A stretch of DNA of 61,080 nt, the filler included. It is 4 parts of 4 records of this genome, joined end to end, with 100 filler letters (N's around TTAATTAATTAA, not from the genome) between each part and the next. Parts side by side here need not be neighbours in the genome. Positions count along the whole stretch, not along the records: positions 45,093 to 61,080 come from DRR378314_663; 3 more parts are not named here. One strand, 5' to 3'. The notes beneath the pieces are model-generated. The model worked only from the letters and a program-made list of their open reading frames with translations. It made no database searches and was not told the DNA's origin. How positions within the stretch are numbered: the stretch's first letter is position 1; the number at the start of each line of letters is the position of its first letter. The position numbers and the translations under genes were made by a program. This document shows positions 1 to 61,080 of this stretch, in pieces.

Positions 1-24
1 CAGCAGCAGCAGCAGCAGCAGCAG
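1..24. repeat. (CAG)n microsatellite, encoding poly-Ala on the minus strand
   Basis: Eight tandem CAG units at the start of the window. Confidence 0.9.
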
Positions 25-751
25 AAGCAGGAGCGGTAGGAGCGCCAGGCGGCTCGCTCGTGCCCGCCAGCGGCGCGCTGCTGAGACTATCCCCGCCCAC
101 AGGGGAGTCTTCTTCATCGTCGTCGGATTCTGAATCAATAGTGATTCGTTTCCGATGAGCGGACGCAATGATGTGGTTCGTAGTGCCACGCGTGCGCGGT
201 ACGCGGGGTCGCGGTGTGAACAGGAAGTCGTCGTCCTCGTCGGCACTTCGCGCGTCATCGTCGCTCTCGCTGGCTGCCACCGGGCTGCAGCAGCCACTAA
301 GCACTTGCGTTTCACATGTACCGGTATCTGGCTGTTGCACAGTATCATCCGGTACGTCCCGGTCTTTCAGCTCCGCATCCGTCCCTTCGGAGACGCGCTG
401 CTCGGCGCTCGGCGCGGCAGCGACTTCGCGCGGCGGCGACGGCGGCAACGAACGTCCGGCCGACTCACCGCCACACGCCGGTGGCGTGCGCGCGAGTACT
501 CGCGCTCCCAGCGCACCCGGTTCTGCCTCTGCAACACATTCGGTTTCAATCGACTCGTTGGAATTTGCGACGCTTCCAGCTTCAAGACGGGGCGAGTCGT
601 TTGGTGCGAGGTCGGCGCGGAGCTTGGACGTTCCCGCGAGCTCGCGCACATTTTCAACGTTCTCCTCGCCGCTCGTTCCCGCCAGCCACCGGTGCGCGAC
701 GGCCGCGCGCAGGAACCGGGAACGAAGCACCGAGAGCAACTCGACGTCCAT
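1..751 (-). CDS. Partial eukaryotic low-complexity acidic/disordered protein exon, running off the left edge
   Basis: The minus strand reads open from ATG at 751 (MDVELLSVLRSRF...ESDDDARSADEDDDF...RKRITIDSESDDDEEDS...AAAAAAA) to the window edge. The Ser-rich + strand ORF 168-839 is its antisense shadow. Further 5' exons are possible. Confidence 0.5.
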   Translation of the reverse strand, partial: MDVELLSVLRSRFLRAAVAHRWLAGTSGEENVENVRELAGTSKLRADLAPNDSPRLEAGSVANSNESIETECVAEAEPGALGARVLARTPPACGGESAGRSLPPSPPREVAAAPSAEQRVSEGTDAELKDRDVPDDTVQQPDTGTCETQVLSGCCSPVAASESDDDARSADEDDDFLFTPRPRVPRTRGTTNHIIASAHRKRITIDSESDDDEEDSPVGGDSLSSAPLAGTSEPPGAPTAPASAAAAAAA

Positions 752-1259
752 TACTAAAATGTTCGTTCTTAGTACAATGTTGTCACTTTTTCAATCAATA
801 GCGCTGAGAGAGAGCGCGCGCGCTGAAAATCTACGATAGCTGAAATCGCCGCGCTTGGGCTATGCGGCTGGAAAGCGCTTAGCGTAGTCGTCAACGCCGC
901 AAAACGTTGCAGCTGACGACGCGCGAAGAGGACCTGTGCAGATAGCGGAGCACGCACGAGCGCTGCAGAAGCACCGGAGACTACCAATGGCCCGCTGCAG
1001 GGACACAGATGAAGTGCTCGTTCTTACGAGAAGGCGCCGTTACCAAGTGAGCAACTCTCGCAGTTGCAACGCGCGTGCGCTTGTGCTTGGCAACGTGCGC
1101 GCACCGCTGGCGAAGAGCTGCGGCGCGACCGTCCTCGCACTGGCGGGCTGGGATGTAGGGGTGAGGAAAATATCCCCTGGCAAATTGGGAAGATCCTTTG
1201 TTTACTTCAGTCCAATCACGTTATTCGCAAATACTATGCAGTGTACAGGTCTTTGAGGG

Positions 1260-3410
1260 CTAATCGTTCCACTCATCATCAGATGTGCCTTCTTCCACAC
1301 CCTCGTAGAACGGGTCGTCCTCGGAGGCCAGCGAAAGCCGCCTTTGCAACAGATGGCTCTTGGTAAGCGACAGGAACGATCCGCGACCGGCTTGCTTTTC
1401 AGGAAGTACACGTTCACGTGCACTTCGCAAGGAAGCACGTCGCTGCAGAGCCAGAGTGAGCAGCGCAAGGCAAGAGGAAACGCTTGCGATCAGGCATGCG
1501 CATTTCGAGCGGAGACCGGGCGCAATCATCAATCTGCAACGGCTCGTCTCTGCGCCATTCTTTAGCGGCGTCGTTCAGAAGACAAGGCGAGACGACGGTA
1601 AGAGAATGTCGGCTATTGACAACATGACGAGAGCGCATACCGCAGAGAGTTCCTGAAGAAAGTTTTCTTGTCCAACGGCTGCCAGTCTGGGAGTCGTCTC
1701 CCGGCCGCGCGAGGGAGACGAGGTCAGCGGCGTCTGCGGATCGCGCGGGCCTGCAGAGAAGCACAGCGCGGCAAGGGGACACACAGCGACCACAAGAGGA
1801 GATGCTGAGCCCGTGCTTGTACGTAGCCTCAGGAAAGACCTACATATGGAACATATGTTTGCTTGCAATCACAACAATGGGCATGGAGCTGTTCCAGCTC
1901 CTTTGTCGACATCGATAGCGACGGGCGAAACAACCAATCCGTTGCCACACTCTGACACCAGCACAGCGGCTGCGTCCGGTACCTGACGAAGGCGAAGTAA
2001 ACTTGTTCGGAGTTCCGGTGAGCGTCGATGCCGGGGGTAGCGGCGGTGGCGGCGGCGGCGGATGAGGAGCTGACGACGATCGCTGCGCGGCGCGCGACAG
2101 AAGCGGTTCCTTGCGCCCGTTACGCAGCGCGCCGTCCTCTGCGCCGCCGCTGGAAGCCGGCCGCGCGCGCGCAGAGCCGTCCGCCGCCACCATGGCACCG
2201 CTCTTCATCTGCGCCATGCGCTTCTCCTCCTTTTTGCGCCTCAGCGCAGCGAGCTTCTTCTCCTTATCAGCACGCTCCTCGTTGCGGCCAGAGGGAGTGC
2301 TCCGTCGTCCGCTGTGCCGCGCATGCACTGCAAGCCCATCCACAGCGCGAGCAACAATCCAGAGGTTACAACCCGCATCAATTAGCAGCAACGGTCGCAT
2401 CCACACAGGGCTACGATTGAGTGACGTACAAAACCTTGCACCTCTTCTACATACATATTTACCAATAATACGACATGTCCTCATGGTATTCAGCCCAGTT
2501 CCGGTTGGGCGAGAAGGCCGCGGAGAGACTCCAAAAGTGCAGAAACGCCTCGTGACCGCATCGTTTCCAATTCGCACTCAAAGGGCCAACTGTGTGCCCT
2601 CATATACGCACCGTCAGAGGACAGGGAGCGCGATTGGCGCGAAGGAGGTGCAACAAGAACGGCGCTCTCCTCGTCGAAAATGTCAAGCTCTTCGCGCGTG
2701 AATCCCATCATGGCAATGAGAAGTGAGGAGTATGACGGCGAAGTCCTTCCCTGCGCGCCAAACGACATAGCAAAGGATACGCGATCCGCAGCGGATATTC
2801 CCCGAGTATTACAACCGCAGCAACAAAATCGCATTCAGCGCGAAGCACTACATCCATCAGGATGCCTTGTGCACGTAGAATGGCATCACCGTCTATCGCT
2901 CGGGTACCATGAAGTACAGTGCTCCTCTGATTCGCACGTCTCATGACATCAGCTGCGCATGAGGTACAGCTTTCCCGATACGAAAAGATGCAGCGGTCAC
3001 GATCCATAGCAGCAGTACATCCCGCCATACGCTATTGTTCACAGTCAAGATGAAACGAGCAGCTTGGTGCGGAACCACCGGAAGAGACTGCACGCAGCTA
3101 GAAAGGAACGAGGGAGCACATTTCTGACATTGTAACCCACGCAATTTCGCGCGCACCGAAGGATAGAACGCCCTCCGCACCGCAATCGCAAGCCTCGTCC
3201 GTAGTTCATCCACTACCGGGAGAATAATGACACGTACCTGCGTGTAGAGAATGTATACTTTCCTCCCATCAATCCGGTTCTTCTTGAACGCCGCCGCGTG
3301 GCGACCGAGACCGATTCGGGAGATCCACTCACTGACCTCCTGCACATTCATCGACCCCACATGGTCAGGCGGCGATTCAAACAGCGCATCCGATGCCGCC
3401 GATGCTCCCT
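1260..3410 (-). CDS. Multi-exon SAM-domain protein with basic coiled coil, polyproline and C-terminal WH2-central-acidic (VCA) module; WASP-family-like; 5' end unresolved
   Basis: Phase-compatible GT-AG exons 1260-1442, 1641-1750, 1983-2327, 2612-2750, plus exons near 2850-2925 and 3160-3410. SAM-like segment VQEVSEWISRIGLGRHAAAFKKNRIDG; PPPPPPPLPP; WH2 QENFLQELSA|RRASLRSARERVLP; central LTKSHLLQRRLSL; acidic end EEGTSDDEWND*. Confidence 0.65.
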
Positions 3411-4355
3411 GTACCGCCAATGGACAAGAAAGGATGCATAGTAAAGAACTGAACATTAATCGAGGCTACCAGAGAAAAAAATTACTCACTGTGCTTCGAA
3501 CCTCGACGCTCGTGAGGATATGCCAGCACCAATACCACACACGCCGTCGATTCGCTCATCGTCTCAGTCGCGCATGCACTTGTCGTTCTTCATCGCCAGA
3601 CCCCCTGCGCGATTCCACTGACGTTGCAAAGTTCGACTACGAAGCATCTCTTTCGTATCGCTCACTGCCACGTACCCGGGGGAGCGTCTCACTCACGGGT
3701 TGTCGACGCTGCGAAGCGGTTGCTTGTTCTTCACTTGAACTACTGAACAATCGCTTCACACCACTGGCGAGTGAGTCAAACCACCTGTGACAAACAGAGA
3801 GCGAAGCAAAGACGTCCAAAACCATGGACAAGTTAACTCATAGTAGCAAGAACAAAGGAATCAAAGGATCCGCGTTCTCGAGAAGAACGAGCTTCATTCC
3901 TTGCTCGGAACAAACGCCAGAAAGGCACAAGTGCAGCATCCATTGCATCGAGAAAGCCAGTTGTGCGAGAATCTCGTGAACGATACACGACCTACCAACT
4001 CTACTTACGAGCTGTGTAGCATAGGGTGCAGAGGGGAATGCAATTCTTTCACAAGAACCTTTTTGCGAGAGCACGATGCGTATCACGGCCACGAAAGCGA
4101 GAATGCAGCCATTTCAAGACGAGTGACCGCCCGTACTCGGCGACAGTACAGAGACGGTTGTCGCAAGTGCAAAGGAGCGCAACACTCGTTTGCTGGTACG
4201 AGTAACAACAAGGCAACATTGGAGACTTTGTGCCGCTGCGGTAGCTTCGGTCCAAGGGCAGGACGACACTGTCGATTTCTCGTAGTAATGCACTAGATGC
4301 GGAACGCTGGGCGATAGCTGAGGAGCGCGGTGAAGGTGCGCGCGATCACCCTGGA

Positions 4356-5791
4356 TCAGATGCTCGACTCGCTGCCGTTACCAGCGGCAAGTCCGGATCC
4401 GACCGCAACGCCATCGGGTTCAACCAAGAGCGCGTACCCCGATTCTTCATCGCTATCTTCGCCTCCCGATTCGTCAGAAACAGACGCGTGGGATGTTCCG
4501 CCAGTGAGCGAGCTTGTGGATGAGCCTCGGCGCTCCAAAGGCGGAGAGGGAGCTCCACTGGGCGTGTCCTGCGCACTACTGCTTCCGCCAAACGCCGAGC
4601 TCACCGCTGCACGCAAAAAAAAAAAAACCGGACCAGGAGAAGCGCAGAGCACGCGCGCGCCAGTCAACCGCACGAAAAGTCGCATGCTGCGTCTAAAATG
4701 GTAAACGATGACAATAGAAGTGGAAAGGATGCGATTCGCCGCCCGGTAAATCCCGGAAAAGGCGAACACGAGCGCAGCGCCAGTGTGTAGCGTACCGCGA
4801 GCTGCGGACTCGACCATGTCGCCCAGATCATCGACAAACGACCGCGACCGTTTCAACCTGACACATAACACGAGCAAATTCATTGGATGCAAATTGTCAG
4901 TATCGCTGAAATGTCATGCATGCATTGGCGGGCGAGCAGGCGTTTCCGAATAGAAGCACCTCGCCCGCGCGCAGCAGGTTGCGCCGCACAATCGCCCTTG
5001 CAAACGCTCGGCGCTTCTCCCACTCCTGCAACACGCGATTAACGCTGTGAATCTCAAATTCAAAATAATGCATACGCCGTGGATACATTATTCGAATAAA
5101 TCTCCTTTGTAAAACGTGTTTATCAACAGCGCCGCACGGTCGCCGTACGTGGAAGGCGACAACAGCGCAGCATTTCCGCGTGTGCGAAGGGAGTCCGGTC
5201 CGCACAGCACTTGTAGGCACGCGGCACCGCCTTGCCCACGCGCTGGCGCCAGATCTTCCGGCAGATCTACCCACTGCTCCAGCCTCGACCTATACCGACA
5301 ATGTGAGCCATGGAAGTCACCTGTTTTATCGGGGAAACACTTCATCACAATGTTCTACAGTTCACCCGCTCGCTACCTAACGCTGGGATGCTGTGCAATA
5401 AGGATAAGGGAAACGCTTCGTTGGAGGAGCTAGAGCAAGGGCGAGCGGCGCGCGCCAGGACCCAGAACACCAACAGCACTGTGCTCAGCACGGAAGCCAT
5501 CCGCGGTTAAACCCAAGGTCAATATATATATAAGCACGTAAAATACATTGTACGATACGTAATGTTCACTCTTGGATGGAAAGGGCGAGCGCACGCGTCG
5601 GCTACGTGACCATGCGGTGGGCTGAACGCGCGGAGGTCTGGGGCGCGCGGCAGCGCCGCCTGGCCAGCCCAACGGCGCGCTCGAAAAGCAGCCCACGCGC
5701 GGGCCAAGCGCCCGCAGCGCGCAACTGAACCCGTTGACGGCTCCGACAAATTGAAAAAATCATCTATGGGCACGTACTTTTTCTTTGGCAT
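4356..5791 (-). CDS. Probable multi-exon hypothetical protein
   Basis: Plausible N-terminus MPKKKYVPIDDFFNLS at 5791 and an acidic/Ser-rich terminal exon ending at 4356. Internal exons are not resolved and no family was recognised. Confidence 0.35.
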
Positions 5792-6022
5792 TCTTTCAAT
5801 CTACAAACACTGCTCGCGGGGAGCAGGCTCACGGCGAGCTTCTGTCCGCGTGGCGCGTTTGTGGGCGGGCGGAGAGCGCGACGGCCGCGCGGCGCGCTTG
5901 CGCTGCGGCGTGGGAGGAACGAAGGAAGAGAGCCCTAGCTTGATATCGTGACCGCGCCGCCGTCGCACCAGCGAACTGGGCTGCCCTTGCCTCTGCAAAT
6001 TGTTGCCCTCACACACCGCGAT

Positions 6023-7692
6023 TTATCTCTGTAGATTAACACAGTTGCTATTGTACATGATATATGCATTGCTTTGGGGTTGCACAGAGGAGAATACACT
6101 GAAATAGTTCCGGCACGGGATTGGAAGTAGACTGCCAGTATGGAGAAACAGGCACCGGGCCGCGTTTGCCAGGTGCTGTAGGGGAAAGGCAACGGTTGCG
6201 AGTTGGCACTGCTTTGCGTACAAGGTGGTTCCGGTCAGCCATTCTTTCTTTGCTGTCGTTGCTTAAGAGTGGAACGATTATGTAAGGTAGGGAGAGAGTG
6301 GCGAGGAAGTCAATATCCATCACTGTGTCGCCACTGACCTCAATATATGGCCGCTCGCTACCATAACGTCGTTCAAGGACGCGACCGATTTCCCCCTCCG
6401 CGCAGTCAGTGCGCGGCAAAATCAAAGTTTGTCCAAGTACTTTTTACAACGCATCCCAGAAAAAAGATCGTGACAGGAGCGGCTAGCTTATTCGTAAAAG
6501 AATGATAAGCCGAGTGCAGAATCTCTCCCGCGTCTGAATCAATGCACTAAGATTGGCATAAACTCACGAGCACACCAAGTACGTTGGTACCAGTGCGGTC
6601 CACCACACCAACGAAGAGGGGAAGCCTCGCCACAAGCCAGAGAAATTCCGACCTGCTTGCCAGTTGAAGCACAAGCGTAATATCACACACATCGTGTATA
6701 TATCACTTTTTAGTACAAGGACACTGGATAAACCGATAGCGAGCATATATGCCCATTGCATGTTCGACAAATACAGCGCAGAGGCCGCCCCGCTTCAGCG
6801 TTCGATCCGTGGGAATAGTTCTGTCCAACGAGCGAGAGACGCCTCGCGCTTCGCGAGACCCCGCTGTCGAGGGCATCAGGGGCTTGCTTTCAAGTACTTG
6901 GTAACTCAGAAAGTGGTGCACAGTTCGAGAATATCACGGTCACAGCAGACACGGTGAAGTAGTCCATGTGGGACAATTGCATTGCTAAAGGACCCTTGTA
7001 TACGTGCGTTATGCTCTTACGCATTCATCATTTTTGCGCGCGGGGATGGCAAGGAACGGTAGGCCGTGTATTTGGCATTACCCCGGCACTGCTAGCCTCC
7101 TTTTGGAAGAGCTACAATGAGAGTTGTAAAATATATTTCGTTGTGCTTGCTTGATTGCGCAAATCGGGATGGTGTAGCATTTTCCACAGTTTCCTGGACT
7201 TGGAAAGGAATAGACGTGGAGAATGAGGAACGAGCTGCTCGCGAATCTCCATCTTTCCATTTATCATGTCCATGCAATATGTTTTGTGGTACAAAATCAA
7301 AGATATGTACGCTATTGGCGTTACAGCATATGCATGGGTGAGATTGAGGGAATATAATTGAGCCAGCACGATGCAAACAGAAGGGAACGAGCAGCAATGT
7401 TTGAGGGCGTGTTCAGTCTTTCTTTGCACCCTGCGCGCGAGCTCATGGTTAGGGCAAGTCCACAAAATGGGCGAAGAGCTTGAATAGCTCCGCTCTCAGC
7501 AAATCCAAGGTCAACTATCTGACATTGTGCACAATCAGGAGTACCTTTTATATTCAAGCGCTTCTTTGCTAGTTGGATGACAGCTGTGCCACTCTGGCAA
7601 AGATGTGCTGTCTGGGCCTGTAGAGTTTTCGAGCGTGCAGCGCCCTCTGGACGGGCGATAGTATCTGCAGCGCACGCACCCCATCCGCACAC
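6023..7692 (-). CDS. Possible multi-exon hypothetical protein
   Basis: Series of minus-strand protein-like open segments (e.g. 6048-6425, 7321-7692). Exon structure is not resolved. Confidence 0.25.
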
Positions 7693-8089
7693 ACACGGCG
7701 CGACGCACTCTGAAGCACTCCGCGCGGGGGAAGAAGGGACAAGGGCTAGAACCCCCTTTCTGTCTCCTGCGCACCGCCCGTCTCAGCAACGGCGGACTGT
7801 ATAGCGCGCGCTGCCAAATACAGCAAGCGTGCACTGTGTGACGCGCCCGCGGCCCCTTGGACATACGAGGACTACCTTTATTTTCCGCGTCCCTATCGTA
7901 TCTTTTTTCTTTAACAGGAATTCTCATTCAGCATTTACGCAAAAGCATCCATGTAATTTTTTTCTGTGCGGAAAAGTGAGGCCTCTTACTATTTCCGCAC
8001 ACGGAACTGCTGTGCACCACTCCAAAAGCTGCTGCGCCTTGCACGGAAAGCAGCAGGCGGATCCGTGCTTCTCGTTCACTTCAAGTGAC

Positions 8090-10413
8090 ATGTCTACTTC
8101 AAGTGCGCCGTCAACCGATGATTTTCAGAACGAATACATACGTAGAACTCGGCATGAAGAAGCTGGATCTAGCGGTGTTCCAGAATCTACCCTTTCTCAG
8201 ACGTCAAATGGCACCACCGCGGCCTTGTCTTCTGCTGAGAGCACGGAGCATCGAAGCCTCCTCTCAGGGTCCGCCGGCGACGAGCACGCCTCGCCACTCT
8301 ACCTAGAATTCTTAGACACGTGCTGTAATCCTTCGTTCTTGCATTCTTTGGAGTACGAAATTTTTGAAATCGAGGTGCTACCAAAGTCTCCGGGGTATTC
8401 ACACTTGCGATCTGGAAGCCAGCGGGATGGAAGAGGAAGCGTCGGACACGGGCGGACAAGAAGACAAGCAGCTGCAGTCGATTCAAGCACATCAGGACCC
8501 TCAGCGATGCATCTTGTAAATGTGCTATTCGCACGGGCTTCTCAAAGTAGATCACATCCTATCAACTTGAGCAAAGTTTCCGCGGAGCAATCATTTGTTT
8601 CGCTGGAGGGTTTTGTCTCTCTGTTTGGGTCGACGGCAGGAGTGCGCAGGAGCGCTACGGCATCGATAGCGTCCGAGGCATACTACGCTCATGCAACCGC
8701 GAGACATTCGTCTGCGGCGCAGTCGATGGACAGCAGCGAGCTCGATGCTACCCCAAACTCGACAATGCTACTCAAAGAATCGTTCCCTTTCGCTCTTGTT
8801 CACGCAGCAAGGTAGGAGCGGAACAGCGGTCGAGTCATGGCTGCATTCGCGCGGAGAGTGTATGGGTGGCGCTGATAATCACCGCAATGCAGCGCATCCG
8901 CTGCGCTCTGTTGGCAGAACGATTCTGAATAGCAATACAGCGCTCCTTAGCAGGGATGCACTGTCGTTGACATTATTTGCCGTATCAGGAAATGTGAAAT
9001 TCTTATTGAAAACGTGACTTGGTGCGTTGTTTTTTCGGTGGGTACGTATTTATCAAAGGAAACTTGTCGGTTCTTCGCACACGGAGGTCAGCGCGCGCGT
9101 GGTTCTCGACGTGCTGCGCCGGATCGAGCAGCGCTCACGAGAGCTGCCTCTCACGCGAGTAACTCTGCGACTGGACGCACAAAAAGGGTTGCAAGGTGAC
9201 ACAAGTGCCCTGATAGAACGAAGCCATGTATCGCAGTGGTCAACGTCTGTTTATAATGACACGGTGGTCCGTTGCGTTACTTCGCTCGAGTATCGTGAGC
9301 GGAGCCAGATAAAAGCTGGCATCGTGCAAGAGACGCGCGCATCCCAGGAGAGCGCTCCAGCGACGCGAGCAGCTTTTCTGCTTCAATGGTTTTCAGAGAG
9401 GCCTCTGCGAAAGCACACACACTTTTTCGCTTGGTATTGTGCATCTGTTGCACAGATGCGTTGATTCTTGCGTGCGCCTCGTGCACGGGACGCTCGATAT
9501 GTTGCCCGTGTCTGCTGTAGCGCGCAGCCTTTCCTTCGGTTGCCCGCTTCCACGCGCCACAGCTTCTCTCAGCAGTGCGTTTCGTGGGGATTAGGACTTA
9601 GTTTGTCACCCCCTCTTCATTCTCGCCTTCCTCGCTGCATTACGTCTGTTGATCACAAATAGGTCATGGATGATGAATCTCTTTGGAAAAGAGTGCTGCG
9701 ACTCGATTCGACGAGTCATGTGGGGCCTGAAAGTTCTGGCTGCGGATGCGGCAGCGCGATTGCGGTCACCCACGTACGTTCCGCTCTTCGTGCTGACCCC
9801 GCCGGCTATGGGGAGTGCAAGCAACCTCTTTCCTTCGTACGCAATGCGTCACCCGTGGATCGTAGCTGCAGCGTATCCAAATCAGTTATGAATATGACTC
9901 CAAGTGTACTAATTGTCGCGTTGTACGCGGATGCGTCGACCAACACGGAATGTACCATTGGATTCGCTGGCGAAGCTGACGATTGTGCGCACGTCCGGCT
10001 TTGCGCTTCCCTCTCCCAGGCAAGAGCCGGGACGACCTATTCGTTTGCCTTGCTCGTACGCAACAAGACCTTTCGGTCACTTTGTATTGATGTCGAGGCG
10101 GACGAACTTCCTTTTCTCGACATTGCGTTTTCTCCGGCGCCTGTAGCTCCTGGGTTGCGCACCACCGTTGCGGTATCGGCAAGGTGCGTTTCCTCCGGCT
10201 CCCACGTCCGCCTCTGACCGATCCTCGTGCACAACCAACACTGTAGCGGTCCTGCGTACGCAGTCAGGCAGCTATCGTACGTACCTGAAACGCGACCCTT
10301 GTAAAGCCTACCGACGTGTATCGTACAGAATACGCATTTCTCGGCGGCAAAATCAGCGCCCGCAGCTCTGCACCACGACTCTCAGACATGGTGGTTTGGT
10401 GAGCACATTGTGA
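8090..10413 (+). CDS. Multi-exon hypothetical protein with a C-terminal Ig-like (ASH/MSP-type) domain
   Basis: Long first exon from ATG 8090 to a GTAGG donor near 8812. A later exon reads YSFALLVRNKTFRSLCIDV...FSPAPVAPGLRTTVAVSA, resembling the N...lAPG...v.V pattern of ASH domains. 3' end uncertain. Confidence 0.35.
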
Positions 10414-11420
10414 TGTGCATTCAGGGAGAGAGCGGAGGAGCGCACTCCCCGGCTGCCCAGAGGGTACGGCAGGGAAAGGACACCGTGCTTTCGCACTTTC
10501 TGTGGCGCTTGAGCACTGCAGCTGATAGGTGCAAGTCTGGGATTTTGCTTCGCCTGCAGGTGCTTTGCTCCTGAGGAGCACGCAGGTTTCATTGTGATCC
10601 GATTCGTATGGGAAGGCGCAGTCCAGACGCAGTCGGTCCCTGTGTACTTCCGCGTTACAGAGTAGTGCGGGGCGCTCCTCAACACGAAGAAACCGCGCGT
10701 ATCCCGTCACGACACGGAAGAACGCTGATAGAGAGAAACTTGAAATTTCCTCTCAACGATCGCTAGGTACACTCTAGGGATATTCTTCGGCTGTTCGCCC
10801 TGTGCAACCACACAATAAAGGGGCAGCGCGAGATATAGGAGCGCTGGCAAAATCAATGCCTGATCGCGATGCCACCCTGGGCGCAATGATTAGCGATCGT
10901 GCGCCTCAGCCCCCACCTTCCAGCCCAATGCATCGTCACCCAGAGATTAATGCTACAAGCTCTTCCTGGGACAAGCGCATATAGCGGATCGCACGGCGGC
11001 TTCTTCATCGCTGCTGGACTGCTATTCTTACCAGACATCTCCCACAATGCGACGCGCAGGCGCGCGCATTGTAATTCCAGCTGCACGCCACAGTCGCAAC
11101 TGCATGCGTGTTACGGGTTGCAGTTCCAGTCCGTATCGTTGTGACTCCTTCCACGATACAAAAACGAAAAAGTTTGATCCCAACATTCATTTCATAGTCG
11201 CATGATATCTCACAGTAGAGCACAAGGGGCAGTCTGGCCCAACGGCAGAGCTTCCGGCGCACGCTGCTCGCGGTGCGAAATTAAAACATTGCTATTCGCG
11301 AGGCGCTTTTTCGTGCTACTCGCAAGAGAAACAGTAATTCTCGGAGTGATATTTCTCGTCATGTTTGGGCAGAGCACGCGAAATTTGCGATGTGCAGCTC
11401 CGGCGCACGACGGTCGCGCG

Positions 11421-12873
11421 TCAGCGCACGACATGCTCAAGGACACCTTGTCGTATGAGGTGCTCCACATCTTGGCGACGCAGGTAGTGCGTTGTGTCCC
11501 GCGTAAGATTGACGCTGGTGGACATACAGAGAGGCGCACATGTCGTGCAGGCAGAGCGACATCGAGTTCAATTGCGTGAGTGTCCGAGGTAAGGACAGGA
11601 AGACCTCGTTGCCACGCCACTCGCACGTGCTGAGACCAGCCTGCGAGAGAGGAGACGGGCGGCAATGAGCGCAGCAAGGGCGCCGCGAACCGCAGAGCAG
11701 CAGCAAGTAGCGCATGGCAAACTGCTACTTCCGCTACACGGGCGATTGACGAGTTGATCACAGGCGGATACCGCTGCCACAGTACGCACGCCGCGTCCCA
11801 GTGCGTAGCAACGTACGTTCCGTTCGCCGTCTCGATCGAGCCGTAGTCTTGGAGGCACCGAACTTCCACGAAGAGGTCACGCGGCGGCTCCATGTCCTGC
11901 CCCAGCAACAAGTAGAGCGAGCGGTAATACCACAATGGAAGCACATACGTGAATTTAATACATTGCACAGATAAATAGAGTCTCGTCGTTCCAGTTGGCA
12001 CTAGGAATGGCTGCGGTTTCCCCTGCTCCTGGCAGCGCAGCGAAAGCGCGCGGAGAGCGAGAGAAGCCCCGTATGCGCACCGTTGTCAAAACCTCATCCA
12101 CTTCATCAATGTAATCCGCCAGTATTTCGTCGTATTCGTTGAAAAAGTCTTGCTCATCGGCGGAGAGGTTCTCCTTGTATTGCGCGGGAAGGACGCTCGT
12201 GCCAAGCTCCCACCGCAGCCCTTGCAAGCGCTGCAGCCGCGTCCACCTGCAGCAGGACGGGCAGTGCGCGAGCGACAAGAATACCGGCAACATCTTAAGT
12301 CTCATGCGTCTGTACTGCGCGACTATGCGCAGGTTCGCTCACGCGAATATATTCGAGAATTAGATTTTCACTGCCACGTGTGCATGCGTTGAGCTCATCT
12401 CAGGTGCGCACGGGCTTACGCTTGCGAACCGCTGTCGCGGTCGCATCTCGCAGACGCAGTCACGACAACGCACAGGTACGCCAGTACATATTGCTTGCAC
12501 CGCAGCGTCGTCCGGTGATGCACAACGAGACCGGCCTTAACATCTTCACGATCTTGGAGGTCTGCTGCATGTTTGCTGTAAGATACACACGAACAGATGG
12601 GGCAAAAAAAGCGGAGCCGTGAGCGGTGATGGTGCCACATGCAACGAGCAAGAGAGCGAGTCCGTACGCTTTCGTACGAAAAGAAAACGAAAGGCGGCGC
12701 ATCGCGCTCCGCTTCCCCACGCCACACGGCACGTACGCCAAGGTCATGTTGATGTTACTGGAAAGATTGTTGATATCGCGCACAGTCTCTTCAACACCAT
12801 CGTAGTCATATGGAGGTAGTAGCGGGTGTCTGCGGAGCTCGCGAAGCAGCTCGAGCGCCCGCTCGCCAAACAT
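11421..12873 (-). CDS. PSF1: GINS complex subunit 1 (Psf1), 5 exons, 192 aa
   Basis: complement(join(11421-11514,11817-11896,12081-12246,12474-12575,12737-12873)) = 579 nt. All introns are GT-AG and in phase. Motifs: MFGERALELL, RCKQYVLAYL, RLQGLRWELG, LSADEQDFFNEY, PPRDLFVEVRCLQDYG, LRRQDVEHLIRQGVL. Confidence 0.93.
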
Positions 12874-13644
12874 GCCAGTGCCCGCCGGAGACGAGAGGCA
12901 GACGGCGCTGTGGAGCGCGCGCACTGCAGGAAACGCGGGAAAAGCGCGGATGCCGCGACGCGAGCGCCACAAATTTCCAAGTATACCCATTACAAGGATA
13001 TATGATTCAGGAAACGATCTGCCGAAGCGAGCTGGTCGCCATCCTCCCCATGTCCGGCGTTTCGCATTCTGTGCACGAGTTTCTCTACCGCAGGTACTTA
13101 CGAGCCAGTCTGCATGTACAATCATATGACTTCGGCACGGGAATCGGAAAATGGGATTTCTGCAAGGGGCACGAAGCAGCGACGCGCACACTTCGCCAGG
13201 TGTCCCCTTGGGCTCGTCCTCAGCGCGTAGCGTCCGGATTGCGAGGAGCGCACGCTACTTCTCACGCGTCGACATGGTCGCTGTTCTTGGTCTGATTCTG
13301 TGACACTCCCTACAAGCTTTGTACCTGGTGCAGTATACTATTTTCTTTCGCTCATGTATGCGCCATTTCGCTCGCTCCAAGCTAGCTGCTGTCGCTGTGA
13401 CGAAGAATAGGCAGGCCTACAAAAGCAGTGCGGTGCGGTTGCATGATCGGTTGACAAAGTAGGGCGAGAATACGAACAACCATGAGCTTGGTAACCGCAC
13501 GATTGACGTGCTCTGCAGCGCTTGCGGCGACTGCGCGAGATAGTCGACGCGCCGCACGCGGTCGTTTCACCAGCGGGGCACGGCGTGTGTAAGAGAGGAA
13601 GAGAGAAAGAAAAACAGAGCGTGACACCCTTCAGGTATACACCG

Positions 13645-16600
13645 ATGGAGCTCGATGAAGCTCGTCCGAAGGTCGATGCGCTTCTGCAAGCTGTGCACGG
13701 AGCGCTGGACGCAGTTTCCCGGTGCGTACGTGCGGAGTCCGGCGTTGCACAGCGCTGCAGATATGCGCGCACTGGTGCTGCGCGCTCCAATCCATTTGCT
13801 TGGTACAGAGGAACAACGCTCAAAATACCTGGACAATAGCACCTGCATTATATTTTGTACATTTATACATAATACTACGTGCATACTCAGTGAATGACTG
13901 TGGTCGGAGAGTCGCCATATGTGGTGCTGCCAGTTTGTTGCTCACTTACCGCGCGTGTTGCCTCCCGCTGCAGCCGGTTCTACCGGCAGTCTGCCACCGA
14001 GGCGAGCGTGTCAAGTCTGCGCAGCGTTGCCGACTCGCTCGGACAGGACGATGACCCACATTGGGTATACTATGCGTACCGAGTGATAGCAAAATGCGAG
14101 AATGTGCTGGGAAACTGGCCGCGTGAAGCCGCGGTGCTCGTCGGTGCTGCGTCAAAGATTGCTGCAATGGTGCGTTCAGGAACTGCCGGTGCAGCTGTCC
14201 GGTGAGGCGGAAATCCGCTCACTGTCCTGCACAAGCTGAGAATGCGAAATCTGCGCTTTTGAGCTCGTGGTATGCTTACGATCGCATCCTGGATTTATTT
14301 GCTCTTGTTCAACTGTAGCGCCTCGAGTTTGGCGAACCAGGTGCTGGGACTCTGGCTTTCCGCGTGTGCGAGCTCTCCGAGGCAGCCTCCGAGGTGCGGT
14401 CTGCGCGGAACAGCCGCGAATCGGTGCTCGCACTCGAGCGCGTTTACCTTTCGTTGCGCACGCTGACCCTTGCTTCTCGGGCACATGCCATCACTCATGC
14501 AGGTATACCGTCGTCATGGCGAGTATTCGTGCGCCGGCCTCTGCCTTGCGGACGCAGGGCACATTCTGGAGAGTGCTGGGGCACACGAAGACGCCGCTTC
14601 GTATTACAGTCAGGCCGCTGTCCTCGTATACAGACATGAGAGTACCATCACGTGCGTTTGCGCTCTCAGGTGAAGAGTGCGCAAACGTTACCATCATTTT
14701 GGCAAAGTCACTGCAGTAGAACTGCTTACAGTACTGGAGTGCTCACGGCGCCAATCCTCGGGCTCGTAGGCGGTAGTTCTTATTGCTTGCGCTGCCTTTG
14801 CTTCGAGGTTGCAGTCGCTCTCTGTTGTGCTTCTCGAAATTAAAGAAAAAATCACGCGGGGCTGGATGCGCACTCTGAGAACTCACTCCGCTCGTATTGG
14901 AAGTGTATCATGTTTCATGTACTCCCGCGGCTTATTGCGCTCTGGGCTTCGTTCGCTGGGCAGTCGCGCTTCGGGTGGTGCGGTAGGGACGGGCCTGCAC
15001 TCCGCCGCGCTTGACATCGCCGCAGTGCGGAACTACGCACGCGCTGGGAACCTCGATGGAGCAAAGCATACGCTCGACGGGGCCGCGATGCGGACAAATG
15101 ATGCTAGTGCGGACAATACTATCGGTACGTGAGGTTCATACGTGCTGCATTGCGGGAAATAGCGTCCTCCCTCATCGGGCCGATTCGTTCCTGGCTTCCG
15201 CGATTTGCGCGCTAGCCAGGGATGGGTTCGCACTTGAGATCGTCGTCGCCGACGTCACTGCCCTCACTGGCGGGAGGAGAAGAATTTTTTTTTCCGCGTT
15301 GACACAAAGGCATCTTGAAGGTTTCGTCATCGTTCTCTTCTCAAGCTGGAGATTGTGATCGGTATTGTGTTCTGTATTGGGCAATAGTTCACTTTCTGTA
15401 CTCGTCTCTACCGCACGTCTGCCCCTCGTGGCAAATTCCACCTTTGTTTTTTTTTTCCGCAGCTGTTCCCCACGTTTTGGACCTACGAGTGCCCTCACTC
15501 GTCCGTATTTGTCACCCTAAATCTGTCACGCTTCTGTGAAAAACTCTTTGTCACGGGAGAAGCAGTCGCCTCTTTGCTGCGGTTGAGCTCCTCTGCGTAG
15601 TGCGTTTTGCATTGCGGTATCAAGGTGTGCTCTACACTACTCGTGCTTTGCTTTTGCTTCGTGTTCTCGCGATGGTCGCCGTCGTGCCGATAGTTTTCAA
15701 GAAAGAAGATACCATTGTAATTGCATCTCTTTTTCCCTTTTCCTCCTATGTGTCTGTTGCGCATGTACCCAGTCGCGTCGATGGGACTGGACGAGTTTGG
15801 AGTCACAGTATTCCGAGCGCTGTTCGCCGCCTGTGAAGGTGCGACAAGTCAGTCGTTGATCGGTGTCGTACGGAATCGGTCCGGGCTAGAAAGCACTCTG
15901 TGTGCGCCAAGACGTGCGCAGCGCGGTGGAATTCCACCGGGAGTGTCTACGAGATGGGATGGGCGCCCTTGTGTATTCTCTGGAAAAAAGTGCCATTTTC
16001 GTCGGGTTGTCCCAGCGAAGCGCGTTATGCGTGAATCATCTTTTTCGCCTTGTTCCCTCTCCGCAGGTCGAGCAGAAGAGGTCGAAGCTCGTGCTGTGTC
16101 TCTGACGCAGCTCTGTAGCCGCGAACCCTCGGTCGCTCTAGCAGCCATGTCGGAGCTCATCGCTGCGCTTCGCGATCCAGAGAACGGAGGAATGGATATG
16201 CAGCGTACGTATTGCGCATCGGATACATTCGCACGAAACTGTCGGGAATCGCGAGAGCGTTCCAGAGGAGCAGCTGTGAGGCTGATAAGCGAAAAGTTAA
16301 CCATAGATCGCACTTTTGCTTGGCGCGAAGTTAGCTCAGAAACGCGTGGAACATTTTCCTCCCTCCAACGCGTGTGTTTATCCACCTACCGTGTTATTGT
16401 GGTTTCCATACGGTAAATTTGTTCTTTTGGCGGCTGATTATAGGTGCGTGTGCGCTTTCCGCGGTCGTTCCCGCGTGCGCTCGAGGCTTACTCGGACTCG
16501 CCGCTGCAATTCGTAACGACACTGTCGCCGCTGAAGACGCTGCAATCGAACTTGTACGTTTATAATCCCGAGAGATGTGGTGCATACTGTAGAAACATGA

Positions 16601-17117
16601 TGAGTCCCAGATGTGAGTAGCAGTGTTTATTCTACTAATTTTTGAACGTTTGATTTTCTCCTGCATGTTGGCCTTCTGGAGAAAGGACGGCCAAGTGCGA
16701 ATAATGATGCGGTATTTTGCTCGTCAATATGCGAAAGAGCGTTTCTCTCTCTCCCCTCCCTCTCCGTTGGTCTGGTTTTACAGTCTACAAAGTACCGAGC
16801 TCTGCGTAGGATAGCACGAACCCGAATGTGCAAGCATGACATTGCTCGCTCACGCTTTGCTTTCTCGTGCATCCTCGCAGTTTCCACACTCATTTCAAAG
16901 TTATGTTTATGCTACTTTCGGCGGTGCATGTTGTGAATTGTGTCTGTGCCGTCCTGCTCCTGTATTCGCCCGATTGGTGTCCTCACTCTATTGTGATCTC
17001 TGTGTTGCTCCAAATCGCCGTCATCCCAAGGAAATGCATCTCACAGCCGAGCAAGCGGACGTTCTCGCTCTCTCCGTGTCGCGAGCGCGAGAGCGGAGGC
17101 GATGTGCGCCCCGATGA
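13645..17117 (+). CDS. HAP40/F8A-like (huntingtin-associated protein 40) TPR-like protein, multi-exon
   Basis: In-phase exons 13645-13721, 13974-14169, 14319-14393, 14503-14651, 14964-15124, then exons near 15601, 15771, 16067, 16444 and a last exon ending TGA at 17117. Motifs RRFYRQSATEA...VIAKCENVLGNWPREAAVLVGAA, LCLADAGHILESAGAHEDAASYYSQAA and C-terminal EMHLTAEQADVLAL parallel recalled human HAP40 segments. The junction at 15600-15770 is not resolved. Confidence 0.68.
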
Positions 17118-17715
17118 CCGGTATGGAGCTGCGGGAATCGACATTCTGTAATCATCCCTGTGTGTAGTGTTGATTTGTGCACAAAACAAATGCGTTTCTG
17201 CAACATTGCAAGGAGCGTTCCTGTATTGTAGTAAACGAAAGCGCCTGCACACACTGCTCGTTCACAGCATGTTCAGAATACACCTGTGAAAAAAAAAAAG
17301 AACAAACAACCGAACGAACACGGAACCTCTTGCTCTCTAACCCTAAAAGAATGAACAAATGCCAACAAGGAAAGGCCCGATACAACACCAAATCGCCACG
17401 AATGTACCACTCAAGCGCACACAATCACCTGCTGCAACTGCACACCACGCAGTTCCGCCCGCGAGGGAGCGCGGAGCGCGGGCTCCGCGCTAACCAGCGC
17501 ATTCCCGGGAGCCGTGCGCGCGCGGAAAGGAAGAGCGAGTCTCGCGCAGGAGACAGCGGGGTGGATTGCAGCGCGGTGATGTCGCGGCCGCTTCGCGCGA
17601 GACCGCGGCGCCGCCGTGGTCGAAAGGGGATACGGTCCCCGTTGTCAGAGAGCGGCGCGCGCGCGCCCGGACTCACGCACGCTCCCTCACGTGCCGCATT
17701 CCGCGGCCTCGTGGT

Positions 17716-19175
17716 CTATTTGAAGGCGTTGTTGACCATTCCCTTCGCCGCGTCTTTGAGGTGGTCCGTAATACCGAGTTTGTCGCCGACATCGCCGAGC
17801 CCAGGCCCGCCGCCGCTGCTCTTCTGCGCCTGCAGGCCGCCTGCCTGCGAGAGCGCGGAGATGTTTGCGCGCAGGGCGTTCATCCAGTCCGCCGCCTCGG
17901 TGGCCACGTCCGCGCGGAGCTGGTAGTCGCGCGGCTTCGTGAGGATCTTGAACGAGCCCGGCTCCGGTCCCTCTTTCAGATTGATCACCGCCGACAGTGA
18001 GATCGAGCCCTTTTGAACGGCACGCTGCAGCAAGCATGAGATGAGCGGAAGCGAGGCGGAACAGCGGCACGTAAGTGCGTCGCACGCCGCGTGCGCGCCG
18101 GGCCAGCGAGCCGCAAACGGCACGCGAAGCAGCGGCAATACCGCAGCAGCGGCAGCGCGCCCGCGGGCATTCCGCAACGGCTGCAAATATCCATCAATGC
18201 ACTGATGCAGACATCCGCAACCAACAAGGTAGTCTTCATCCGCGTAACCGCCACCATTGCAGCATTCTCCACCAGGATAGCTGCCTAAATGGCAGCAACT
18301 TCTACCGCACCGGTCAACACTGCGACCACAGCCACAATCGAACCCTATCAGCCATCGAACACAACTACAGCTACAGGCACAACCACTGCTGCGCCATCCA
18401 ACCACCCACCCGGACCCGGAGCTTTACAAGTACTTTCAACGAACTGCCCATAGGCGTGTGCAGACCAGTGCTGCAGCGATCGCTTCGGAGCCAGCGGCAA
18501 CGCACCGACGAGTTCTCGTAGTACCGCAGGCAGTCGTTCTCGAGGACGAAGAAGCGGTGCTTCCACTTCTTTCCTGACAGCATTCCACCGCCGGGGCCCT
18601 TCTTATGCAAATAACCGCTCCGCGTGGTAAACAACGGGCCTTGCTGCGGAGCAGGAGCTGTGGCTTGTTGCTGCGGTGCGGGCTGCACAGGGTGTGCGGG
18701 CTGCTCGTGGCTCGGCAGCGCCGCCGCGACGCCCGACATGTTCATCCCGCTGCTCGACGGTGGAGGCTGGACAGGCTGCTGCGCCCAGAGCAGCACACGA
18801 GCGCCACGCGCGTATCAGCATCGCTGTGGCGGCGCGCATCGGTGGTTGCAACGCGGAATATCGGCGCGAGCGCGTTCGTACCTGCTGCTGCGTCGGAGCC
18901 GGCGCGGCCGCCGACTCGCCGTTTGCGCAGCTCATGCACTGCCATCCGGCGACCTGCGGGTCGTACGTGAAGCTCTCAAAGAAACGGTTGTCAGTCAACT
19001 GGTCGATCAGCTTGTCTTGGTCAGCAGACTGCGCGCCAACAGGGAAAAGGAGTAGTACGTGGATGGAAGCGAGTCAGCGGCAACACGGAGGGAATCGCTG
19101 CGAGAGCGAGTGCGACCGCCGGACCTGCGCTCGCGCGAAATCAACCGGTGCGATTACGGGTTGATTCTCCCACAT
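17716..19175 (-). CDS. PH-domain protein with Gln/Pro-rich linker, multi-exon; 5' end uncertain
   Basis: Exons 17716-18024, 18506-about 18778, 18882-19028, 19125-about 19175. PH motifs: RSGYLHKKG...KKWKHRFFVLENDCLRYY | KGSISLS...SFKILT...YQLRA...AADWMNAL. Confidence 0.8.
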
Positions 19176-19412
19176 TTCCGCTACAAGCTGTCGTATTTAA
19201 CAGCCCATACATGTTGCGGTATCGCGTCCAGATGTGGACGCGAAACACTGGCACGCGGGAGAAACGGAAAACCCTAGTCGGCACGACAAGCGATTCCATT
19301 CTCTCTCCGTCGGTCAACAGCAGCAAGCGAAGACATCGGAACGTCTTGTCACCATTCGCTGCGTCACTGTACCGCTAGCGCACTCGTTATACGCACAGAA
19401 AAACTCACGTGA

Positions 19413-19438
19413 AGAGAGAGAGAGAGAGAGAGAGAGAG
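19413..19438. repeat. (GA)n microsatellite at the contig end
   Basis: Uninterrupted AG dinucleotide run up to the N spacer; likely cause of the assembly break. Confidence 0.9.
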
Positions 19439-19538
19439 NNNNNNNNNNNNNNNNNNNNNNNNNNNNNNNNNNNNNNNNNNNNTTAATTAATTAANNNNNN
19501 NNNNNNNNNNNNNNNNNNNNNNNNNNNNNNNNNNNNNN
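19439..19538. other. Artificial contig spacer
   Basis: N44-TTAATTAATTAA-N44, a six-frame stop linker. Confidence 0.99.
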
Positions 19539-20141
19539 TCTGGCGCGAATACCAATTTTGATCGTTTGCAACATATTGCGGAACGCACCGAGCTGGGTGA
19601 GCAGCGTGAAGCGATCTTGGCGGTGACCATTGCGGAAAACCCAGGCAGTTTTAAAAAGTTTTGCCGAACGCTGGGCAAGCGCATGGTCACCGAGTTCAGC
19701 TATCGCTATGCAGATAATAGCGAGGCTCATATCTTTGTGGGTGTTCAAGTTAAACCGGGTGGGGAAGACCGCCAGGCGGTGATTGATAAGCTTCGTGAAG
19801 CTGGCTATCAGGTTGAAGATTTGACCGACAATGAGCTGGCGAAGCTACATATCCGCCATCTTAGCGGTGGTCGGCCCAGCGAGCGCTTTGAAGAAGAGCT
19901 CTACCGCTTTGAGTTCCCGGAGCGACCGGGTGCGCTAATGAACTTTTTAACCCAGCTACCCCATGACTGGAATATTTCACTGTTCCACTACCGAAATCAT
20001 GGTGCTGCCTACGGTCGTGTATTGGTCGGTATGCAAGTGCCGAGCAGTGATCAAACCCATGTTGCAGAGTACTTAGATGCGATTGGCTACCGTTATTGGC
20101 GAGAGAGCGATAACCCAGCGTATAAGCTCTTTATGGCGTAA
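19539..20141 (+). CDS. ilvA: Biosynthetic threonine ammonia-lyase, 3' part (regulatory ACT-like domains)
   Basis: SGANTNFDRLQHIAER...EAILAVTIAENPGSF...FEFPERPGALMNFL...WNISLFHYRNHGAAYGRVLVG. Truncated by the contig start. Confidence 0.95.
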   Translation, partial: SGANTNFDRLQHIAERTELGEQREAILAVTIAENPGSFKKFCRTLGKRMVTEFSYRYADNSEAHIFVGVQVKPGGEDRQAVIDKLREAGYQVEDLTDNELAKLHIRHLSGGRPSERFEEELYRFEFPERPGALMNFLTQLPHDWNISLFHYRNHGAAYGRVLVGMQVPSSDQTHVAEYLDAIGYRYWRESDNPAYKLFMA

Positions 20142-20368
20142 AGAATTGTAAGTACTCACTAACCCCGGGATGCAGAGTTGTTAAGAAGAGTGAGCTTCTG
20201 AAAACGTTTAATGGTGCGTTAAAAATAGCACTGAAAGCAGTTGTCAGTCCTCTTCTATAGCCCTATAGTCGTGGGCGAAATTAATGAGGTGTGTCATCTT
20301 TTTAGAAACACTGTTTAGATGACGCATTAAGGATATTTGGCAACCGTAAAAGACGTTGGAGATGAGGC

Positions 20369-20467
20369 ATGCGGCGTAAAAAGCCTGATATGGTGATGGC
20401 GCTAACAGTGGTGTTTTTACTTGGAGTACTCGCCACTGGATACGCGCAAGCGCTATCGGGGAGTTAA
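20369..20467 (+). CDS. Small 32-aa single-TM protein (below the ORF-track cutoff)
   Basis: MRRKKPDMVMALTVVFLLGVLATGYAQALSGS*, with GGAGA/GAGG Shine-Dalgarno upstream. Basic N-terminus followed by a hydrophobic helix. Confidence 0.65.
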   Translation: MRRKKPDMVMALTVVFLLGVLATGYAQALSGS

Positions 20468-20531
20468 CTTACTAAGTTGATCACAGCGCTTTCAGCGTAA
20501 ACGCTGCGCCAAACTAGTCGAGGTTGATATT

Positions 20532-20566
20532 TAAAACGGGCTGATCATTAAGATCAGCCCGTTTTA
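20532..20566. terminator. Perfect 15-bp hairpin, probable bidirectional terminator overlapping the ygfA stop
   Basis: TAAAACGGGCTGATC-ATTAA-GATCAGCCCGTTTTA between convergent genes. Confidence 0.75.
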
Positions 20567-21186
20567 GTTGGTCGAATAACCCTTGTGTCACTTGCTATCA
20601 CGTCCAACGGAATATCCCAAGGCTCGATGGGTAGCGCATCCACCTGTTGGCAGGCGTGAGCAACGCCTATAAGTGTCGGTGCTGGCCCTTGGCGGCGCAT
20701 AAAAGCGAGGCTGCGATCATAGAAACCACCTCCCATGCCCATGCGATTTGCTTGCTTATCAAATCCTACCAGCGGAACAATAAGCGTATCTAGCGCCCAA
20801 GCTGGCAGGCGATTGCGCCTATCGGCGGCAAATCGTGAGCAGGGCTCTGCGATGCCAAAACGGTTTTTAACCATGGGGGTAGATTCGCGGTAGGCAACAA
20901 ACCAAAGGCGATTAGTCGAAAATGGGCGCAATACCGGTAAGTAAATACTTACTTTTCGCTGTCGAAGCCAAGGTATTAATGGTGTCGGGTCTATCTCGCC
21001 GTTAACCGGTAAATAAAGGCTAATGCGTTTCGCACGACAAATTTCAGGCAGCCCTTTAAGGCGCTGGCAAAGGGCGGTAGCGGCTTGTTTTTGCTGATCT
21101 AGGGAAAGGGTGCGGCGTCTGCGTCTAAGCTCACGACGAAGCGCAATTTTATCGCCGAATGTACTGCGGGCAGCAGTATCGTTCAT
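20554..21186 (-). CDS. ygfA: 5-formyltetrahydrofolate cyclo-ligase
   Basis: KIALRRELRRRRR, NRFGIAEP, LDTLIVPLVGFD...RMGMGGGFYDR, WDIPLD. Located downstream of 6S RNA, as in other gammaproteobacteria. Confidence 0.95.
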   Translation of the reverse strand: MNDTAARSTFGDKIALRRELRRRRRTLSLDQQKQAATALCQRLKGLPEICRAKRISLYLPVNGEIDPTPLIPWLRQRKVSIYLPVLRPFSTNRLWFVAYRESTPMVKNRFGIAEPCSRFAADRRNRLPAWALDTLIVPLVGFDKQANRMGMGGGFYDRSLAFMRRQGPAPTLIGVAHACQQVDALPIEPWDIPLDVIASDTRVIRPTKTG

Positions 21187-21221
21187 AACGAGCTACTCGT
21201 GATGAGCTAATCAAGACTAAG

Positions 21222-21403
21222 TGTTCCCCAGAATGCCGCTGTCGTTCTGGCCCTGAACCTACTGGTTCAGGTGGGTGGCCGCAGCCAAACCGTCAGGCTT
21301 TCCGACGCACGGACATGCACACGGGTTTGGCTAGCATTTGGCCCCCTGGGTACTTCGCATAGGCTCGAGGGACTATAACGACTGGCGTACACCCCAGAGA
21401 ACA
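21222..21403 (-). ncRNA. ssrS: 6S RNA
   Basis: About 182 nt between zapA and ygfA. Complementary ends (TGTTCTCTGGGGTG.../...GCATTCTGGGGAACA), with GTCCCTCGAGCC and TGAACCAGTAGGTTCAGGG...GCGGCA segments typical of gammaproteobacterial 6S RNA. Confidence 0.9.
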
Positions 21404-21408
21404 TCTCT

Positions 21409-21436
21409 ATCCTAACAGAGCCAGTGGTAATGCCAA
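21409..21436 (-). promoter_or_regulatory. sigma70-type promoter of ssrS
   Basis: TTGGCA-16 bp-TAGGAT with TGn extended -10, 5 nt upstream of the predicted 6S 5' end. Confidence 0.6.
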
Positions 21437-21454
21437 AGAGCCGACAGCAGGTTC

Positions 21455-21763
21455 TTACGGTTCTTTTTGCTGGCGTGTATCCGCTAGTGCCCGTTCAAGG
21501 CGGTCGTTTAGGCGGTTCAGGTTTGCTTCGCTCGCGCGGTGCTCATCCATAATTTCAAGCAACTCATGGGTGATATTCAGCGCTGCCATCACTGCAACCC
21601 GCTCGCTGCCAAGGGCATTGCTTTGGGCGTGAATGCCATTCATCGCGCGATCTAAATAGCGAGCAGCACGTTCCAGCTTAGCTTCTTCGCCAGTGTCGCA
21701 AGCAATCATGTAGCTGCGACCCAGTAGGGTGATTTCTTTGGTTGGCCGCTTCGCGTTACTCAT
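21455..21763 (-). CDS. zapA: Cell division protein ZapA
   Basis: EITLLGRSYMIAC...LERAARYLDRAM...ERVAVMAALNITHEL; synteny with ssrS. Start placed at ATG 21763. Confidence 0.92.
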   Translation of the reverse strand: MSNAKRPTKEITLLGRSYMIACDTGEEAKLERAARYLDRAMNGIHAQSNALGSERVAVMAALNITHELLEIMDEHRASEANLNRLNDRLERALADTRQQKEP

Positions 21764-21836
21764 CAAAAACTCCGGCACAGGTCATTTTATTGACCAATGC
21801 GTTAACATCGCTGCATAGGAAGGATAGTTGGCGTTC

Positions 21837-21866
21837 ACTATAAGAGAGCCGCTTATGTGGGGTCAA
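21837..21866 (-). promoter_or_regulatory. sigma70-type promoter for zapA
   Basis: TTGACC-18 bp-TATAGT on the minus strand. Confidence 0.55.
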
Positions 21867-21961
21867 CGCACAGGCGCGCGCGCCGTAAGATTCCTTCTGC
21901 GGTTTAACACCCTTAGAGATGTTGTTACGACGACTTCATTCCCCATTTTGTATAGCGAGCA

Positions 21962-22546
21962 ATGCCCATGTCCCTAATCAATGAACGCCAGGATTTTTCT
22001 GACGTCGCGGATGTTTTTCTTCTGCATGGAAGTATGCAGTCGCCCGCGTTTTTGGATGGCCGCCTAAGTGGTCTGTTAGCGCTGCGTGATGTGACGGCTG
22101 AAGCATGGCTAGAAGAGGTATGCCTAAGCTTAGGGGTCGAGCAGCCGCGAGATCCTGCTAGCGCTGAACGCTTACTAGGTTGGCGGCGTCAAACGCTGGA
22201 GGCATTGAGCGCCAGCGATTTGAATTACACACCGCTGCTACCCGATGAGCTTTTTTCACTCGCCGAGCAAGCCCAGGGGCTAAAAGAGTGGACGCTGGGT
22301 TTTATGGAAGTCGTTGAAGACGTGGCTGATGAAGCGCTACGCGAACGTTGGTCTAAGACGCTTCAAGAGGCCATTGATGATCTCGCAGGACTCGTACAGA
22401 TCGAAACCGATATCGAGGATAGTCCTGAAAACGAAAATGATCTATTTGCGCTGACGGAACACGCGCGTATGGCGGCAATGCTGCTCTACACCGAGCAGCA
22501 CCCAGGAATGCCCCAGGTTGAGCAGACCGACGCCCCCGTTCATTAA
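21962..22546 (+). CDS. ygfB: UPF0149 family protein
   Basis: SPAFLDGRLSG, PLLPDE...LKEWTLGF, LTEHARMAA; conserved position upstream of pepP. Confidence 0.88.
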   Translation: MPMSLINERQDFSDVADVFLLHGSMQSPAFLDGRLSGLLALRDVTAEAWLEEVCLSLGVEQPRDPASAERLLGWRRQTLEALSASDLNYTPLLPDELFSLAEQAQGLKEWTLGFMEVVEDVADEALRERWSKTLQEAIDDLAGLVQIETDIEDSPENENDLFALTEHARMAAMLLYTEQHPGMPQVEQTDAPVH

Positions 22547-22560
22547 TACAGGAGTTATCT

Positions 22561-23901
22561 ATGTTACCTGAGTTACTGCCTCGGCCCGCCGCTATTGCGC
22601 CTGCAGAGTACCGCCAGCGCCGAGAAGCGCTCATCGCCCAACTGCCTGCCAATGCTGCGCTAGTGGTGCCAAGCGCTGCCTTGGTAACGCGCTCTCACGA
22701 TAGCGAATACGCGTTCCGCCAGCAGAGTGATTTTTACTACTTAACCGGCATTCAAGAGCCCGATGCGTTGCTTGTAGTGCTGCCTGGGCGCGAGGCAGGC
22801 CAAAGCGTGGTGTTTTGCCAAGACCGCGACGCCACTATGGAAGCCTGGACAGGTAGACGACTAGGCGCCCGGGGCGTTGAGGCTCAGCATGGCATTGACC
22901 AAGCGTTTGAAAATGCTCAGCGGGAAGAACTGTTGCCAGATCTATTGGCAGGCCGCGAACTGCTCTACCTGCCGTTAGATAACCCTGAGGCGCTGAATAT
23001 TGCAGAAGAGGCGTTGGCCTTCGCTCAAGCTGGCCTACGCCGAGGTAAGCCAGCATTAAAAGGATGGTTGGATAGCCGCCCGCTTGTTCATGAGATGCGC
23101 CTTATTAAAAGCCCTGCTGAAATTACCCTGCTGCGCCATGCGGCCGCTATTTCAGCAAAGGCGCATACGCGTGCGATGCGTGTCTGCCATCCAGGGTTAA
23201 GCGAGTATCAGTTGCAGGCAGAGTTAGAGCACGAATTCGTTTGGCAAGGTGCTAGCGGGCCTGCGTATAGCACCATTGTTGGTGGTGGCGTTAACGCTTG
23301 CGTGCTGCACTATATTGAGAACAGCGATACGTTGCAGGCCGATACACTTGTGCTGATTGACGCAGGGGCCGAGTTCGACCTCTACGCTGGGGATATTACC
23401 CGTACTTTCCCGGTTAATGGTCGGTTCAATGACGCTCAGCGGGCGCTTTATCAAGTGGTGCTAGATGCGCAAGAGCGTGCAGTGCACGCCGTCAAGCCGG
23501 GAGCCACGCTGGCGGATATTCACCAAGGGGTCGTGAGGGATTTAACCGCTGGGCTGATCGGTCTCGGGTTGTTAGAGGGCGATGTGCAGGCGCGCATTGA
23601 CGATGAGAGCTATCGGCGCTTCTACCTGCACTCTACGTCCCATTGGTTGGGGTTAGACGTGCACGATGTAGGAACTTATCGGTTGGATGAAGAGACGCCG
23701 CGCCTGCTAACCGAAGGCATGGTCGTCACGATTGAGCCTGGTTTATACATTCCCAGCGATGATGATATTCCTGCCGCTTACCGCGGAATTGGAATTCGTA
23801 TTGAAGATGATGTCGTGGTGACCCGTGATGGGCACGAAGTGCTTACGTCAGACGTGCCGAAGCGAATTGCTGATATAGAGCAATTAATGGTTAATAAATA
23901 A
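22561..23901 (+). CDS. pepP: Xaa-Pro aminopeptidase P
   Basis: FRQQSDFYYLTG, LIDAGAE...YAGDITRTFP, HWLGLDVHD, TIEPGLY, GIRIEDD. Confidence 0.97.
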   Translation: MLPELLPRPAAIAPAEYRQRREALIAQLPANAALVVPSAALVTRSHDSEYAFRQQSDFYYLTGIQEPDALLVVLPGREAGQSVVFCQDRDATMEAWTGRRLGARGVEAQHGIDQAFENAQREELLPDLLAGRELLYLPLDNPEALNIAEEALAFAQAGLRRGKPALKGWLDSRPLVHEMRLIKSPAEITLLRHAAAISAKAHTRAMRVCHPGLSEYQLQAELEHEFVWQGASGPAYSTIVGGGVNACVLHYIENSDTLQADTLVLIDAGAEFDLYAGDITRTFPVNGRFNDAQRALYQVVLDAQERAVHAVKPGATLADIHQGVVRDLTAGLIGLGLLEGDVQARIDDESYRRFYLHSTSHWLGLDVHDVGTYRLDEETPRLLTEGMVVTIEPGLYIPSDDDIPAAYRGIGIRIEDDVVVTRDGHEVLTSDVPKRIADIEQLMVNK

Positions 23902-23981
23902 GCAGTAAAATTCCATTGATATTTGTTTATGTAATTTACATTACGAAATTACATTTGCTGGGTTTGGTTTATCCGTAGGAG

Positions 23982-25226
23982 ATGACAATGCATGGGACTC
24001 AGCAGGTAAGACAGCAGCAAGCAGCTACGCTCACCCACGATATCGTTATTGTGGGAGGCGGGCTGGTCGGTGCCAGCTTAGGCTGCGCGTTGGCGCCGTT
24101 GATTGAGCGCTACGGCTGGCGTGTGGCAATTGTTGAAGCGGCTGCCTTACCTGAAAACGCTGAGAAGTCAGCGTGGCAGCCAAGCTTTGATGCTAGGGCA
24201 AGTGCTATTGCTGAAGGCTCTGCCCAACGCTTTCGCCAACTGGGTGTTTGGGAGGCGATGCGCAGTGAAGCTACCCCGATCAAGCGCATTCATATCAGCG
24301 AGCGCGGTCGTTTAGGTGCCACTAGGCTTAGCGCTCAGGAGCTGGGAGTGTCGGCATTGGGGCATGTCATTCCTAATGCTTGGATGGGGCGTGTGCTGCA
24401 TCACCATCTTCAGCAACTGCCGATTGAGTGGCACTGCCCTGCAACGGTGGCGCAACTAATGCCACAAGCTAACGGCCACCGCCTGGTGCTTTCCGATGGC
24501 AGTGAACTAACGGCAGCGCTGACTATTCTCGCCGATGGCGGGCGATCTGGACTGAAAGAGCAGTTGGGCATCAGTAGTCGCCACCGCTCTTACGAGCAAA
24601 CAGCCGTCATTGCCCATGTCGGTATTAGCCAGCCCCACGAGGGGGTTGCCTATGAGCGCTTTACAGCAGAGGGGCCGATCGCACTGCTGCCACTGCCTGG
24701 CCAAGCGATGGAGCTGGTCTGGACGCATGCCAGCGGCACAGAGCAGGCGCGACTAGCGCTCTCCGATTCGGCGTTTTTACGCCAGCTACAAGCTGCCTTT
24801 GGTGATCGAGTCGGGCGTTTTACCCGGGTGGGGCAGCGTTTCAGCTACCCACTTTCGCTGATTACCGCGGAAGAGCCCGTTCGACCTGGGTTGGCGGTGT
24901 TGGGAAATGCTGCCCATGCGCTTCACCCGGTAGCGGGTCAGGGGTTTAACTTGGCACTGCGCTCAGTGATGGATCTGGTCGAAGCACTAGCGCAGGGCGC
25001 TCAGAACCAACGTGCTCTTGGTGATATGGACATGCTACTCGCCTTTGAGCAGCGTCGTGCGCAAGACCGAGCCAATGTCATTCGGTTTAGCGATGGGTTA
25101 GTGCGTCTATTTGGCTATTCGCTGCCCCTACTGCCGCATGCCCGAGCAGCTGGCCTGGTGGGGCTCAATTTAGTGGGCCCGCTTCGCCGCAGCTTGGCAC
25201 GCAGAGCAATGGGTCTGGAGCGCTGA
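23982..25226 (+). CDS. ubiH: 2-octaprenyl-6-methoxyphenol hydroxylase
   Basis: GGGLVG, FDARASA, ADGGRS, AYERFT, GNAAHALHPVAGQGFNL; follows pepP. Confidence 0.92.
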   Translation: MTMHGTQQVRQQQAATLTHDIVIVGGGLVGASLGCALAPLIERYGWRVAIVEAAALPENAEKSAWQPSFDARASAIAEGSAQRFRQLGVWEAMRSEATPIKRIHISERGRLGATRLSAQELGVSALGHVIPNAWMGRVLHHHLQQLPIEWHCPATVAQLMPQANGHRLVLSDGSELTAALTILADGGRSGLKEQLGISSRHRSYEQTAVIAHVGISQPHEGVAYERFTAEGPIALLPLPGQAMELVWTHASGTEQARLALSDSAFLRQLQAAFGDRVGRFTRVGQRFSYPLSLITAEEPVRPGLAVLGNAAHALHPVAGQGFNLALRSVMDLVEALAQGAQNQRALGDMDMLLAFEQRRAQDRANVIRFSDGLVRLFGYSLPLLPHARAAGLVGLNLVGPLRRSLARRAMGLER

Positions 25227-25251
25227 TGCAACAAGTAGCTAAGGGAACGTT

Positions 25252-26508
25252 ATGAAAACGCAAACAGCGGCAATAGATGTGCCGGTTGAACGTTTTGACG
25301 CGGTGATCGTAGGCGCCGGAATGGTCGGCACGGCGCTAGCAGGGCTGCTGGCTAACGCTGGGATGCAGGTGGCGTTGGTAGAAACCAAAGCAGCACCACT
25401 GCGCTTAGATGCTTTTGGTGACCATTCGCCTGCCCCCAGGGTGAGTGCTTTGACGCCGGTTTCACAGCGGCTGCTCTCGCATTTGAAGGCATGGCCCGCG
25501 ATGGCTGCTACTAGGGTAACGCCTTACCGTTATATGCAGGTGTGGGATGCAGAAGGCAGCGGTAGCATCCATTTTTCCGCCGATGAAGCAGGTGCGCCCG
25601 TACTTGGGCATATTGTTGAAAACGATGTGACATTGGCCGCGTTAAATGAGCAGGTGCTAGCGCTGCCTTCCGTTAGCACTTTCTTTGGAGTGGGCGTGGA
25701 GGCTTTGCAAACCTCGGATAACGGGCGTTGGTTAGTGCTGGATGACGGCCGACAACTGAGTACGCCCTTATTAATTGCTGCCGACGGTGCACGCTCCACC
25801 ATGCGTGAATTGGCAGGGATATCAGTGGCCGAAGAGTCTATGCAGCAAGAGGCTGTCGTTACCACAGTAAGGTGTGAAAAGTCCCATGGCGACACGGCTC
25901 GTCAGGCTTTTATCGCTGGCCATCCACTGGCTTTTTTGCCGTTAACAGTGGGCGGTGATGATCGCTACTGTTCGATTGTCTGGTCGACCACGCCTGAGCA
26001 TGCACATCAACTTACATCGCTCTCTAGTGAGGCGTTGGGGCAGGCGCTAAGTGAAGCCTTTGACTACCGTTTAGGTCAGGTGAGTGCCGTCGATGCGGCC
26101 TATCGGTTTCCGCTGATTCAGCGCCACGCCGCTCACTACGTGCAGCCTAATTTTGCCTTGGTGGGCGATGCTGCCCATAGCATTCACCCGCTAGCGGGGC
26201 AGGGCGTTAACCTAGGATTTATGGATGCGGCAGTGCTGGCTGAGGAAGTGATTAATGCATGGCAGCGAGGAGCCCCCTGGGGGGCGCTGACCACGCTGAG
26301 TCGCTACGAGCGGCGTAGGCGCTTCGATAACAGCGCCATGCTAGGGCTGATGAAAGGGTTTAAAGTGCTTTTCGGTAGCCAAGTGCCTGCATTGACGCTG
26401 GCGCGCAATATGGGGATGAGTGGTATGAATCAGTTGGTGCCGATAAAACGACTGGTGATGCGGCAGGCAATCGGAGAGCGAGGACGCCTGCCGCAATCGT
26501 GTCGTTAA
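25252..26508 (+). CDS. ubiI: UbiI/VisC-family FAD-dependent hydroxylase of ubiquinone biosynthesis
   Basis: GAGMVG, RVSAL, LGHIVEN, ADGARS, GDAAHSIHPLAGQGVNLG; follows ubiH. Confidence 0.85.
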   Translation: MKTQTAAIDVPVERFDAVIVGAGMVGTALAGLLANAGMQVALVETKAAPLRLDAFGDHSPAPRVSALTPVSQRLLSHLKAWPAMAATRVTPYRYMQVWDAEGSGSIHFSADEAGAPVLGHIVENDVTLAALNEQVLALPSVSTFFGVGVEALQTSDNGRWLVLDDGRQLSTPLLIAADGARSTMRELAGISVAEESMQQEAVVTTVRCEKSHGDTARQAFIAGHPLAFLPLTVGGDDRYCSIVWSTTPEHAHQLTSLSSEALGQALSEAFDYRLGQVSAVDAAYRFPLIQRHAAHYVQPNFALVGDAAHSIHPLAGQGVNLGFMDAAVLAEEVINAWQRGAPWGALTTLSRYERRRRFDNSAMLGLMKGFKVLFGSQVPALTLARNMGMSGMNQLVPIKRLVMRQAIGERGRLPQSCR

Positions 26509-27806
26509 CGGCGCCGACGATCCACCACGTTCAATGCTTTGAGTAAGTTCAGCGCTTCACTGAGCTGATAGTCCTCGCGTAGGCGCTGAGACATTTCAGT
26601 CCGCTCCCGGGGCATTGCGTCTTGGCCGCTTAGATGACCATCAAGATCAGCTTCGCGGATTTGACGTTGCCCCTCAGCCACTTCCAGCCGGCCGCGTACC
26701 ACTTCCACGTCAGGCTCGATACCTTGTGCTTGGATTGAGCGCCCATTGGGGGTGTAGTAAAGCGCGGTTGTCAGCTTAAGACCTTCGCCATTGCCAAGCG
26801 GCATGATCTGCTGCACGGAGCCTTTACCAAAGCTTTCGGTGCCCATTATCACCCCGCGGCGCTGGTCTTGAAGCGCCCCGGCGACAATTTCAGCAGCCGA
26901 GGCGCTACCACTGTTTATCAGTACAACGAGCGGAACATCACCAGCGGGTGTCTCTGGCGATGCCGAAAACGACATTTCGGTGTCAGAAAGACGCCCTTCG
27001 GTGTAGACAATTAGTCCTTCATCCAGGAACAGGTCGGCAACGCCAACGGCGGCCTGCAAAACGCCACCTGGGTTATTGCGTAAATCGAGAATGAGTCCCT
27101 CAAGTGGCTGCTCTCGGGCCATGCGCTCTAACGACCTATGTGCCTGCTCTGGGGTGCGCGACTGAAACTGGCTAATTCGCAAGTAGCCATAGCCTGGCTC
27201 CAGCACTTCATGCTTAACGCTTTCATTGCGAATTACTTCGCGCGTTAGTGTGAACTCACGCGGAGACTCCTCACCCGCCCGCAAGACGGAAATACGCAGT
27301 TGGCTACCCGGTTCGCCACGCATCAGGTTAACCGCCTCTTGAAGCGATAAGCTGTCGGTTGGCGTTCCATCGATAGCCACAATCACATCGCGGGATAACA
27401 GGCCCGCTCGTGAAGCTGGTGTGTCATCGATGGGGGTAATAACTATTAGCTGCCCGTTTTCTGTGCCTACTTCAATGCCAATACCGCCAAACTCACCCTG
27501 GGTGGATTCGCGCAGGCTTCGGTACTCTTCTTCGTCTAAATAGGCTGAATGGGGATCTAGCTCGCTGAGCATGCCTCGCATGGCATTACGCAATAACGTG
27601 CGGTCGTCAACCTCTTCGACATAGCCGCGTTTAATGCGCTCAAACACCTCAGCAAAGGTCTGGATCTCTTCAAGCGGTAGGTCATCAGCAACGCTATTTG
27701 CAGACTGAGCCATTAAGGGGAAAGGAGCAGTCAGCAGTACAAGCGGGAGCAGGGTAGCCAAAAAGCGCTTGGCAGGGGCCGATACCTTGGTAACAGATAG
27801 CGTCAT
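26505..27806 (-). CDS. ctpA: S41A carboxyl-terminal processing protease (PDZ + Ser/Lys dyad)
   Basis: Signal peptide, LDPHSAYL, FGGIG PDZ motif, LDLRNNPGG, SASAAE, GKGSVQ. Confidence 0.92.
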   Translation of the reverse strand: MTLSVTKVSAPAKRFLATLLPLVLLTAPFPLMAQSANSVADDLPLEEIQTFAEVFERIKRGYVEEVDDRTLLRNAMRGMLSELDPHSAYLDEEEYRSLRESTQGEFGGIGIEVGTENGQLIVITPIDDTPASRAGLLSRDVIVAIDGTPTDSLSLQEAVNLMRGEPGSQLRISVLRAGEESPREFTLTREVIRNESVKHEVLEPGYGYLRISQFQSRTPEQAHRSLERMAREQPLEGLILDLRNNPGGVLQAAVGVADLFLDEGLIVYTEGRLSDTEMSFSASPETPAGDVPLVVLINSGSASAAEIVAGALQDQRRGVIMGTESFGKGSVQQIMPLGNGEGLKLTTALYYTPNGRSIQAQGIEPDVEVVRGRLEVAEGQRQIREADLDGHLSGQDAMPRERTEMSQRLREDYQLSEALNLLKALNVVDRRRR

Positions 27807-27893
27807 GCGGACTCCGCTAGGCGAAAGGCAGCGCCAGAAGGCGCTGCATAAGTTGAGACATGATTGTTAATTCATAGGAGTCAGCTTATCCCG

Positions 27894-29039
27894 TCAGCGG
27901 CGTGCAATCCAACGTTGTGGATTAATTGGTTCACCGCTACGCCGCACTTCGAAGTAAAGCGCGGGGTTGGTCTGCCCGCCGCTGTTGCCGACACGTCCAA
28001 TTTCAGTGCCACGGCTTACTTGTTGGCCGGGCCGTGCACTAAATTGTTGCAAGTGAGCATAGAGCGTCATGATCTGATCACCGTGATCAATAATCAGCAG
28101 GTTGCCAAAGCCACGCATCCAGTCGGCGAATACCACGCGGCCCGTATGAACGGCTGTTACTGCACTGCCCGAATCTGCTCGAATCACGATACCGTTATAG
28201 TGCACGCCGTCTCTACGCTGAAAGGTTGCCGTAATGGCTCCTTGCACGGGCCAGGGTAAATCGCCCCGCGTGCGGGTGATGTGTGTGGTCGGTGTTGGCT
28301 CGGCTAAACGAGCCAGCTCCGCTTGTATCGCCCTTAGCTGCTGTTCGGCCTGCTCACGGCTTTGGTTAAGATCGGCTAAGCGGTCCTCTTCGCTGCCATA
28401 GCGGTCATCCAGGGTCGCTACGACGCCACGCCGCTCCTCGGTTCGCTGAGCGAGTATAGCGCTTTGCTCTTCTAGCTCGTCGGCTAATGCATCAAGGCGC
28501 GTTTGACGCTCGCTGAGCGCTTGCTCGGTATCTGCCAGTGCGTTGTCGAGGCGGCTTATATCCGTAAGGCGTTGCTGACGCGCCTGAGTCAGGCGATTTA
28601 GATACGCCTGCATTCGGTCTAGCTCGGCTGGATCGCTTTGATTTAGGAGCAGTTTCAACTGGGGTGTTGGCCCCAGTCGATAAAGGGCTGCCAGCTGTTG
28701 GCTCAGCGCAGCGTATTGCGCTTCACGCTCACCTTCCAAGCGCTCTCGGTGCTGGCGAAGTTGGGTCGTTTCGTCGGCCAGTTGACGACGCTCAGCCTGA
28801 AGTTGATCCAGGCGCTGGTGAGTCTCGGCAAGCTCCGTTTCCACATGGCGCAGCTCGCGCTCGGCGCTATCCCGCGCTTGCCCGGTCGCACTGAGGCGCT
28901 GGGCAGCCGCTTCGATCTCCTGGCCAATCGCATCCAACTGCTGGCGCGCCGCATTTTCATTTGGCTGGGCTAAACTTGCTGGCGCATAACCTAACGCCAG
29001 CATGAGCGCGACAGCTAACGTCCATCGCATCAGCATCAA
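27894..29039 (-). CDS. envC: Murein hydrolase activator EnvC (coiled coil + degenerate LytM)
   Basis: Signal peptide, long coiled coil, LPWPVQG. The LytM lacks HxxxD/HxH (NGIVI; LYFEVR). gpmI-envC-ctpA synteny. Confidence 0.9.
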
Positions 29040-30598
29040 TCGAAATGAATCAGTGGGTTACCTGTCATTGCTTCGGGCTGTGCCTGGTTCATCATGGTTA
29101 ACAACGTCGGCGCTAAATCGCACAGTCGCCCATCTTCCAGCCGCCCATTCTGCTCTCCCACGTAAATCAACGGCACCGTAAAGGTCGTGTGAGCTGTTTG
29201 CGGCGCGCCTGTTTCCGGATGCACCATCTGTTCGGCATTGCCATGGTCAGCTGTGATCAGGCAAGCACCACTGGCACGTTCAATGGCCTCTACTACTCGG
29301 CCAACGCAAGTATCAACGGTTTCAATCGCTTTTACCGCGGCGTTGAAGTCACCGGTATGGCCAACCATATCGCCATTGGCATAGTTGCACACTATTAAGT
29401 CGAAGCGACCGCTGTCGATAGCGTCCACCAGCTTATCGGTGATCTCAAAGGCGCTCATCTCGGGTTTTTCGTCGTAGGTTTTAACGTCACGGGGGGAGGG
29501 CACTAAAATGCGCTCTTCGCCTGCGTACTCGGCTTCATTACCGCCGGAGAAGAAAAAGGTGACGTGGGGATACTTTTCTGTTTCTGCGATACGTAGCTGA
29601 GTTAGGCCTCGTTTAGCAACCACTTCCCCCAGGGTGTCGGTGAGATCAGAAGGGGGGAAGGCCGCTGGTGCTGGAATGTTGGCGGCGTACTGGGTCATCG
29701 TGACTAAACCGTCGCCAGCCAGCGTAGGGCGTACACGCCGCTCAAAGCCGTTAAACTCAGCTTCAGTGATTGCGCGGGTTAATTCGCGGGCGCGGTCGGA
29801 GCGGAAATTGAGGAAAATAGCTGCATCGCCATCTTGGAGCGTAATGGCGGTGCCATTCAGCGGAATACTGCTAGAAGCGACAAATTCGTCGGTTTCGCCG
29901 CGCTGGTAAGCGTCGCGCAGGGCGGTTTCAGCGCTGGAAGCAATAAAGTCAGCGTGGCCATCGGTCAGCAAGCGGTAGGCTTGCTCAACCCGCTCCCAGC
30001 GGTTATCTCGGTCCATTGCATAAAAGCGGCCAATGACTGAGGCAACAAAGCCATTGTCGGCACCTACTAACTCTGCCAAACGTGCATTAGCACGCTCGAT
30101 CGAGCGGAGCGCACTTTGCGGCGGCATATCGCGCCCGTCTAAAAACGCATGGATAAAAATGCGCTGCGCGCCGCGCCGGGCAGCAAGCTCAGCCATGGCA
30201 ATAAAGTGATCTTCGTGGCTATGCACGCCGCCGGGAGAAAGCAGCCCAAGTAAGTGAACGGCGCGGCCATTGGCAACGGCCTCGTCGATGGGCTTGGTCA
30301 GCACCTCGTTGGTGTCTAGGTCGCCGTCTTCAATTGCTTTGGTGATGCGGGTGAAGTCCTGGTACACAACACGCCCGGCACCAATATTCATATGGCCTAC
30401 TTCGGAATTACCCATCTGCCCGTCAGGCAGGCCCACATGGCGACCATCGGTGTGCACATAGGCGTGCGGGCGGCTGGCCCACAGTTTGTCCATGTTGGGC
30501 GTATTAGCTGCGGCCACTGCGTTGTGGGCGCTATCGGGATTGTGGCCGTAGCCATCTAAAATGATTAGCGCCACGGGGCGCGGTGCAGTTGTAGCCAT
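29036..30598 (-). CDS. gpmI: 2,3-bisphosphoglycerate-independent phosphoglycerate mutase
   Basis: [53 protein letters not shown]. Start at ATG 30598 with GAGG RBS. Confidence 0.97.
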
Positions 30599-30849
30599 GA
30601 AAACCTCGTTATGTTGGTCAGCCAAGCGACATGAGGTGCTGTTTGAAACGTTGGTGAAGGTTGCTCAAACAGTTTTCAGACAACACCTTATAATCAGGGT
30701 CGCGACAGGCGCGCGCATGGGGCATCATAACGCAGGCAGCCGTTGGGCGTCATGGCCTGCGCGGTATGCCGTGTGACGTGTATACTTGTTGCGTTTCTGG
30801 AGGCGGCTAGGCCGCTTTTTTCTGCATAGACCAAGAGATTGTGTTCACG

Positions 30850-31272
30850 ATGATCGATCAGCTGTTCGAATTCGTAATGAACCACCCCCTACTTGTCGGG
30901 GCGTTTTTGCTGGTATTAATAGCATGGGTGGCGTACGAAGCGCGCAGCGCCGCCACGCATGCTGTGACCTCTACCCAGGCGACTCAGCTTATTAACCGTG
31001 AAGACGCGGTGGTGCTGGATATCCGTGAAAGCAAAGACTTTAAAGCAGGGCATATTGCAGGTGCACGCAATATTCCCCAAAGCAGCCTCGACAGCCGCAT
31101 GAATGAACTGGAGAAAGTGAAAAGCCAGCCGATCATCGTGGTATGTAAGCATGGCCAAAGCTCTGGTGCTGCCCAGGCAAAACTTGCTAAGGCAGGTTTT
31201 GAACGTGTCAATAAGTTAAGAGGTGGCATGGTGCAGTGGCAGGCCGATGGTCTTCCGGTGGTAAAAAAGTAA
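30850..31272 (+). CDS. Rhodanese-like domain protein (YibN-like)
   Basis: N-terminal TM helix, LDIRE...GHIAGARNIP, VVCKHG, LRGGM..W; divergent from gpmI. Confidence 0.9.
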   Translation: MIDQLFEFVMNHPLLVGAFLLVLIAWVAYEARSAATHAVTSTQATQLINREDAVVLDIRESKDFKAGHIAGARNIPQSSLDSRMNELEKVKSQPIIVVCKHGQSSGAAQAKLAKAGFERVNKLRGGMVQWQADGLPVVKK

Positions 31273-31342
31273 TTAAGTAGCAAGTATTTAACCGTGCGCT
31301 GTCGCGCAATTTTTTAGCAGATGAACAATTAGGAGTATCCCA

Positions 31343-31852
31343 ATGGCGGAAGATAACAACACCCCGCAGGCAGGCGCCGCAGAAGGTGAAAAGCCTCAGC
31401 TGAAGTTCTCTTTACAGCGTATCTATGTGAAAGATATTTCCTTTGAAGCGCCGAACTCACCTTCCGTATTCAAGCAGGCATTTAAGCCTAAGGTGAATCT
31501 GGATCTGAACACCACTAGCCAGAAAATAGCCGACGACCAGTACGAAGTGGTTGTAAAGGTGACTGCCCAGGTTAACGATAGCGAAACCGGCACTACGTCG
31601 TTCCTTGCAGAAGTAGAGCAAGCTGGCCTGTTCCGTATTTCTGGAATTGAAGGGGCACAGCTGGAACAAACTCTGGGTGCGTTCTGCCCCAACTTGCTGT
31701 TCCCTTATGCTCGTGAATGCGTTGACAACCTGGTCAATCGTGGTGGTTTCCCGCCGCTAATGCTGGCGCCGGTGAATTTTGAAGCCATGTACGCTCAGCG
31801 CAAGCAGCGTGAAGCGCAGCAGGCTCAGCAAGCAGCCGAGAATACTCACTAA
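31343..31852 (+). CDS. secB: Protein-export chaperone SecB
   Basis: LQRIYVKDISFEAPNSP, FLAEVEQAGLF, CPNLLFPYARE, GGFPPLMLAPVNF. Confidence 0.97.
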   Translation: MAEDNNTPQAGAAEGEKPQLKFSLQRIYVKDISFEAPNSPSVFKQAFKPKVNLDLNTTSQKIADDQYEVVVKVTAQVNDSETGTTSFLAEVEQAGLFRISGIEGAQLEQTLGAFCPNLLFPYARECVDNLVNRGGFPPLMLAPVNFEAMYAQRKQREAQQAQQAAENTH

Positions 31853-31854
31853 GT

Positions 31855-32610
31855 ATGCATGCTGCTGACTGGGTTGCCTTACACGGCAAAATGCCCCGCC
31901 TTTATGTGCCCGCTGAGTTTGCAGTGGGCGCAACCATTACTCTGCCTGACGGCCCGGCGCGGCATGTGACGCGGGTGCTACGGTTGGGCGAAAGTGCACC
32001 GCTGATGCTGTTTGATGGCAACGGCCAAGAGGCTGGCGTGCGCTTAGCCGATGTTGGTCGCAAGCAAACGACAGTGATCATCGAGGCTGTCTGGCCGGGT
32101 AGTGGCGAATCGCCGTTAGCGGTGCACCTTGGCCAAGCGATCTCGAAAGGCGATCGGATGGATTATGCCATTCAAAAAGCCGTTGAGCTGGGCGTTGCAG
32201 CGATTACCCCGCTCTACACAGAGCGGGGTGATGTGCGTCTCAAGGGCGATCGTGAAGAGAAAAAACTGGCTCACTGGCAGGCGGTTGCGGCTAGCGCTTG
32301 TGAACAGAGTGGGCGAGCGGTTGTCCCCCCCGTCTATCCACCAAAAGCGCTGGATGATTGGCTGGCCGAGCGGCAAGAGCCGTTACGCTTGATGCTTCAC
32401 CTAGCGACGGGCAATGTATTTTCGCAACAGCCATGCCCCGCTTCAGTAGCGCTCTTAATCGGCCCAGAGGGTGGCTTAAGTGCTGCGGATATTAATGCGG
32501 CCACTGTCGGTGGCTTTACACCGCTGACACTCGGCCCAAGAGTATTGCGTACTGAAACGGCACCTGTTGTTGCGTTAACGCTGCTACAGCACCACTTCGG
32601 TGATGTGTAA
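31855..32610 (+). CDS. rsmE: 16S rRNA m3U1498 methyltransferase
   Basis: HVTRVLRL, QKAVELGV, ACEQSGR, LIGPEGG, LGPRVLRTETA. Alternative start at 31891. Confidence 0.96.
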   Translation: MHAADWVALHGKMPRLYVPAEFAVGATITLPDGPARHVTRVLRLGESAPLMLFDGNGQEAGVRLADVGRKQTTVIIEAVWPGSGESPLAVHLGQAISKGDRMDYAIQKAVELGVAAITPLYTERGDVRLKGDREEKKLAHWQAVAASACEQSGRAVVPPVYPPKALDDWLAERQEPLRLMLHLATGNVFSQQPCPASVALLIGPEGGLSAADINAATVGGFTPLTLGPRVLRTETAPVVALTLLQHHFGDV

Positions 32611-32671
32611 GTACTCACTTTTCAGCGCTCACTTCTCTGTACCCACTTGTAAGAGCTCATCTTTAAATATT

Positions 32672-32710
32672 TATTCTTAAGGGCCTATTCTTAAGGGCCT
32701 ATTCTTAAGG
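32672..32710. repeat. Short tandem repeat, about 2.8 copies of TATTCTTAAGGGCC
   Basis: Exact copies at 32672-32685 and 32686-32699, partial copy 32700-32710, followed by degenerate copies. Confidence 0.85.
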
Positions 32711-32892
32711 AATATTTTAGGGGCTTATTTTTTAGCGGTACGCGTAAGTGAGTGCTTGCTAGCTGGCTGATGCCCTGCTGAGTGGTGTCGGTCGCTGTTT
32801 ATGCGCTGTCGAATTTACGTATACCGGCTGCGCTTTGCCTTGCGTGCGCAAGGCACCATAATGAAGGTCTACTTTCTGTAAGGACGGTACCT

Positions 32893-33597
32893 ATGGTCCG
32901 TGAGTCTCACTCTTCTCCCCGTTCCGCAAGCGACGCCGCTGCTCAGCTGGGTGACGTAGCCTATTTGACCGTGACGGCGGTCAATAGCACAGGGGCGTTT
33001 CTGCAATGGGGACAGCCCAAAGATGTACTGCTGCCTTATAGCGAGCAGCGCTTTCGCCCCGATCCCGGTAAGCGGGTACTGGTAATGCTGTATAGCGATG
33101 ACCAAGGGCGGCCTGTGGCTACCATGCGCCTGGATCGTTTTTTGACAGACGATGCTTGGGCGCTGGAAAAAGGTGATGAAGTGGCTGTGGTGGTAGCTGA
33201 CCGTACTGACCTTGGGATGAAGGTAGTGGTTAACCACCGTTATTGGGGATTAATCTATCAAGATGATATTACCCAGCCGCTGCGCCGCGGGCAGTCGCTG
33301 AAAGGTTATGTAAAGCAGCGCCGCGAAGATGGTCGTGTCGATATTTGCCTGCTCCCCCCGGGTGTGGCTCGCTTAGATGTAGTGGGTGATAAAGTATTGC
33401 AGGCGCTACGTGAAAGTGGTGGTTATCTAGCGTTGGGTGATAAAAGCTCCGCGCATGATATTAAGACGCGATTAGGTGTTAGCAAGAGTGCTTACAAGCA
33501 GGCCATTGGGCGACTTTATAAGCAGCAGTTAATTACCCTAGAGCCTGGTGCTATCCGGCTTGTACCGGGGGCGTTAACGGGCGGGCAAGACGAGTAG
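32893..33597 (+). CDS. CvfB-family S1 RNA-binding protein with C-terminal winged helix
   Basis: GAFLQWGQPKDVLLP, TDLGMKVVVN...WGLIY, GYVKQRREDGRVD, DKSS...GVSKSAYKQAIGRLYK. Confidence 0.85.
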   Translation: MVRESHSSPRSASDAAAQLGDVAYLTVTAVNSTGAFLQWGQPKDVLLPYSEQRFRPDPGKRVLVMLYSDDQGRPVATMRLDRFLTDDAWALEKGDEVAVVVADRTDLGMKVVVNHRYWGLIYQDDITQPLRRGQSLKGYVKQRREDGRVDICLLPPGVARLDVVGDKVLQALRESGGYLALGDKSSAHDIKTRLGVSKSAYKQAIGRLYKQQLITLEPGAIRLVPGALTGGQDE

Positions 33598-33673
33598 TCC
33601 CTAGCGACGGTTGGAGCTGTGCAGGCAGTGCGGCATACTGCTTACCTTTTGTTCATGTATGGATGTTACCCCG

Positions 33674-34630
33674 ATGAGCCAATCAACGTTGCATCTCGGT
33701 GTGGTGATGGATCCCATCAGCGACATCGCTTACAAGAAAGATACCACCATGGCCATGCTGTGGGCGGCGCAAGAGCGCGGCTACACACTGCATTATATGG
33801 AGCAAGAAGATCTTTTCTTGAACGCAGGACAGGCTTATGCACGTATGCGCCCATTAACGGTGCATCGCGATCCTAACCATTGGTACGACCTCGGTGAAGC
33901 GGCTCAGCGCCCACTGGTGGAGTTGGATATTGTGCTAATGCGCAAAGACCCGCCTGTCGATGCCGACTTTACCAATGCGGTCCATCTGCTGGGGTTTGCC
34001 GAGCGGGAAGGCGTTCTGGTGGTGAATCCAACGGCGGCGCTGTTGCAGTGTAATGAAAAGCTATTTGCCCAGCAGTTTCCCCAGTGCTGTGCGCCCACCA
34101 TTGTCGCCAGTCGTGATGACGTCCTGCGTGCTTTCCACGCGGAGCATGGTGATGTGATTTTCAAACCCCTTGATGGCATGGGCGGTACAGGGATTTTTCA
34201 TATTGGCCCTGATGGCCGCAATATTGGTGCGGTCATTGAGCAATTAACCCTGCGCGGCCAGCGGCAAATTATGGCGCAACGCTACCTAGCCGAAATCAAA
34301 GATGGCGACACGCGCATCTTATTGGTTGACGGTGAACCCGTGCCCTATGGGCTGGCGCGTATTCCCTCGGCGGGTGAAACTCGGGGTAACCTCGCCGCTG
34401 GCGGGCGCGGTGTCAGCCGTGAGTTGACTGAGCGTGACCACTGGTTGATTCAGCAGGTGCAGCCCATGATTCGTGAAAAAGGGCTGATGTTTGTTGGTTT
34501 AGATGTGATTGGTGATTACATCACTGAAATTAACGTCACCAGTCCTACCTGTGTGCGTGAAATTGATGATCAGCGCGGCACGGACATTGCCGGAATGCTG
34601 CTGGATGCTATTGAGCGTCGTCTTAACTAA
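33674..34630 (+). CDS. gshB: Glutathione synthetase
   Basis: GVVMDPI...KKDTT, LMRKDPP, KPLDGMGG, ETRGNLAAGG, TEINVTSPT. Confidence 0.97.
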   Translation: MSQSTLHLGVVMDPISDIAYKKDTTMAMLWAAQERGYTLHYMEQEDLFLNAGQAYARMRPLTVHRDPNHWYDLGEAAQRPLVELDIVLMRKDPPVDADFTNAVHLLGFAEREGVLVVNPTAALLQCNEKLFAQQFPQCCAPTIVASRDDVLRAFHAEHGDVIFKPLDGMGGTGIFHIGPDGRNIGAVIEQLTLRGQRQIMAQRYLAEIKDGDTRILLVDGEPVPYGLARIPSAGETRGNLAAGGRGVSRELTERDHWLIQQVQPMIREKGLMFVGLDVIGDYITEINVTSPTCVREIDDQRGTDIAGMLLDAIERRLN

Positions 34631-34703
34631 CCGATGCCGTTGAACGTTCTATTCGCCTAATAACGCGAGGCTCGCTGAGTATTCAGCGAGCCGTAGGAGA
34701 CGC

Positions 34704-35261
34704 ATGCAAAGCTTTAAGCATCATTTTTTGATGGCTATGCCTCACTTGGATGACCCTAATTTTGCCGGTAGCCTGATCTACCTTTGCGACCATGATCACA
34801 ATGGTTGCATGGGGGTCATCGCCAATCGTCCACTTGAAATTACCCTCGATGCCCTCTTTGAGCAGCTGTCGCTGGGAGGCGATGATAGCCCGCACCGTAA
34901 TGCGCCAGTCTATTATGGCGGCCCTATGCATAAGGACCGTGGCTTCATTCTGCATATCGGTGATAGCCAGGAGTGGGACTCCAGTGTCCAGGTAGAAGAC
35001 GGTATTGCGCTGACCACCTCGATGGATATTCTTCAGGCGCTTGCCGATGACACAGGCCCCGAGGATTTTCTGGTGTGTCTAGGCTGTGCTGGCTGGGACG
35101 TTGGGCAATTAGAAGACGAGCTAAAAGAGAATGCGTGGTTGACGGTCGAAGGCCAAGGCAACGTACTGTTTAACACCCCTCCCGCTGAGCGTCTAACCGC
35201 TGCCGCTGGCATACTGGGCGTTGATCTGAACCTGATGACCCGCGACGCGGGCCATGCATGA
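34704..35261 (+). CDS. yqgE: YqgE/AlgH family protein (UPF0301)
   Basis: HFLMAMP..DPNF, GGPM..DRGFILH, LGCAGW..GQLE.EL.ENAWL; gshB-yqgE-ruvX synteny. Confidence 0.93.
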   Translation: MQSFKHHFLMAMPHLDDPNFAGSLIYLCDHDHNGCMGVIANRPLEITLDALFEQLSLGGDDSPHRNAPVYYGGPMHKDRGFILHIGDSQEWDSSVQVEDGIALTTSMDILQALADDTGPEDFLVCLGCAGWDVGQLEDELKENAWLTVEGQGNVLFNTPPAERLTAAAGILGVDLNLMTRDAGHA

Positions 35262-35273
35262 TGGTTGAGTTTT

Positions 35274-35729
35274 ATGGCTGATCGTGGGCAACGGCTAATA
35301 CTCGCATTTGATTTTGGTACTCGGCGTATTGGCGTCGCGGTAGGTAATGAGTTGCTTAATAGCGCACGCGAGCTAACGCCGCTAACCGCTCGAGACGGCA
35401 TTCCTGACTGGAACGTTGTTACACGGTTAGTAGAGGAGTGGCAGCCTGACTTGTTTGTGGTTGGCCTGCCGCTGAATATGGATGGTACTGAGTCTGCGAT
35501 GAGCGCGCGGTCACGCAAGTTCGGTAATCGCCTGCACGGGCGCTATGGCAAGCCTTGTGAAATGGTTGACGAGCGTGGCTCTACTCGCGAAGCGAAGCAG
35601 ATCGCTCATGCGGCAGGCCATCGTGGTAACTATCGAGAAGAAAGTGTCGATGGCATCGCTGCTGTGCTTATTCTAGAAGGTTGGTTTGCCCACCAAGAAG
35701 GACTTCCTGGTGGGCGGATCGCTCATTAA
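35274..35729 (+). CDS. ruvX: RuvX/YqgF pre-16S rRNA nuclease
   Basis: LAFDFGTRRIGVAVG, VVGLPLNMDG, VDERGST, VDGIAAVLIL. Confidence 0.95.
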   Translation: MADRGQRLILAFDFGTRRIGVAVGNELLNSARELTPLTARDGIPDWNVVTRLVEEWQPDLFVVGLPLNMDGTESAMSARSRKFGNRLHGRYGKPCEMVDERGSTREAKQIAHAAGHRGNYREESVDGIAAVLILEGWFAHQEGLPGGRIAH

Positions 35730-35744
35730 ACCTGATGTAATGAC

Positions 35745-36770
35745 TTAACGGTCTAGAGTGCCGGTTTGAGATGGCACAAACCAGCGCACTGGTCTCAGGT
35801 CTTTCTCAATCAGCTCATCTACCTTTAATAGCGTGGCAAAAATGGCCATCCGCATGGGGATCCCGTTGTCAGTTTGGCGGAAAATCGCCAAACGCGGGTC
35901 TCCGTTAAGATTCACGTTTAGGTCATTGGCGCCAGGGCGGCTATCTCGGGGTAGTGGGTGCATGACAATCGTACTTTGGCTGCAGCGCTGATCCAGAAAG
36001 TCGCGATTAACCATAAAGTCATCGGAAAGCCCCTGAAAGCTCTCGTTCATTTCATCGGTAAAACGCTCTTTCTGGATGCGTGTGGTGTAAACCACGTCCA
36101 GATCTGAGAAGTCGCTGGCCAGTGAGTCACGTTGTTCGACGCGGTGCCCGCGAGACGTCACAAGGTCAATCAGCGCGGTCGGCATTTCCAGGCCCGGTGG
36201 AGATACCAAGGTAATGCGCAGCGGATCATAGAGAGACAGTAGCTTGATCAGCGAATGCACGGTGCGGCCATATTTCAAATCACCGGTCAGCAGAATATGT
36301 GCGCCGCTGAGTGATTTACCTAATCGCTGAAACTCTTTATCAATCGTATAAAGATCGAGCAGTGCTTGGCTTGGGTGTTCACCTGGGCCATCCCCACCGT
36401 TAATTACCGGCACATTGGTGGCGGCGGCGAACTCTGCTACCGATCCTTGATCTGGATGGCGCATAACAATCGCATCGCAATAGCCACTCATCACTCGACT
36501 AGTATCGTAAAGCGATTCACCCTTGGCCATAGAAGAGAAAGTAAAGCCGGTGGTGTCACACACACTTCCCCCCAGACGGCAAAACGCGGCATTAAAGCTC
36601 ACGCGTGTGCGTGTACTCGCTTCAAAGAACAAGTTACCAAGCACAGCACCTTCCAGCACCCGAGTAACGTGGCGACGGCTGGCAATAGGTTCCATACGCG
36701 CTGCAACGCGTAGCAGGTGGTCAACGCTTTCGCGCTGTAATGAATCGACAGTTAATAGATGCTGGCTCAT
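35745..36770 (-). CDS. pyrB: Aspartate carbamoyltransferase catalytic subunit
   Basis: FFEASTRT, KGESL.DT, NGGDG..EHPSQALLD, GDLKYGRTVHS, RIQKER, MHPLPR. Confidence 0.95.
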   Translation of the reverse strand: MSQHLLTVDSLQRESVDHLLRVAARMEPIASRRHVTRVLEGAVLGNLFFEASTRTRVSFNAAFCRLGGSVCDTTGFTFSSMAKGESLYDTSRVMSGYCDAIVMRHPDQGSVAEFAAATNVPVINGGDGPGEHPSQALLDLYTIDKEFQRLGKSLSGAHILLTGDLKYGRTVHSLIKLLSLYDPLRITLVSPPGLEMPTALIDLVTSRGHRVEQRDSLASDFSDLDVVYTTRIQKERFTDEMNESFQGLSDDFMVNRDFLDQRCSQSTIVMHPLPRDSRPGANDLNVNLNGDPRLAIFRQTDNGIPMRMAIFATLLKVDELIEKDLRPVRWFVPSQTGTLDR

Positions 36771-36909
36771 CACGGACCTCAGAATGGGGGTGGGCGTTGG
36801 GGGCTATAAAGCTGGTATAAGTGTAACCGCCAATGGAGTGCCGTCGAAGCGCTTTCAATTAGCAAACGGCCTGCCTTAAAACTTTTTCGCACTTATCTAT
36901 AAATAGCCC

Positions 36910-36947
36910 TTGCCAAAACGGCAGCGAATCCGTAAAGTACGCATCCG
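36910..36947 (+). promoter_or_regulatory. Stable-RNA-type sigma70 promoter at the contig end
   Basis: TTGCCA-17 bp-TAAAGT, AT-rich upstream element and ACGCATCCG discriminator; the contig ends immediately after. Confidence 0.6.
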
Positions 36948-37047
36948 NNNNNNNNNNNNNNNNNNNNNNNNNNNNNNNNNNNNNNNNNNNNTTAATTAAT
37001 TAANNNNNNNNNNNNNNNNNNNNNNNNNNNNNNNNNNNNNNNNNNNN
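36948..37047. other. Artificial contig spacer
   Basis: N44-TTAATTAATTAA-N44. Confidence 0.99.
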
Positions 37048-37217
37048 GCTGGGAGCCGTTAGTCGGCGGCGCGACGCGGGGAGCGCGGTCGTGAGCGGAC
37101 GCGTCGGCCTCCAGCGGCCGCGTAGCGCTCGACGCGACCCGTTCTCGCTCGCATCTCGCCCTCCGCTCTTCCCCGCCCCTGGCACCCATCGTCACTTCAC
37201 TCACACTACCGATGTAG

Positions 37218-40200
37218 ATACGATCAGGAGGCCGAGACCTTCAAGTCGACCGGTCCGCGTGGTCAACAAGAAGCGAGTCCGCTCCGCGCTCAGCTACGCT
37301 CTAGGGCTATCTCTCGCTAACCCTCGTTCCGCGGGTGCTTCACGCGCTCTGTCCTGCTCCGCGACCGCACATCGTGCAGAAAGTGTTCGAGCAGTCTGTA
37401 CGCGAGTACCCAGATTTTGCGGATGGGTATCATGGCATTGCGGGAGTTTTATCGGAAATGCGACATTACAAAGATGTGCGTTGGGAAGGACTGAGTGCAC
37501 GCGTTTCGTTGCTCTGCCCGTGGAGCGCGAGGCGAGTACGAACGCAATCGCGTCGAACTGAACAATTTCGCGGGCGGCAAGTCCTTTTCTCATGTGTAGA
37601 GACATGAAATTAATCTCTGAAGAATAAGATTAATGGGACAGGATGGAGCGACTTGCTGGTTCTACGTTTGTGAAGATTCACGCGAGAGAGTCCGCTGCGT
37701 AGGGCCAACAGCAGACGAGTAGCGAGAGCAATCACGCTCTAACCCCAACTACCGCGTTTTTTAGATACACGCTGGCGTGCGTTTCCATTCTTTCTCTTCG
37801 ATCAATAGTGCTACCCCATCAGACAATGATAAGCATGTAAAGAAGCGTTTTCCCCGCGGTGCTTTGTTCCTTGGATGCGCGTGAACGGAGTAGCTCCGCT
37901 GCTCTCTGCGCACGAGTATCCTGGATCCACCTGGTTCTCGCTGCGCTAACAGTCGCCGTGGTGCTTTTTTGCGCTGTAAACGCTGTCTCCGTGTCGACAA
38001 TTTCTCTTTCCTTGCGAGTGTAGGCGATTCCCTACGCGCAGAGAGCTGTGCAGATCGATCCAGAGCACGCGGAGGCACTTGGGACGCTCTGTATGGCGAT
38101 GAAACACACGGGGAAAGCTGACGAAGCGCTCCCGCTCTGCCACCAAGCTGCACAGCATCCGCGCGCTACCGCAAGTACGACCACACAACGCTCCTACCGT
38201 CATTCTCTCTCGCGCGCCCTTCTCTCGGTCGTTTTGCGCTCGCTGTTCTGGGAAAGGGCTGTCTGAGAACAGGCCCCTTGCAATCAAAAACGCCTTCGCA
38301 GGACAAGGTGTAGACTGGAATCTGACAGTTTCTTTCCTCCTTTCTACCTGAGACCACACAATAGAGTCATATTCTGCGTTTCGGAGAAAAAGTGCCGCAA
38401 CGTGCCTTTAATGTTTACGAGGAAATGTGCGTGAGGACGAGCTGTGTGCCTGTGAGACATGCTGTAGAGGTGACTGGAGTTTGTGGACTATGGTGTCGTC
38501 ACGGCGGAGATCAAAGGATCGTTGTGGCCGATGTCGCGCGCTCGTTTTGCTGCGAATCCGCGACTCTTCTCGCTCGTTCGTGAACTCACACGTCCATCAC
38601 TAATTACTACGGTAAAGGTGCGAGCGAGTGCCGCAGGAACTGACTGCTTGCTTCCGCTCACTGCATTGTCCTCTACTTGTGATCATCCTGTCTGTTTCGT
38701 CCAGATACGCTGTTGAATATCGCTGATTTCGTACGCACGAAAGCGAATGACCTGACAACAGCGCTCAAGTACATGCGAAAAGCGCACGAAAGAGCAGAGG
38801 ACAAGCCGACCAAGCTCTTTACTGCCTCGCTGGTACTATTTTACCTGCAAAGTGCCTGTGATTGGGATGAATGGGATAAAGTACGCGGTTCTATCACGGG
38901 AAACGTCCCGATTCAGCCCGATATCATCCGCGTGAGAGTAGATGAAATACTGTGACACTTTTCATCTCTCACGAGGAGCAAATCCCCCATGCTTTGAGAT
39001 TGCTTTTCGCTCGTATATATCGCGTGATACTCCGCCTGAACACTTTCTTTAGCGCGCAGTAAGGGTAATTTCCCTCCTGTTTCGCTACGTGTGACGTGCT
39101 GGCAGCGACAGACGTGACGGAGCGTTGCTCCTCCGCTCGCGGCTCATCTATCGCTAGTCTGTGTTTCCCGGACTCATGCCCCATTTTGCCGTATAAAGCA
39201 TCACTGGCAGGCCTTCTATGTTCTTCAATGCTGCGGACATGCGCTTTTTGCAAAGGTGGTGCGCATTTCGTTCCATTCTCATTGCTCACGTCAAAATTGT
39301 CTGTCTTGTGCGCTGTCTCCTATCGACTAGGTCTATGCTACAGTTCTCCAACTCTTGTCTACTGCGATTCGAGAGAATGATATAAGTACCATGAAATCCG
39401 TTCATCCGTTCCACGCACTTTCCCTTCCTCTGCCTCCAAACGCGGTATATGCGATGAATCACGCCATCAGTCTCGAGGCAGCGCGGAAGGCTCATTCTGG
39501 GATCCAGGCGATCCAGTTGGTGGATTCGGTAGTTGCAAACGAGACTGCGCCGTACCGACGACCGTTATCTCCTCGACGCGGAGCCAACTCGGGTCACAAA
39601 CTCCGTGTTGGATTTGTATCGACGAATTCCAGAGACCACACGATCCTTATGGTGATGAACAACCTCGTCGGGAACACGGACGCGGATATCGAGTACTTCA
39701 TTTTCTTTTCCGTGATTCCGCAATCGGGTTCTGGACAGGAGGCAGCGCTGATCGACGACGTCATGAAGTGCGTTTACCGCGCCGCAGCGTTTCTGTTGCC
39801 TTGACGAGTTTGCTTTCAGACTTTGCGCAACTTTTCTCTCCGCTACTTCGGACTAAGAAACCGCATATGTGTCGTCGTTTTTACCACTGCCGCTATGCTT
39901 AACCAGGACCGGTGTCCAATTCGTCAATATCCACTCGCGGTCTGACCGAGAGGTTGCTTTGTTGGTTCGAGCGGCGAAGATCGATGTCCTCGTCCATGTC
40001 AACGGTCTCACAGAAGGCGCTGAAGAGAATGTTCGCATTCTCGCTCCCCGTCCAGCACCTGTTCAGGGTATTTTACAGGTACATGCGCTCCTGGTGGCAG
40101 CGGAAACACGGTGCTGGACGAGAGAGAGAGAGAGAGAGAAGGGCTATATGGAAACCTGTCTCCGTGTCCTCGTCGCTGGATCACTCGCAAGGTCGTTTAG

Positions 40201-42679
40201 CACTCTCATCGCTCGTACTCAGGATTCTCGTGTTTCGTTCTCCTTTCTCTACACTTTTCTCCGCTGTAGGGCTACTGTGCGACCACTGGCGCTGCCTACG
40301 TCGACTTCATGGTGGGAGATCGTGTGTCGAACCCGCCAGAGCACCAGAGTCACTTCGCGGAGTCTCTGTCGCTGTTTCCGCGTGTGTTCATGACTCCGCT
40401 GCTCTTCCACCGCTTTCAGCCGCTCGCGCGACATCCACTTCCGCGATCGAGATTCCAGGAGGGGAAAACGGGGAACTTCACCCGCGCGGACTTTGATATT
40501 CCCGAGGGCAAGTTCGTCTTCTGCAACATGGGATCAAAGTTTAAGATCGATCGCGAGTTTTTCCGCATCTGGATGAGGATTTTGGCGCAGAATCCGGATT
40601 CGGTTCTCTGGATGAAGAGTTTCCCCTCCGAAGCAGATGAAAACCTCCGCAGGGAAGCGCTCGCCGCCGGAATCGACCCGTCCCGCCTCATTTTCAGCTC
40701 CGCGCTCCACCAACACGCTTACCTGGCGATCTGGCGGACAGTGTGCGATTTGTTCTTGGATACACGCGTGTATTCCGCACATTCGCAAACGCTCGATCTT
40801 ATCCACGTCGGTGTTCCAATTCTCACGCTTCCCGGGTAAGCGCTCTCTCGCTCTCTCTTTCGCATAATCAGCGCGAACCAAGAAGAAAAATTCGGCCACG
40901 AGCAAGTGGGAATTATCGCTGGAAACGCGCCGCAGATCGCGTAAAACGCGGATTCGCGGGAACCGCGGTGGGAGAGCTGAACGCAGAGGGGAAGAGGGAG
41001 AGTACGGCCGTTATTCTTGTTTCGTTCATATACTCTTCGTAGGTATTTTTGATGACTAAGATGGTGCGAATTCGGTACTCTGTTGCTCGTTTGTTGTTCT
41101 TGTTTAAGGTTTTCGCGTTCTTCTGTTCTGTGTTGCTAAGTGTCAGTTTCTTTCTCATTGTAATTTTTGCTATTTCTGAAAACGTCGTCTTCGGAGATTC
41201 GTGATTCCCAACTCGCTGTTTCTCCCTCACCCTCTCCCTCCCGGTCGCGTCTGCGCGTACAAAAGTATCCCACACGTCTTGATTCTCGTCCCTTGAAGCT
41301 GACGGCCAGCAACGCAGGAAAGCTGTTTCACACTACAGCAAAAAAAAGTATTCGCTTCGGACGAACGCAAGAGCCCAGGGAGAGAGTCGTCGCGCTCTTC
41401 TTCGCTGCGAAGTCGTAGTTCTCGTCCGCGCCGCAGTGCTCTTCCCCCTCCCTGTCTCTTCCTTTCTCTCCCCTGTTGATTTTGCGTATCGTCTACTCAC
41501 TCGCAGCCACTATCGCTCTGTCCTTGAATACTCACAATTGATCTCTCCACGGTGGCATATGCTCGCAATGCGCCATTCTTTCGTGCTGCAGTGACCGAAT
41601 GGTCTCGCGCGTTGGCGCGTCGCTTTTGCTCACTGCTGGATATCCGCAGCTACTCGCGCAGAACGAAGAAGATTACGTGGAAAAAGCGGTACGAGTGATG
41701 CGCGCCATGCACGACAGCAACGTGTTTGAGTCTTGTGTAGCAGCTTTGTGCTCATAGAGAGTAAGGGTTCGCGAGGACAACGGCATCCGGATTGTGAAAT
41801 AGAGAGAGTTCGTGGGTGAAGCAGATAGAACCGATTCCCCTTGGTCTCTCATTCTTGCCCAGTTTCGGTAAATTACCGAGAAATTTTGTTGCTCTTCTGT
41901 TCCTTCTTCCCCATTTACTCTTCGATTCGCCCACACAGCGCTTTCATACTTATTTTATTTGTTTGTTTATTTGTTTATCGTTTGCAAGTGCGGTAGCTAA
42001 GCTGAATCTTCTTGACCAGCACATTGAGATTTGTTCGTGATAAGTGCTTTGATAAGAGAAACCACATTCTTGTCTTTCCAAAAAGTCACAGGTTCTTAGT
42101 CTTTCGCTTGTTGATAAGAGCGAGAATTGGCGGAACTAATCCTTATTTTCACGCGTTTCCTATTGTGTAGTCGATTATCGCGAAATACAATGATCGCGTG
42201 AGAGACGTGCGTGAGTTCCGTTCTCATATGCGGAATATCGAACCGATGATGAACACCAAGGTACAGACTTTGTCTGAAAAGGGGGAGAGAGATCGTGAAA
42301 CGGATGGTGAAGAGAATCGACCAAACTAAATAAGCTAATTACTGTCATCTTCATGATCGGTTTTGATCTCTCTTATGCCGCTGTGGTTCAATTTGTAATC
42401 CTCCGTGATAGAAAAATTGTTCCACTTTCTCCCTTCCCTATTACATTTGCCAATTCGTTTGGGAAAGCGCATCGATCAGTCCTTGAATTAGAATATTTCT
42501 CTATTCCAACGTTCCGTTTGCTCAACGTTCTTGATTCGCCCATGTCCTAACCCTTATTCTTTGCGCTGTTTTTTTTTTCTTGGTAACTTCAGAACTGGTT
42601 TGCCGATTATTCGCGAATGATGAAGCTTCAGTGGGAATTATTCGCAGCGGAAAAGCGGCATTTCCATCTCGTGTTGTAA
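37218..42679 (+). CDS. TPR + GT41 O-GlcNAc transferase (OGT/SEC-like), multi-exon; 5' end uncertain
   Basis: TPR exons (YPDFADGYHGIAGVL; DPEHAEALGTL), then LQSACDW, SVHPFH, LRVGFVS..DH, IDVLVHVNGLT...RPAPVQ, GYCATTGA, FCNMGSKFKID, DLFLDT..YSAHS, GVPILTLPG, SRVGASLL and a terminal exon ending TAA at 42679. Collinear with OGT catalytic domains. Confidence 0.88.
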
Positions 42680-42918
42680 ATGCAGTGAAGAGGATGAAAA
42701 ATCTCACAAAATGTCGATTGTGAGTTTGTATTTTACCCATAATACATGATACCGGGTAATCACGACTCGACAAAAAGAAAGCATATCGACGGCAAAACGG
42801 GCACAAAATTCACATCAATGGACCGCGATAGAAAATGAAAAAAAATGTGCATTTTCCATTTCAAACATCGCCATGAAGAACTCGCTCTTCCATTGACAAT
42901 TCGTCGGAAAGAAACGAG

Positions 42919-44760
42919 TTACGAGACATCATAGACTATTGTTGGAGCATACTCATCATCTGCATCGTATTCAATCGATCTCGTGCGCAAAATTGCATCA
43001 ATATCCCACTGGAATCGCTTTCGAAGAAGTTTCCGAAGTCTTTCAGACCGTTTCTGCAAAGCAACAAAAGAAAGTAAAATAAGACCAAGAAATATGAAAA
43101 ACTGAACAAACAACGCATTCCTGCTCGTTTCAGAGCAGTATCGGGTCGAACAAAAACACACAAGGCAAAGAAACCGATGTCCTCACTCCTAGTTCTGCTA
43201 TGCAAAAGACCTTTCTTTCCGCTATAAGCTGCGTTGTTCCCTGTTTGCGTTCAACACATTCGATACGATTAAAATCTTGAACAAAACCTTTCACGTGCGA
43301 GTGTTTCTCTCCAGGAGCATGACGAGTACGTTCTACCAGGGAAATAACGAGAGCGAGAAGTATGAACAAAACACCGATACAAATAACAACGCCTACAAAG
43401 CAATCTTGGAACTTGCAGAGAGAAAGTAATGCGAGAAGAAGAAAAAAAACCTAAAACGCGAGTCCGTTCACTCAACAGCGAAACCGAATCGTTTCAGGTG
43501 TGGAAAGAGATACCGAAATACATAGTGACCATTTCCGGGTCTCGTTTTCTGACCCAATTACACAAAGGACATGATATTCTTCAAATTTACAAAAGGAAAG
43601 GGCTGTTTTCCAAAAAGCTGGAAATCGAGAACGAGAGCGAAGCACTTGGTATTTTTTTACTCAAAGAGCGAAGCAGCAGCTCCAAGACAAAGAGACATCC
43701 AGAAAGGTGACCAAATGCATATCTTGCACGGAAACGTGCAGAGTTGCGAGAGCGGATTTCAATCATGCAACAGAACCATATTCAGACTGTACAATATCGT
43801 GTGGCAACGAAAGGAAGAACACTTTACTTGTCGCCGGAAACTGCAACGAAGACTCATCCCAAACTGAGCAGAAACACCGCCGTCGAGCAGAGCTGGAAGA
43901 GAACAGACGCGAATTTGCGCACTTCGCTGATGTGGCTGCAGGCAGAACGCGCGCAGACCCGTACCCTGAGTTCGTCATTTTCTTCTTCCTGACTCTCATC
44001 CATTCGCTCAAAATGCTCCTACACGTGCACAGCCAGCGAGAGATATGCGTAAAATACGGAGAGCGTGAGTAAAACTCCACAGCAACTGCGCTCGCAAGGG
44101 TGTACAAGTCAGACAAGACCTTGGGCCTTTCCCATCGCCCAGGTGCGGTCCAGGAGCTATACGCAACCACATAAATTGCGACGGAATAGGAAATTTTCTA
44201 ACCTTGCGAAGAAGGAAAGCAAATTACCGGAGTCGCTGTGCGCGAACCAGATTTTCGCAACCAAGAGTCCTTGGATGTGACCGAAAGGAGGAGACGAGCG
44301 AGAAAAACATTGTCCCTCGAGGAAACCCATGTACGGCCTAGTATGTTAACCGATGACACTGCCACCAGCTTCGCTCCCCAGCTCTTTCAGCGTTCTCGCG
44401 TGTCTTTCAGATTTTGCTCGAAAGCGCTCGCGAATCAGCAAGCACGCTGTATATCCATGAAAATTACTCTAAGAAACCTTGGCAGGCACCAAGGCAAGGC
44501 AACGCGTAAAAACATGAGCGGACCTGAAGCGCATCCAGCAAGAAGTTCTCCCGCGAGAGCTCGTTGATAAAGAGGTCCTTGGGACAGGCTTGCAGCTGAT
44601 CGCAAAGCGCATCTGGAAACGAAATTGAAGAATGGAGGACCAAAAATTCCATCAGAAATGTGAATCAATAGTAGATACTCTGAATCAGCGATTCATGAAC
44701 TTCGTCGCCGGACCAATGGAAGAGACGAAACAACTCCGTGCAGCGTATACAACGCGGACA
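42919..44760 (-). CDS. Possible multi-exon membrane protein with a C-terminal TM helix
   Basis: Terminal exon FVQFFIFLGLILLSFVALQKRSERLRKLLRKRF...YDVS* (TM plus basic stop-transfer). Upstream exons are unresolved. Confidence 0.35.
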
Positions 44761-44992
44761 CACTGGATCTCGTCGCCGCGGGGCTGCGGGTGAGCGCTCG
44801 ACGGAGAGACTGCAGTGCTTTTCCCTTCCATCACGACACAACGGAGATGCGGAAAGAGGATGCAAATCGAAGTTTCGCAACCGAAAACGCGCGCGCATCA
44901 AAGCGCGATGCAAGTACGAGAAGAAAGCGCGAGAACGCGCTTCTCTTTGCGCAGACGAATACCCTCCTTCCTCGCCCGAAAGAGATTCAAAT

Positions 44993-45092
44993 NNNNNNNN
45001 NNNNNNNNNNNNNNNNNNNNNNNNNNNNNNNNNNNNTTAATTAATTAANNNNNNNNNNNNNNNNNNNNNNNNNNNNNNNNNNNNNNNNNNNN
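44993..45092. other. Artificial contig spacer
   Basis: N44-TTAATTAATTAA-N44. Confidence 0.99.
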
Positions 45093-45120
45093 CCGGGTCA
45101 GTTCTCAATGAAAACCAACA
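45093..45120. mobile_element. Terminal inverted repeat of a probable IS21-family insertion sequence
   Basis: Reverse complement TGTTGGTTTTCATTGAGAACTGACCCGG fits the TG...AAnTGACCC pattern of IS21-family ends. It places an in-frame TGA (45109-45111) just before the dctM PPVG codons. Confidence 0.65.
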
Positions 45121-45273
45121 CCGCCGGTTGGCACAACGCTGTTTGTGTCTGTCGCCATTGAACGTGTTCCCATGGGCAAGGTCGTGATGCAATTGCTGCC
45201 CTTCTATCTGGTCGCAATTCTTGTGCTGATGTTGGTCAGCTTTGTACCCGGCCTGACCACGATCTTCCTCTGA
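45121..45273 (+). pseudogene. dctM: 3' fragment of TRAP transporter large permease DctM, apparently IS-interrupted
   Basis: PPVGTTLFVSVAIERVPMGKVVMQLLPFYLVAILVLMLVSFVPGLTTIFL* is a typical DctM C-terminus. The frame is closed by a stop four codons upstream. Confidence 0.75.
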
Positions 45274-45312
45274 AATCCCATGCAAGCAAACACCCAACCA
45301 TTGAGGGCCCAA

Positions 45313-46161
45313 ATGGCTATTACTGCGACGACACATCTCTCAAATATCTCACTGGAGGAACGCGCGCGGCGCATCCGCGTGCATGGTCTGAAAATGGCCC
45401 GCGTCGTCGGCAAAGCCTATGTCGGACAGGTGCTTGCAATGGCTGATGTCTTATCTGTGCTGTACTTCCATGCTTTGAACTATCGTTCGGAAGATCCGGA
45501 ATGGGATGGCAGAGATCGGTTTTTCCTGTCGCATGGCCACATGGGCATTGCCCTTTATGGGGCACTCATTGAGGCGGGTATTTTGCCAGAAGATGAGCTT
45601 GAAACCTATGGCCAGGACGACAGTCGTTTCCCGATTTCCATCCAGCCAGCCTATACGCCGGGCATTGAAATTGCGAGCGGCACACTGGGTCACGGGCTTG
45701 GCATCGCGGTTGGGTCTGCGCTGACTTTACGCCGTCGTGGCAAGCCTTCGTTCATGTATTGTATGACGTCCGATGGCGAAATCAATGAAGGCTCTACCTG
45801 GGAGGCCGCCCTAAACGCAGGCAATCACAAACTCAAAAACCTGATTGTGGTGATGGACAATAACGACATGCAGAATGACGGGCCATCCTCGGAGGTCATG
45901 AACCTGGAACCCATTCAGGATAAATGGGCGGCCTTTGGGTTCGAAGTCTGGCGCGTGGATGGGAATAACATTCCGGCCCTGTGCCAAGCATTTGATGAGG
46001 CAAGGAATTCCAAAGCTGACAAGCCGCGTATCATCATCTGTGACAATCAGATGGGCAAAGGTGTCTCCTTTGTCGAACACCGTGAAAAGCAGGTTCATTT
46101 TATGCCTTGGTCCGCCGCAGATCTTGAACGGGCTCTGGCAGAATTGGGAGACAACAAATGA
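45313..46161 (+). CDS. Split transketolase-like protein, N-terminal (ThDP-binding) subunit, copy 1
   Basis: DRFFLSHGH, GTLGHGLG, SDGEINEGSTWEA...DNN. ATG 45313 has a GAGG RBS; alternative start 45280. Confidence 0.9.
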   Translation: MAITATTHLSNISLEERARRIRVHGLKMARVVGKAYVGQVLAMADVLSVLYFHALNYRSEDPEWDGRDRFFLSHGHMGIALYGALIEAGILPEDELETYGQDDSRFPISIQPAYTPGIEIASGTLGHGLGIAVGSALTLRRRGKPSFMYCMTSDGEINEGSTWEAALNAGNHKLKNLIVVMDNNDMQNDGPSSEVMNLEPIQDKWAAFGFEVWRVDGNNIPALCQAFDEARNSKADKPRIIICDNQMGKGVSFVEHREKQVHFMPWSAADLERALAELGDNK

Positions 46162-47186
46162 GACCAGCAAGAACTCAATCCCGGTACGAGGCGCGTGTTC
46201 CCGGTTCCGGTTTATCGACCCTATCAATGCTTGAATTTGAATCCGAAGGGGGTTTGCCCATGCAATCGGCCCCGTTTGGCAATGCCTTGTGCAAAGTTGC
46301 GCGAGAGAACCCGGATGTGATGGCAGTTTCGGCCGATCTATCCAACGTCACTGACATCTCTCCGTTTATCAAGGAATTCCCTGACCGCTATGTTCAGGTC
46401 GGCATTTGCGAACAGGCGCTGGCAACCGTTTCGGCAGGCATGGCGCGCGAGGGAGATACGGTTTTTGCCTCGACTTATTGTGCCTTTGCGGCGCGACGGG
46501 CGTATGACTTCATCTATCAGGCAATTGCTGAAGAACAGCTAAACGTCAAAATCATCGGCGCGGTTCCGGGCCTTAGCACCGGATATGGGCCAACGCATAT
46601 GGCCCCCGAAGACATCATGATCTTCCGGGGCATCCCTGATATGACCATTATCGACCCCTGTGATGGGCTGGACACAGAACAGGCTACCTACGCCATCGCC
46701 GCATACAAAGGTCCGGTATATATGCGTATCCCACGCGTTCAGGCCCCGGTGATACTCGACCAATTCGACTACGAATTCGAGCTTGGCAAAGCCAAAATGC
46801 TTCAGGACGGCAAGGATGTTCTGTTCATTTCGACTGGTTTGATGACCACCCGTTGCATCCTTGCGGCACGCCAACTCGCCAAGGACGGCGTAGAGTGCGC
46901 AATTCTGCATGTTCCCACCCTCAAGCCGCTGGATACCAAAACCATCGTTGAGGCCTGTCGCAAAACAGGGCGTCTTGTTGTGGTCGCCGAAAATCACACC
47001 ATTCAGGGTGGTCTGGGAGAAGCAACGGCCATGGCATTGATCTCACAAGGTGTCATGCCGTCGGGCTTCCGACAAATCGCCATTCCGGATGAATTCACCG
47101 ATGCAGGCACACTTCCGACACTTCACAATCGATATGGCCTGTCGGTTCCCGAAGTCTGCAATTCTGTCAGATCCTGGCTGAAATAG
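46158..47186 (+). CDS. Split transketolase-like protein, C-terminal (pyrimidine-binding) subunit, copy 1
   Basis: SADL, GICEQ, RRAYDF, GYGPTH, KPLD, AENH...GGLG; ATGA overlap with the upstream gene. Confidence 0.9.
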   Translation: MRPARTQSRYEARVPGSGLSTLSMLEFESEGGLPMQSAPFGNALCKVARENPDVMAVSADLSNVTDISPFIKEFPDRYVQVGICEQALATVSAGMAREGDTVFASTYCAFAARRAYDFIYQAIAEEQLNVKIIGAVPGLSTGYGPTHMAPEDIMIFRGIPDMTIIDPCDGLDTEQATYAIAAYKGPVYMRIPRVQAPVILDQFDYEFELGKAKMLQDGKDVLFISTGLMTTRCILAARQLAKDGVECAILHVPTLKPLDTKTIVEACRKTGRLVVVAENHTIQGGLGEATAMALISQGVMPSGFRQIAIPDEFTDAGTLPTLHNRYGLSVPEVCNSVRSWLK

Positions 47187-47221
47187 CCGGTCAAAACGCC
47201 CCCGAGATAGAAAGTACGAGT

Positions 47222-48070
47222 ATGACCACAGATGAAAATTCACGTTCAAACGTTAGCCTGAAAGAACGTGCCACTCGCATCCGCCGCTATGCCCTGCGCA
47301 TGGGCGAAGTTCAGGGACAAGGGTACATTGCCCAGGCTCTGGGTTTGGCGGATGTCTTGGCGGTGATATATTTTCACGCCGCCAGAATGCGGCCCGAAGA
47401 CCCGGAATGGGAAGGCCGAGACCGAGTGTACCTATCGATGGGACACTATGCGATTGCACTATACGCGGCCCTAATCGAGGCCGGAATTCTGCCCGAAAAC
47501 GAATTGGAAACCTATGGCAGCGACGACAGCCGGATGCCAATGTCGGGCATGGCGGCCTACACACCGGGCATGGAGATTACGGGCGGATCGCTGGGTCACG
47601 GGCTGGGCATCGCAGTAGGTGGTGCGATGGGCCTGAAGCGCAAGAAATCTGACAGTTGGATCATCAATATGTTGTCCGACGGCGAGCTTGACGAGGGTTC
47701 AACCTGGGAAGCGGCAATGGCGGCAACCCATCACAAGCTCGATAACCTGATCGCTGTGGTCGATAACAACAACCAGCAGGCCGACGGCGCATCACAGGAG
47801 ATGCTGGGAACAGAGCCGATCCACGAAAAATTCGCCGCCTTTGGCTGGCACGTACAGCGCGTCGACGGCAACGATATCGACGCCGTCGTTGCCGCATTCG
47901 ACGGTGCCAAGGCGGGAGAAATAGCTAAACCGCATGTCATTATCTGCGACACCAAAATGGCCTGTGGCGTGCCGTTTCTCGAAGCGCGGGAGAAAAACCA
48001 TTTCTTGCGTGTTGAGCCCCAAGAGTGGGCCGAGGCCATCAAAATTATCGACGAAGGACGCATTTCATGA
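47222..48070 (+). CDS. Split transketolase-like protein, N-terminal subunit, copy 2
   Basis: DRVYLSMGH, GSLGHGLG, SDGELDEGSTWEA...DNN. Confidence 0.92.
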   Translation: MTTDENSRSNVSLKERATRIRRYALRMGEVQGQGYIAQALGLADVLAVIYFHAARMRPEDPEWEGRDRVYLSMGHYAIALYAALIEAGILPENELETYGSDDSRMPMSGMAAYTPGMEITGGSLGHGLGIAVGGAMGLKRKKSDSWIINMLSDGELDEGSTWEAAMAATHHKLDNLIAVVDNNNQQADGASQEMLGTEPIHEKFAAFGWHVQRVDGNDIDAVVAAFDGAKAGEIAKPHVIICDTKMACGVPFLEAREKNHFLRVEPQEWAEAIKIIDEGRIS

Positions 48071-49101
48071 GCGCTCAAAGATTTGGAAAATATGATCCTC
48101 GCCCTCCTGTTCCCGCAGGTCAGCGTCTGAAAACTTCCGCCATGATCGCTTCATTGGCTGCCGACGGCATGCCAGTGATTGCCGCCCCTTTTGGACAGGC
48201 TCTTAACGAATTGGCTCAATCTAACGACAAGATTGTCGGTCTTAGTGCGGATCTGGCGAAATACACAGATATCCACGTTTTCCGCGATAAATACCCAGAC
48301 CGTTTCTATCAAATGGGCATGGCCGAACAGGTTCTGGTGTCAGCAGCGGCGGGATTGGCCCGCGAGGGGTTTCAATCTTGGGCGACGACCTATGCCGTCT
48401 TTGCTGCCCGCCGCGCCTATGACTTCATTTGCATGGCAATCGCCGAAGAGAACCTGGACGTTAAAATCATTGGCGGCCTGCCCGGTTTGACCACAGGCTA
48501 TGGCCCCAGCCATCAGGCGACAGAAGATCTCGCAATCTTTCGCGGCATGCCCAACATGACGATCCTCGACCCTTGTTGTGCAACGGATATCATGCAGGCA
48601 ACCAAGGCACTGTCCGCCTATAAGGGGCCTGCCTACATGCGACTGCTGCGTGGTAATGTACCCGATGTACCGGGCGAATACGGGTATCAGTTCGAACTTG
48701 GCAAGGCCAAGATGATCCGGGACGGTGTGGATGTTCTCTATATCTCGACGGGTCTTATGACCATGCGGGTTCTGGAGGCAGCCAAAAAGCTGGCAAAAGA
48801 CGGCGTAGATTGTGCTGTGCTGCATGTGCCTACGATCAAGCCGTTTGACGCAGCAACAATTGCCGAAGCCGCCGGGAAGACAGGACGCCTGGTCATCACG
48901 GCAGAGAACCACACGATTATTGGTGGACTTGGCGAGGCAGTCGCAGCCGAGCTTATGCGGCGCGGTGTGCACCCCACTTTCCGCCAAATCGCCTGCCCGG
49001 ATGAGTTTCTGGATGCTGGTGCCTTGCCGAACCTGCACGAGCGATATGGTTTGTCGGAAGATGCAGTCATTCGTCAAACGAAAAACTGGCTCAGCGAATA
49101 A
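48067..49101 (+). CDS. Split transketolase-like protein, C-terminal subunit, copy 2
   Basis: SADLAKYTD, GMAEQ, GYGPSHQATED, AENH; ATG 48067 in an ATGA overlap. Confidence 0.92.
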   Translation: MSAQRFGKYDPRPPVPAGQRLKTSAMIASLAADGMPVIAAPFGQALNELAQSNDKIVGLSADLAKYTDIHVFRDKYPDRFYQMGMAEQVLVSAAAGLAREGFQSWATTYAVFAARRAYDFICMAIAEENLDVKIIGGLPGLTTGYGPSHQATEDLAIFRGMPNMTILDPCCATDIMQATKALSAYKGPAYMRLLRGNVPDVPGEYGYQFELGKAKMIRDGVDVLYISTGLMTMRVLEAAKKLAKDGVDCAVLHVPTIKPFDAATIAEAAGKTGRLVITAENHTIIGGLGEAVAAELMRRGVHPTFRQIACPDEFLDAGALPNLHERYGLSEDAVIRQTKNWLSE

Positions 49102-49116
49102 TCTGGAAAGTATCAA

Positions 49117-50073
49117 ATGACAAAAATAGTATTTCTTGACCGCGAAACCATTGGTCCTGGTGTCATACTCAATCGGCCTCAGACGGATCACGAGTGGGTA
49201 GAGTATCAGGCGACAGCGGAAGCGCAGGTGTTAGAGCGGGCGAAAGACGCCGATGTGATCATAACCAACAAAGTGCCCATCGGCGAAACCACTCTTGCGG
49301 GCCTGCCCAACTTGAAAATGATCGCCATCGCTGCAACCGGTTATGACGTTGTGGATGTAGCGGCATGTTCCAATCGCGGTATCATCGTGTCAAACGTGCG
49401 CGGCTATGCCATCAACACCGTTCCCGAACACGCCTTTGCACTGATCTTCGCCTTACAACGCAACATCGTGGGATACCGACAGGATGTGATTGACGGTGCA
49501 TGGCAAAAATCCGGTCAGTTCTGTTTCTTTACCCATCCCATTCGTGACCTGTCCGGGGCGCGACTTGGCATACTCGGCGAAGGCGTAATCGGGCAGTCGG
49601 TGGCACGGATAGGCCGGGCGCTTGGGATGGATGTTGTGTTTGCCTCGCATAAGGGTGTGGAGGGTCTCGGGCCACTTTACACACCTTGGGATGAGGTCAT
49701 GGAGACCAGCGATGTTCTGACCCTGCATGCTCCGCTAATGCCCGCCACACGCAATATGATCTCAACCCCGGAATTTGAGGCCATGAAGCGGAAACCCATC
49801 ATTATCAACACGTCGCGTGGGGGGCTTGTAGATGAAGCCGCCATGGTTGATGCGCTGGATCGCGGATTGATTTCCGGCATCGGTTTTGATGTGCTGACTT
49901 CAGAACCCCCTCAACCTGACAATCCGATTTTGCAAATCCTTGATCGCCCTAATGTGATCGTCACCCCGCATGTCGCCTGGGCATCAACTGAAGCACGGCA
50001 AACGCTTTGGGATCAAGTAGTGCACCATATTGATAACTTCCTGACCGGGCAGCCCTCCAATGTTGTTGGCTGA
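49117..50073 (+). CDS. D-2-hydroxyacid dehydrogenase (hydroxypyruvate reductase/glycerate dehydrogenase, HprA-like)
   Basis: IVFLDR, ITNKV, ATGYD, GEGVIG, LHAPL, INTSRGGLVDE, DVLTSEPP, TPHVAW. Confidence 0.88.
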   Translation: MTKIVFLDRETIGPGVILNRPQTDHEWVEYQATAEAQVLERAKDADVIITNKVPIGETTLAGLPNLKMIAIAATGYDVVDVAACSNRGIIVSNVRGYAINTVPEHAFALIFALQRNIVGYRQDVIDGAWQKSGQFCFFTHPIRDLSGARLGILGEGVIGQSVARIGRALGMDVVFASHKGVEGLGPLYTPWDEVMETSDVLTLHAPLMPATRNMISTPEFEAMKRKPIIINTSRGGLVDEAAMVDALDRGLISGIGFDVLTSEPPQPDNPILQILDRPNVIVTPHVAWASTEARQTLWDQVVHHIDNFLTGQPSNVVG

Positions 50074-51319
50074 AGAAAAACTGCGCGCCCTGTTTAACGC
50101 TGCACTTGAAGCGGCGGAGCCAAAGCGGATCCTTGCCAAACATCTGCCCGCAAGACCCAGTGGCCGCACAATCGTTTTGGGTGCGGGCAAAGCGTCAGCC
50201 GCGATGGCCGCGGCGGTTGAGACGCATTGGGATGGCCCTTTGGAAGGGTTGATCATTACACGCTATGGCCACAGTTGCCCAACCCGGCACCTGCGTATTG
50301 TCGAGGCGGCGCATCCGGTACCAGATGAAGCGGGACGCAAAGCCACGGCAGAACTGATGGCACTAGCCCAATCCGCCGGGCCTGATGATCTGGTGTTGTG
50401 TCTTATCTCGGGTGGCGGATCGTCACTGCTTAACGCCGCTCCCACGGGGATCACGTTCGAAGAAAAACAATCCATCAACAAGGCGCTTTTAAAATCCGGG
50501 GCACCGATTGCAGAGATCAACTGTGTCCGCAAACATCTGTCCGACATAAAAGGGGGCAAACTTGCGGCGCTGGCAGCACCGGCAAAGGTGGTCACCCTGT
50601 TGATCTCGGATGTGCCCGGAGATGACCCGGCCACTATCGCATCGGGCCCGACCGTGGCCGATTTGTCCACGAGTCAAGACGCTTTGGCAGTACTCAAACG
50701 CTATGACGTGACTGTTTCCAATACCATTCTGCAACATTTGGAAAACGCAGCATGCGAAACTCCAAAAGCGGAGGATCAGATATTCGCAAACTGCGAAACG
50801 AGAATGATCGCCACGCCGCAAATATCACTGGAAGCTGCCGCAGCCAGAGCCATGGAAATGGGGTTAACCGCCCATATCCTGAGCGACCGGATCGAAGGTG
50901 AGGCGCGGGATACGGCAAAGGCTTTGGGCGCAATCGCACTGCAGGTGGCACAACATGGCCAGCCTTTCAGCAAACCGTGCGTTCTGCTTTCTGGCGGAGA
51001 GACCACTGTGACCGTACGGGGGTCCGGGCGCGGCGGCCGCAATGTAGAGTTCTTGTTGGCCCTCGCCCACGTTCTTGAAGGTGCACCTGGGATCTATGCC
51101 CTTTCCTGTGACACTGATGGTGTAGACGGGCTGGAGGAAATTGCTGGTGCTGTGATCGGCCCACAGACTTTGAAGAACGCCAGAGATCGGGGGATGAACG
51201 CACGCGCCATGCTGGACAATAATGATGGCCACAGCTTGTTCGAAGCACTTGAGGCTCAGGTTATCACTGGTCCCACTTTGACCAATGTAAACGATTTTCG
51301 TGCGATCCTTATTGAGTGA
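50060..51319 (+). CDS. Glycerate 2-kinase, MOFRL/TtuD family
   Basis: GAGKAS, EAAHPVPD, LISGGGSSL, IKGGKLA, SDVPGDD..IASGPT, GGETTV, DTDGVDG, TGPTLTNVND. Confidence 0.92.
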   Translation: MLLAEEKLRALFNAALEAAEPKRILAKHLPARPSGRTIVLGAGKASAAMAAAVETHWDGPLEGLIITRYGHSCPTRHLRIVEAAHPVPDEAGRKATAELMALAQSAGPDDLVLCLISGGGSSLLNAAPTGITFEEKQSINKALLKSGAPIAEINCVRKHLSDIKGGKLAALAAPAKVVTLLISDVPGDDPATIASGPTVADLSTSQDALAVLKRYDVTVSNTILQHLENAACETPKAEDQIFANCETRMIATPQISLEAAAARAMEMGLTAHILSDRIEGEARDTAKALGAIALQVAQHGQPFSKPCVLLSGGETTVTVRGSGRGGRNVEFLLALAHVLEGAPGIYALSCDTDGVDGLEEIAGAVIGPQTLKNARDRGMNARAMLDNNDGHSLFEALEAQVITGPTLTNVNDFRAILIE

Positions 51320-51743
51320 GTTCGAATTTCCGGGACGGTGTCATGGCATTATTGCACAAACCGGGTTTGGTAGGCTCCGGCGTGCCGAAACCGGGCGCAA
51401 TCCCGCTGTCACGCTGGATGTTCCACTACCCAATTCAAATCCACGCCCTCTCCTGACCACATGCGATTTTACTCGCACGACACAAGATAATGACCCTGTC
51501 ACGGCACACTGCAGGCTCTACCGCCCCCTTTTGGCCCAATATACTGTCCGCACCCTCGACCGGTCACTGCGGTCATATTCCCCTCCACCGCCACATCAAT
51601 ATGTCGCAAGATTTGAAACAATCCGTTGCTCACATAGAAAAGGCCGTACGCAACAGGATCAGTCAGGATCGCCCGCAGGCATGTTTTATAAGCTAACATA
51701 CATCATGCGCCCCGGCCCTCCTGTCGCGACCAGGCCCGTGGGG

Positions 51744-52538
51744 TCAGCGCTGGTAAATCACCGGGAACCAATCTTCGCGCAGAATCTGGCCCGGCGTCAT
51801 GTCGTGACCCGGAAACGGTGGCGAAGTCGGACCGGGACGCTCGACATAACGCGCGTCATCACCCACAAGGCGCAATGAAAACGCACGGCGGCGCGTGTCG
51901 GTCGTATTGCCCCGTGCGCCATGCAAAGTGCCGTAGTTGAAGGCCACCGCGTCGCCCGGCTCCATTTCCCATTCGCGGATTGCCATACCCTCGGCGTCCG
52001 GGTCCGGCACTGGCATATATTCATCCTCATTCGGATAGAAACTGGTCTCTGCCAACCAGCGGGTGGGCAACACCGGTTTCTCCCATGCATGGCTTCCTGC
52101 CACACACCGCAGGCTGGCCCCCTTAACAGTATCCATCGGCGACCAGAAACTGACGTTCTGCATCCCATCGACAAAGTAATAAGGGCCATCCTGATGCCAC
52201 GGTGTTGGCTTGGATGTTCCCGGCTCTTTGACAAGCACATGATCGTGGAATACTTGCACACGCTTTGATTGCATCAGATCAGCAGCCACTTCGCCCGCGT
52301 CGGAGTTTCGGATCACATGTTCGAATTCACTGATACGGTTCCAGTTGCAATAATCATCGAAAAACCGCCCGCCTTCGCCTTCTTTGAGGTTCTCGGCGGC
52401 ATAGGGTCCAGGTTCATCCATATTGCGTTCAATACCCGCGCGGATCGTCTCGACATGATCGGCAAACAGCCCTTTGATCAACACAACGCCATCGCGCTGG
52501 AAGCTATTGATATCGCCTTGAGTGACAAGTGGGTGCAT
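51744..52538 (-). CDS. PhyH-family Fe(II)/2-oxoglutarate dioxygenase
   Basis: TPWHQD (HxD), distal LHG and RRAFS. ATG 52538 has a GAGGA RBS. Confidence 0.9.
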   Translation of the reverse strand: MHPLVTQGDINSFQRDGVVLIKGLFADHVETIRAGIERNMDEPGPYAAENLKEGEGGRFFDDYCNWNRISEFEHVIRNSDAGEVAADLMQSKRVQVFHDHVLVKEPGTSKPTPWHQDGPYYFVDGMQNVSFWSPMDTVKGASLRCVAGSHAWEKPVLPTRWLAETSFYPNEDEYMPVPDPDAEGMAIREWEMEPGDAVAFNYGTLHGARGNTTDTRRRAFSLRLVGDDARYVERPGPTSPPFPGHDMTPGQILREDWFPVIYQR

Positions 52539-52589
52539 GTGTTCGTCCTCCGTGTTGGGAACAGGCATAAGCAACAAAAGATTTAACTT

Positions 52590-52618
52590 CTAATAATATT
52601 TACTCATACTATTATTAG
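52590..52618. promoter_or_regulatory. Inverted repeat in the phyH-lysR divergent promoter; candidate LysR site
   Basis: CTAATAATA-11 nt-TATTATTAG, a perfect 9-bp inverted repeat in an AT-rich 84-bp spacer. Confidence 0.5.
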
Positions 52619-52622
52619 GCCA

Positions 52623-53570
52623 ATGCTATACCTTACTCTTCGTCAATATGAATATATTGTCGGCGTTGCCGACACAGGCAGCCTGACCAAAGCTGCTGCG
52701 CAACTGAATGTCTCGCAACCCTCGCTTTCGGTTGCGATCACACGGGTCGAACAGCACCTCAAACGCACGATTTTCCTGCGCGGAAAAGGGTCTGCAATTG
52801 AAATTACCCCTTTCGGTCACCGTCTGATCGCCAAGGCGCGGAGTCTCTTGGCGTTAGGGGCTGAGATTGAACAGGATCACGACGCGGCGCAGACATGGGT
52901 GCTGGGTTGTTTTGCAGATATCGCGCCATGGTACATGGCCCCCGTACTCAAGAAACTTGGTGACCGTTTTCCAGCGCTGACATTTGTAGGGCGCGAAGGG
53001 CGCTTTGCTGATCTGGGGCGCGATCTGGCGGAAGGAAAGATAGATTTTGCGATTTCCTATGATGTCGGATTCGAGGGAAATTTCACGCGGCGCAAACTGG
53101 TTGATATCGCGCCAGTGGCCTTTGTCGCCACGGACCATCCTTTAGCGCAGGCAAACACGCTGGAACTCTCTGACCTAAAAGATATGCCTCTGATCCTGTT
53201 CAACGAGGATCTGTCGGAAGGGTTCATGCGGGATTTGTTTACGCGAATAAATCTGACACCTGTGATTAAGCAAAAGGTGGCATCGCTGGAAATGATGCGC
53301 TCTCTTGCGGCAAATGGTGTGGGCGTTGGCATCAGCTATTCCCGCCCACCCGGGCACCTGAGCTACGATGGCAAACCTCTTGTGACGCTGCCAATTGCCA
53401 CGCCAGAGGCCAAAACAGAAATTGCCCTGATCTGGTCAGGCTTGCGAGCAGATTCCTCTGATTTCGACGCCATCCTTGATGTGCTTACACCTCCAGTGGT
53501 TGATGCTGTAAGCTCTGAGAGAGCGGGCCTCAGGCGCATTCGTCAAGGATTTGGTCCAGAACAGCGATGA
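52623..53570 (+). CDS. LysR-family transcriptional regulator
   Basis: TLRQYEY...GSLTKAAAQLNVSQPSLSVAI HTH plus substrate-binding domain; divergent from phyH. Confidence 0.95.
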   Translation: MLYLTLRQYEYIVGVADTGSLTKAAAQLNVSQPSLSVAITRVEQHLKRTIFLRGKGSAIEITPFGHRLIAKARSLLALGAEIEQDHDAAQTWVLGCFADIAPWYMAPVLKKLGDRFPALTFVGREGRFADLGRDLAEGKIDFAISYDVGFEGNFTRRKLVDIAPVAFVATDHPLAQANTLELSDLKDMPLILFNEDLSEGFMRDLFTRINLTPVIKQKVASLEMMRSLAANGVGVGISYSRPPGHLSYDGKPLVTLPIATPEAKTEIALIWSGLRADSSDFDAILDVLTPPVVDAVSSERAGLRRIRQGFGPEQR

Positions 53571-56535
53571 TCATCTCGGCATCCTCTGCCTCAATTGTCA
53601 GCGGAGGTCGGATTTTGAGGATATTGTCTTTTGGCCCCTCACTGCCGATCAGAATGCGATGGTCGCGCATGCGGTTCTTGACGTAGGCGCAAATCTCCGT
53701 CGCTTCGGCTCCATCAGGCCGGATCAGCTCCACCCCCAGAAACAACCCCATTCCCCGCACGTCGCCCACGCAGCCATGCTTGGCTTCCAGCATTCTAAGA
53801 CCGGCCATCAATTGACCGCCGATCAGCCGTGCGTTTTCCTGCAAGCCTTCGTCGTCCACGATCTGCAAAACCTCGCGACCTATCCGGCATGACAGGGTCG
53901 ATCCCCCGAAGGTCGAGAAAAACTCGATTCCATTGTCAAAGCTCTCTGCGATTTCCTTGGTTGTGACGAGCACCCCCATCGGATGCCCGTTGCCAATCGG
54001 TTTGCCCAGGACAACGATGTCGGGCCGCACCTCCTGGTGTTCAAACCCGAAATAGTATTCACCCAAACGTCCAAGCCCCGTCTGGACTTCGTCCGCGATA
54101 CAGATGCCACCTGCGGCGCGGATCTTGGCGTAGACCGCTGACAAATACCCTTTGGGCGGAATGATCTGACCACCAACCGAAGGGAAGGTTTCTGCGATGA
54201 ACCCTGCAACCCCCTGTCCTTTTTGGTGAAGGGAAGCGATCGCCGGATCGACAAGATCCGCGAATTTCTGCGCTCGGTCAGGGTCATTACGCCGGAAAGT
54301 TCCACGGTAATCATCTGCAACCTCAACCAGTTCGACCCAATCGGCCTGCCCCACGCCATTCGGCTTGTTGAACTTGTAGGCGGAGATATCGACTGCACCT
54401 GTGGTACTCCCGTGATAGCCATGGTCGGGCGTGATCATGCCCTTGGCACCGGTGTGGGCGCGCGCCAGCCGCAGGGCCAGCTCGTTCGCTTCGGACCCGG
54501 AATTCACGAAAAAACACACCTGCAAATGATCAGGCATCTTCGACAGAATTTTGTCGGCAAACGCGGTCTGCGCAGGATGCAGATAGCGGGTGTTGGAGTT
54601 GATCCGCTTGAGTTGATCCGCCGCTTCGGCCTGAATGCGCGGATGGGCATGGCCCACATGTGGTACGTTGTTATATGCATCCAAATAGGGACGGCCCCAT
54701 TCGTCAAATAGGTGATGCCTCCAGCCACGCAACAACATCACCGGGTCATCATAGGTCAGGCTCAGATTGCCACCGAAATGCGCATCCCGGCCCTGCCTGA
54801 CCCCTGCCTTGTCGGTCGGGAAATAGCACAGCTTGTCGTCGGGCAGATTCAGCATTGCCGCCGGATTGGGGCAGATCGCGCACCACAAATACATCTCGTC
54901 GGGATCACCCACACCCGGCCAATCGGCCTCAATCCCTTCGGTGGTCAGCGCCAGTTGGAAATGCACATGCGGTGCCCACCCACCGTTCATCGAAGGATCG
55001 CCGAGACGGCAGAACTCTTCGCCTTTTTCAATCATCTGTCCTACCTTCAGGCGGTCCAGAAACTCAGGGTCTAGATGACCATAGAGGGTGAAAAACGGAT
55101 CGCCCGCCGGGGTCTCATGGCGCAGAATGATCACCCCGCCATAGTCCAGATGCCCCGCGCGATATTCTGCGATGAACACCTCGCCGCGCAGGGGTGCAAA
55201 CATGGGCGTGCCCGCAGGCGCAAATACATCTACGGCCAGATGCACCGTGCGGCGATCGCTGGCCTTCCATGGCCCTTTGCGAAAGGCGGGTTCCGCATAG
55301 ATCAGACGCGGTTCATGATAGTAGCCGAGCCACATGCGCCCCTGATCCTCGAACTCCTCTCCCACTCTTGCGGCTTCCTCCAGCGGCAAGTGAAACGGGT
55401 TCTGCGGCCAGGTTGATTCCTCAACAGACAGAGACCCCAGTGGCGCATTCGACAGGTCACACCCCATCAGGGGCGAGAAATTTCCGCGTTCCTGTTCAAG
55501 CCATGCCGCCACCCGGTCGGCCCCATCAACCACCGGCAGGCCACAAGCCGCCCGCAACCTTGCCGACAGCAAACCACCATGCAGTGAGCATTCTTCCAGA
55601 AACCGCCAGGCCGGTGCCTGCGAAATGGTGACATAGGGGTCATCGGGATTTTCAATTGCCATCAATGTGGAATTCACCACGCTCACCGCCAGCCGCATGC
55701 GTAAGAGCGGCCAGATCATGTCGACCTCTTCCACTGTGAGCGGGTTGGCATGATGATAGCCGGCGACCAAGGCGGCAAGAGCGGCTTCAGGGCTCGGGTG
55801 ATCCAGCACGATGTAAGCTGCAGCAATCGCCAGGTCGCAGATCCGAGGGGCCGCACACATGTCGCCCAGATCGATCAGGCCGGAGACGCGGCGCGGCGCG
55901 TTCAAGGTGCCTTCGATCAGGATGTTATAGTCATTGGCATCGTTGTGGATCGCCTGACGCGGCAACCTCTCCAGCGCCGGTTTCAGCACCGCAAATTGGC
56001 GATGAATGTCCTCTATAATCTGACGTCGGGCCAGATCGGCAATGCAGCCGGTTTGATCTTTGATCCAACCGGCGCGCATCAGGTCCCATTTGAAATCACG
56101 CTCCAGCCCGTCATGCTGGAAATCAGCCAAAGCCAGCGCCGCACCACCGAGCACCTGCCCGACCTCATGGATCAGCGCATCACTTTTCGGTGCCACATGT
56201 GCAAAACATTGCCCCGGCAGTTGACTTAGAACCCAGGCAAGACGCTCTGCACCTGTCTCGTCTTTCAGGGAAATCAGCCGCCCGCCCTGCACCGCGCGTA
56301 CAACAACCGGACAAGGCAACTGCGGCTGTCTTGCGGTGATATGCTCGAATGCCTTGACCTGCATGTCCACCAACCACGTTTCGCAGCCCGCGCGCATGAC
56401 CTTGAGAATGTACCCCTTGCCATCATCGGCTTTTGCCAGAAAGTTAAGATCATATTCACCATCCAGCTGGCTCAGCTGTGCTGTAATGCCCCAATGTTGC
56501 TCTAACGCCGTCCGCCAATGCTGGATGTTCCGCAT
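53530..56535 (-). CDS. Three-domain fusion: APH/hydroxylysine-kinase-like + M23/LytM + class III PLP aminotransferase/phospho-lyase
   Basis: Kinase: GEYDLNF, LKV, HNDANDYN, IDLGD. M23: HLAVD, YGHL, PHVHFQ. PLP domain: YLDAYNNVPHVGH, NSGSEAN, ADEVQTGLGR, LGKPIGNG, STFGG. Start at ATG 56535 (1001 aa). Confidence 0.9.
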   Translation of the reverse strand: MRNIQHWRTALEQHWGITAQLSQLDGEYDLNFLAKADDGKGYILKVMRAGCETWLVDMQVKAFEHITARQPQLPCPVVVRAVQGGRLISLKDETGAERLAWVLSQLPGQCFAHVAPKSDALIHEVGQVLGGAALALADFQHDGLERDFKWDLMRAGWIKDQTGCIADLARRQIIEDIHRQFAVLKPALERLPRQAIHNDANDYNILIEGTLNAPRRVSGLIDLGDMCAAPRICDLAIAAAYIVLDHPSPEAALAALVAGYHHANPLTVEEVDMIWPLLRMRLAVSVVNSTLMAIENPDDPYVTISQAPAWRFLEECSLHGGLLSARLRAACGLPVVDGADRVAAWLEQERGNFSPLMGCDLSNAPLGSLSVEESTWPQNPFHLPLEEAARVGEEFEDQGRMWLGYYHEPRLIYAEPAFRKGPWKASDRRTVHLAVDVFAPAGTPMFAPLRGEVFIAEYRAGHLDYGGVIILRHETPAGDPFFTLYGHLDPEFLDRLKVGQMIEKGEEFCRLGDPSMNGGWAPHVHFQLALTTEGIEADWPGVGDPDEMYLWCAICPNPAAMLNLPDDKLCYFPTDKAGVRQGRDAHFGGNLSLTYDDPVMLLRGWRHHLFDEWGRPYLDAYNNVPHVGHAHPRIQAEAADQLKRINSNTRYLHPAQTAFADKILSKMPDHLQVCFFVNSGSEANELALRLARAHTGAKGMITPDHGYHGSTTGAVDISAYKFNKPNGVGQADWVELVEVADDYRGTFRRNDPDRAQKFADLVDPAIASLHQKGQGVAGFIAETFPSVGGQIIPPKGYLSAVYAKIRAAGGICIADEVQTGLGRLGEYYFGFEHQEVRPDIVVLGKPIGNGHPMGVLVTTKEIAESFDNGIEFFSTFGGSTLSCRIGREVLQIVDDEGLQENARLIGGQLMAGLRMLEAKHGCVGDVRGMGLFLGVELIRPDGAEATEICAYVKNRMRDHRILIGSEGPKDNILKIRPPLTIEAEDAEMIIAVLDQILDECA

Positions 56536-56576
56536 GAAATTGTCCCTGGTTTTTGAAATGCTGAAATGCGGGCCGC

Positions 56577-57278
56577 CTAGAGTTGCGTGCGCAGTTTGTA
56601 CCCCGGTAAAAACAACAGCCTGACCTTCGTGACCGCTGCGGCATTGTCCCAAGTCACCCTGTCAATTGCAAACAAGGCACTAAGAGGTGCGACCCCCAAC
56701 ACTTCCGCGTCCCCTTGATCAGCCTGCACCGCCGAGAAGGAAATATCCCCGTGTGTGTAAGGCGCATGTTCTATCAACCATTCATTGGCGCTCAGCACGT
56801 CGAATGGTTCTGCCGCCGCGTCCGGGACGATGGCCGTGTTGATCCACCTGTCCTCAACGGCATAGGCCGCATCATCGGCCAAGTGCAAAGCCCGCACATG
56901 CAACAGCTTGTCTTGGGCTCTGGTCTTCATCGTGCCGCTGACACTGACAGGTGGCACAGCAATTCTGCGCGTGATCAGTTGATAGCCATATTTCGCGCCG
57001 TGTTCCTCGACCTCGTGACGGATCACCGCGATATCTATCGTTGCCTTGGCAACAGGTTGCGCTGCGACGCGTGTCCCGGCCTTGCGTCTGCGGTCCAGCA
57101 AACCACTTTCAGCCAAGGACCGCAGCGCCCGGTTCACTGTGGATCTTGCGCAGCCGAACTCGATTGCCAGATCAGCCTCATTGGGGATCAGCTCACCCGG
57201 CGGCCATTCACGGGCATGGATACGGCGCAAGACTTCGCTCTGCACGCTTTGCCAGTTCCGAAACGTGGGTGTGTTCAC
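56577..57278 (-). CDS. hutC: Histidine utilization repressor (GntR/UTRA)
   Basis: WPPGELIPNEADLAIEFGCARSTVNRALRSL HTH plus UTRA domain; GTG start overlaps the hutF stop; hut context. Confidence 0.88.
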   Translation of the reverse strand: MNTPTFRNWQSVQSEVLRRIHAREWPPGELIPNEADLAIEFGCARSTVNRALRSLAESGLLDRRRKAGTRVAAQPVAKATIDIAVIRHEVEEHGAKYGYQLITRRIAVPPVSVSGTMKTRAQDKLLHVRALHLADDAAYAVEDRWINTAIVPDAAAEPFDVLSANEWLIEHAPYTHGDISFSAVQADQGDAEVLGVAPLSALFAIDRVTWDNAAAVTKVRLLFLPGYKLRTQL

Positions 57279-58645
57279 AAGGCGTCTCTCAATGCGTCGA
57301 TTGCGCGTTTGTAGGCAGCGACAATATCCGCCCGTTGTACATGCTGGCCGTGCTGTACCATATGGCGTCCTGCCGACCAAACATCTTTCACCAATCCGTC
57401 ATCTCCTGCGAAAATCCAGGCATCAAGTGCCGTGTCACCCTGCCTGCCCCACATGTGTTCAGAGCCTGTGTCGAGGGCCAGAAAATCAGCCCAACACCCG
57501 GCTTCGATACGGCCCGTTTCACGTCCCGATGCCTGCGCGCCACCTTGCAGCATCCCGCCATACATCCGGCGGCCGGTCGACTTGTCCGGTGATGCCAATG
57601 CCGCGCGCGTGCCATCACGCAGGCGCTGTGAATAATCCAGCGTGCGCAACTCCTCACTCAACGAGATGCGGATGTTGCTGTCCGACCCAATGGCAAATGC
57701 GCCACCGTGATCCACCCAGCGCACCGCGTCGAATATCCCATCCCCTAGACTACTTTCGGTGATCGGACACAGACCGGCAACCGCGCCGGAACGGGCCAGT
57801 GCAATCGTCTCATTGGGCGTCATCTGAGTGCAGTGGATCAGGCACCAGCGTTGATCCAGTTGCAAGTTATCTAGCGCCCAGGTCACAGGCCGTGCCCCCC
57901 AGTGTTCCTCTACCTCAGCGACCTCTGCACGTTGTTCGGCCAAGTGCATATGGATCGGCCCGGCAGGAAATGCCGTGCTGTACCCTCTCAGATCTTCAAT
58001 TCCGACCGCGCGCAACGAATGGGGCGCAACACCGATGTTACTGTCAGCAGACGCCTGTTTGATACTGACCTCCGCCGCACCGTGAAGGACCTGAAACTGC
58101 TCGAAGGTGTTGCCAAACCGGATTTGCCCTGCGGTCAGCGCGCGCTGATCACAACCGCCGAACTGATAGTGCACCGGCAACAGGCACAGCCCCATGCCAG
58201 TCTGATCCGATGCCGCAACAATACACGCAGAGGTTTCAGCGATATTGTCATAGGCAACGCCGCCGGGTTGGTGATGCAAATAGTGGAATTCAACCGAGGC
58301 ACCATAGCCTGCCTCAAGCATCTCCATCTGCACAAAAGCAGTGATCGCTTCAATATGGTCAGGCGTCAGGCGGTCGAGAAACCGAAACATCAGCTGCCGC
58401 CAAGTCCAGAAGCTGTCACTTGTATCAGGGCCACGCCCCTCTGTCAGACCGGCCATCGCCCGCTGAAACGCATGGCTGTGCACATTCACCGGCGCGGGCA
58501 ACAGCATTGAAACTTGCGTGGCCTGATCTGGTACGGGCGCACCACTTTGCACCTCCTTGATGCGGCCCTGCCCATCAATCTCGACGATCACCTTTTTCGC
58601 CCAACCGCTGGGCAATAAGGCTGTCTCGGCCCAAATCCTCTGCAT
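57275..58645 (-). CDS. hutF: Formimidoylglutamate deiminase
   Basis: NVHSHAFQRAMAGL, FWTWR, EFHYLHH, APHSLRA, HLAEQ, CPITE, GSDS. Confidence 0.96.
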   Translation of the reverse strand: MQRIWAETALLPSGWAKKVIVEIDGQGRIKEVQSGAPVPDQATQVSMLLPAPVNVHSHAFQRAMAGLTEGRGPDTSDSFWTWRQLMFRFLDRLTPDHIEAITAFVQMEMLEAGYGASVEFHYLHHQPGGVAYDNIAETSACIVAASDQTGMGLCLLPVHYQFGGCDQRALTAGQIRFGNTFEQFQVLHGAAEVSIKQASADSNIGVAPHSLRAVGIEDLRGYSTAFPAGPIHMHLAEQRAEVAEVEEHWGARPVTWALDNLQLDQRWCLIHCTQMTPNETIALARSGAVAGLCPITESSLGDGIFDAVRWVDHGGAFAIGSDSNIRISLSEELRTLDYSQRLRDGTRAALASPDKSTGRRMYGGMLQGGAQASGRETGRIEAGCWADFLALDTGSEHMWGRQGDTALDAWIFAGDDGLVKDVWSAGRHMVQHGQHVQRADIVAAYKRAIDALRDAL

Positions 58646-58657
58646 GGCTCACTCCGC

Positions 58658-58686
58658 TTGACATATTATTATGTACGCGCATAAAA
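58658..58686. promoter_or_regulatory. hutI promoter with overlapping degenerate HutC operator
   Basis: TTGACA at 58658-58663. TTATGTACGCGCATAA at 58669-58684 resembles the TGTA-N2-TACA HutC box, with symmetric TTATG/CATAA arms. Confidence 0.55.
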
Positions 58687-58720
58687 ACATTAAGCGCACT
58701 AATTTACAAGTGAGTCGACC

Positions 58721-59914
58721 ATGCTTCTAACGAACGCCACAATCGTGACGCTTCACGAGGACAAGGACTACGGTCTGATCGAAGAGGGTGCGATTGCCCT
58801 TGATGAAGAGCGTATCGCCTGGGTCGGCCCGGCGGCGGATACCCCCGACATCTACAGTACCGCCCAAACGCACGATTTAGGCGGGCGGCTTGTGACGCCT
58901 GCGCTGATCGACTGCCACACACATACAGTTTTTGGCGGCAACCGCGCGACGGAATTCGAACTGCGGTTGAATGGTGCAAGCTATGAAGAAGTTGCACGCG
59001 CGGGTGGCGGTATTGTTTCAACTGTCAAAGCGACACGCGCTGCTTCCGAGGAGGCATTGCTGGCAGATGCCCTTACCCGCGTCGATGCGCTGATTGCCGA
59101 AGGTGTCACGCTGATTGAGGTCAAATCAGGCTACGGTCTGAATCAAGATACAGAGCTGAAGATGCTGCGCGTTGCACGGAAAATCGCGCAGATGCGCCCG
59201 GTGGACATCCGCACAAGTTTCCTTGGTGCCCATGCTGTTCCGCCCGAATTCAAAGGTGAACCGGATGCCTATATTGACGATGTTTGCATCCCAACGCTGC
59301 GCGCGGCACATGCCGAAGGTTTGGTCGATGCGGTAGACGGGTTTTGCGAAGGCATCGCCTTTAACACCGCGCAAATTGCCCGCGTCTTTGACGTGGCGGT
59401 CGAACTCGACCTGCCGGTCAAGCTGCACGCAGAGCAGCTGTCAAACATCGGCGGCACACAATTGGCCGCAAAATACGGCGCGCTGAGTGCGGACCATGTG
59501 GAATATGCTACTGACGCCGATGCACAGGCCTTGGCTGCTTCCGGCACGGTTGCAGTTGTGCTGCCCGGCGCGTTCTACACGCTGCGCGAAACGCAGGCGC
59601 CGCCAGTCCACTCCTTCCGCGCCCACCACGTGCCGATGGCACTGGCGACCGATTGCAACCCCGGTTCATCCCCTCTGGCCTCGCCCTTGCTTGCCATGAA
59701 CATGGCCTGCACCCTGTTTCGGATGACTCCGCTGGAAGCATTGCTTGGCATGACAGCCCATGCAGCGGCGGCCTTGGGTGATACAAACCGGGGCCGCATC
59801 GCCGTAGGCGCACAAGCTGATCTGTGCGTCTGGGATGCTGGGCATCCATCCGAACTTGCCTATCGCATCGGGTTTAACCCGCTTCACAATCGCATCTTCA
59901 AGGGGTCGCTATGA
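58721..59914 (+). CDS. hutI: Imidazolonepropionase
   Basis: [53 protein letters not shown]. Confidence 0.97.
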
Positions 59915-61080
59915 CAATCACACTCACGCCGGGTGCGGCAACACTGGCGCAGCTTCATGACATCTGGGCCAATGGTCATGCTGTCGTCCTCGACCCCTCC
60001 TCTCACGCGGGGATCGCTGCCGCACAGGCATTGGTGACAAAGGCTGCGAATGGAGAAACGGCGGTCTACGGCGTCAACACCGGCTTTGGCAAACTCGCCA
60101 GCGTCAAGATCGCCGCCAAAGACGTGGCAACACTACAGCGCAACCTGATCCTGTCCCACTGCTGTGGCGTGGGCGACGCTCTGGACGAGGCAACGACACG
60201 GCTGATGATGGTGCTGAAGCTGCTGTCGCTTGGGCGCGGTGCCTCTGGTGTTGCCATGACCACTGTCGAGGTCATTCAGGATATGCTTGGAAAAGGTGTC
60301 ACACCTGTGATCCCCAGCCAAGGTTCGGTGGGTGCCTCTGGTGATCTGGCCCCGCTCGCCCATATGGCCGCGGCGATGATCGGAGAAGGTGAAGCCACCT
60401 ATGAAGGGACGCGCATGCCAGCACGTGAGGCGCTGGCCAAAGCAGGGATCACACCCATCGTGCTGGGCGCAAAAGAGGGGCTGGCCCTGATCAACGGCAC
60501 GCAATTCTCCACGGCTTGTGCGCTCGTTGGCCTCTGGGGCGCATGGCGCAATGCCGCGACTTGCGTGCTGACCTGCGCGCTGTCGACCGATGCAATCATG
60601 GGGTCCACCGCGCCGTTGCAGGACGCCATACACACCCTGCGCGGTCATGCCGGTCAGATCGCGGTGGCCCGCGCCCAGCGCGCACTTATGGATGGATCGC
60701 AGATCCGTGAAAGCCATGTCGATGGCGACACCCGCGTGCAGGACCCCTACTGCATCCGCTGCCAGCCACAGGTGACAGGTGCCGCAATGGATTTGCTGCA
60801 TTTCGCGGCCCGCACGCTTGAGATCGAGGCAAATGCCGTCACAGATAATCCGTTGGTGTTGGTAGATGACGATCTGATCGTTTCGGGCGGGAATTTCCAC
60901 GCGGAACCGGTTGGTTTTGCCGCTGACCAGATCGCCGTTGCAATTTCTGAGATTGGCGCAATTGCACAGCGGCGCGTTGCCTTGATGGTTGATCCGACCC
61001 TCAGCTTTGATCTGCCGCCCTTCCTGACGCCCGATCCCGGTTTGAATTCCGGCCTGATGATCGCCGAGGTCACCACGGCC
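59911..61080 (+). CDS. hutH: Histidine ammonia-lyase (3'-truncated by the window end)
   Basis: [24 protein letters not shown] motif [45 protein letters not shown] overlap with hutI. Confidence 0.97.

Follow-up and report, generated by a model that had tools for sequence, protein, structure and literature searches.

A marine Roseobacter-family operon with two split transketolase-like pairs behind a TRAP importer, a candidate route of sugar-acid catabolism

The stretch of DNA analysed here (the window, 61,080 nucleotides, filler included) derives from a marine Roseobacter-family bacterium and carries the distal two thirds of a catabolic operon, in which genes for two split transketolase-like pairs, each made of an N and a C subunit, lie between those of a TRAP importer and those of a dehydrogenase and a kinase. 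Our preferred reading, held tentatively and given a little less than an even chance, is that a small hydroxy-acid, probably of the threonate/erythronate type, is taken up and oxidised, after which ThDP enzymes cleave it and the carbon passes via D-glycerate to 2-phosphoglycerate.

Organization of the operon

Four contigs make up the window, with located N runs marking the linkers between them (N44-TTAATTAATTAA-N44), and the operon is carried by the last contig (45093-61080), where it spans 45118-51319 on the plus strand from the 3´ end of dctM through the kinase gene (Table 1). The first 25 bases of this contig had no match to the genome G001, whose alignment begins at query base 26, nor to the contigs of runs X1 and X2, which diverge before 45118; these bases are not part of the bacterial contig. 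The initial annotation took the upstream genes to be cut off. The break is instead an assembly artefact at the contig joint, and dctP and dctQ are present in G001, where the gene order is identical at 99% identity, as it also is in a 364-kb metagenome contig (L103, 99% identity). G001 thus supplied the upstream genes and the dehydrogenase that had been sought: the full order is dctP-dctQ-dctM-tkN1-tkC1-tkN2-tkC2-hprA-like-glycerate kinase, with a divergent GcvA-type LysR gene and an L-threonate-dehydrogenase-like (LtnD-like) gene just upstream, and dctM, downstream of dctQ and dctP, is complete (479 aa; Pfam DctM, E 2.3e-105).

Table 1. Features of the operon and its upstream contig joint, in window coordinates
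Feature	Position	Strand	Evidence
Assembly joint	44993..45117		linker N44-TTAATTAATTAA-N44 at 44993-45092, then 25 bases outside the bacterial contig (45093-45117)
dctM 3´ end, large TRAP membrane subunit, truncated by contig end	45118..45273	+	translation; 99% identical to G001
tkN1, ThDP-binding (N) subunit, split transketolase pair 1	45280..46161	+	293 aa; PF00456 at 3.9e-38
tkC1, Pyr + C-terminal (C) subunit, pair 1, rare TK1 clade	46158..47186	+	PF02779 + PF02780
tkN2, N subunit of pair 2, widespread family	47222..48070	+	PF00456 at 4.6e-39
tkC2, C subunit of pair 2	48067..49101	+	PF02779 + PF02780; start at ATG overlapping tkN2 stop
D-isomer-specific 2-hydroxyacid dehydrogenase (2-Hacid_dh, HADH), HprA/glycerate-dehydrogenase-like	49117..50073	+	PF02826 at 1.7e-48 + PF00389
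DUF4147 + MOFRL kinase, glycerate 2-kinase type	50060..51319	+	PF13660 at 9e-86, PF05161 at 5e-36

The six ORFs after dctM are all intact and on the plus strand, with full-length Pfam matches, and are separated by gaps of -14 to +35 nt that include two ATGA overlaps. This ORF map, together with the full G001 locus, bore out the description of one co-oriented, tightly spaced operon behind a TRAP importer; the lack of a sugar kinase, first noted for the truncated stretch, extends to the full locus. The start of tkC1 overlaps the tkN1 stop as ATGA, and for tkN1 an alternative ATG at 45313, the start chosen in the initial annotation, would give 282 aa, making it as long as the database copy P0001. 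The ORF listing for tkC2 begins at a GTG (48025), but because the ATG at 48067 forms an ATGA overlap with the tkN2 stop, the gene likely corresponds to 48067-49101. The dehydrogenase scored 354 bits against NF005387, under its cut-off of 492, and its closest solved structure, 5tx7, is of a protein whose function is not known. The kinase gene, which overlaps the dehydrogenase gene by 14 nt, matched archaeal glycerate 2-kinase models beneath their cut-offs and is a second genomic copy, the other MOFRL gene in G001 being at C1:279405.

Active-site replacements in both pairs

Residues are numbered as in E. coli TktA, verified on the K-12 sequence. The cofactor and catalytic positions H66, D155, N185, H261, E411 and H473 are kept in the split-transketolase family, as is R520. 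In the N subunits, however, H26 is replaced by Tyr and H100 by Ser in 67/67 family sequences; tkN2 carries this signature, and in tkN1 the two positions are occupied by Tyr47 and Ser120, with clade-specific changes adjoining them. In the C subunits, S385 and D469 are both Tyr in 68/68 family sequences, H461 gives way to Ala or Gly, and position R358 varies. Consistent with this, tkC1 keeps Glu85, His147 and the Arg matching R520, while the equivalents of R358, S385, H461 and D469 are gone. Among solved structures, the split-gene transketolase of Carboxydothermus hydrogenoformans (PDB 6yak/6yaj) matches both subunits best (E 3e-59 and 4.8e-61) and shares the N + C architecture, but in our alignments it keeps His26, His100, Arg358, Ser385, His461 and Asp469, and by these residues it is a normal sugar-phosphate transketolase. 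Judged by the replacements relative to TktA and 6yak, neither pair appears to be an ordinary X5P/R5P transketolase, in agreement with the initial annotation, and the substrate channel would be one without a sugar-phosphate site.

It is therefore very improbable that these proteins are ordinary, redundant pentose-phosphate isozymes, or an AptAB-type enzyme for a phosphorylated ketose, that merely adjoin a transporter. Pfam and NCBIfam do label all four proteins 'transketolase', and the core for cofactor binding and catalysis is preserved, but the window proteins reach 198-239 bits against the 488 cut-off of the closest transketolase model, and three of the four phosphate-binding residues are replaced family-wide along with Asp469, His26 and His100. 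The locus is without a sugar kinase, its neighbourhood is conserved across 84 loci, and the only full-length transketolase of G001, located elsewhere in the genome, is canonical. AptA/AptB, described as the apulose-4-phosphate transketolase of the D-apiose 'transketolase route' (Carter et al. 2018, via PMC13001218, PMC13753588), is likewise a split N + C ThDP enzyme for C-C cleavage in a dedicated catabolic operon outside the pentose-phosphate pathway. The E. coli SE15 proteins (ECSF_RS02710 and ECSF_RS02715) share, however, no more than 36% (N) and 31% (C) identity with the window proteins, and AptA retains both His26 and His100, setting the pairs apart from this characterised enzyme as predicted. 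The AptAB operon also has an FGGY kinase, a CUT2 ABC transporter and a phosphorylated ketose as substrate, whereas the window locus has a carboxylate TRAP importer and two pairs.

Pair 1 and the second ThDP enzyme

With identities of 60% between N1 and N2 and 57% between C1 and C2, and full-length Pfam matches throughout, the pairs are paralogous, well diverged and intact, as originally described. Pair 1 is a rare, fast-evolved paralogue whose clade, TK1, has a long stem (SH-aLRT 100); the tandem double split pair on which the initial annotation had built is rare, occurring in 1 of the 401 genomes of the family. The TK1 changes (Y64V, C134G, L136V, Q148M, M122Q and A199N) are at pocket-lining positions beside catalytic residues, and at the first of these tkC1 has Val64 where Tyr stands in 139/139 family sequences. 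tkC2 is most closely related to P0237 (86%) and to the Roseibium loci L011 and L014.

Two ThDP enzymes per cluster do recur in the other family loci compared, with the second usually being a variant full-length transketolase: 19 of the 21 checked full-length enzymes adjoining a split pair have R358I/Y/N, S385P/A/T and D469N, while keeping His26, His100 and His461. Such a variant accompanies HADH in 5/9 HADH loci, and the module variant TK-HADH-GK of L080, L082, L085 and L089 has TK1/TK2-HADH-GK as its window counterpart.

We considered it unlikely, though deserving of some weight, that both split pairs perform one kind of cleavage on two different substrates or epimers, such as the oxo-acids from L-threonate (LtnD-like) and D-erythronate (D-2-hydroxyacid dehydrogenase). 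The signature shared by the pairs (Tyr26, Ser100, Tyr469), the mainly pocket-lining differences of TK1, the two 2-hydroxy-acid-type dehydrogenases at the locus and the presence of both an SDR and an LtnD-like gene in many loci would all fit. However, the second ThDP enzyme elsewhere is a full-length variant of distinct structure, which points to another reaction rather than an epimer of the same one, and TK1 is absent from L011 and L014, although both dehydrogenases are present there.

A reversed role for the dehydrogenase was considered quite improbable. HADH would oxidise D-glycerate to hydroxypyruvate, from which the transketolase-like enzymes would transfer a C2 unit irreversibly, with release of CO2, to a non-phosphorylated aldehyde formed from the acid taken up. 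Hydroxypyruvate is described as a transketolase substrate (PMC7403953), the family naturally has Tyr at S385 and D469, both described as altered when the E. coli enzyme was evolved in the laboratory towards non-phosphorylated acceptors (PMC5073344), and HADH adjoins the variant transketolase in the five loci above. On the other hand, the glycerate kinase of the same operon would compete for glycerate, carbon would be lost without a clear product, and HADH is missing in 75 of the 84 loci.

Gene neighbourhoods and candidate substrates

Among the 84 related loci flanked by 8 kb or more on each side, the partners were SDR (79), LysR (75), TRAP (46), MFS (25), LtnD-like (21), full-length TK (13), HADH (9) and GK (6). 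Linkage with hprA and a glycerate kinase gene, made part of the pathway in the initial annotation, is thus not general but confined to a recurrent minority. The window's own locus is without an SDR, the most conserved partner; three of the five SDR-less loci have an LtnD-like gene, which suggests that the LtnD-like protein may take the first-step role. In G001 and L011 this protein scored just above the cut-off of NF043037, the L-threonate dehydrogenase model (360.9 bits, cut-off 350), with 282-303 bits in other loci. ApnO-like (DRL_cat) genes are divergent to tkN in five Roseobacter-family loci, one of which has a DUF1537 kinase.

These dehydrogenases, LtnD-like, ApnO-like and SDR, and the carboxylate transport are reminiscent of the tetronate route of LtnD, OtnI, OtnK and OtnC, whose first steps are described as bypassed by SDR-type Ltn3D and by ApnO (PMC12994016, PMC13753588). 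In contrast, the window/G001 locus lacks OtnI, OtnK and OtnC, with ThDP enzymes in place of the kinase and decarboxylase, and the cluster SDR has no close similarity to PlLtn3D, whose structures (PDB 9X6I and 9XAX) were absent from its 36 hits at E <= 1e-40.

In the G001 DctP the carboxylate triad is retained, with Arg150, Arg171 and Asn211 aligned to Arg152, Arg173 and Asn213 of 4P47 (positions as given in PMC11668362). Among its closest solved binding proteins (about E-56 to E-62), ligand-free 4P47 is the nearest, and the C4-dicarboxylate DctP 9dsy is further away (E 1.9e-38). Other close structures, ahead of 9dsy, are presumably pantoate- or erythronate-bound, a further likeness to the tetronate route.

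This ranking of DctP relatives also speaks against tartrate as the substrate, which we regard as improbable. An imported tartrate isomer would be oxidised to oxaloglycolate (by the SDR elsewhere, by the D-2-hydroxyacid dehydrogenase here), decarboxylated to tartronate semialdehyde by the transketolase-like proteins acting as ThDP alpha-keto-acid decarboxylases, reduced to D-glycerate (LtnD-like/TSR-like or HprA-like) and phosphorylated to 2-phosphoglycerate by the kinase. Such a scheme finds a role for every cluster gene, closes the redox balance, and with its HprA-like enzyme and MOFRL kinase is akin to the end of the tartrate (ttu) route as generally known. The replacement of His100 by Ser and the invariant Arg116, four residues upstream, could fit and bind a second carboxylate, the taxa with the family are largely plant-associated, and the MFS partner, which serves as the other type of importer in further loci, is ACS-type (TIGR00893, 348 bits, under the 395 cut-off), an MFS tartrate transporter and a tartrate dehydrogenase being described in PMC3333776. 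Nevertheless, the second ThDP enzyme is left without a role of its own, the ApnO-like, DUF1537 and LtnD-like neighbours are unexplained, and a literature text search returned no transketolase-fold oxaloglycolate decarboxylase.

Proposed pathway

Literature text searches gave no description of a pathway of this kind in print, in agreement with the suggestion that it is undescribed. The glycerate pathway of glyoxylate assimilation, gcl-(hyi)-glxR-glxK, has the same module of ThDP enzyme, reductase and glycerate kinase as variant TK-HADH-GK and TK1/TK2-HADH-GK, but the window ThDP enzymes have a transketolase fold, as opposed to the POX/ALS fold of Gcl, and the window reductase is a D-2-hydroxyacid dehydrogenase. 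No Gcl or TSR match above the curated cut-off was found in five Roseobacter-family genomes (0/5). In the sulfo-TK pathway, a split transketolase acts on an anionic non-phosphate substrate with ThDP cleavage twice along the route, as proposed for the window; there, a single enzyme catalyses both steps, which an isomerase separates, and the end product is a sulfonate. In the window, by comparison, the ThDP enzymes are two distinct ones, dehydrogenases take the place of isomerases, and the last enzymes are those of the glycerate pathway; this distinction from SqwGH is drawn from pathway descriptions. The 6-deoxy-6-sulfofructose transketolase of that pathway is described in PMC11659671. Counting against our preferred reading, contig C2 of G001 carries the canonical tetronate genes PdxA, DUF1537 kinase and class II aldolase, so that a second threonate route is not required.

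Gene content, operon structure, family membership, active-site changes and shared neighbourhoods are observations; for the sugar-acid pathway that we favour, we infer the substrate, the site of cleavage, the sequence of both ThDP reactions and glycerate as the end product as follows. The TRAP system would import a small polyhydroxy-carboxylate, most likely a threonate/erythronate-type C4 sugar acid, with a pentonate or tartrate as the main alternatives. An NAD(P) dehydrogenase, here LtnD-like and/or the 2-hydroxyacid dehydrogenase and in most other genomes the SDR, would then give an alpha-hydroxy-keto acid, which pair 2 would split with ThDP and no phosphorylation. The second ThDP enzyme, pair 1 here and the variant full-length transketolase elsewhere, would take the other fragment or pass on the C2 unit. 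Transketolase chemistry would yield tartronate semialdehyde or glyoxylate, not hydroxypyruvate directly, and since cleavage of a 3-oxo-tetronate gives glyoxylate rather than a C3 acid, an extra putative step would be needed to reach glycerate. Finally, the C3 product, tartronate semialdehyde or hydroxypyruvate, would be reduced to D-glycerate and phosphorylated to 2-phosphoglycerate. Given the few loci with HADH and GK, this glycerate end point may hold only for a subset of the family, whose conserved core is a dehydrogenase, a transporter, a LysR regulator and one split pair.

Structure of the operon and its surroundings

Because the window contains three N44-TTAATTAATTAA-N44 linkers, we read it as four contigs placed one after another and not as one molecule; the operon of interest is on the fourth contig (see table). 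A stretch of 8.5 kb of this contig is present at 99% identity in a related 4.4-Mb genome (G001), and the operon stretch is also carried by a 364-kb metagenome contig (L103). For the 25 bases that follow the last linker, no match was present in G001 or in contigs from two DNA runs. Contig 2 gave only trivial matches to G001, which shares only about one quarter of the window's words. Contig 3 lacks any ORF of more than 200 aa, has a G+C content of 42-52% and contains homopolymer stretches and CT-rich stretches of low complexity. We conclude that DNA of more than one organism is mixed in the assembly. Contig 3 does not resemble bacterial DNA, and a eukaryotic host in the culture is a possible source. 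DNA nearly identical to the first part of contig 4 was seen in public runs labelled as seawater, aquaculture, aquatic and rhizosphere metagenomes. At least half of the sampled words occur in 17 runs, and all of the matching runs belong to eight studies, one of which may be the source of this DNA. None of the matching runs is listed as an RNA run.

The initial annotation described a co-oriented, tightly spaced operon with two paralogous but diverged split transketolase pairs, tkN1-tkC1 (pair 1) and tkN2-tkC2 (pair 2). This description was borne out by the ORFs, their Pfam matches, the intergenic spacing (neighbouring genes overlap by up to 14 nt or lie up to 35 nt apart) and the identity between the pairs (60% for N1/N2 and 57% for C1/C2). 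The missing upstream genes, including a dehydrogenase, were recovered from G001, where dctM is preceded by dctQ, dctP, a divergent GcvA-like LysR gene and then, upstream of LysR and thus outside the window, a beta-hydroxyacid dehydrogenase gene resembling L-threonate dehydrogenase (LtnD-like). Pfam annotation of the window and the G001 locus revealed no sugar kinase, so the absence noted initially extends to the upstream part. In G001 the DctP gene is at L009:4179-5174 on the minus strand, and two Hint-domain proteins are encoded further upstream. Downstream, the PhyH, LysR and fusion genes probably form a unit separate from the operon; the fusion protein joins phosphotransferase (APH), peptidase M23 and class III aminotransferase domains and matches NF004799, a 'hypothetical protein' model, with 1540 bits. 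One further ORF was taken as non-coding, given that it had no Pfam or NCBIfam match, a low-complexity translation and an overlap with the oppositely oriented PhyH gene.

A scan for promoters and terminators gave sites no more numerous than in shuffled sequence. The contigs from two putative RNA runs were short, of low depth and spread over coding and intergenic parts alike, and these runs therefore carry no information on expression; loose ends of 17-26 letters on some of these contigs are presumably sequencing-adapter remnants.

Features of the window and of the comparison loci
Feature	Sequence	Position	Strand	Remark
Linkers	window	19439-19538, 36948-37047, 44993-45092		
Contig 3	window	37048-44992		
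Contig 4	window	45093-61080		carries the operon
Unmatched bases	window	45093-45117		
Stretch searched in public runs	window	45093-53600		
dctM 3´ end	window	45118-45273	+	last 51 codons
tkN1	window	45280 (or 45313) to 46161	+	Pfam match
tkC1	window	46158-47186	+	Pfam match
tkN2	window	47222-48070	+	Pfam match
tkC2	window	48067-49101	+	ATG overlaps tkN2 stop as ATGA
D-2-hydroxyacid dehydrogenase (HprA-like)	window	49117-50073	+	PF02826, PF00389
DUF4147+MOFRL kinase	window	50060-51319	+	both domains strong
ORF taken as non-coding	window	51300-51878		
Downstream genes	window	51744-56652		PhyH-family dioxygenase (-), second LysR (+), 1040-aa fusion (-)
Two Hint-domain proteins	L009 (G001 locus)	8232-10908	-	
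DRL_cat gene	L189	7002-8402	-	
DRL_cat gene	L190	7061-8407	-	
DRL_cat gene	L192	7135-8508	-	
DRL_cat gene	L195	11660-13003	+	
DRL_cat gene	L196	11516-12889	+	
Cluster SDR (example)	L012	9219-10016	+	
Variant full-length transketolase	L080	6800-8767	-	
Variant full-length transketolase	L189	3774-5732	-	
Variant full-length transketolase	L190	329-2299	-	16 more loci
Canonical acid-sugar cluster	L187	G001:C2:72000-84331		PdxA, enolase-superfamily protein, TctABC, weak DRL_cat, GntR, DUF1537 kinase, class II aldolase

Both pairs lack the sugar-phosphate site of transketolase

In both pairs, the Transketolase_N, Transket_pyr and Transketolase_C domains were all matched by Pfam. The best NCBIfam transketolase model, NF004559, gave 198-239 bits per subunit against a cut-off of 488, which, for a full-length model, is out of reach of one subunit. 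The functional residues of E. coli TktA were confirmed one by one at their positions in the K-12 sequence and located in alignments with TktA, human transketolase and the Carboxydothermus hydrogenoformans split enzyme (6yak). Both pairs, like 67-68 sequences of the family, keep the equivalents of H66, D155, N185, H261, E411 and H473; D155 and N185 belong to the ThDP/Mg site, and Glu411 activates the cofactor.

Of the residues that bind the sugar phosphate (Arg358, Ser385, His461 and Arg520), only the R520 equivalent is kept, in the pairs as well as in the family. At the R358 position, which varies in the family, C1 has Q or S, whereas C2 has I or A; at H461, C1 has A or V, C2 has G and the family Ala or Gly. 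At S385, Val is found in tkC1 and Tyr in tkC2, as in all 68 C subunits of the family, and the D469 position has Tyr plus a one-residue deletion. His26 and His100, the histidines for the donor C1-hydroxyl (Asp469 being the residue that reads the C2-hydroxyl of the acceptor), are replaced by Tyr (Tyr47 in tkN1) and Ser (Ser120 in tkN1); tkN2 and all 67 family N subunits share these two replacements. An Arg four residues before Ser120 was invariant in an 11-sequence alignment. The split enzyme 6yak retains every residue that the family has replaced.

Given these replacements relative to TktA, the human enzyme and 6yak, both the site for the sugar phosphate and the histidines for the donor hydroxyl, as found in a normal transketolase, have been lost. 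Ordinary X5P/R5P transketolase activity, the alternative that had been raised against a new pathway, is very unlikely for these pairs. G001 encodes a separate canonical transketolase elsewhere in its genome.

The family is widespread and has a conserved neighbourhood

Members of the family are found in Pseudomonas, Acinetobacter, Pantoea, Serratia, Rhizobium, Ensifer, Bosea, Methylobacterium, Paracoccus and roseobacters, with at least 6979 proteins at E ≤ 0.001 in a word-indexed search (among 8000 candidates scored). Everywhere, the database name is plain 'transketolase'. We collected 160 loci from genome and metagenome scans and cut 13 more from genomes of the family of G001 (the Roseobacter family), and compared all of their ORFs with the proteins of the window and G001 by phmmer. 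Both subunits were present in 135 of 171 loci.

Neighbors were counted in 84 loci, each with 8 kb or more of flanking sequence on both sides; copies of the window's own locus were excluded. A short-chain dehydrogenase (SDR) was present in 79 and LysR in 75, the transporter was of the TRAP type in 46 and an ACS-type MFS protein in 25, and no further common neighbor family was found. The conserved core is thus a dehydrogenase, a carboxylate transporter, LysR and one split pair. Less frequent were the LtnD-like gene (21/84), a full-length transketolase (13/84), the HprA-like dehydrogenase (9/84), the DUF4147+MOFRL kinase (6/84) and an ApnO-like (DRL_cat) protein (5, in Roseobacter-family loci). 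The proposed link to hprA and glycerate kinase accordingly holds in part: both genes recur in other genomes, but as minority neighbors. For the five SDR-less loci, three contained an LtnD-like gene, and in the subclade nearest tkC2 (L011, L014 and G142) this gene directly follows tkC.

In the Roseobacter-family loci, the DRL_cat (ApnO/DXR-like) oxidoreductase gene was directly beside tkN in five of five cases, divergently in three. The cluster in genome G094 also has a DUF1537 kinase and a PGDH_C dehydrogenase. The structures 7krk and 7krm were deposited as '3-oxoacyl-ACP reductase', an uncharacterised 'FabG'. The closest structure to the cluster SDR (a further example of which is L024:7676-8596) is 7krk (324 bits) and not PlLtn3D; 7krk/7krm may in fact be an orthologous sugar-acid dehydrogenase deposited under the wrong name.

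Pair 1 and a possible counterpart

Only seven clusters are closely related to tkN1, with 66-85% identity, compared with thousands of proteins at ~60%. The TK1-type C subunits comprise ten protein clusters, one from Terasakiella sp. SH-1, and in a quick IQ-TREE run, with support by SH-aLRT only, they formed one group (SH-aLRT 100, long stem of 0.6) nested inside the family. At positions invariant in the family, the changes in TK1 adjoin catalytic residues: Y64V (S385 site), C134G and L136V (H461 site), S146T and Q148M (on either side of H473), L191I and L192P (at R520), M119I, M122Q and A123P (around Ser120), Q45K (near Tyr47), A199N (near the Mg site) and V277W (near H261). From sequence comparison, this pattern indicates altered specificity and not decay.

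The two tandem pairs singled out in the initial annotation are real in the window and G001, but the arrangement is rare. Two split pairs occur in G001 alone out of 201 genomes of its family, of which 17 have the enzyme family at all, and a TK1-type C subunit was present in one (G001) of 401 genomes sampled. The genome scan gave no TK1 relatives closer than ~55-63%, and the metagenome scan nothing beyond the 99% copy on L103. N1-like, C1-like and C2-like clusters share the same two contig sizes, and two further clusters match on a third size; these matching sizes hint at the tandem arrangement in at least two more organisms.

For 19 of 21 full-length transketolases beside a split pair, we observed R358I/Y/N, S385P/A/T and D469N, with the other key residues intact. 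This variant often adjoins the HprA-like and glycerate kinase genes and is found at five of the nine loci with the HprA-like dehydrogenase. It is absent from G001, where its place may be taken by pair 1.

Substrate clues and known systems

The TRAP genes of G001 gave strong Pfam matches (DctP 3e-77, DctQ 1e-22, DctM 2e-105), and Arg150, Arg171 and Asn211 of DctP align with the carboxylate triad Arg152, Arg173 and Asn213 of 4P47, its nearest but ligand-free structure. With three cluster DctPs as queries, the best solved relatives reached only ~E-56 to E-62, and no ligand-bound structural orthologue of the binding protein was found. The related structures 4NQ8 (G001 DctP) and 4P9K, 4PDH and 4PDD (the other two DctPs) are, we assume, bound to pantoate or erythronate. 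A study of IseP (PMC11668362) states that the closed structures within its own set of homologs have pantoate or erythronate as ligand, and that the ligand of 7BBR is a sugar acid.

The HprA-like protein scored below the cut-off of NF005387 (354 versus 492 bits) and of GhrB (129 versus 492), and its closest structure, 5tx7, has no assigned function. For the DUF4147+MOFRL kinase, the only NCBIfam equivalogs are archaeal (246 and 190 bits versus cut-offs of 550 and 670). The LtnD-like protein exceeded the NF043037 cut-off of 350 in G001 (360.9 bits) and L011 (360.4), with homologs in other clusters below it (282-303). Threonate as the substrate would fit this match, but canonical tetronate genes are present elsewhere in G001, with a DUF1537 kinase and class II aldolase on another contig, and the resemblance of the cluster SDR to 'FabG' rather than PlLtn3D also speaks against it. 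OtnI, OtnK and OtnC are absent from the G001 locus. The LtnD-like, ApnO-like and single DUF1537 kinase neighbors tie the family to the C4/C5 sugar-acid metabolism described in PMC12994016 and PMC13753588.

Clustering of the pairs with a characterised enzyme would have spoken for a known pathway. AptA and AptB of E. coli SE15 are only 36% and 31% identical to the N and C subunits, and act in the context of apulose kinase and an ABC transporter, whereas the window and G001 locus have neither an FGGY kinase nor an ABC transporter. The sulfo-transketolase SqwGH, compared by description alone, is accompanied by sulfoquinovose isomerase and sulfoacetaldehyde reductase, whereas no isomerase was present among the annotated neighbor genes in the window and G001 locus. 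'Two transketolases RL2718-19', accompanied by a CUT2 transporter and an SDR, are mentioned for Rhizobium leguminosarum in PMC3333776; their layout resembles the E. coli apiose cluster, and judging by gene layout we set them apart from the family. Open-access papers and bioRxiv gave no description of the cluster. The locus may represent a transketolase-based catabolic route not so far described.

A tentative scheme

Building on the observed genes, operon, residue changes and neighborhoods, we infer a substrate, a bond cut and an order of steps. A small hydroxy-acid would be imported and oxidized to an alpha-hydroxy-keto acid, which would undergo ThDP-dependent cleavage without phosphorylation; after a second ThDP step, the product would be reduced to D-glycerate and phosphorylated to 2-phosphoglycerate. 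As a whole, the scheme is tentative, with chances somewhat short of even. Within it, we favour tetronates over pentonates and over tartrate; a pentonate would yield tartronate semialdehyde directly.

In five genomes of the family of G001, no protein exceeded the curated cut-off for glyoxylate carboligase or for tartronate semialdehyde reductase. In a broader and rather unlikely version, a widespread and so far unrecognised class of 'acid-sugar transketolases' would cleave oxo-sugar acids such as 3-oxo-tetronate to glyoxylate and an activated C2 unit, replacing OtnK/OtnC by a non-phosphorylative reaction. A second enzyme of transketolase fold (in this operon pair 1, at other loci the full-length variant with R358I/D469N) would act as a glyoxylate carboligase-like enzyme or C2 shuttle, giving tartronate semialdehyde or hydroxypyruvate and then D-glycerate and 2-phosphoglycerate in Gcl-less bacteria.

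According to PMC5073344, the S385 and D469 positions have been engineered in E. coli transketolase for non-phosphorylated substrates; the family, with natural replacements at these positions, may therefore be a source of biocatalysts. If the enzymes cleave non-phosphorylated oxo-acids, a common mis-annotation would be corrected. The route, if true, would be a third type of transketolase-based catabolism, beside those for apiose and sulfoquinovose, and would give insight into the use of small sugar acids, for instance ascorbate breakdown products, by bacteria associated with plants and algae.

Follow-up and report, generated by a model that had tools for sequence, protein, structure and literature searches.

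Introduction

The closest described counterparts of the fusion protein discussed here are found in vertebrates, where they break down hydroxylysine and phosphoethanolamine. The human 5-hydroxylysine kinase (HYKK), the 5-phosphohydroxylysine phospho-lyase (PHYKPL) and ETNPPL have in common with it both folds and a two-step logic; the bacterial fusion differs in being a single polypeptide, and in carrying an extra Peptidase_M23 domain. A kinase-lyase fusion of the same type reportedly enabled Veiga-da-Cunha, in 2012, to identify HYKK and PHYKPL; PMC12138971 cites that study as an example of gene fusion.

Bacteria also have relatives of the separate parts. Arthrobacter provides a class III PLP phospho-lyase (5g4i/5g4j, named “putative aminotransferase class III”) whose motifs are those of the fusion, although it is a stand-alone enzyme of 446 aa with neither kinase nor M23 domain. 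Split kinase-lyase operons occur in G004 and G024, genomes of the same genus as the window, and in G035, from a different family within the class: there, an APH kinase (361–379 aa) and a class III PLP enzyme (437–470 aa) are adjacent on one strand, with no M23 domain and with a PLP part about 40% identical to that of the fusion. In G004 and G024 the pair follows a histone-deacetylase-type amidohydrolase and a TPP enzyme, to which G024 adds an M20 peptidase.

The nearest known logic of hydroxylation followed by PLP-dependent elimination is that of a PhnY*-type hydroxylase and (R)-1-hydroxy-2-aminoethylphosphonate ammonia-lyase (PbfA), two enzymes that are linked to each other. PbfA is a class III lyase according to PMC8154272. 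It needs no kinase and is a constant member of phosphonate clusters. The fusion, by contrast, has no fixed neighbor, and reaches 187.5 bits against the NCBIfam PbfA model, for a cut-off of 525. Our literature search found no biochemical datum for any bacterial member of the fusion's family, and neither PRK06148, the family in question, nor its sister PRK06149 occurred in any of the papers searched.

This article describes one such fusion next to a PhyH-family dioxygenase and a LysR-family regulator. Our preferred reading, to which we give a probability of roughly 0.65, is that two unrelated units have become chance neighbors in one Sulfitobacter-like lineage, and that the fusion is a self-contained amino-alcohol kinase/phospho-lyase.

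Organization of the locus

The window, that is, the whole stretch of 61,080 nucleotides that was analyzed, contains the following features:

51744..52538, minus strand: PhyH-family Fe(II)/2-oxoglutarate dioxygenase, 264 aa (Pfam PF05721, E 9.3e-27)
52591..52617, no strand assigned: LysR-type inverted repeat TAATAATA-N11-TATTATTA in the PhyH-LysR spacer, candidate operator (sequence match)
52623..53570, plus strand: LysR-family regulator (Pfam HTH_1 and LysR_substrate)
53530..54735, minus strand: class III PLP domain, phospho-lyase clade, fusion residues 601–1001 (Pfam Aminotran_3, E 4.4e-65)
54856..55275, minus strand: Peptidase_M23 (LytM-type) domain, fusion residues 421–560 (Pfam PF01551)
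55516..56535, minus strand: APH-fold small-molecule kinase domain, fusion residues 1–340 (Pfam APH, E 5.6e-21)
56577..57380, minus strand: hutC repressor, the gene just upstream of the fusion (TIGR02018, 253.6 bits, cut-off 220)
57275..58645, minus strand: hutF, formimidoylglutamate deiminase (NF006684, 637 bits, cut-off 525)

The three genes that a first-pass annotation had proposed here (PhyH, LysR and the fusion) were all confirmed, positions and quoted motifs included. LysR is indeed divergent from PhyH, on the plus strand against the minus strand with 84 bp between them, and the hut context is real, with HutC, HutF, HutI and HutH at 56577–61080. As for the fusion, it does join a kinase to an ETNPPL/PHYKPL-type PLP domain, but the Peptidase_M23 domain between these two had been overlooked. 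The fusion and LysR are convergent, and their 3′ ends overlap by 41 bp.

The PhyH reading frame covers 51744–52577 (minus strand), with a probable start at 52538. That of the fusion covers 53530–56652 (minus strand); because residue 40 of this frame is the first one in the NCBIfam alignment, the start is placed at the ATG at 56535, giving a protein of 1001 aa (53530–56535). The listed start of hutC overlaps hutF, and the true start may therefore lie further in. Comparisons were made with the genome nearest to the window (G001), among others.

The hut neighborhood

The fusion follows hutC on the same strand after a gap of 41 nt, in which no terminator-like site was found. The same order, hutC then fusion, is seen in G001, G004, G176 and L068, as well as in L066 with one gene in between, while hutI lies 12 kb from the fusion in G137 and 23 kb from it in G231 (the PhyH-hutI and fusion-hutI distances were compared by hand). 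All of this would suit an enzyme recruited here to the histidine-utilization regulon, expressed by read-through from hutF-hutC, with histidinol or another amino alcohol related to histidine as its substrate. Such recruitment is nonetheless unlikely: the adjacent cases all belong to one fusion group, 82–98% identical to the fusion of the window, and 73 of the 75 fetched fusion loci have no hut genes within their flanks. In the preferred reading, that of a self-contained enzyme set between two independent modules, the fusion lies downstream of hutF-hutC and may here be co-transcribed with them.

Two putative RNA runs and one run of unclear kind gave short, low-depth contigs that are uninformative on expression. 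One contig from the run of unclear kind spans hutC and the fusion, which likewise says nothing on expression.

The PhyH dioxygenase and its LysR regulator

The PhyH protein has an HxD...H triad made of H115, D117 and H206, and its orthologues (59–98% identity) occur in 96 of 201 genomes of the family. Its best solved relative is MysH, an Fe/2OG dioxygenase of mycosporine-like amino acid biosynthesis (9c9n, E 1.6e-27, over residues 21–250). The kinship is distant, and mys genes are absent around PhyH in the window; at such a distance, a common substrate cannot be deduced. The ESM Atlas returned only clusters named “phytanoyl-CoA dioxygenase family.”

LysR is paired with PhyH in G001, G004, G006 (two copies), G002, G009 and G176. 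The inverted repeat in their spacer is the single exact match in the 61-kb window, where 0.02 would be expected by chance, and the other match (3 mismatches) overlaps it, 3 bp off. Its core is kept in the PhyH-LysR spacer of G004, G006 (two copies), G002 and G009. PhyH, its own divergent LysR and this candidate T-N11-A operator would thus make up the first unit. A scan of the same 61 kb found no such box at the fusion. The idea that LysR controls the whole module therefore appears doubtful, with the box confined to the PhyH-LysR spacer and the fusion convergent with LysR.

How constant is the association between PhyH and the fusion? Synteny was counted from tblastn and genome-search coordinates rather than by simple ORF picking, which sometimes returns antisense ORFs. 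Adjacency is limited to the window and, among its close relatives, to G001, G004 and G176. It is found in 2 of the 25 fusion-bearing genera of the 201-genome family sample, in 2 of 9 in the sample of relatives (G005, on a 2.8-kb contig, cannot be judged), and in none of the 75 fetched loci, 2 of which have a PhyH within 10 kb; in 16 of these 75 the flanks end at contig ends, which makes the absence of PhyH weaker there. Elsewhere, either unit can be found at these hut genes without the other: G009 shows PhyH-LysR-hutC but no fusion, and L068 hutC-fusion but neither PhyH nor LysR. Being neighbors in a few close relatives only, PhyH and the fusion look like separate units. Three genomes at 89–98% identity retain the arrangement, so that some selection for it is possible.

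The first-pass annotation had linked all three genes in a single pathway, in which PhyH would place a hydroxyl next to the amino group of an amine, the kinase would phosphorylate it, and the PLP domain would release phosphate and ammonia, all under LysR control. Besides the adjacency seen in the window and its three relatives, this scheme can draw on L101, where a PhyH orthologue lies 8.5 kb from the fusion and a PhyH-family fragment 172 bp from it, and on co-occurrence, PhyH being present in 20 of 25 fusion-bearing genomes against 76 of the 176 others (Fisher p 0.0006, with kin that are not independent). PhyH is commoner where the fusion occurs, but an unrelated control, hutI, shows the same pattern (22/25 against 89/176). 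Together with the rarity of adjacency, the two units found apart, and a convergent fusion that has no LysR box, this leaves PhyH very improbable as the first of three steps. Missing synteny elsewhere had been named in that annotation as a ground for refuting it, and this is largely what the counts show. The solved relatives of PhyH (MysH, EvdO2 and SnoK) include no amine or lysine hydroxylases, and in six Sulfitobacter genomes its orthologues adjoin an irr-like Fur gene and fabA-fabB, which also speaks against the scheme. We thus return to the reading in which the fusion works independently of PhyH.

The fusion enzyme

The fusion fits squarely into an established family: it matches NCBIfam NF004799 (PRK06148, “hypothetical protein,” about 1015 aa) at 1540.5 bits for a cut-off of 1128, its reading-frame residues 40–1038 aligning with model positions 10–1010. 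Domains are arranged in the order APH kinase, Peptidase_M23, Aminotran_3. Full-length versions occur in 25 of the 201 Rhodobacteraceae genera sampled, and the genome collection holds at least 602 relatives. Among 81 fusion loci, no neighbor family reaches a count above 19. In four loci the fusion is part of a 12-gene operon, among whose products are a DoeB-like deacylase and a Lys/Arg/Orn-type transporter. Ectoine catabolism was considered for this operon and rejected, as EutB (220–254 bits), EutC (249) and DoeB (248) all fall below their cut-offs of 413, 472 and 403.

The catalytic residues of the kinase and PLP domains are invariant in 82/82 fusion sequences. In the kinase these are H197, D199, N204, D222 and D225, which form the HxDxxxxN loop and the metal-binding DxGD; K45 is invariant or nearly so. 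This domain has no close solved relative, APH(3′) being the only match among solved structures (E 0.02). Among separate NCBIfam models, type II homoserine kinase comes closest, with 51 bits, far under its cut-off of 271. P0003, a close relative, is called “hydroxylysine kinase” by one source, a name given by that source only, and the best match so named outside the family, P0120, is just 27% identical (E 3e-20). In the first step that we propose, this N-terminal domain would transfer phosphate from ATP to the hydroxyl group of a vicinal amino alcohol.

In the PLP domain, the lysine K845, the cofactor aspartate D815 and both motifs are invariant in all 82 sequences. NNVPHVGH (residues 622–629) and GKPIGNG (residues 844–850, in the 1001-aa numbering) line up with their counterparts in human ETNPPL (6tor) and in the Arthrobacter enzyme (5g4i). 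The general forms, NNVxHVGH and GKPxGNGHP, are both present in 6tor, which aligns end to end with the domain; we take them to be diagnostic of the ETNPPL/PHYKPL clade. The domain matches 6tor with 399 bits (E 2.4e-118) and 5g4i with 304 bits (E 2.1e-89), both over the full length, whereas the best non-lyase chain, dialkylglycine decarboxylase, reaches 157 bits and transaminases 157 or less. There is no solved PHYKPL chain among these structure matches, and the comparison with the human enzymes rests on ETNPPL. Judged by its sequence, the domain belongs with the phospho-lyases rather than with the transaminases, in agreement with the type first proposed for it.

Least probable of all is an ordinary class III transaminase joined to a kinase that serves another purpose (regulation, antibiotic modification), for although class III enzymes are mostly transaminases according to PMC8154272 and the sister NCBIfam model PRK06149 bears the name “aminotransferase,” the best non-lyase chain trails the phospho-lyases by at least 240 bits, kinase and lyase are also adjacent as separate genes in the same genus, and it was a fusion of this type that reportedly pointed to HYKK and PHYKPL, the gene-fusion example cited in PMC12138971.

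The second step of the proposed reaction would fall to the C-terminal PLP domain, which would split off phosphate and ammonia from the phosphorylated amino alcohol and leave a carbonyl compound.

The central M23 domain

The M23 domain, with intact zinc-site residues, lies within the chain, and both domains that flank it are metabolic enzymes. The PF01551 match (residues 431–530) has an E-value of 1.2e-12 and 48.3 bits, for a gathering cut-off of 28.7. The AF2 model of the domain has a pLDDT of 81.5, with a core above 90, and Foldseek matched this model to lysostaphin (4lxc, E 3.9e-07), LytM, EnpA and ShyA, all with a probability of 1.00. Metal-binding and catalytic roles presumably fall to the motifs HxxxD and HxH and to a third histidine. 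For each of H432, H487 and H525, 81 of the 82 orthologues have the residue, and D436 and H523 are invariant in all 82. The complete set of five is present in 81/82, a level of conservation equaled by just 30% of M23 columns, and is retained even in homologues of 36–40% identity.

Could this domain act ahead of the kinase? One possibility is that it works as a zinc hydrolase and releases the amino alcohol from a conjugate, either an amide or a peptide, which would make of the fusion a single-chain hydrolase-kinase-lyase line; we regard this as a tentative proposal, with the odds against it. A collagen peptide containing hydroxylysine, for instance, or an N-acyl amino alcohol might then serve as the substrate of the hydrolase. 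Hints in this direction can be seen in the strict conservation of the catalytic set, in the other amidohydrolases that the split kinase-lyase operons have instead (HDAC-type, with M20 in one), and in the deacylase and transporter of the 12-gene operon. If true, an M23 domain would be acting inside the cell on a metabolite, and not on the cell wall.

Implications

Since the proposed new route of oxidative deamination does not hold up, the locus is unfit for annotating PhyH clades or amine catabolism. What it does contain is a member of a widespread family whose M23 domain, apparently intracellular and strictly conserved, calls for an explanation. Once defined, the substrate of the fusion would fill a gap in our picture of amino alcohols as a nitrogen source in marine bacteria.

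The interval and its genes

The fusion protein is best read as an amino-alcohol kinase/phospho-lyase of a known family; in one lineage its gene has a PhyH-LysR cassette on one side and the hut genes on the other. The features concerned are:

51744-52577, minus strand: ORF of the PhyH-family Fe/2OG dioxygenase, probable start 52538 (PF05721, E 9.3e-27)
52591-52617: perfect LysR-type inverted repeat, TAATAATA-N11-TATTATTA, in the PhyH-LysR spacer
52623-53570, plus strand: LysR-family regulator, divergent from PhyH, with 84 bp between
53530-56652, minus strand: ORF of the fusion, start ATG 56535, 1001 residues
Fusion residues 25-265: APH domain (Pfam)
Fusion residues 431-530: Peptidase_M23 domain (Pfam, 48.3 bits, gathering score 28.7)
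Fusion residues 608-997: Aminotran_3 domain (Pfam)
56577-57380, minus strand (as the fusion): hutC, upstream of the fusion
Beyond hutC, same strand, upstream of the fusion: hutF
After hutF, opposite strand to the fusion, hutC and hutF: hutI and hutH

Pfam and NCBIfam searches bear out what the first-pass annotation had described, namely PhyH, its divergent LysR gene and the fusion with the motifs NNVPHVGH (residues 622-629) and GKPIGNG (844-850), and the hut context is likewise present, with hutC, hutF, hutI, and hutH upstream of the fusion. That annotation correctly saw a kinase and a class III PLP domain, but omitted the Peptidase_M23 domain between them. The fusion start is set by the NCBIfam alignment, which begins at ORF residue 40, and is identical to the end coordinate annotated earlier.

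The other side of PhyH carries two split transketolase pairs, a 2-hydroxyacid dehydrogenase and a glycerate-kinase-like gene. Within this plus-strand run (45280-51319), the tandem transketolase pairs, made of N and C halves and 55–60% identical to each other, are followed by the dehydrogenase and then by the DUF4147/MOFRL glycerate-2-kinase-like gene; the run is kept in G001 but not in G004 (G numbers denote comparison genomes, and L numbers loci fetched from genomes). A 192-residue ORF on the plus strand (51300-51878), opposite to PhyH and overlapping its 3′ end, has no Pfam match and is probably not a real gene.

Regulation of the two units

The fusion and LysR genes are convergent, with a 41-bp overlap at the 3′ ends. 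The inverted repeat between PhyH and LysR is the sole exact match in 61 kb (chance expectation 0.02), one further match with three mismatches overlapping it, and five other PhyH-LysR pairs, some without a fusion nearby, keep its core in the corresponding spacer. On the hut side, the gap from the end of hutC (56577) to the start of the fusion (56535) holds no terminator-like site, and a weak AGGGA precedes the fusion's ATG; judging from the sequence, hutC and the fusion would be co-transcribed.

Kinase and PLP domains

The full length of the fusion matches NCBIfam NF004799 (PRK06148, “hypothetical protein”) at 1540.5 bits, for a cut-off of 1128. Its PLP domain aligns end to end with human ethanolamine-phosphate phospho-lyase (6tor; E 2.4e-118, 399 bits) and with an Arthrobacter phospholyase (5g4i; E 2.1e-89, 304 bits), both motifs being common to all, while the next-best solved chains (dialkylglycine decarboxylase, racemases, transaminases) reach at most 157 bits. 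These scores support the proposed joining of a kinase to an ETNPPL/PHYKPL-type domain. For the kinase domain, no close relative was found among solved structures (best E 0.02), and among separate NCBIfam families type II homoserine kinase comes nearest, with 51 bits, far under the cut-off; “hydroxylysine kinase” is one source's name for a close relative, and also that of a 27% identical match. In all 82 sequences compared, that of the window protein and those of 81 orthologues at 50–98% identity, the residues H197, D199, N204, D222, and D225 (catalytic loop and metal binding of the kinase) are invariant, as are K845 and D815, the PLP lysine and aspartate.

A gene-fusion argument from such proteins reportedly led to the vertebrate hydroxylysine kinase and two ammoniophospholyases. 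Because passages in PMC12138971 and PMC5714238 cite this identification as an example of gene fusion, the fusion as such is already known, and the supported kinase-lyase reading is the already-known part.

PhyH and the fusion across genomes

Does PhyH then supply the substrate? The first-pass annotation had proposed that PhyH hydroxylates an amine, that the kinase phosphorylates the new hydroxyl, and that the PLP domain eliminates phosphate and ammonia. PhyH itself has a plausible HxD...H triad (H115, D117, H206), and MysH as best solved relative (E 1.6e-27). In a family sample of 201 genomes, one per genus for 200 genera, the full-length fusion occurs in 25 (23 above the cut-off, with G166 and G057 slightly under; an internal stop interrupts that of G055). 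PhyH is found more often in these, 20/25 against 76/176 of the others (Fisher p 0.0006, related genomes not being independent), which favors the three-step pathway. However, hutI, a control with no proposed link, is similarly enriched (22/25 against 89/176, counted by hand), so that the PhyH enrichment is probably of the kind to be expected for any catabolic gene where genomes are larger and more versatile.

Synteny, the test named for the proposal, goes against it: PhyH adjoins the fusion in only 2/25 family-sample genomes (G001 and G176) and in none of 75 fetched fusion loci (up to 10 kb each side, 59 with full flanks), PhyH being within the flanks in two, at 8.5 kb in L101 and at the locus edge past the hut genes in L066. 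Among 41 relatives, nine have a full-length or near-full-length fusion, all nine with a PhyH orthologue, which adjoins the fusion in just two, G001 (98% identical) and G004 (89%); the two are on separate contigs or replicons in G006, G002, G025, G017, G027, and G030, and the G005 fusion is on a 2.8-kb contig, too short for adjacency to be judged. Conversely, PhyH (64–83% identity) occurs without a full-length fusion in nine genomes of the window's genus (G003, G008, G009, G010, G012, G013, G018, G021, G022) and in G031, of the same order.

Three arrangements occur next to one and the same set of hut genes: PhyH-LysR-hutC-hutF-hutI-hutH without the fusion (G009), hutF-hutC-fusion without LysR or PhyH (L068), and both units together (the window, G001, G004, G176). 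The PhyH-LysR unit and the fusion thus assort independently. With adjacency rare and the exact LysR box confined to the PhyH-LysR spacer, PhyH as first step is not supported, and the three-step pathway is very improbable.

PhyH has neighborhoods of its own. It lies beside a Fur-family regulator and fabA-fabB-fabI in six Sulfitobacter genomes, forms a two-gene cassette with LysR in G001, G004, G176, G006 (two copies), G002, and G009, and, as orthologue or 42–45% paralogue, has hut genes no more than about 10 kb away in several genera (G009, G017, G078, G124, G195, G118, G075, and G032):

Window 51744-61080, and loci L022, L024, L110-L114: PhyH near hut genes (orthologues 70–82%, paralogues 42–45%, about 1–7 kb)

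This PhyH-hut link is more frequent than the PhyH-fusion link, yet found in a minority of genomes, and hints that the dioxygenase clade is linked to histidine-related catabolism. The two G006 cassettes (L019, L020) are 84–85% identical to the window's and differ in context, one adjoining a STAND NTPase gene. Such a cassette is possibly mobile. At 13181-13828 and 13951-14331 of L101 (an Amylibacter MAG), a second, truncated PhyH-family ORF, 172 bp from the fusion, adjoins a transposase-type HTH gene; the clade of this ORF is unrelated to that of the window's PhyH.

Neighborhoods of the fusion

ORF clustering over 81 fusion loci found no constant neighbor, the commonest family occurring in at most 19, and recurrent families track taxonomy: in Ruegeria the fusion follows a 3-hydroxyisobutyrate-dehydrogenase-like gene and precedes a HAD hydrolase, and in Leisingera and Phaeobacter its neighbors are ferrochelatase and YkuD genes. 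In several genera, the fusion is part of a compact series of as many as twelve genes on one strand:

L100:2779-15953, also L093 (from G006), L095 and L098: twelve-gene-type operon

Before the fusion come a class V PLP enzyme (VC1184 family), a Lys/Arg/Orn-type ABC transporter, a HisN-like phosphatase (250 bits, cut-off 275), an OCD-like gene, and a PRK07324 aminotransferase related to GntC and VioD (537 bits, cut-off 476); after it, a cyclodeaminase, then a gene resembling Thr/Ser dehydratases, and last a DoeB-like deacylase. Two genes of the operon are of the OCD family. L093 lacks the OCD-like gene, and L095 and L098 the deacylase. The operon may encode the conversion of a hydroxylated basic amino acid, and this context hints, as a hint only, at such a substrate for the fusion, in line with hydroxylysine. 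An ectoine pathway was rejected, every ectoine model scoring under its cut-off.

On L062, a contig labeled actinobacterial (record titled Nocardioides marinus), there is a fusion sharing 62% identity with that of the window; its neighbors include the ABC ATPase, FGase, and isochorismatase families that also accompany the Sulfitobacter aestuariivivens fusion. Gene transfer is one possible explanation, a mislabeled or contaminating contig another.

The M23 domain

The canonical M23 set combines two motifs, HxxxD and HxH, with a third histidine.

Window 54856-55275, fusion residues 421-560: M23 region, all five catalytic residues conserved

H432, H487, and H525 are kept in 81/82 proteins, D436 and H523 in 82/82, and the set is intact even in partial homologues of only 36–40% identity; columns as conserved make up 30% of the M23 region, 15% of the kinase region and 42% of the PLP region. 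An AlphaFold2 model of residues 381-600 (mean pLDDT 81.5, core above 90) retrieves lysostaphin, LytM, EnpA, and ShyA in Foldseek at probability 1.00 (best E 3.9e-07). The domain sits in a metabolic enzyme that appears to be cytoplasmic, and a literature search found no mention of M23 in these kinase-lyase proteins.

Unlike the fusion, the separate kinase and lyase genes of the same genus lack M23:

L118:3286-8288 and L119:1924-8267: split kinase-lyase operons

In G004 and G024 the first genes encode a histone-deacetylase-type amidohydrolase and a TPP enzyme, and the G024 operon includes an M20 peptidase as well. A GntR/FCD regulator adjoins the G024 operon, and in G035 such a regulator is followed directly by kinase and lyase. 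The recurrence of amide hydrolases beside the kinase-lyase pair is the basis for a tentative and rather doubtful reading, in which the M23 domain would act as a zinc hydrolase freeing the amino alcohol from an amide or peptide conjugate. It is this strictly conserved domain, together with the question of the substrate, that still merits bench testing.
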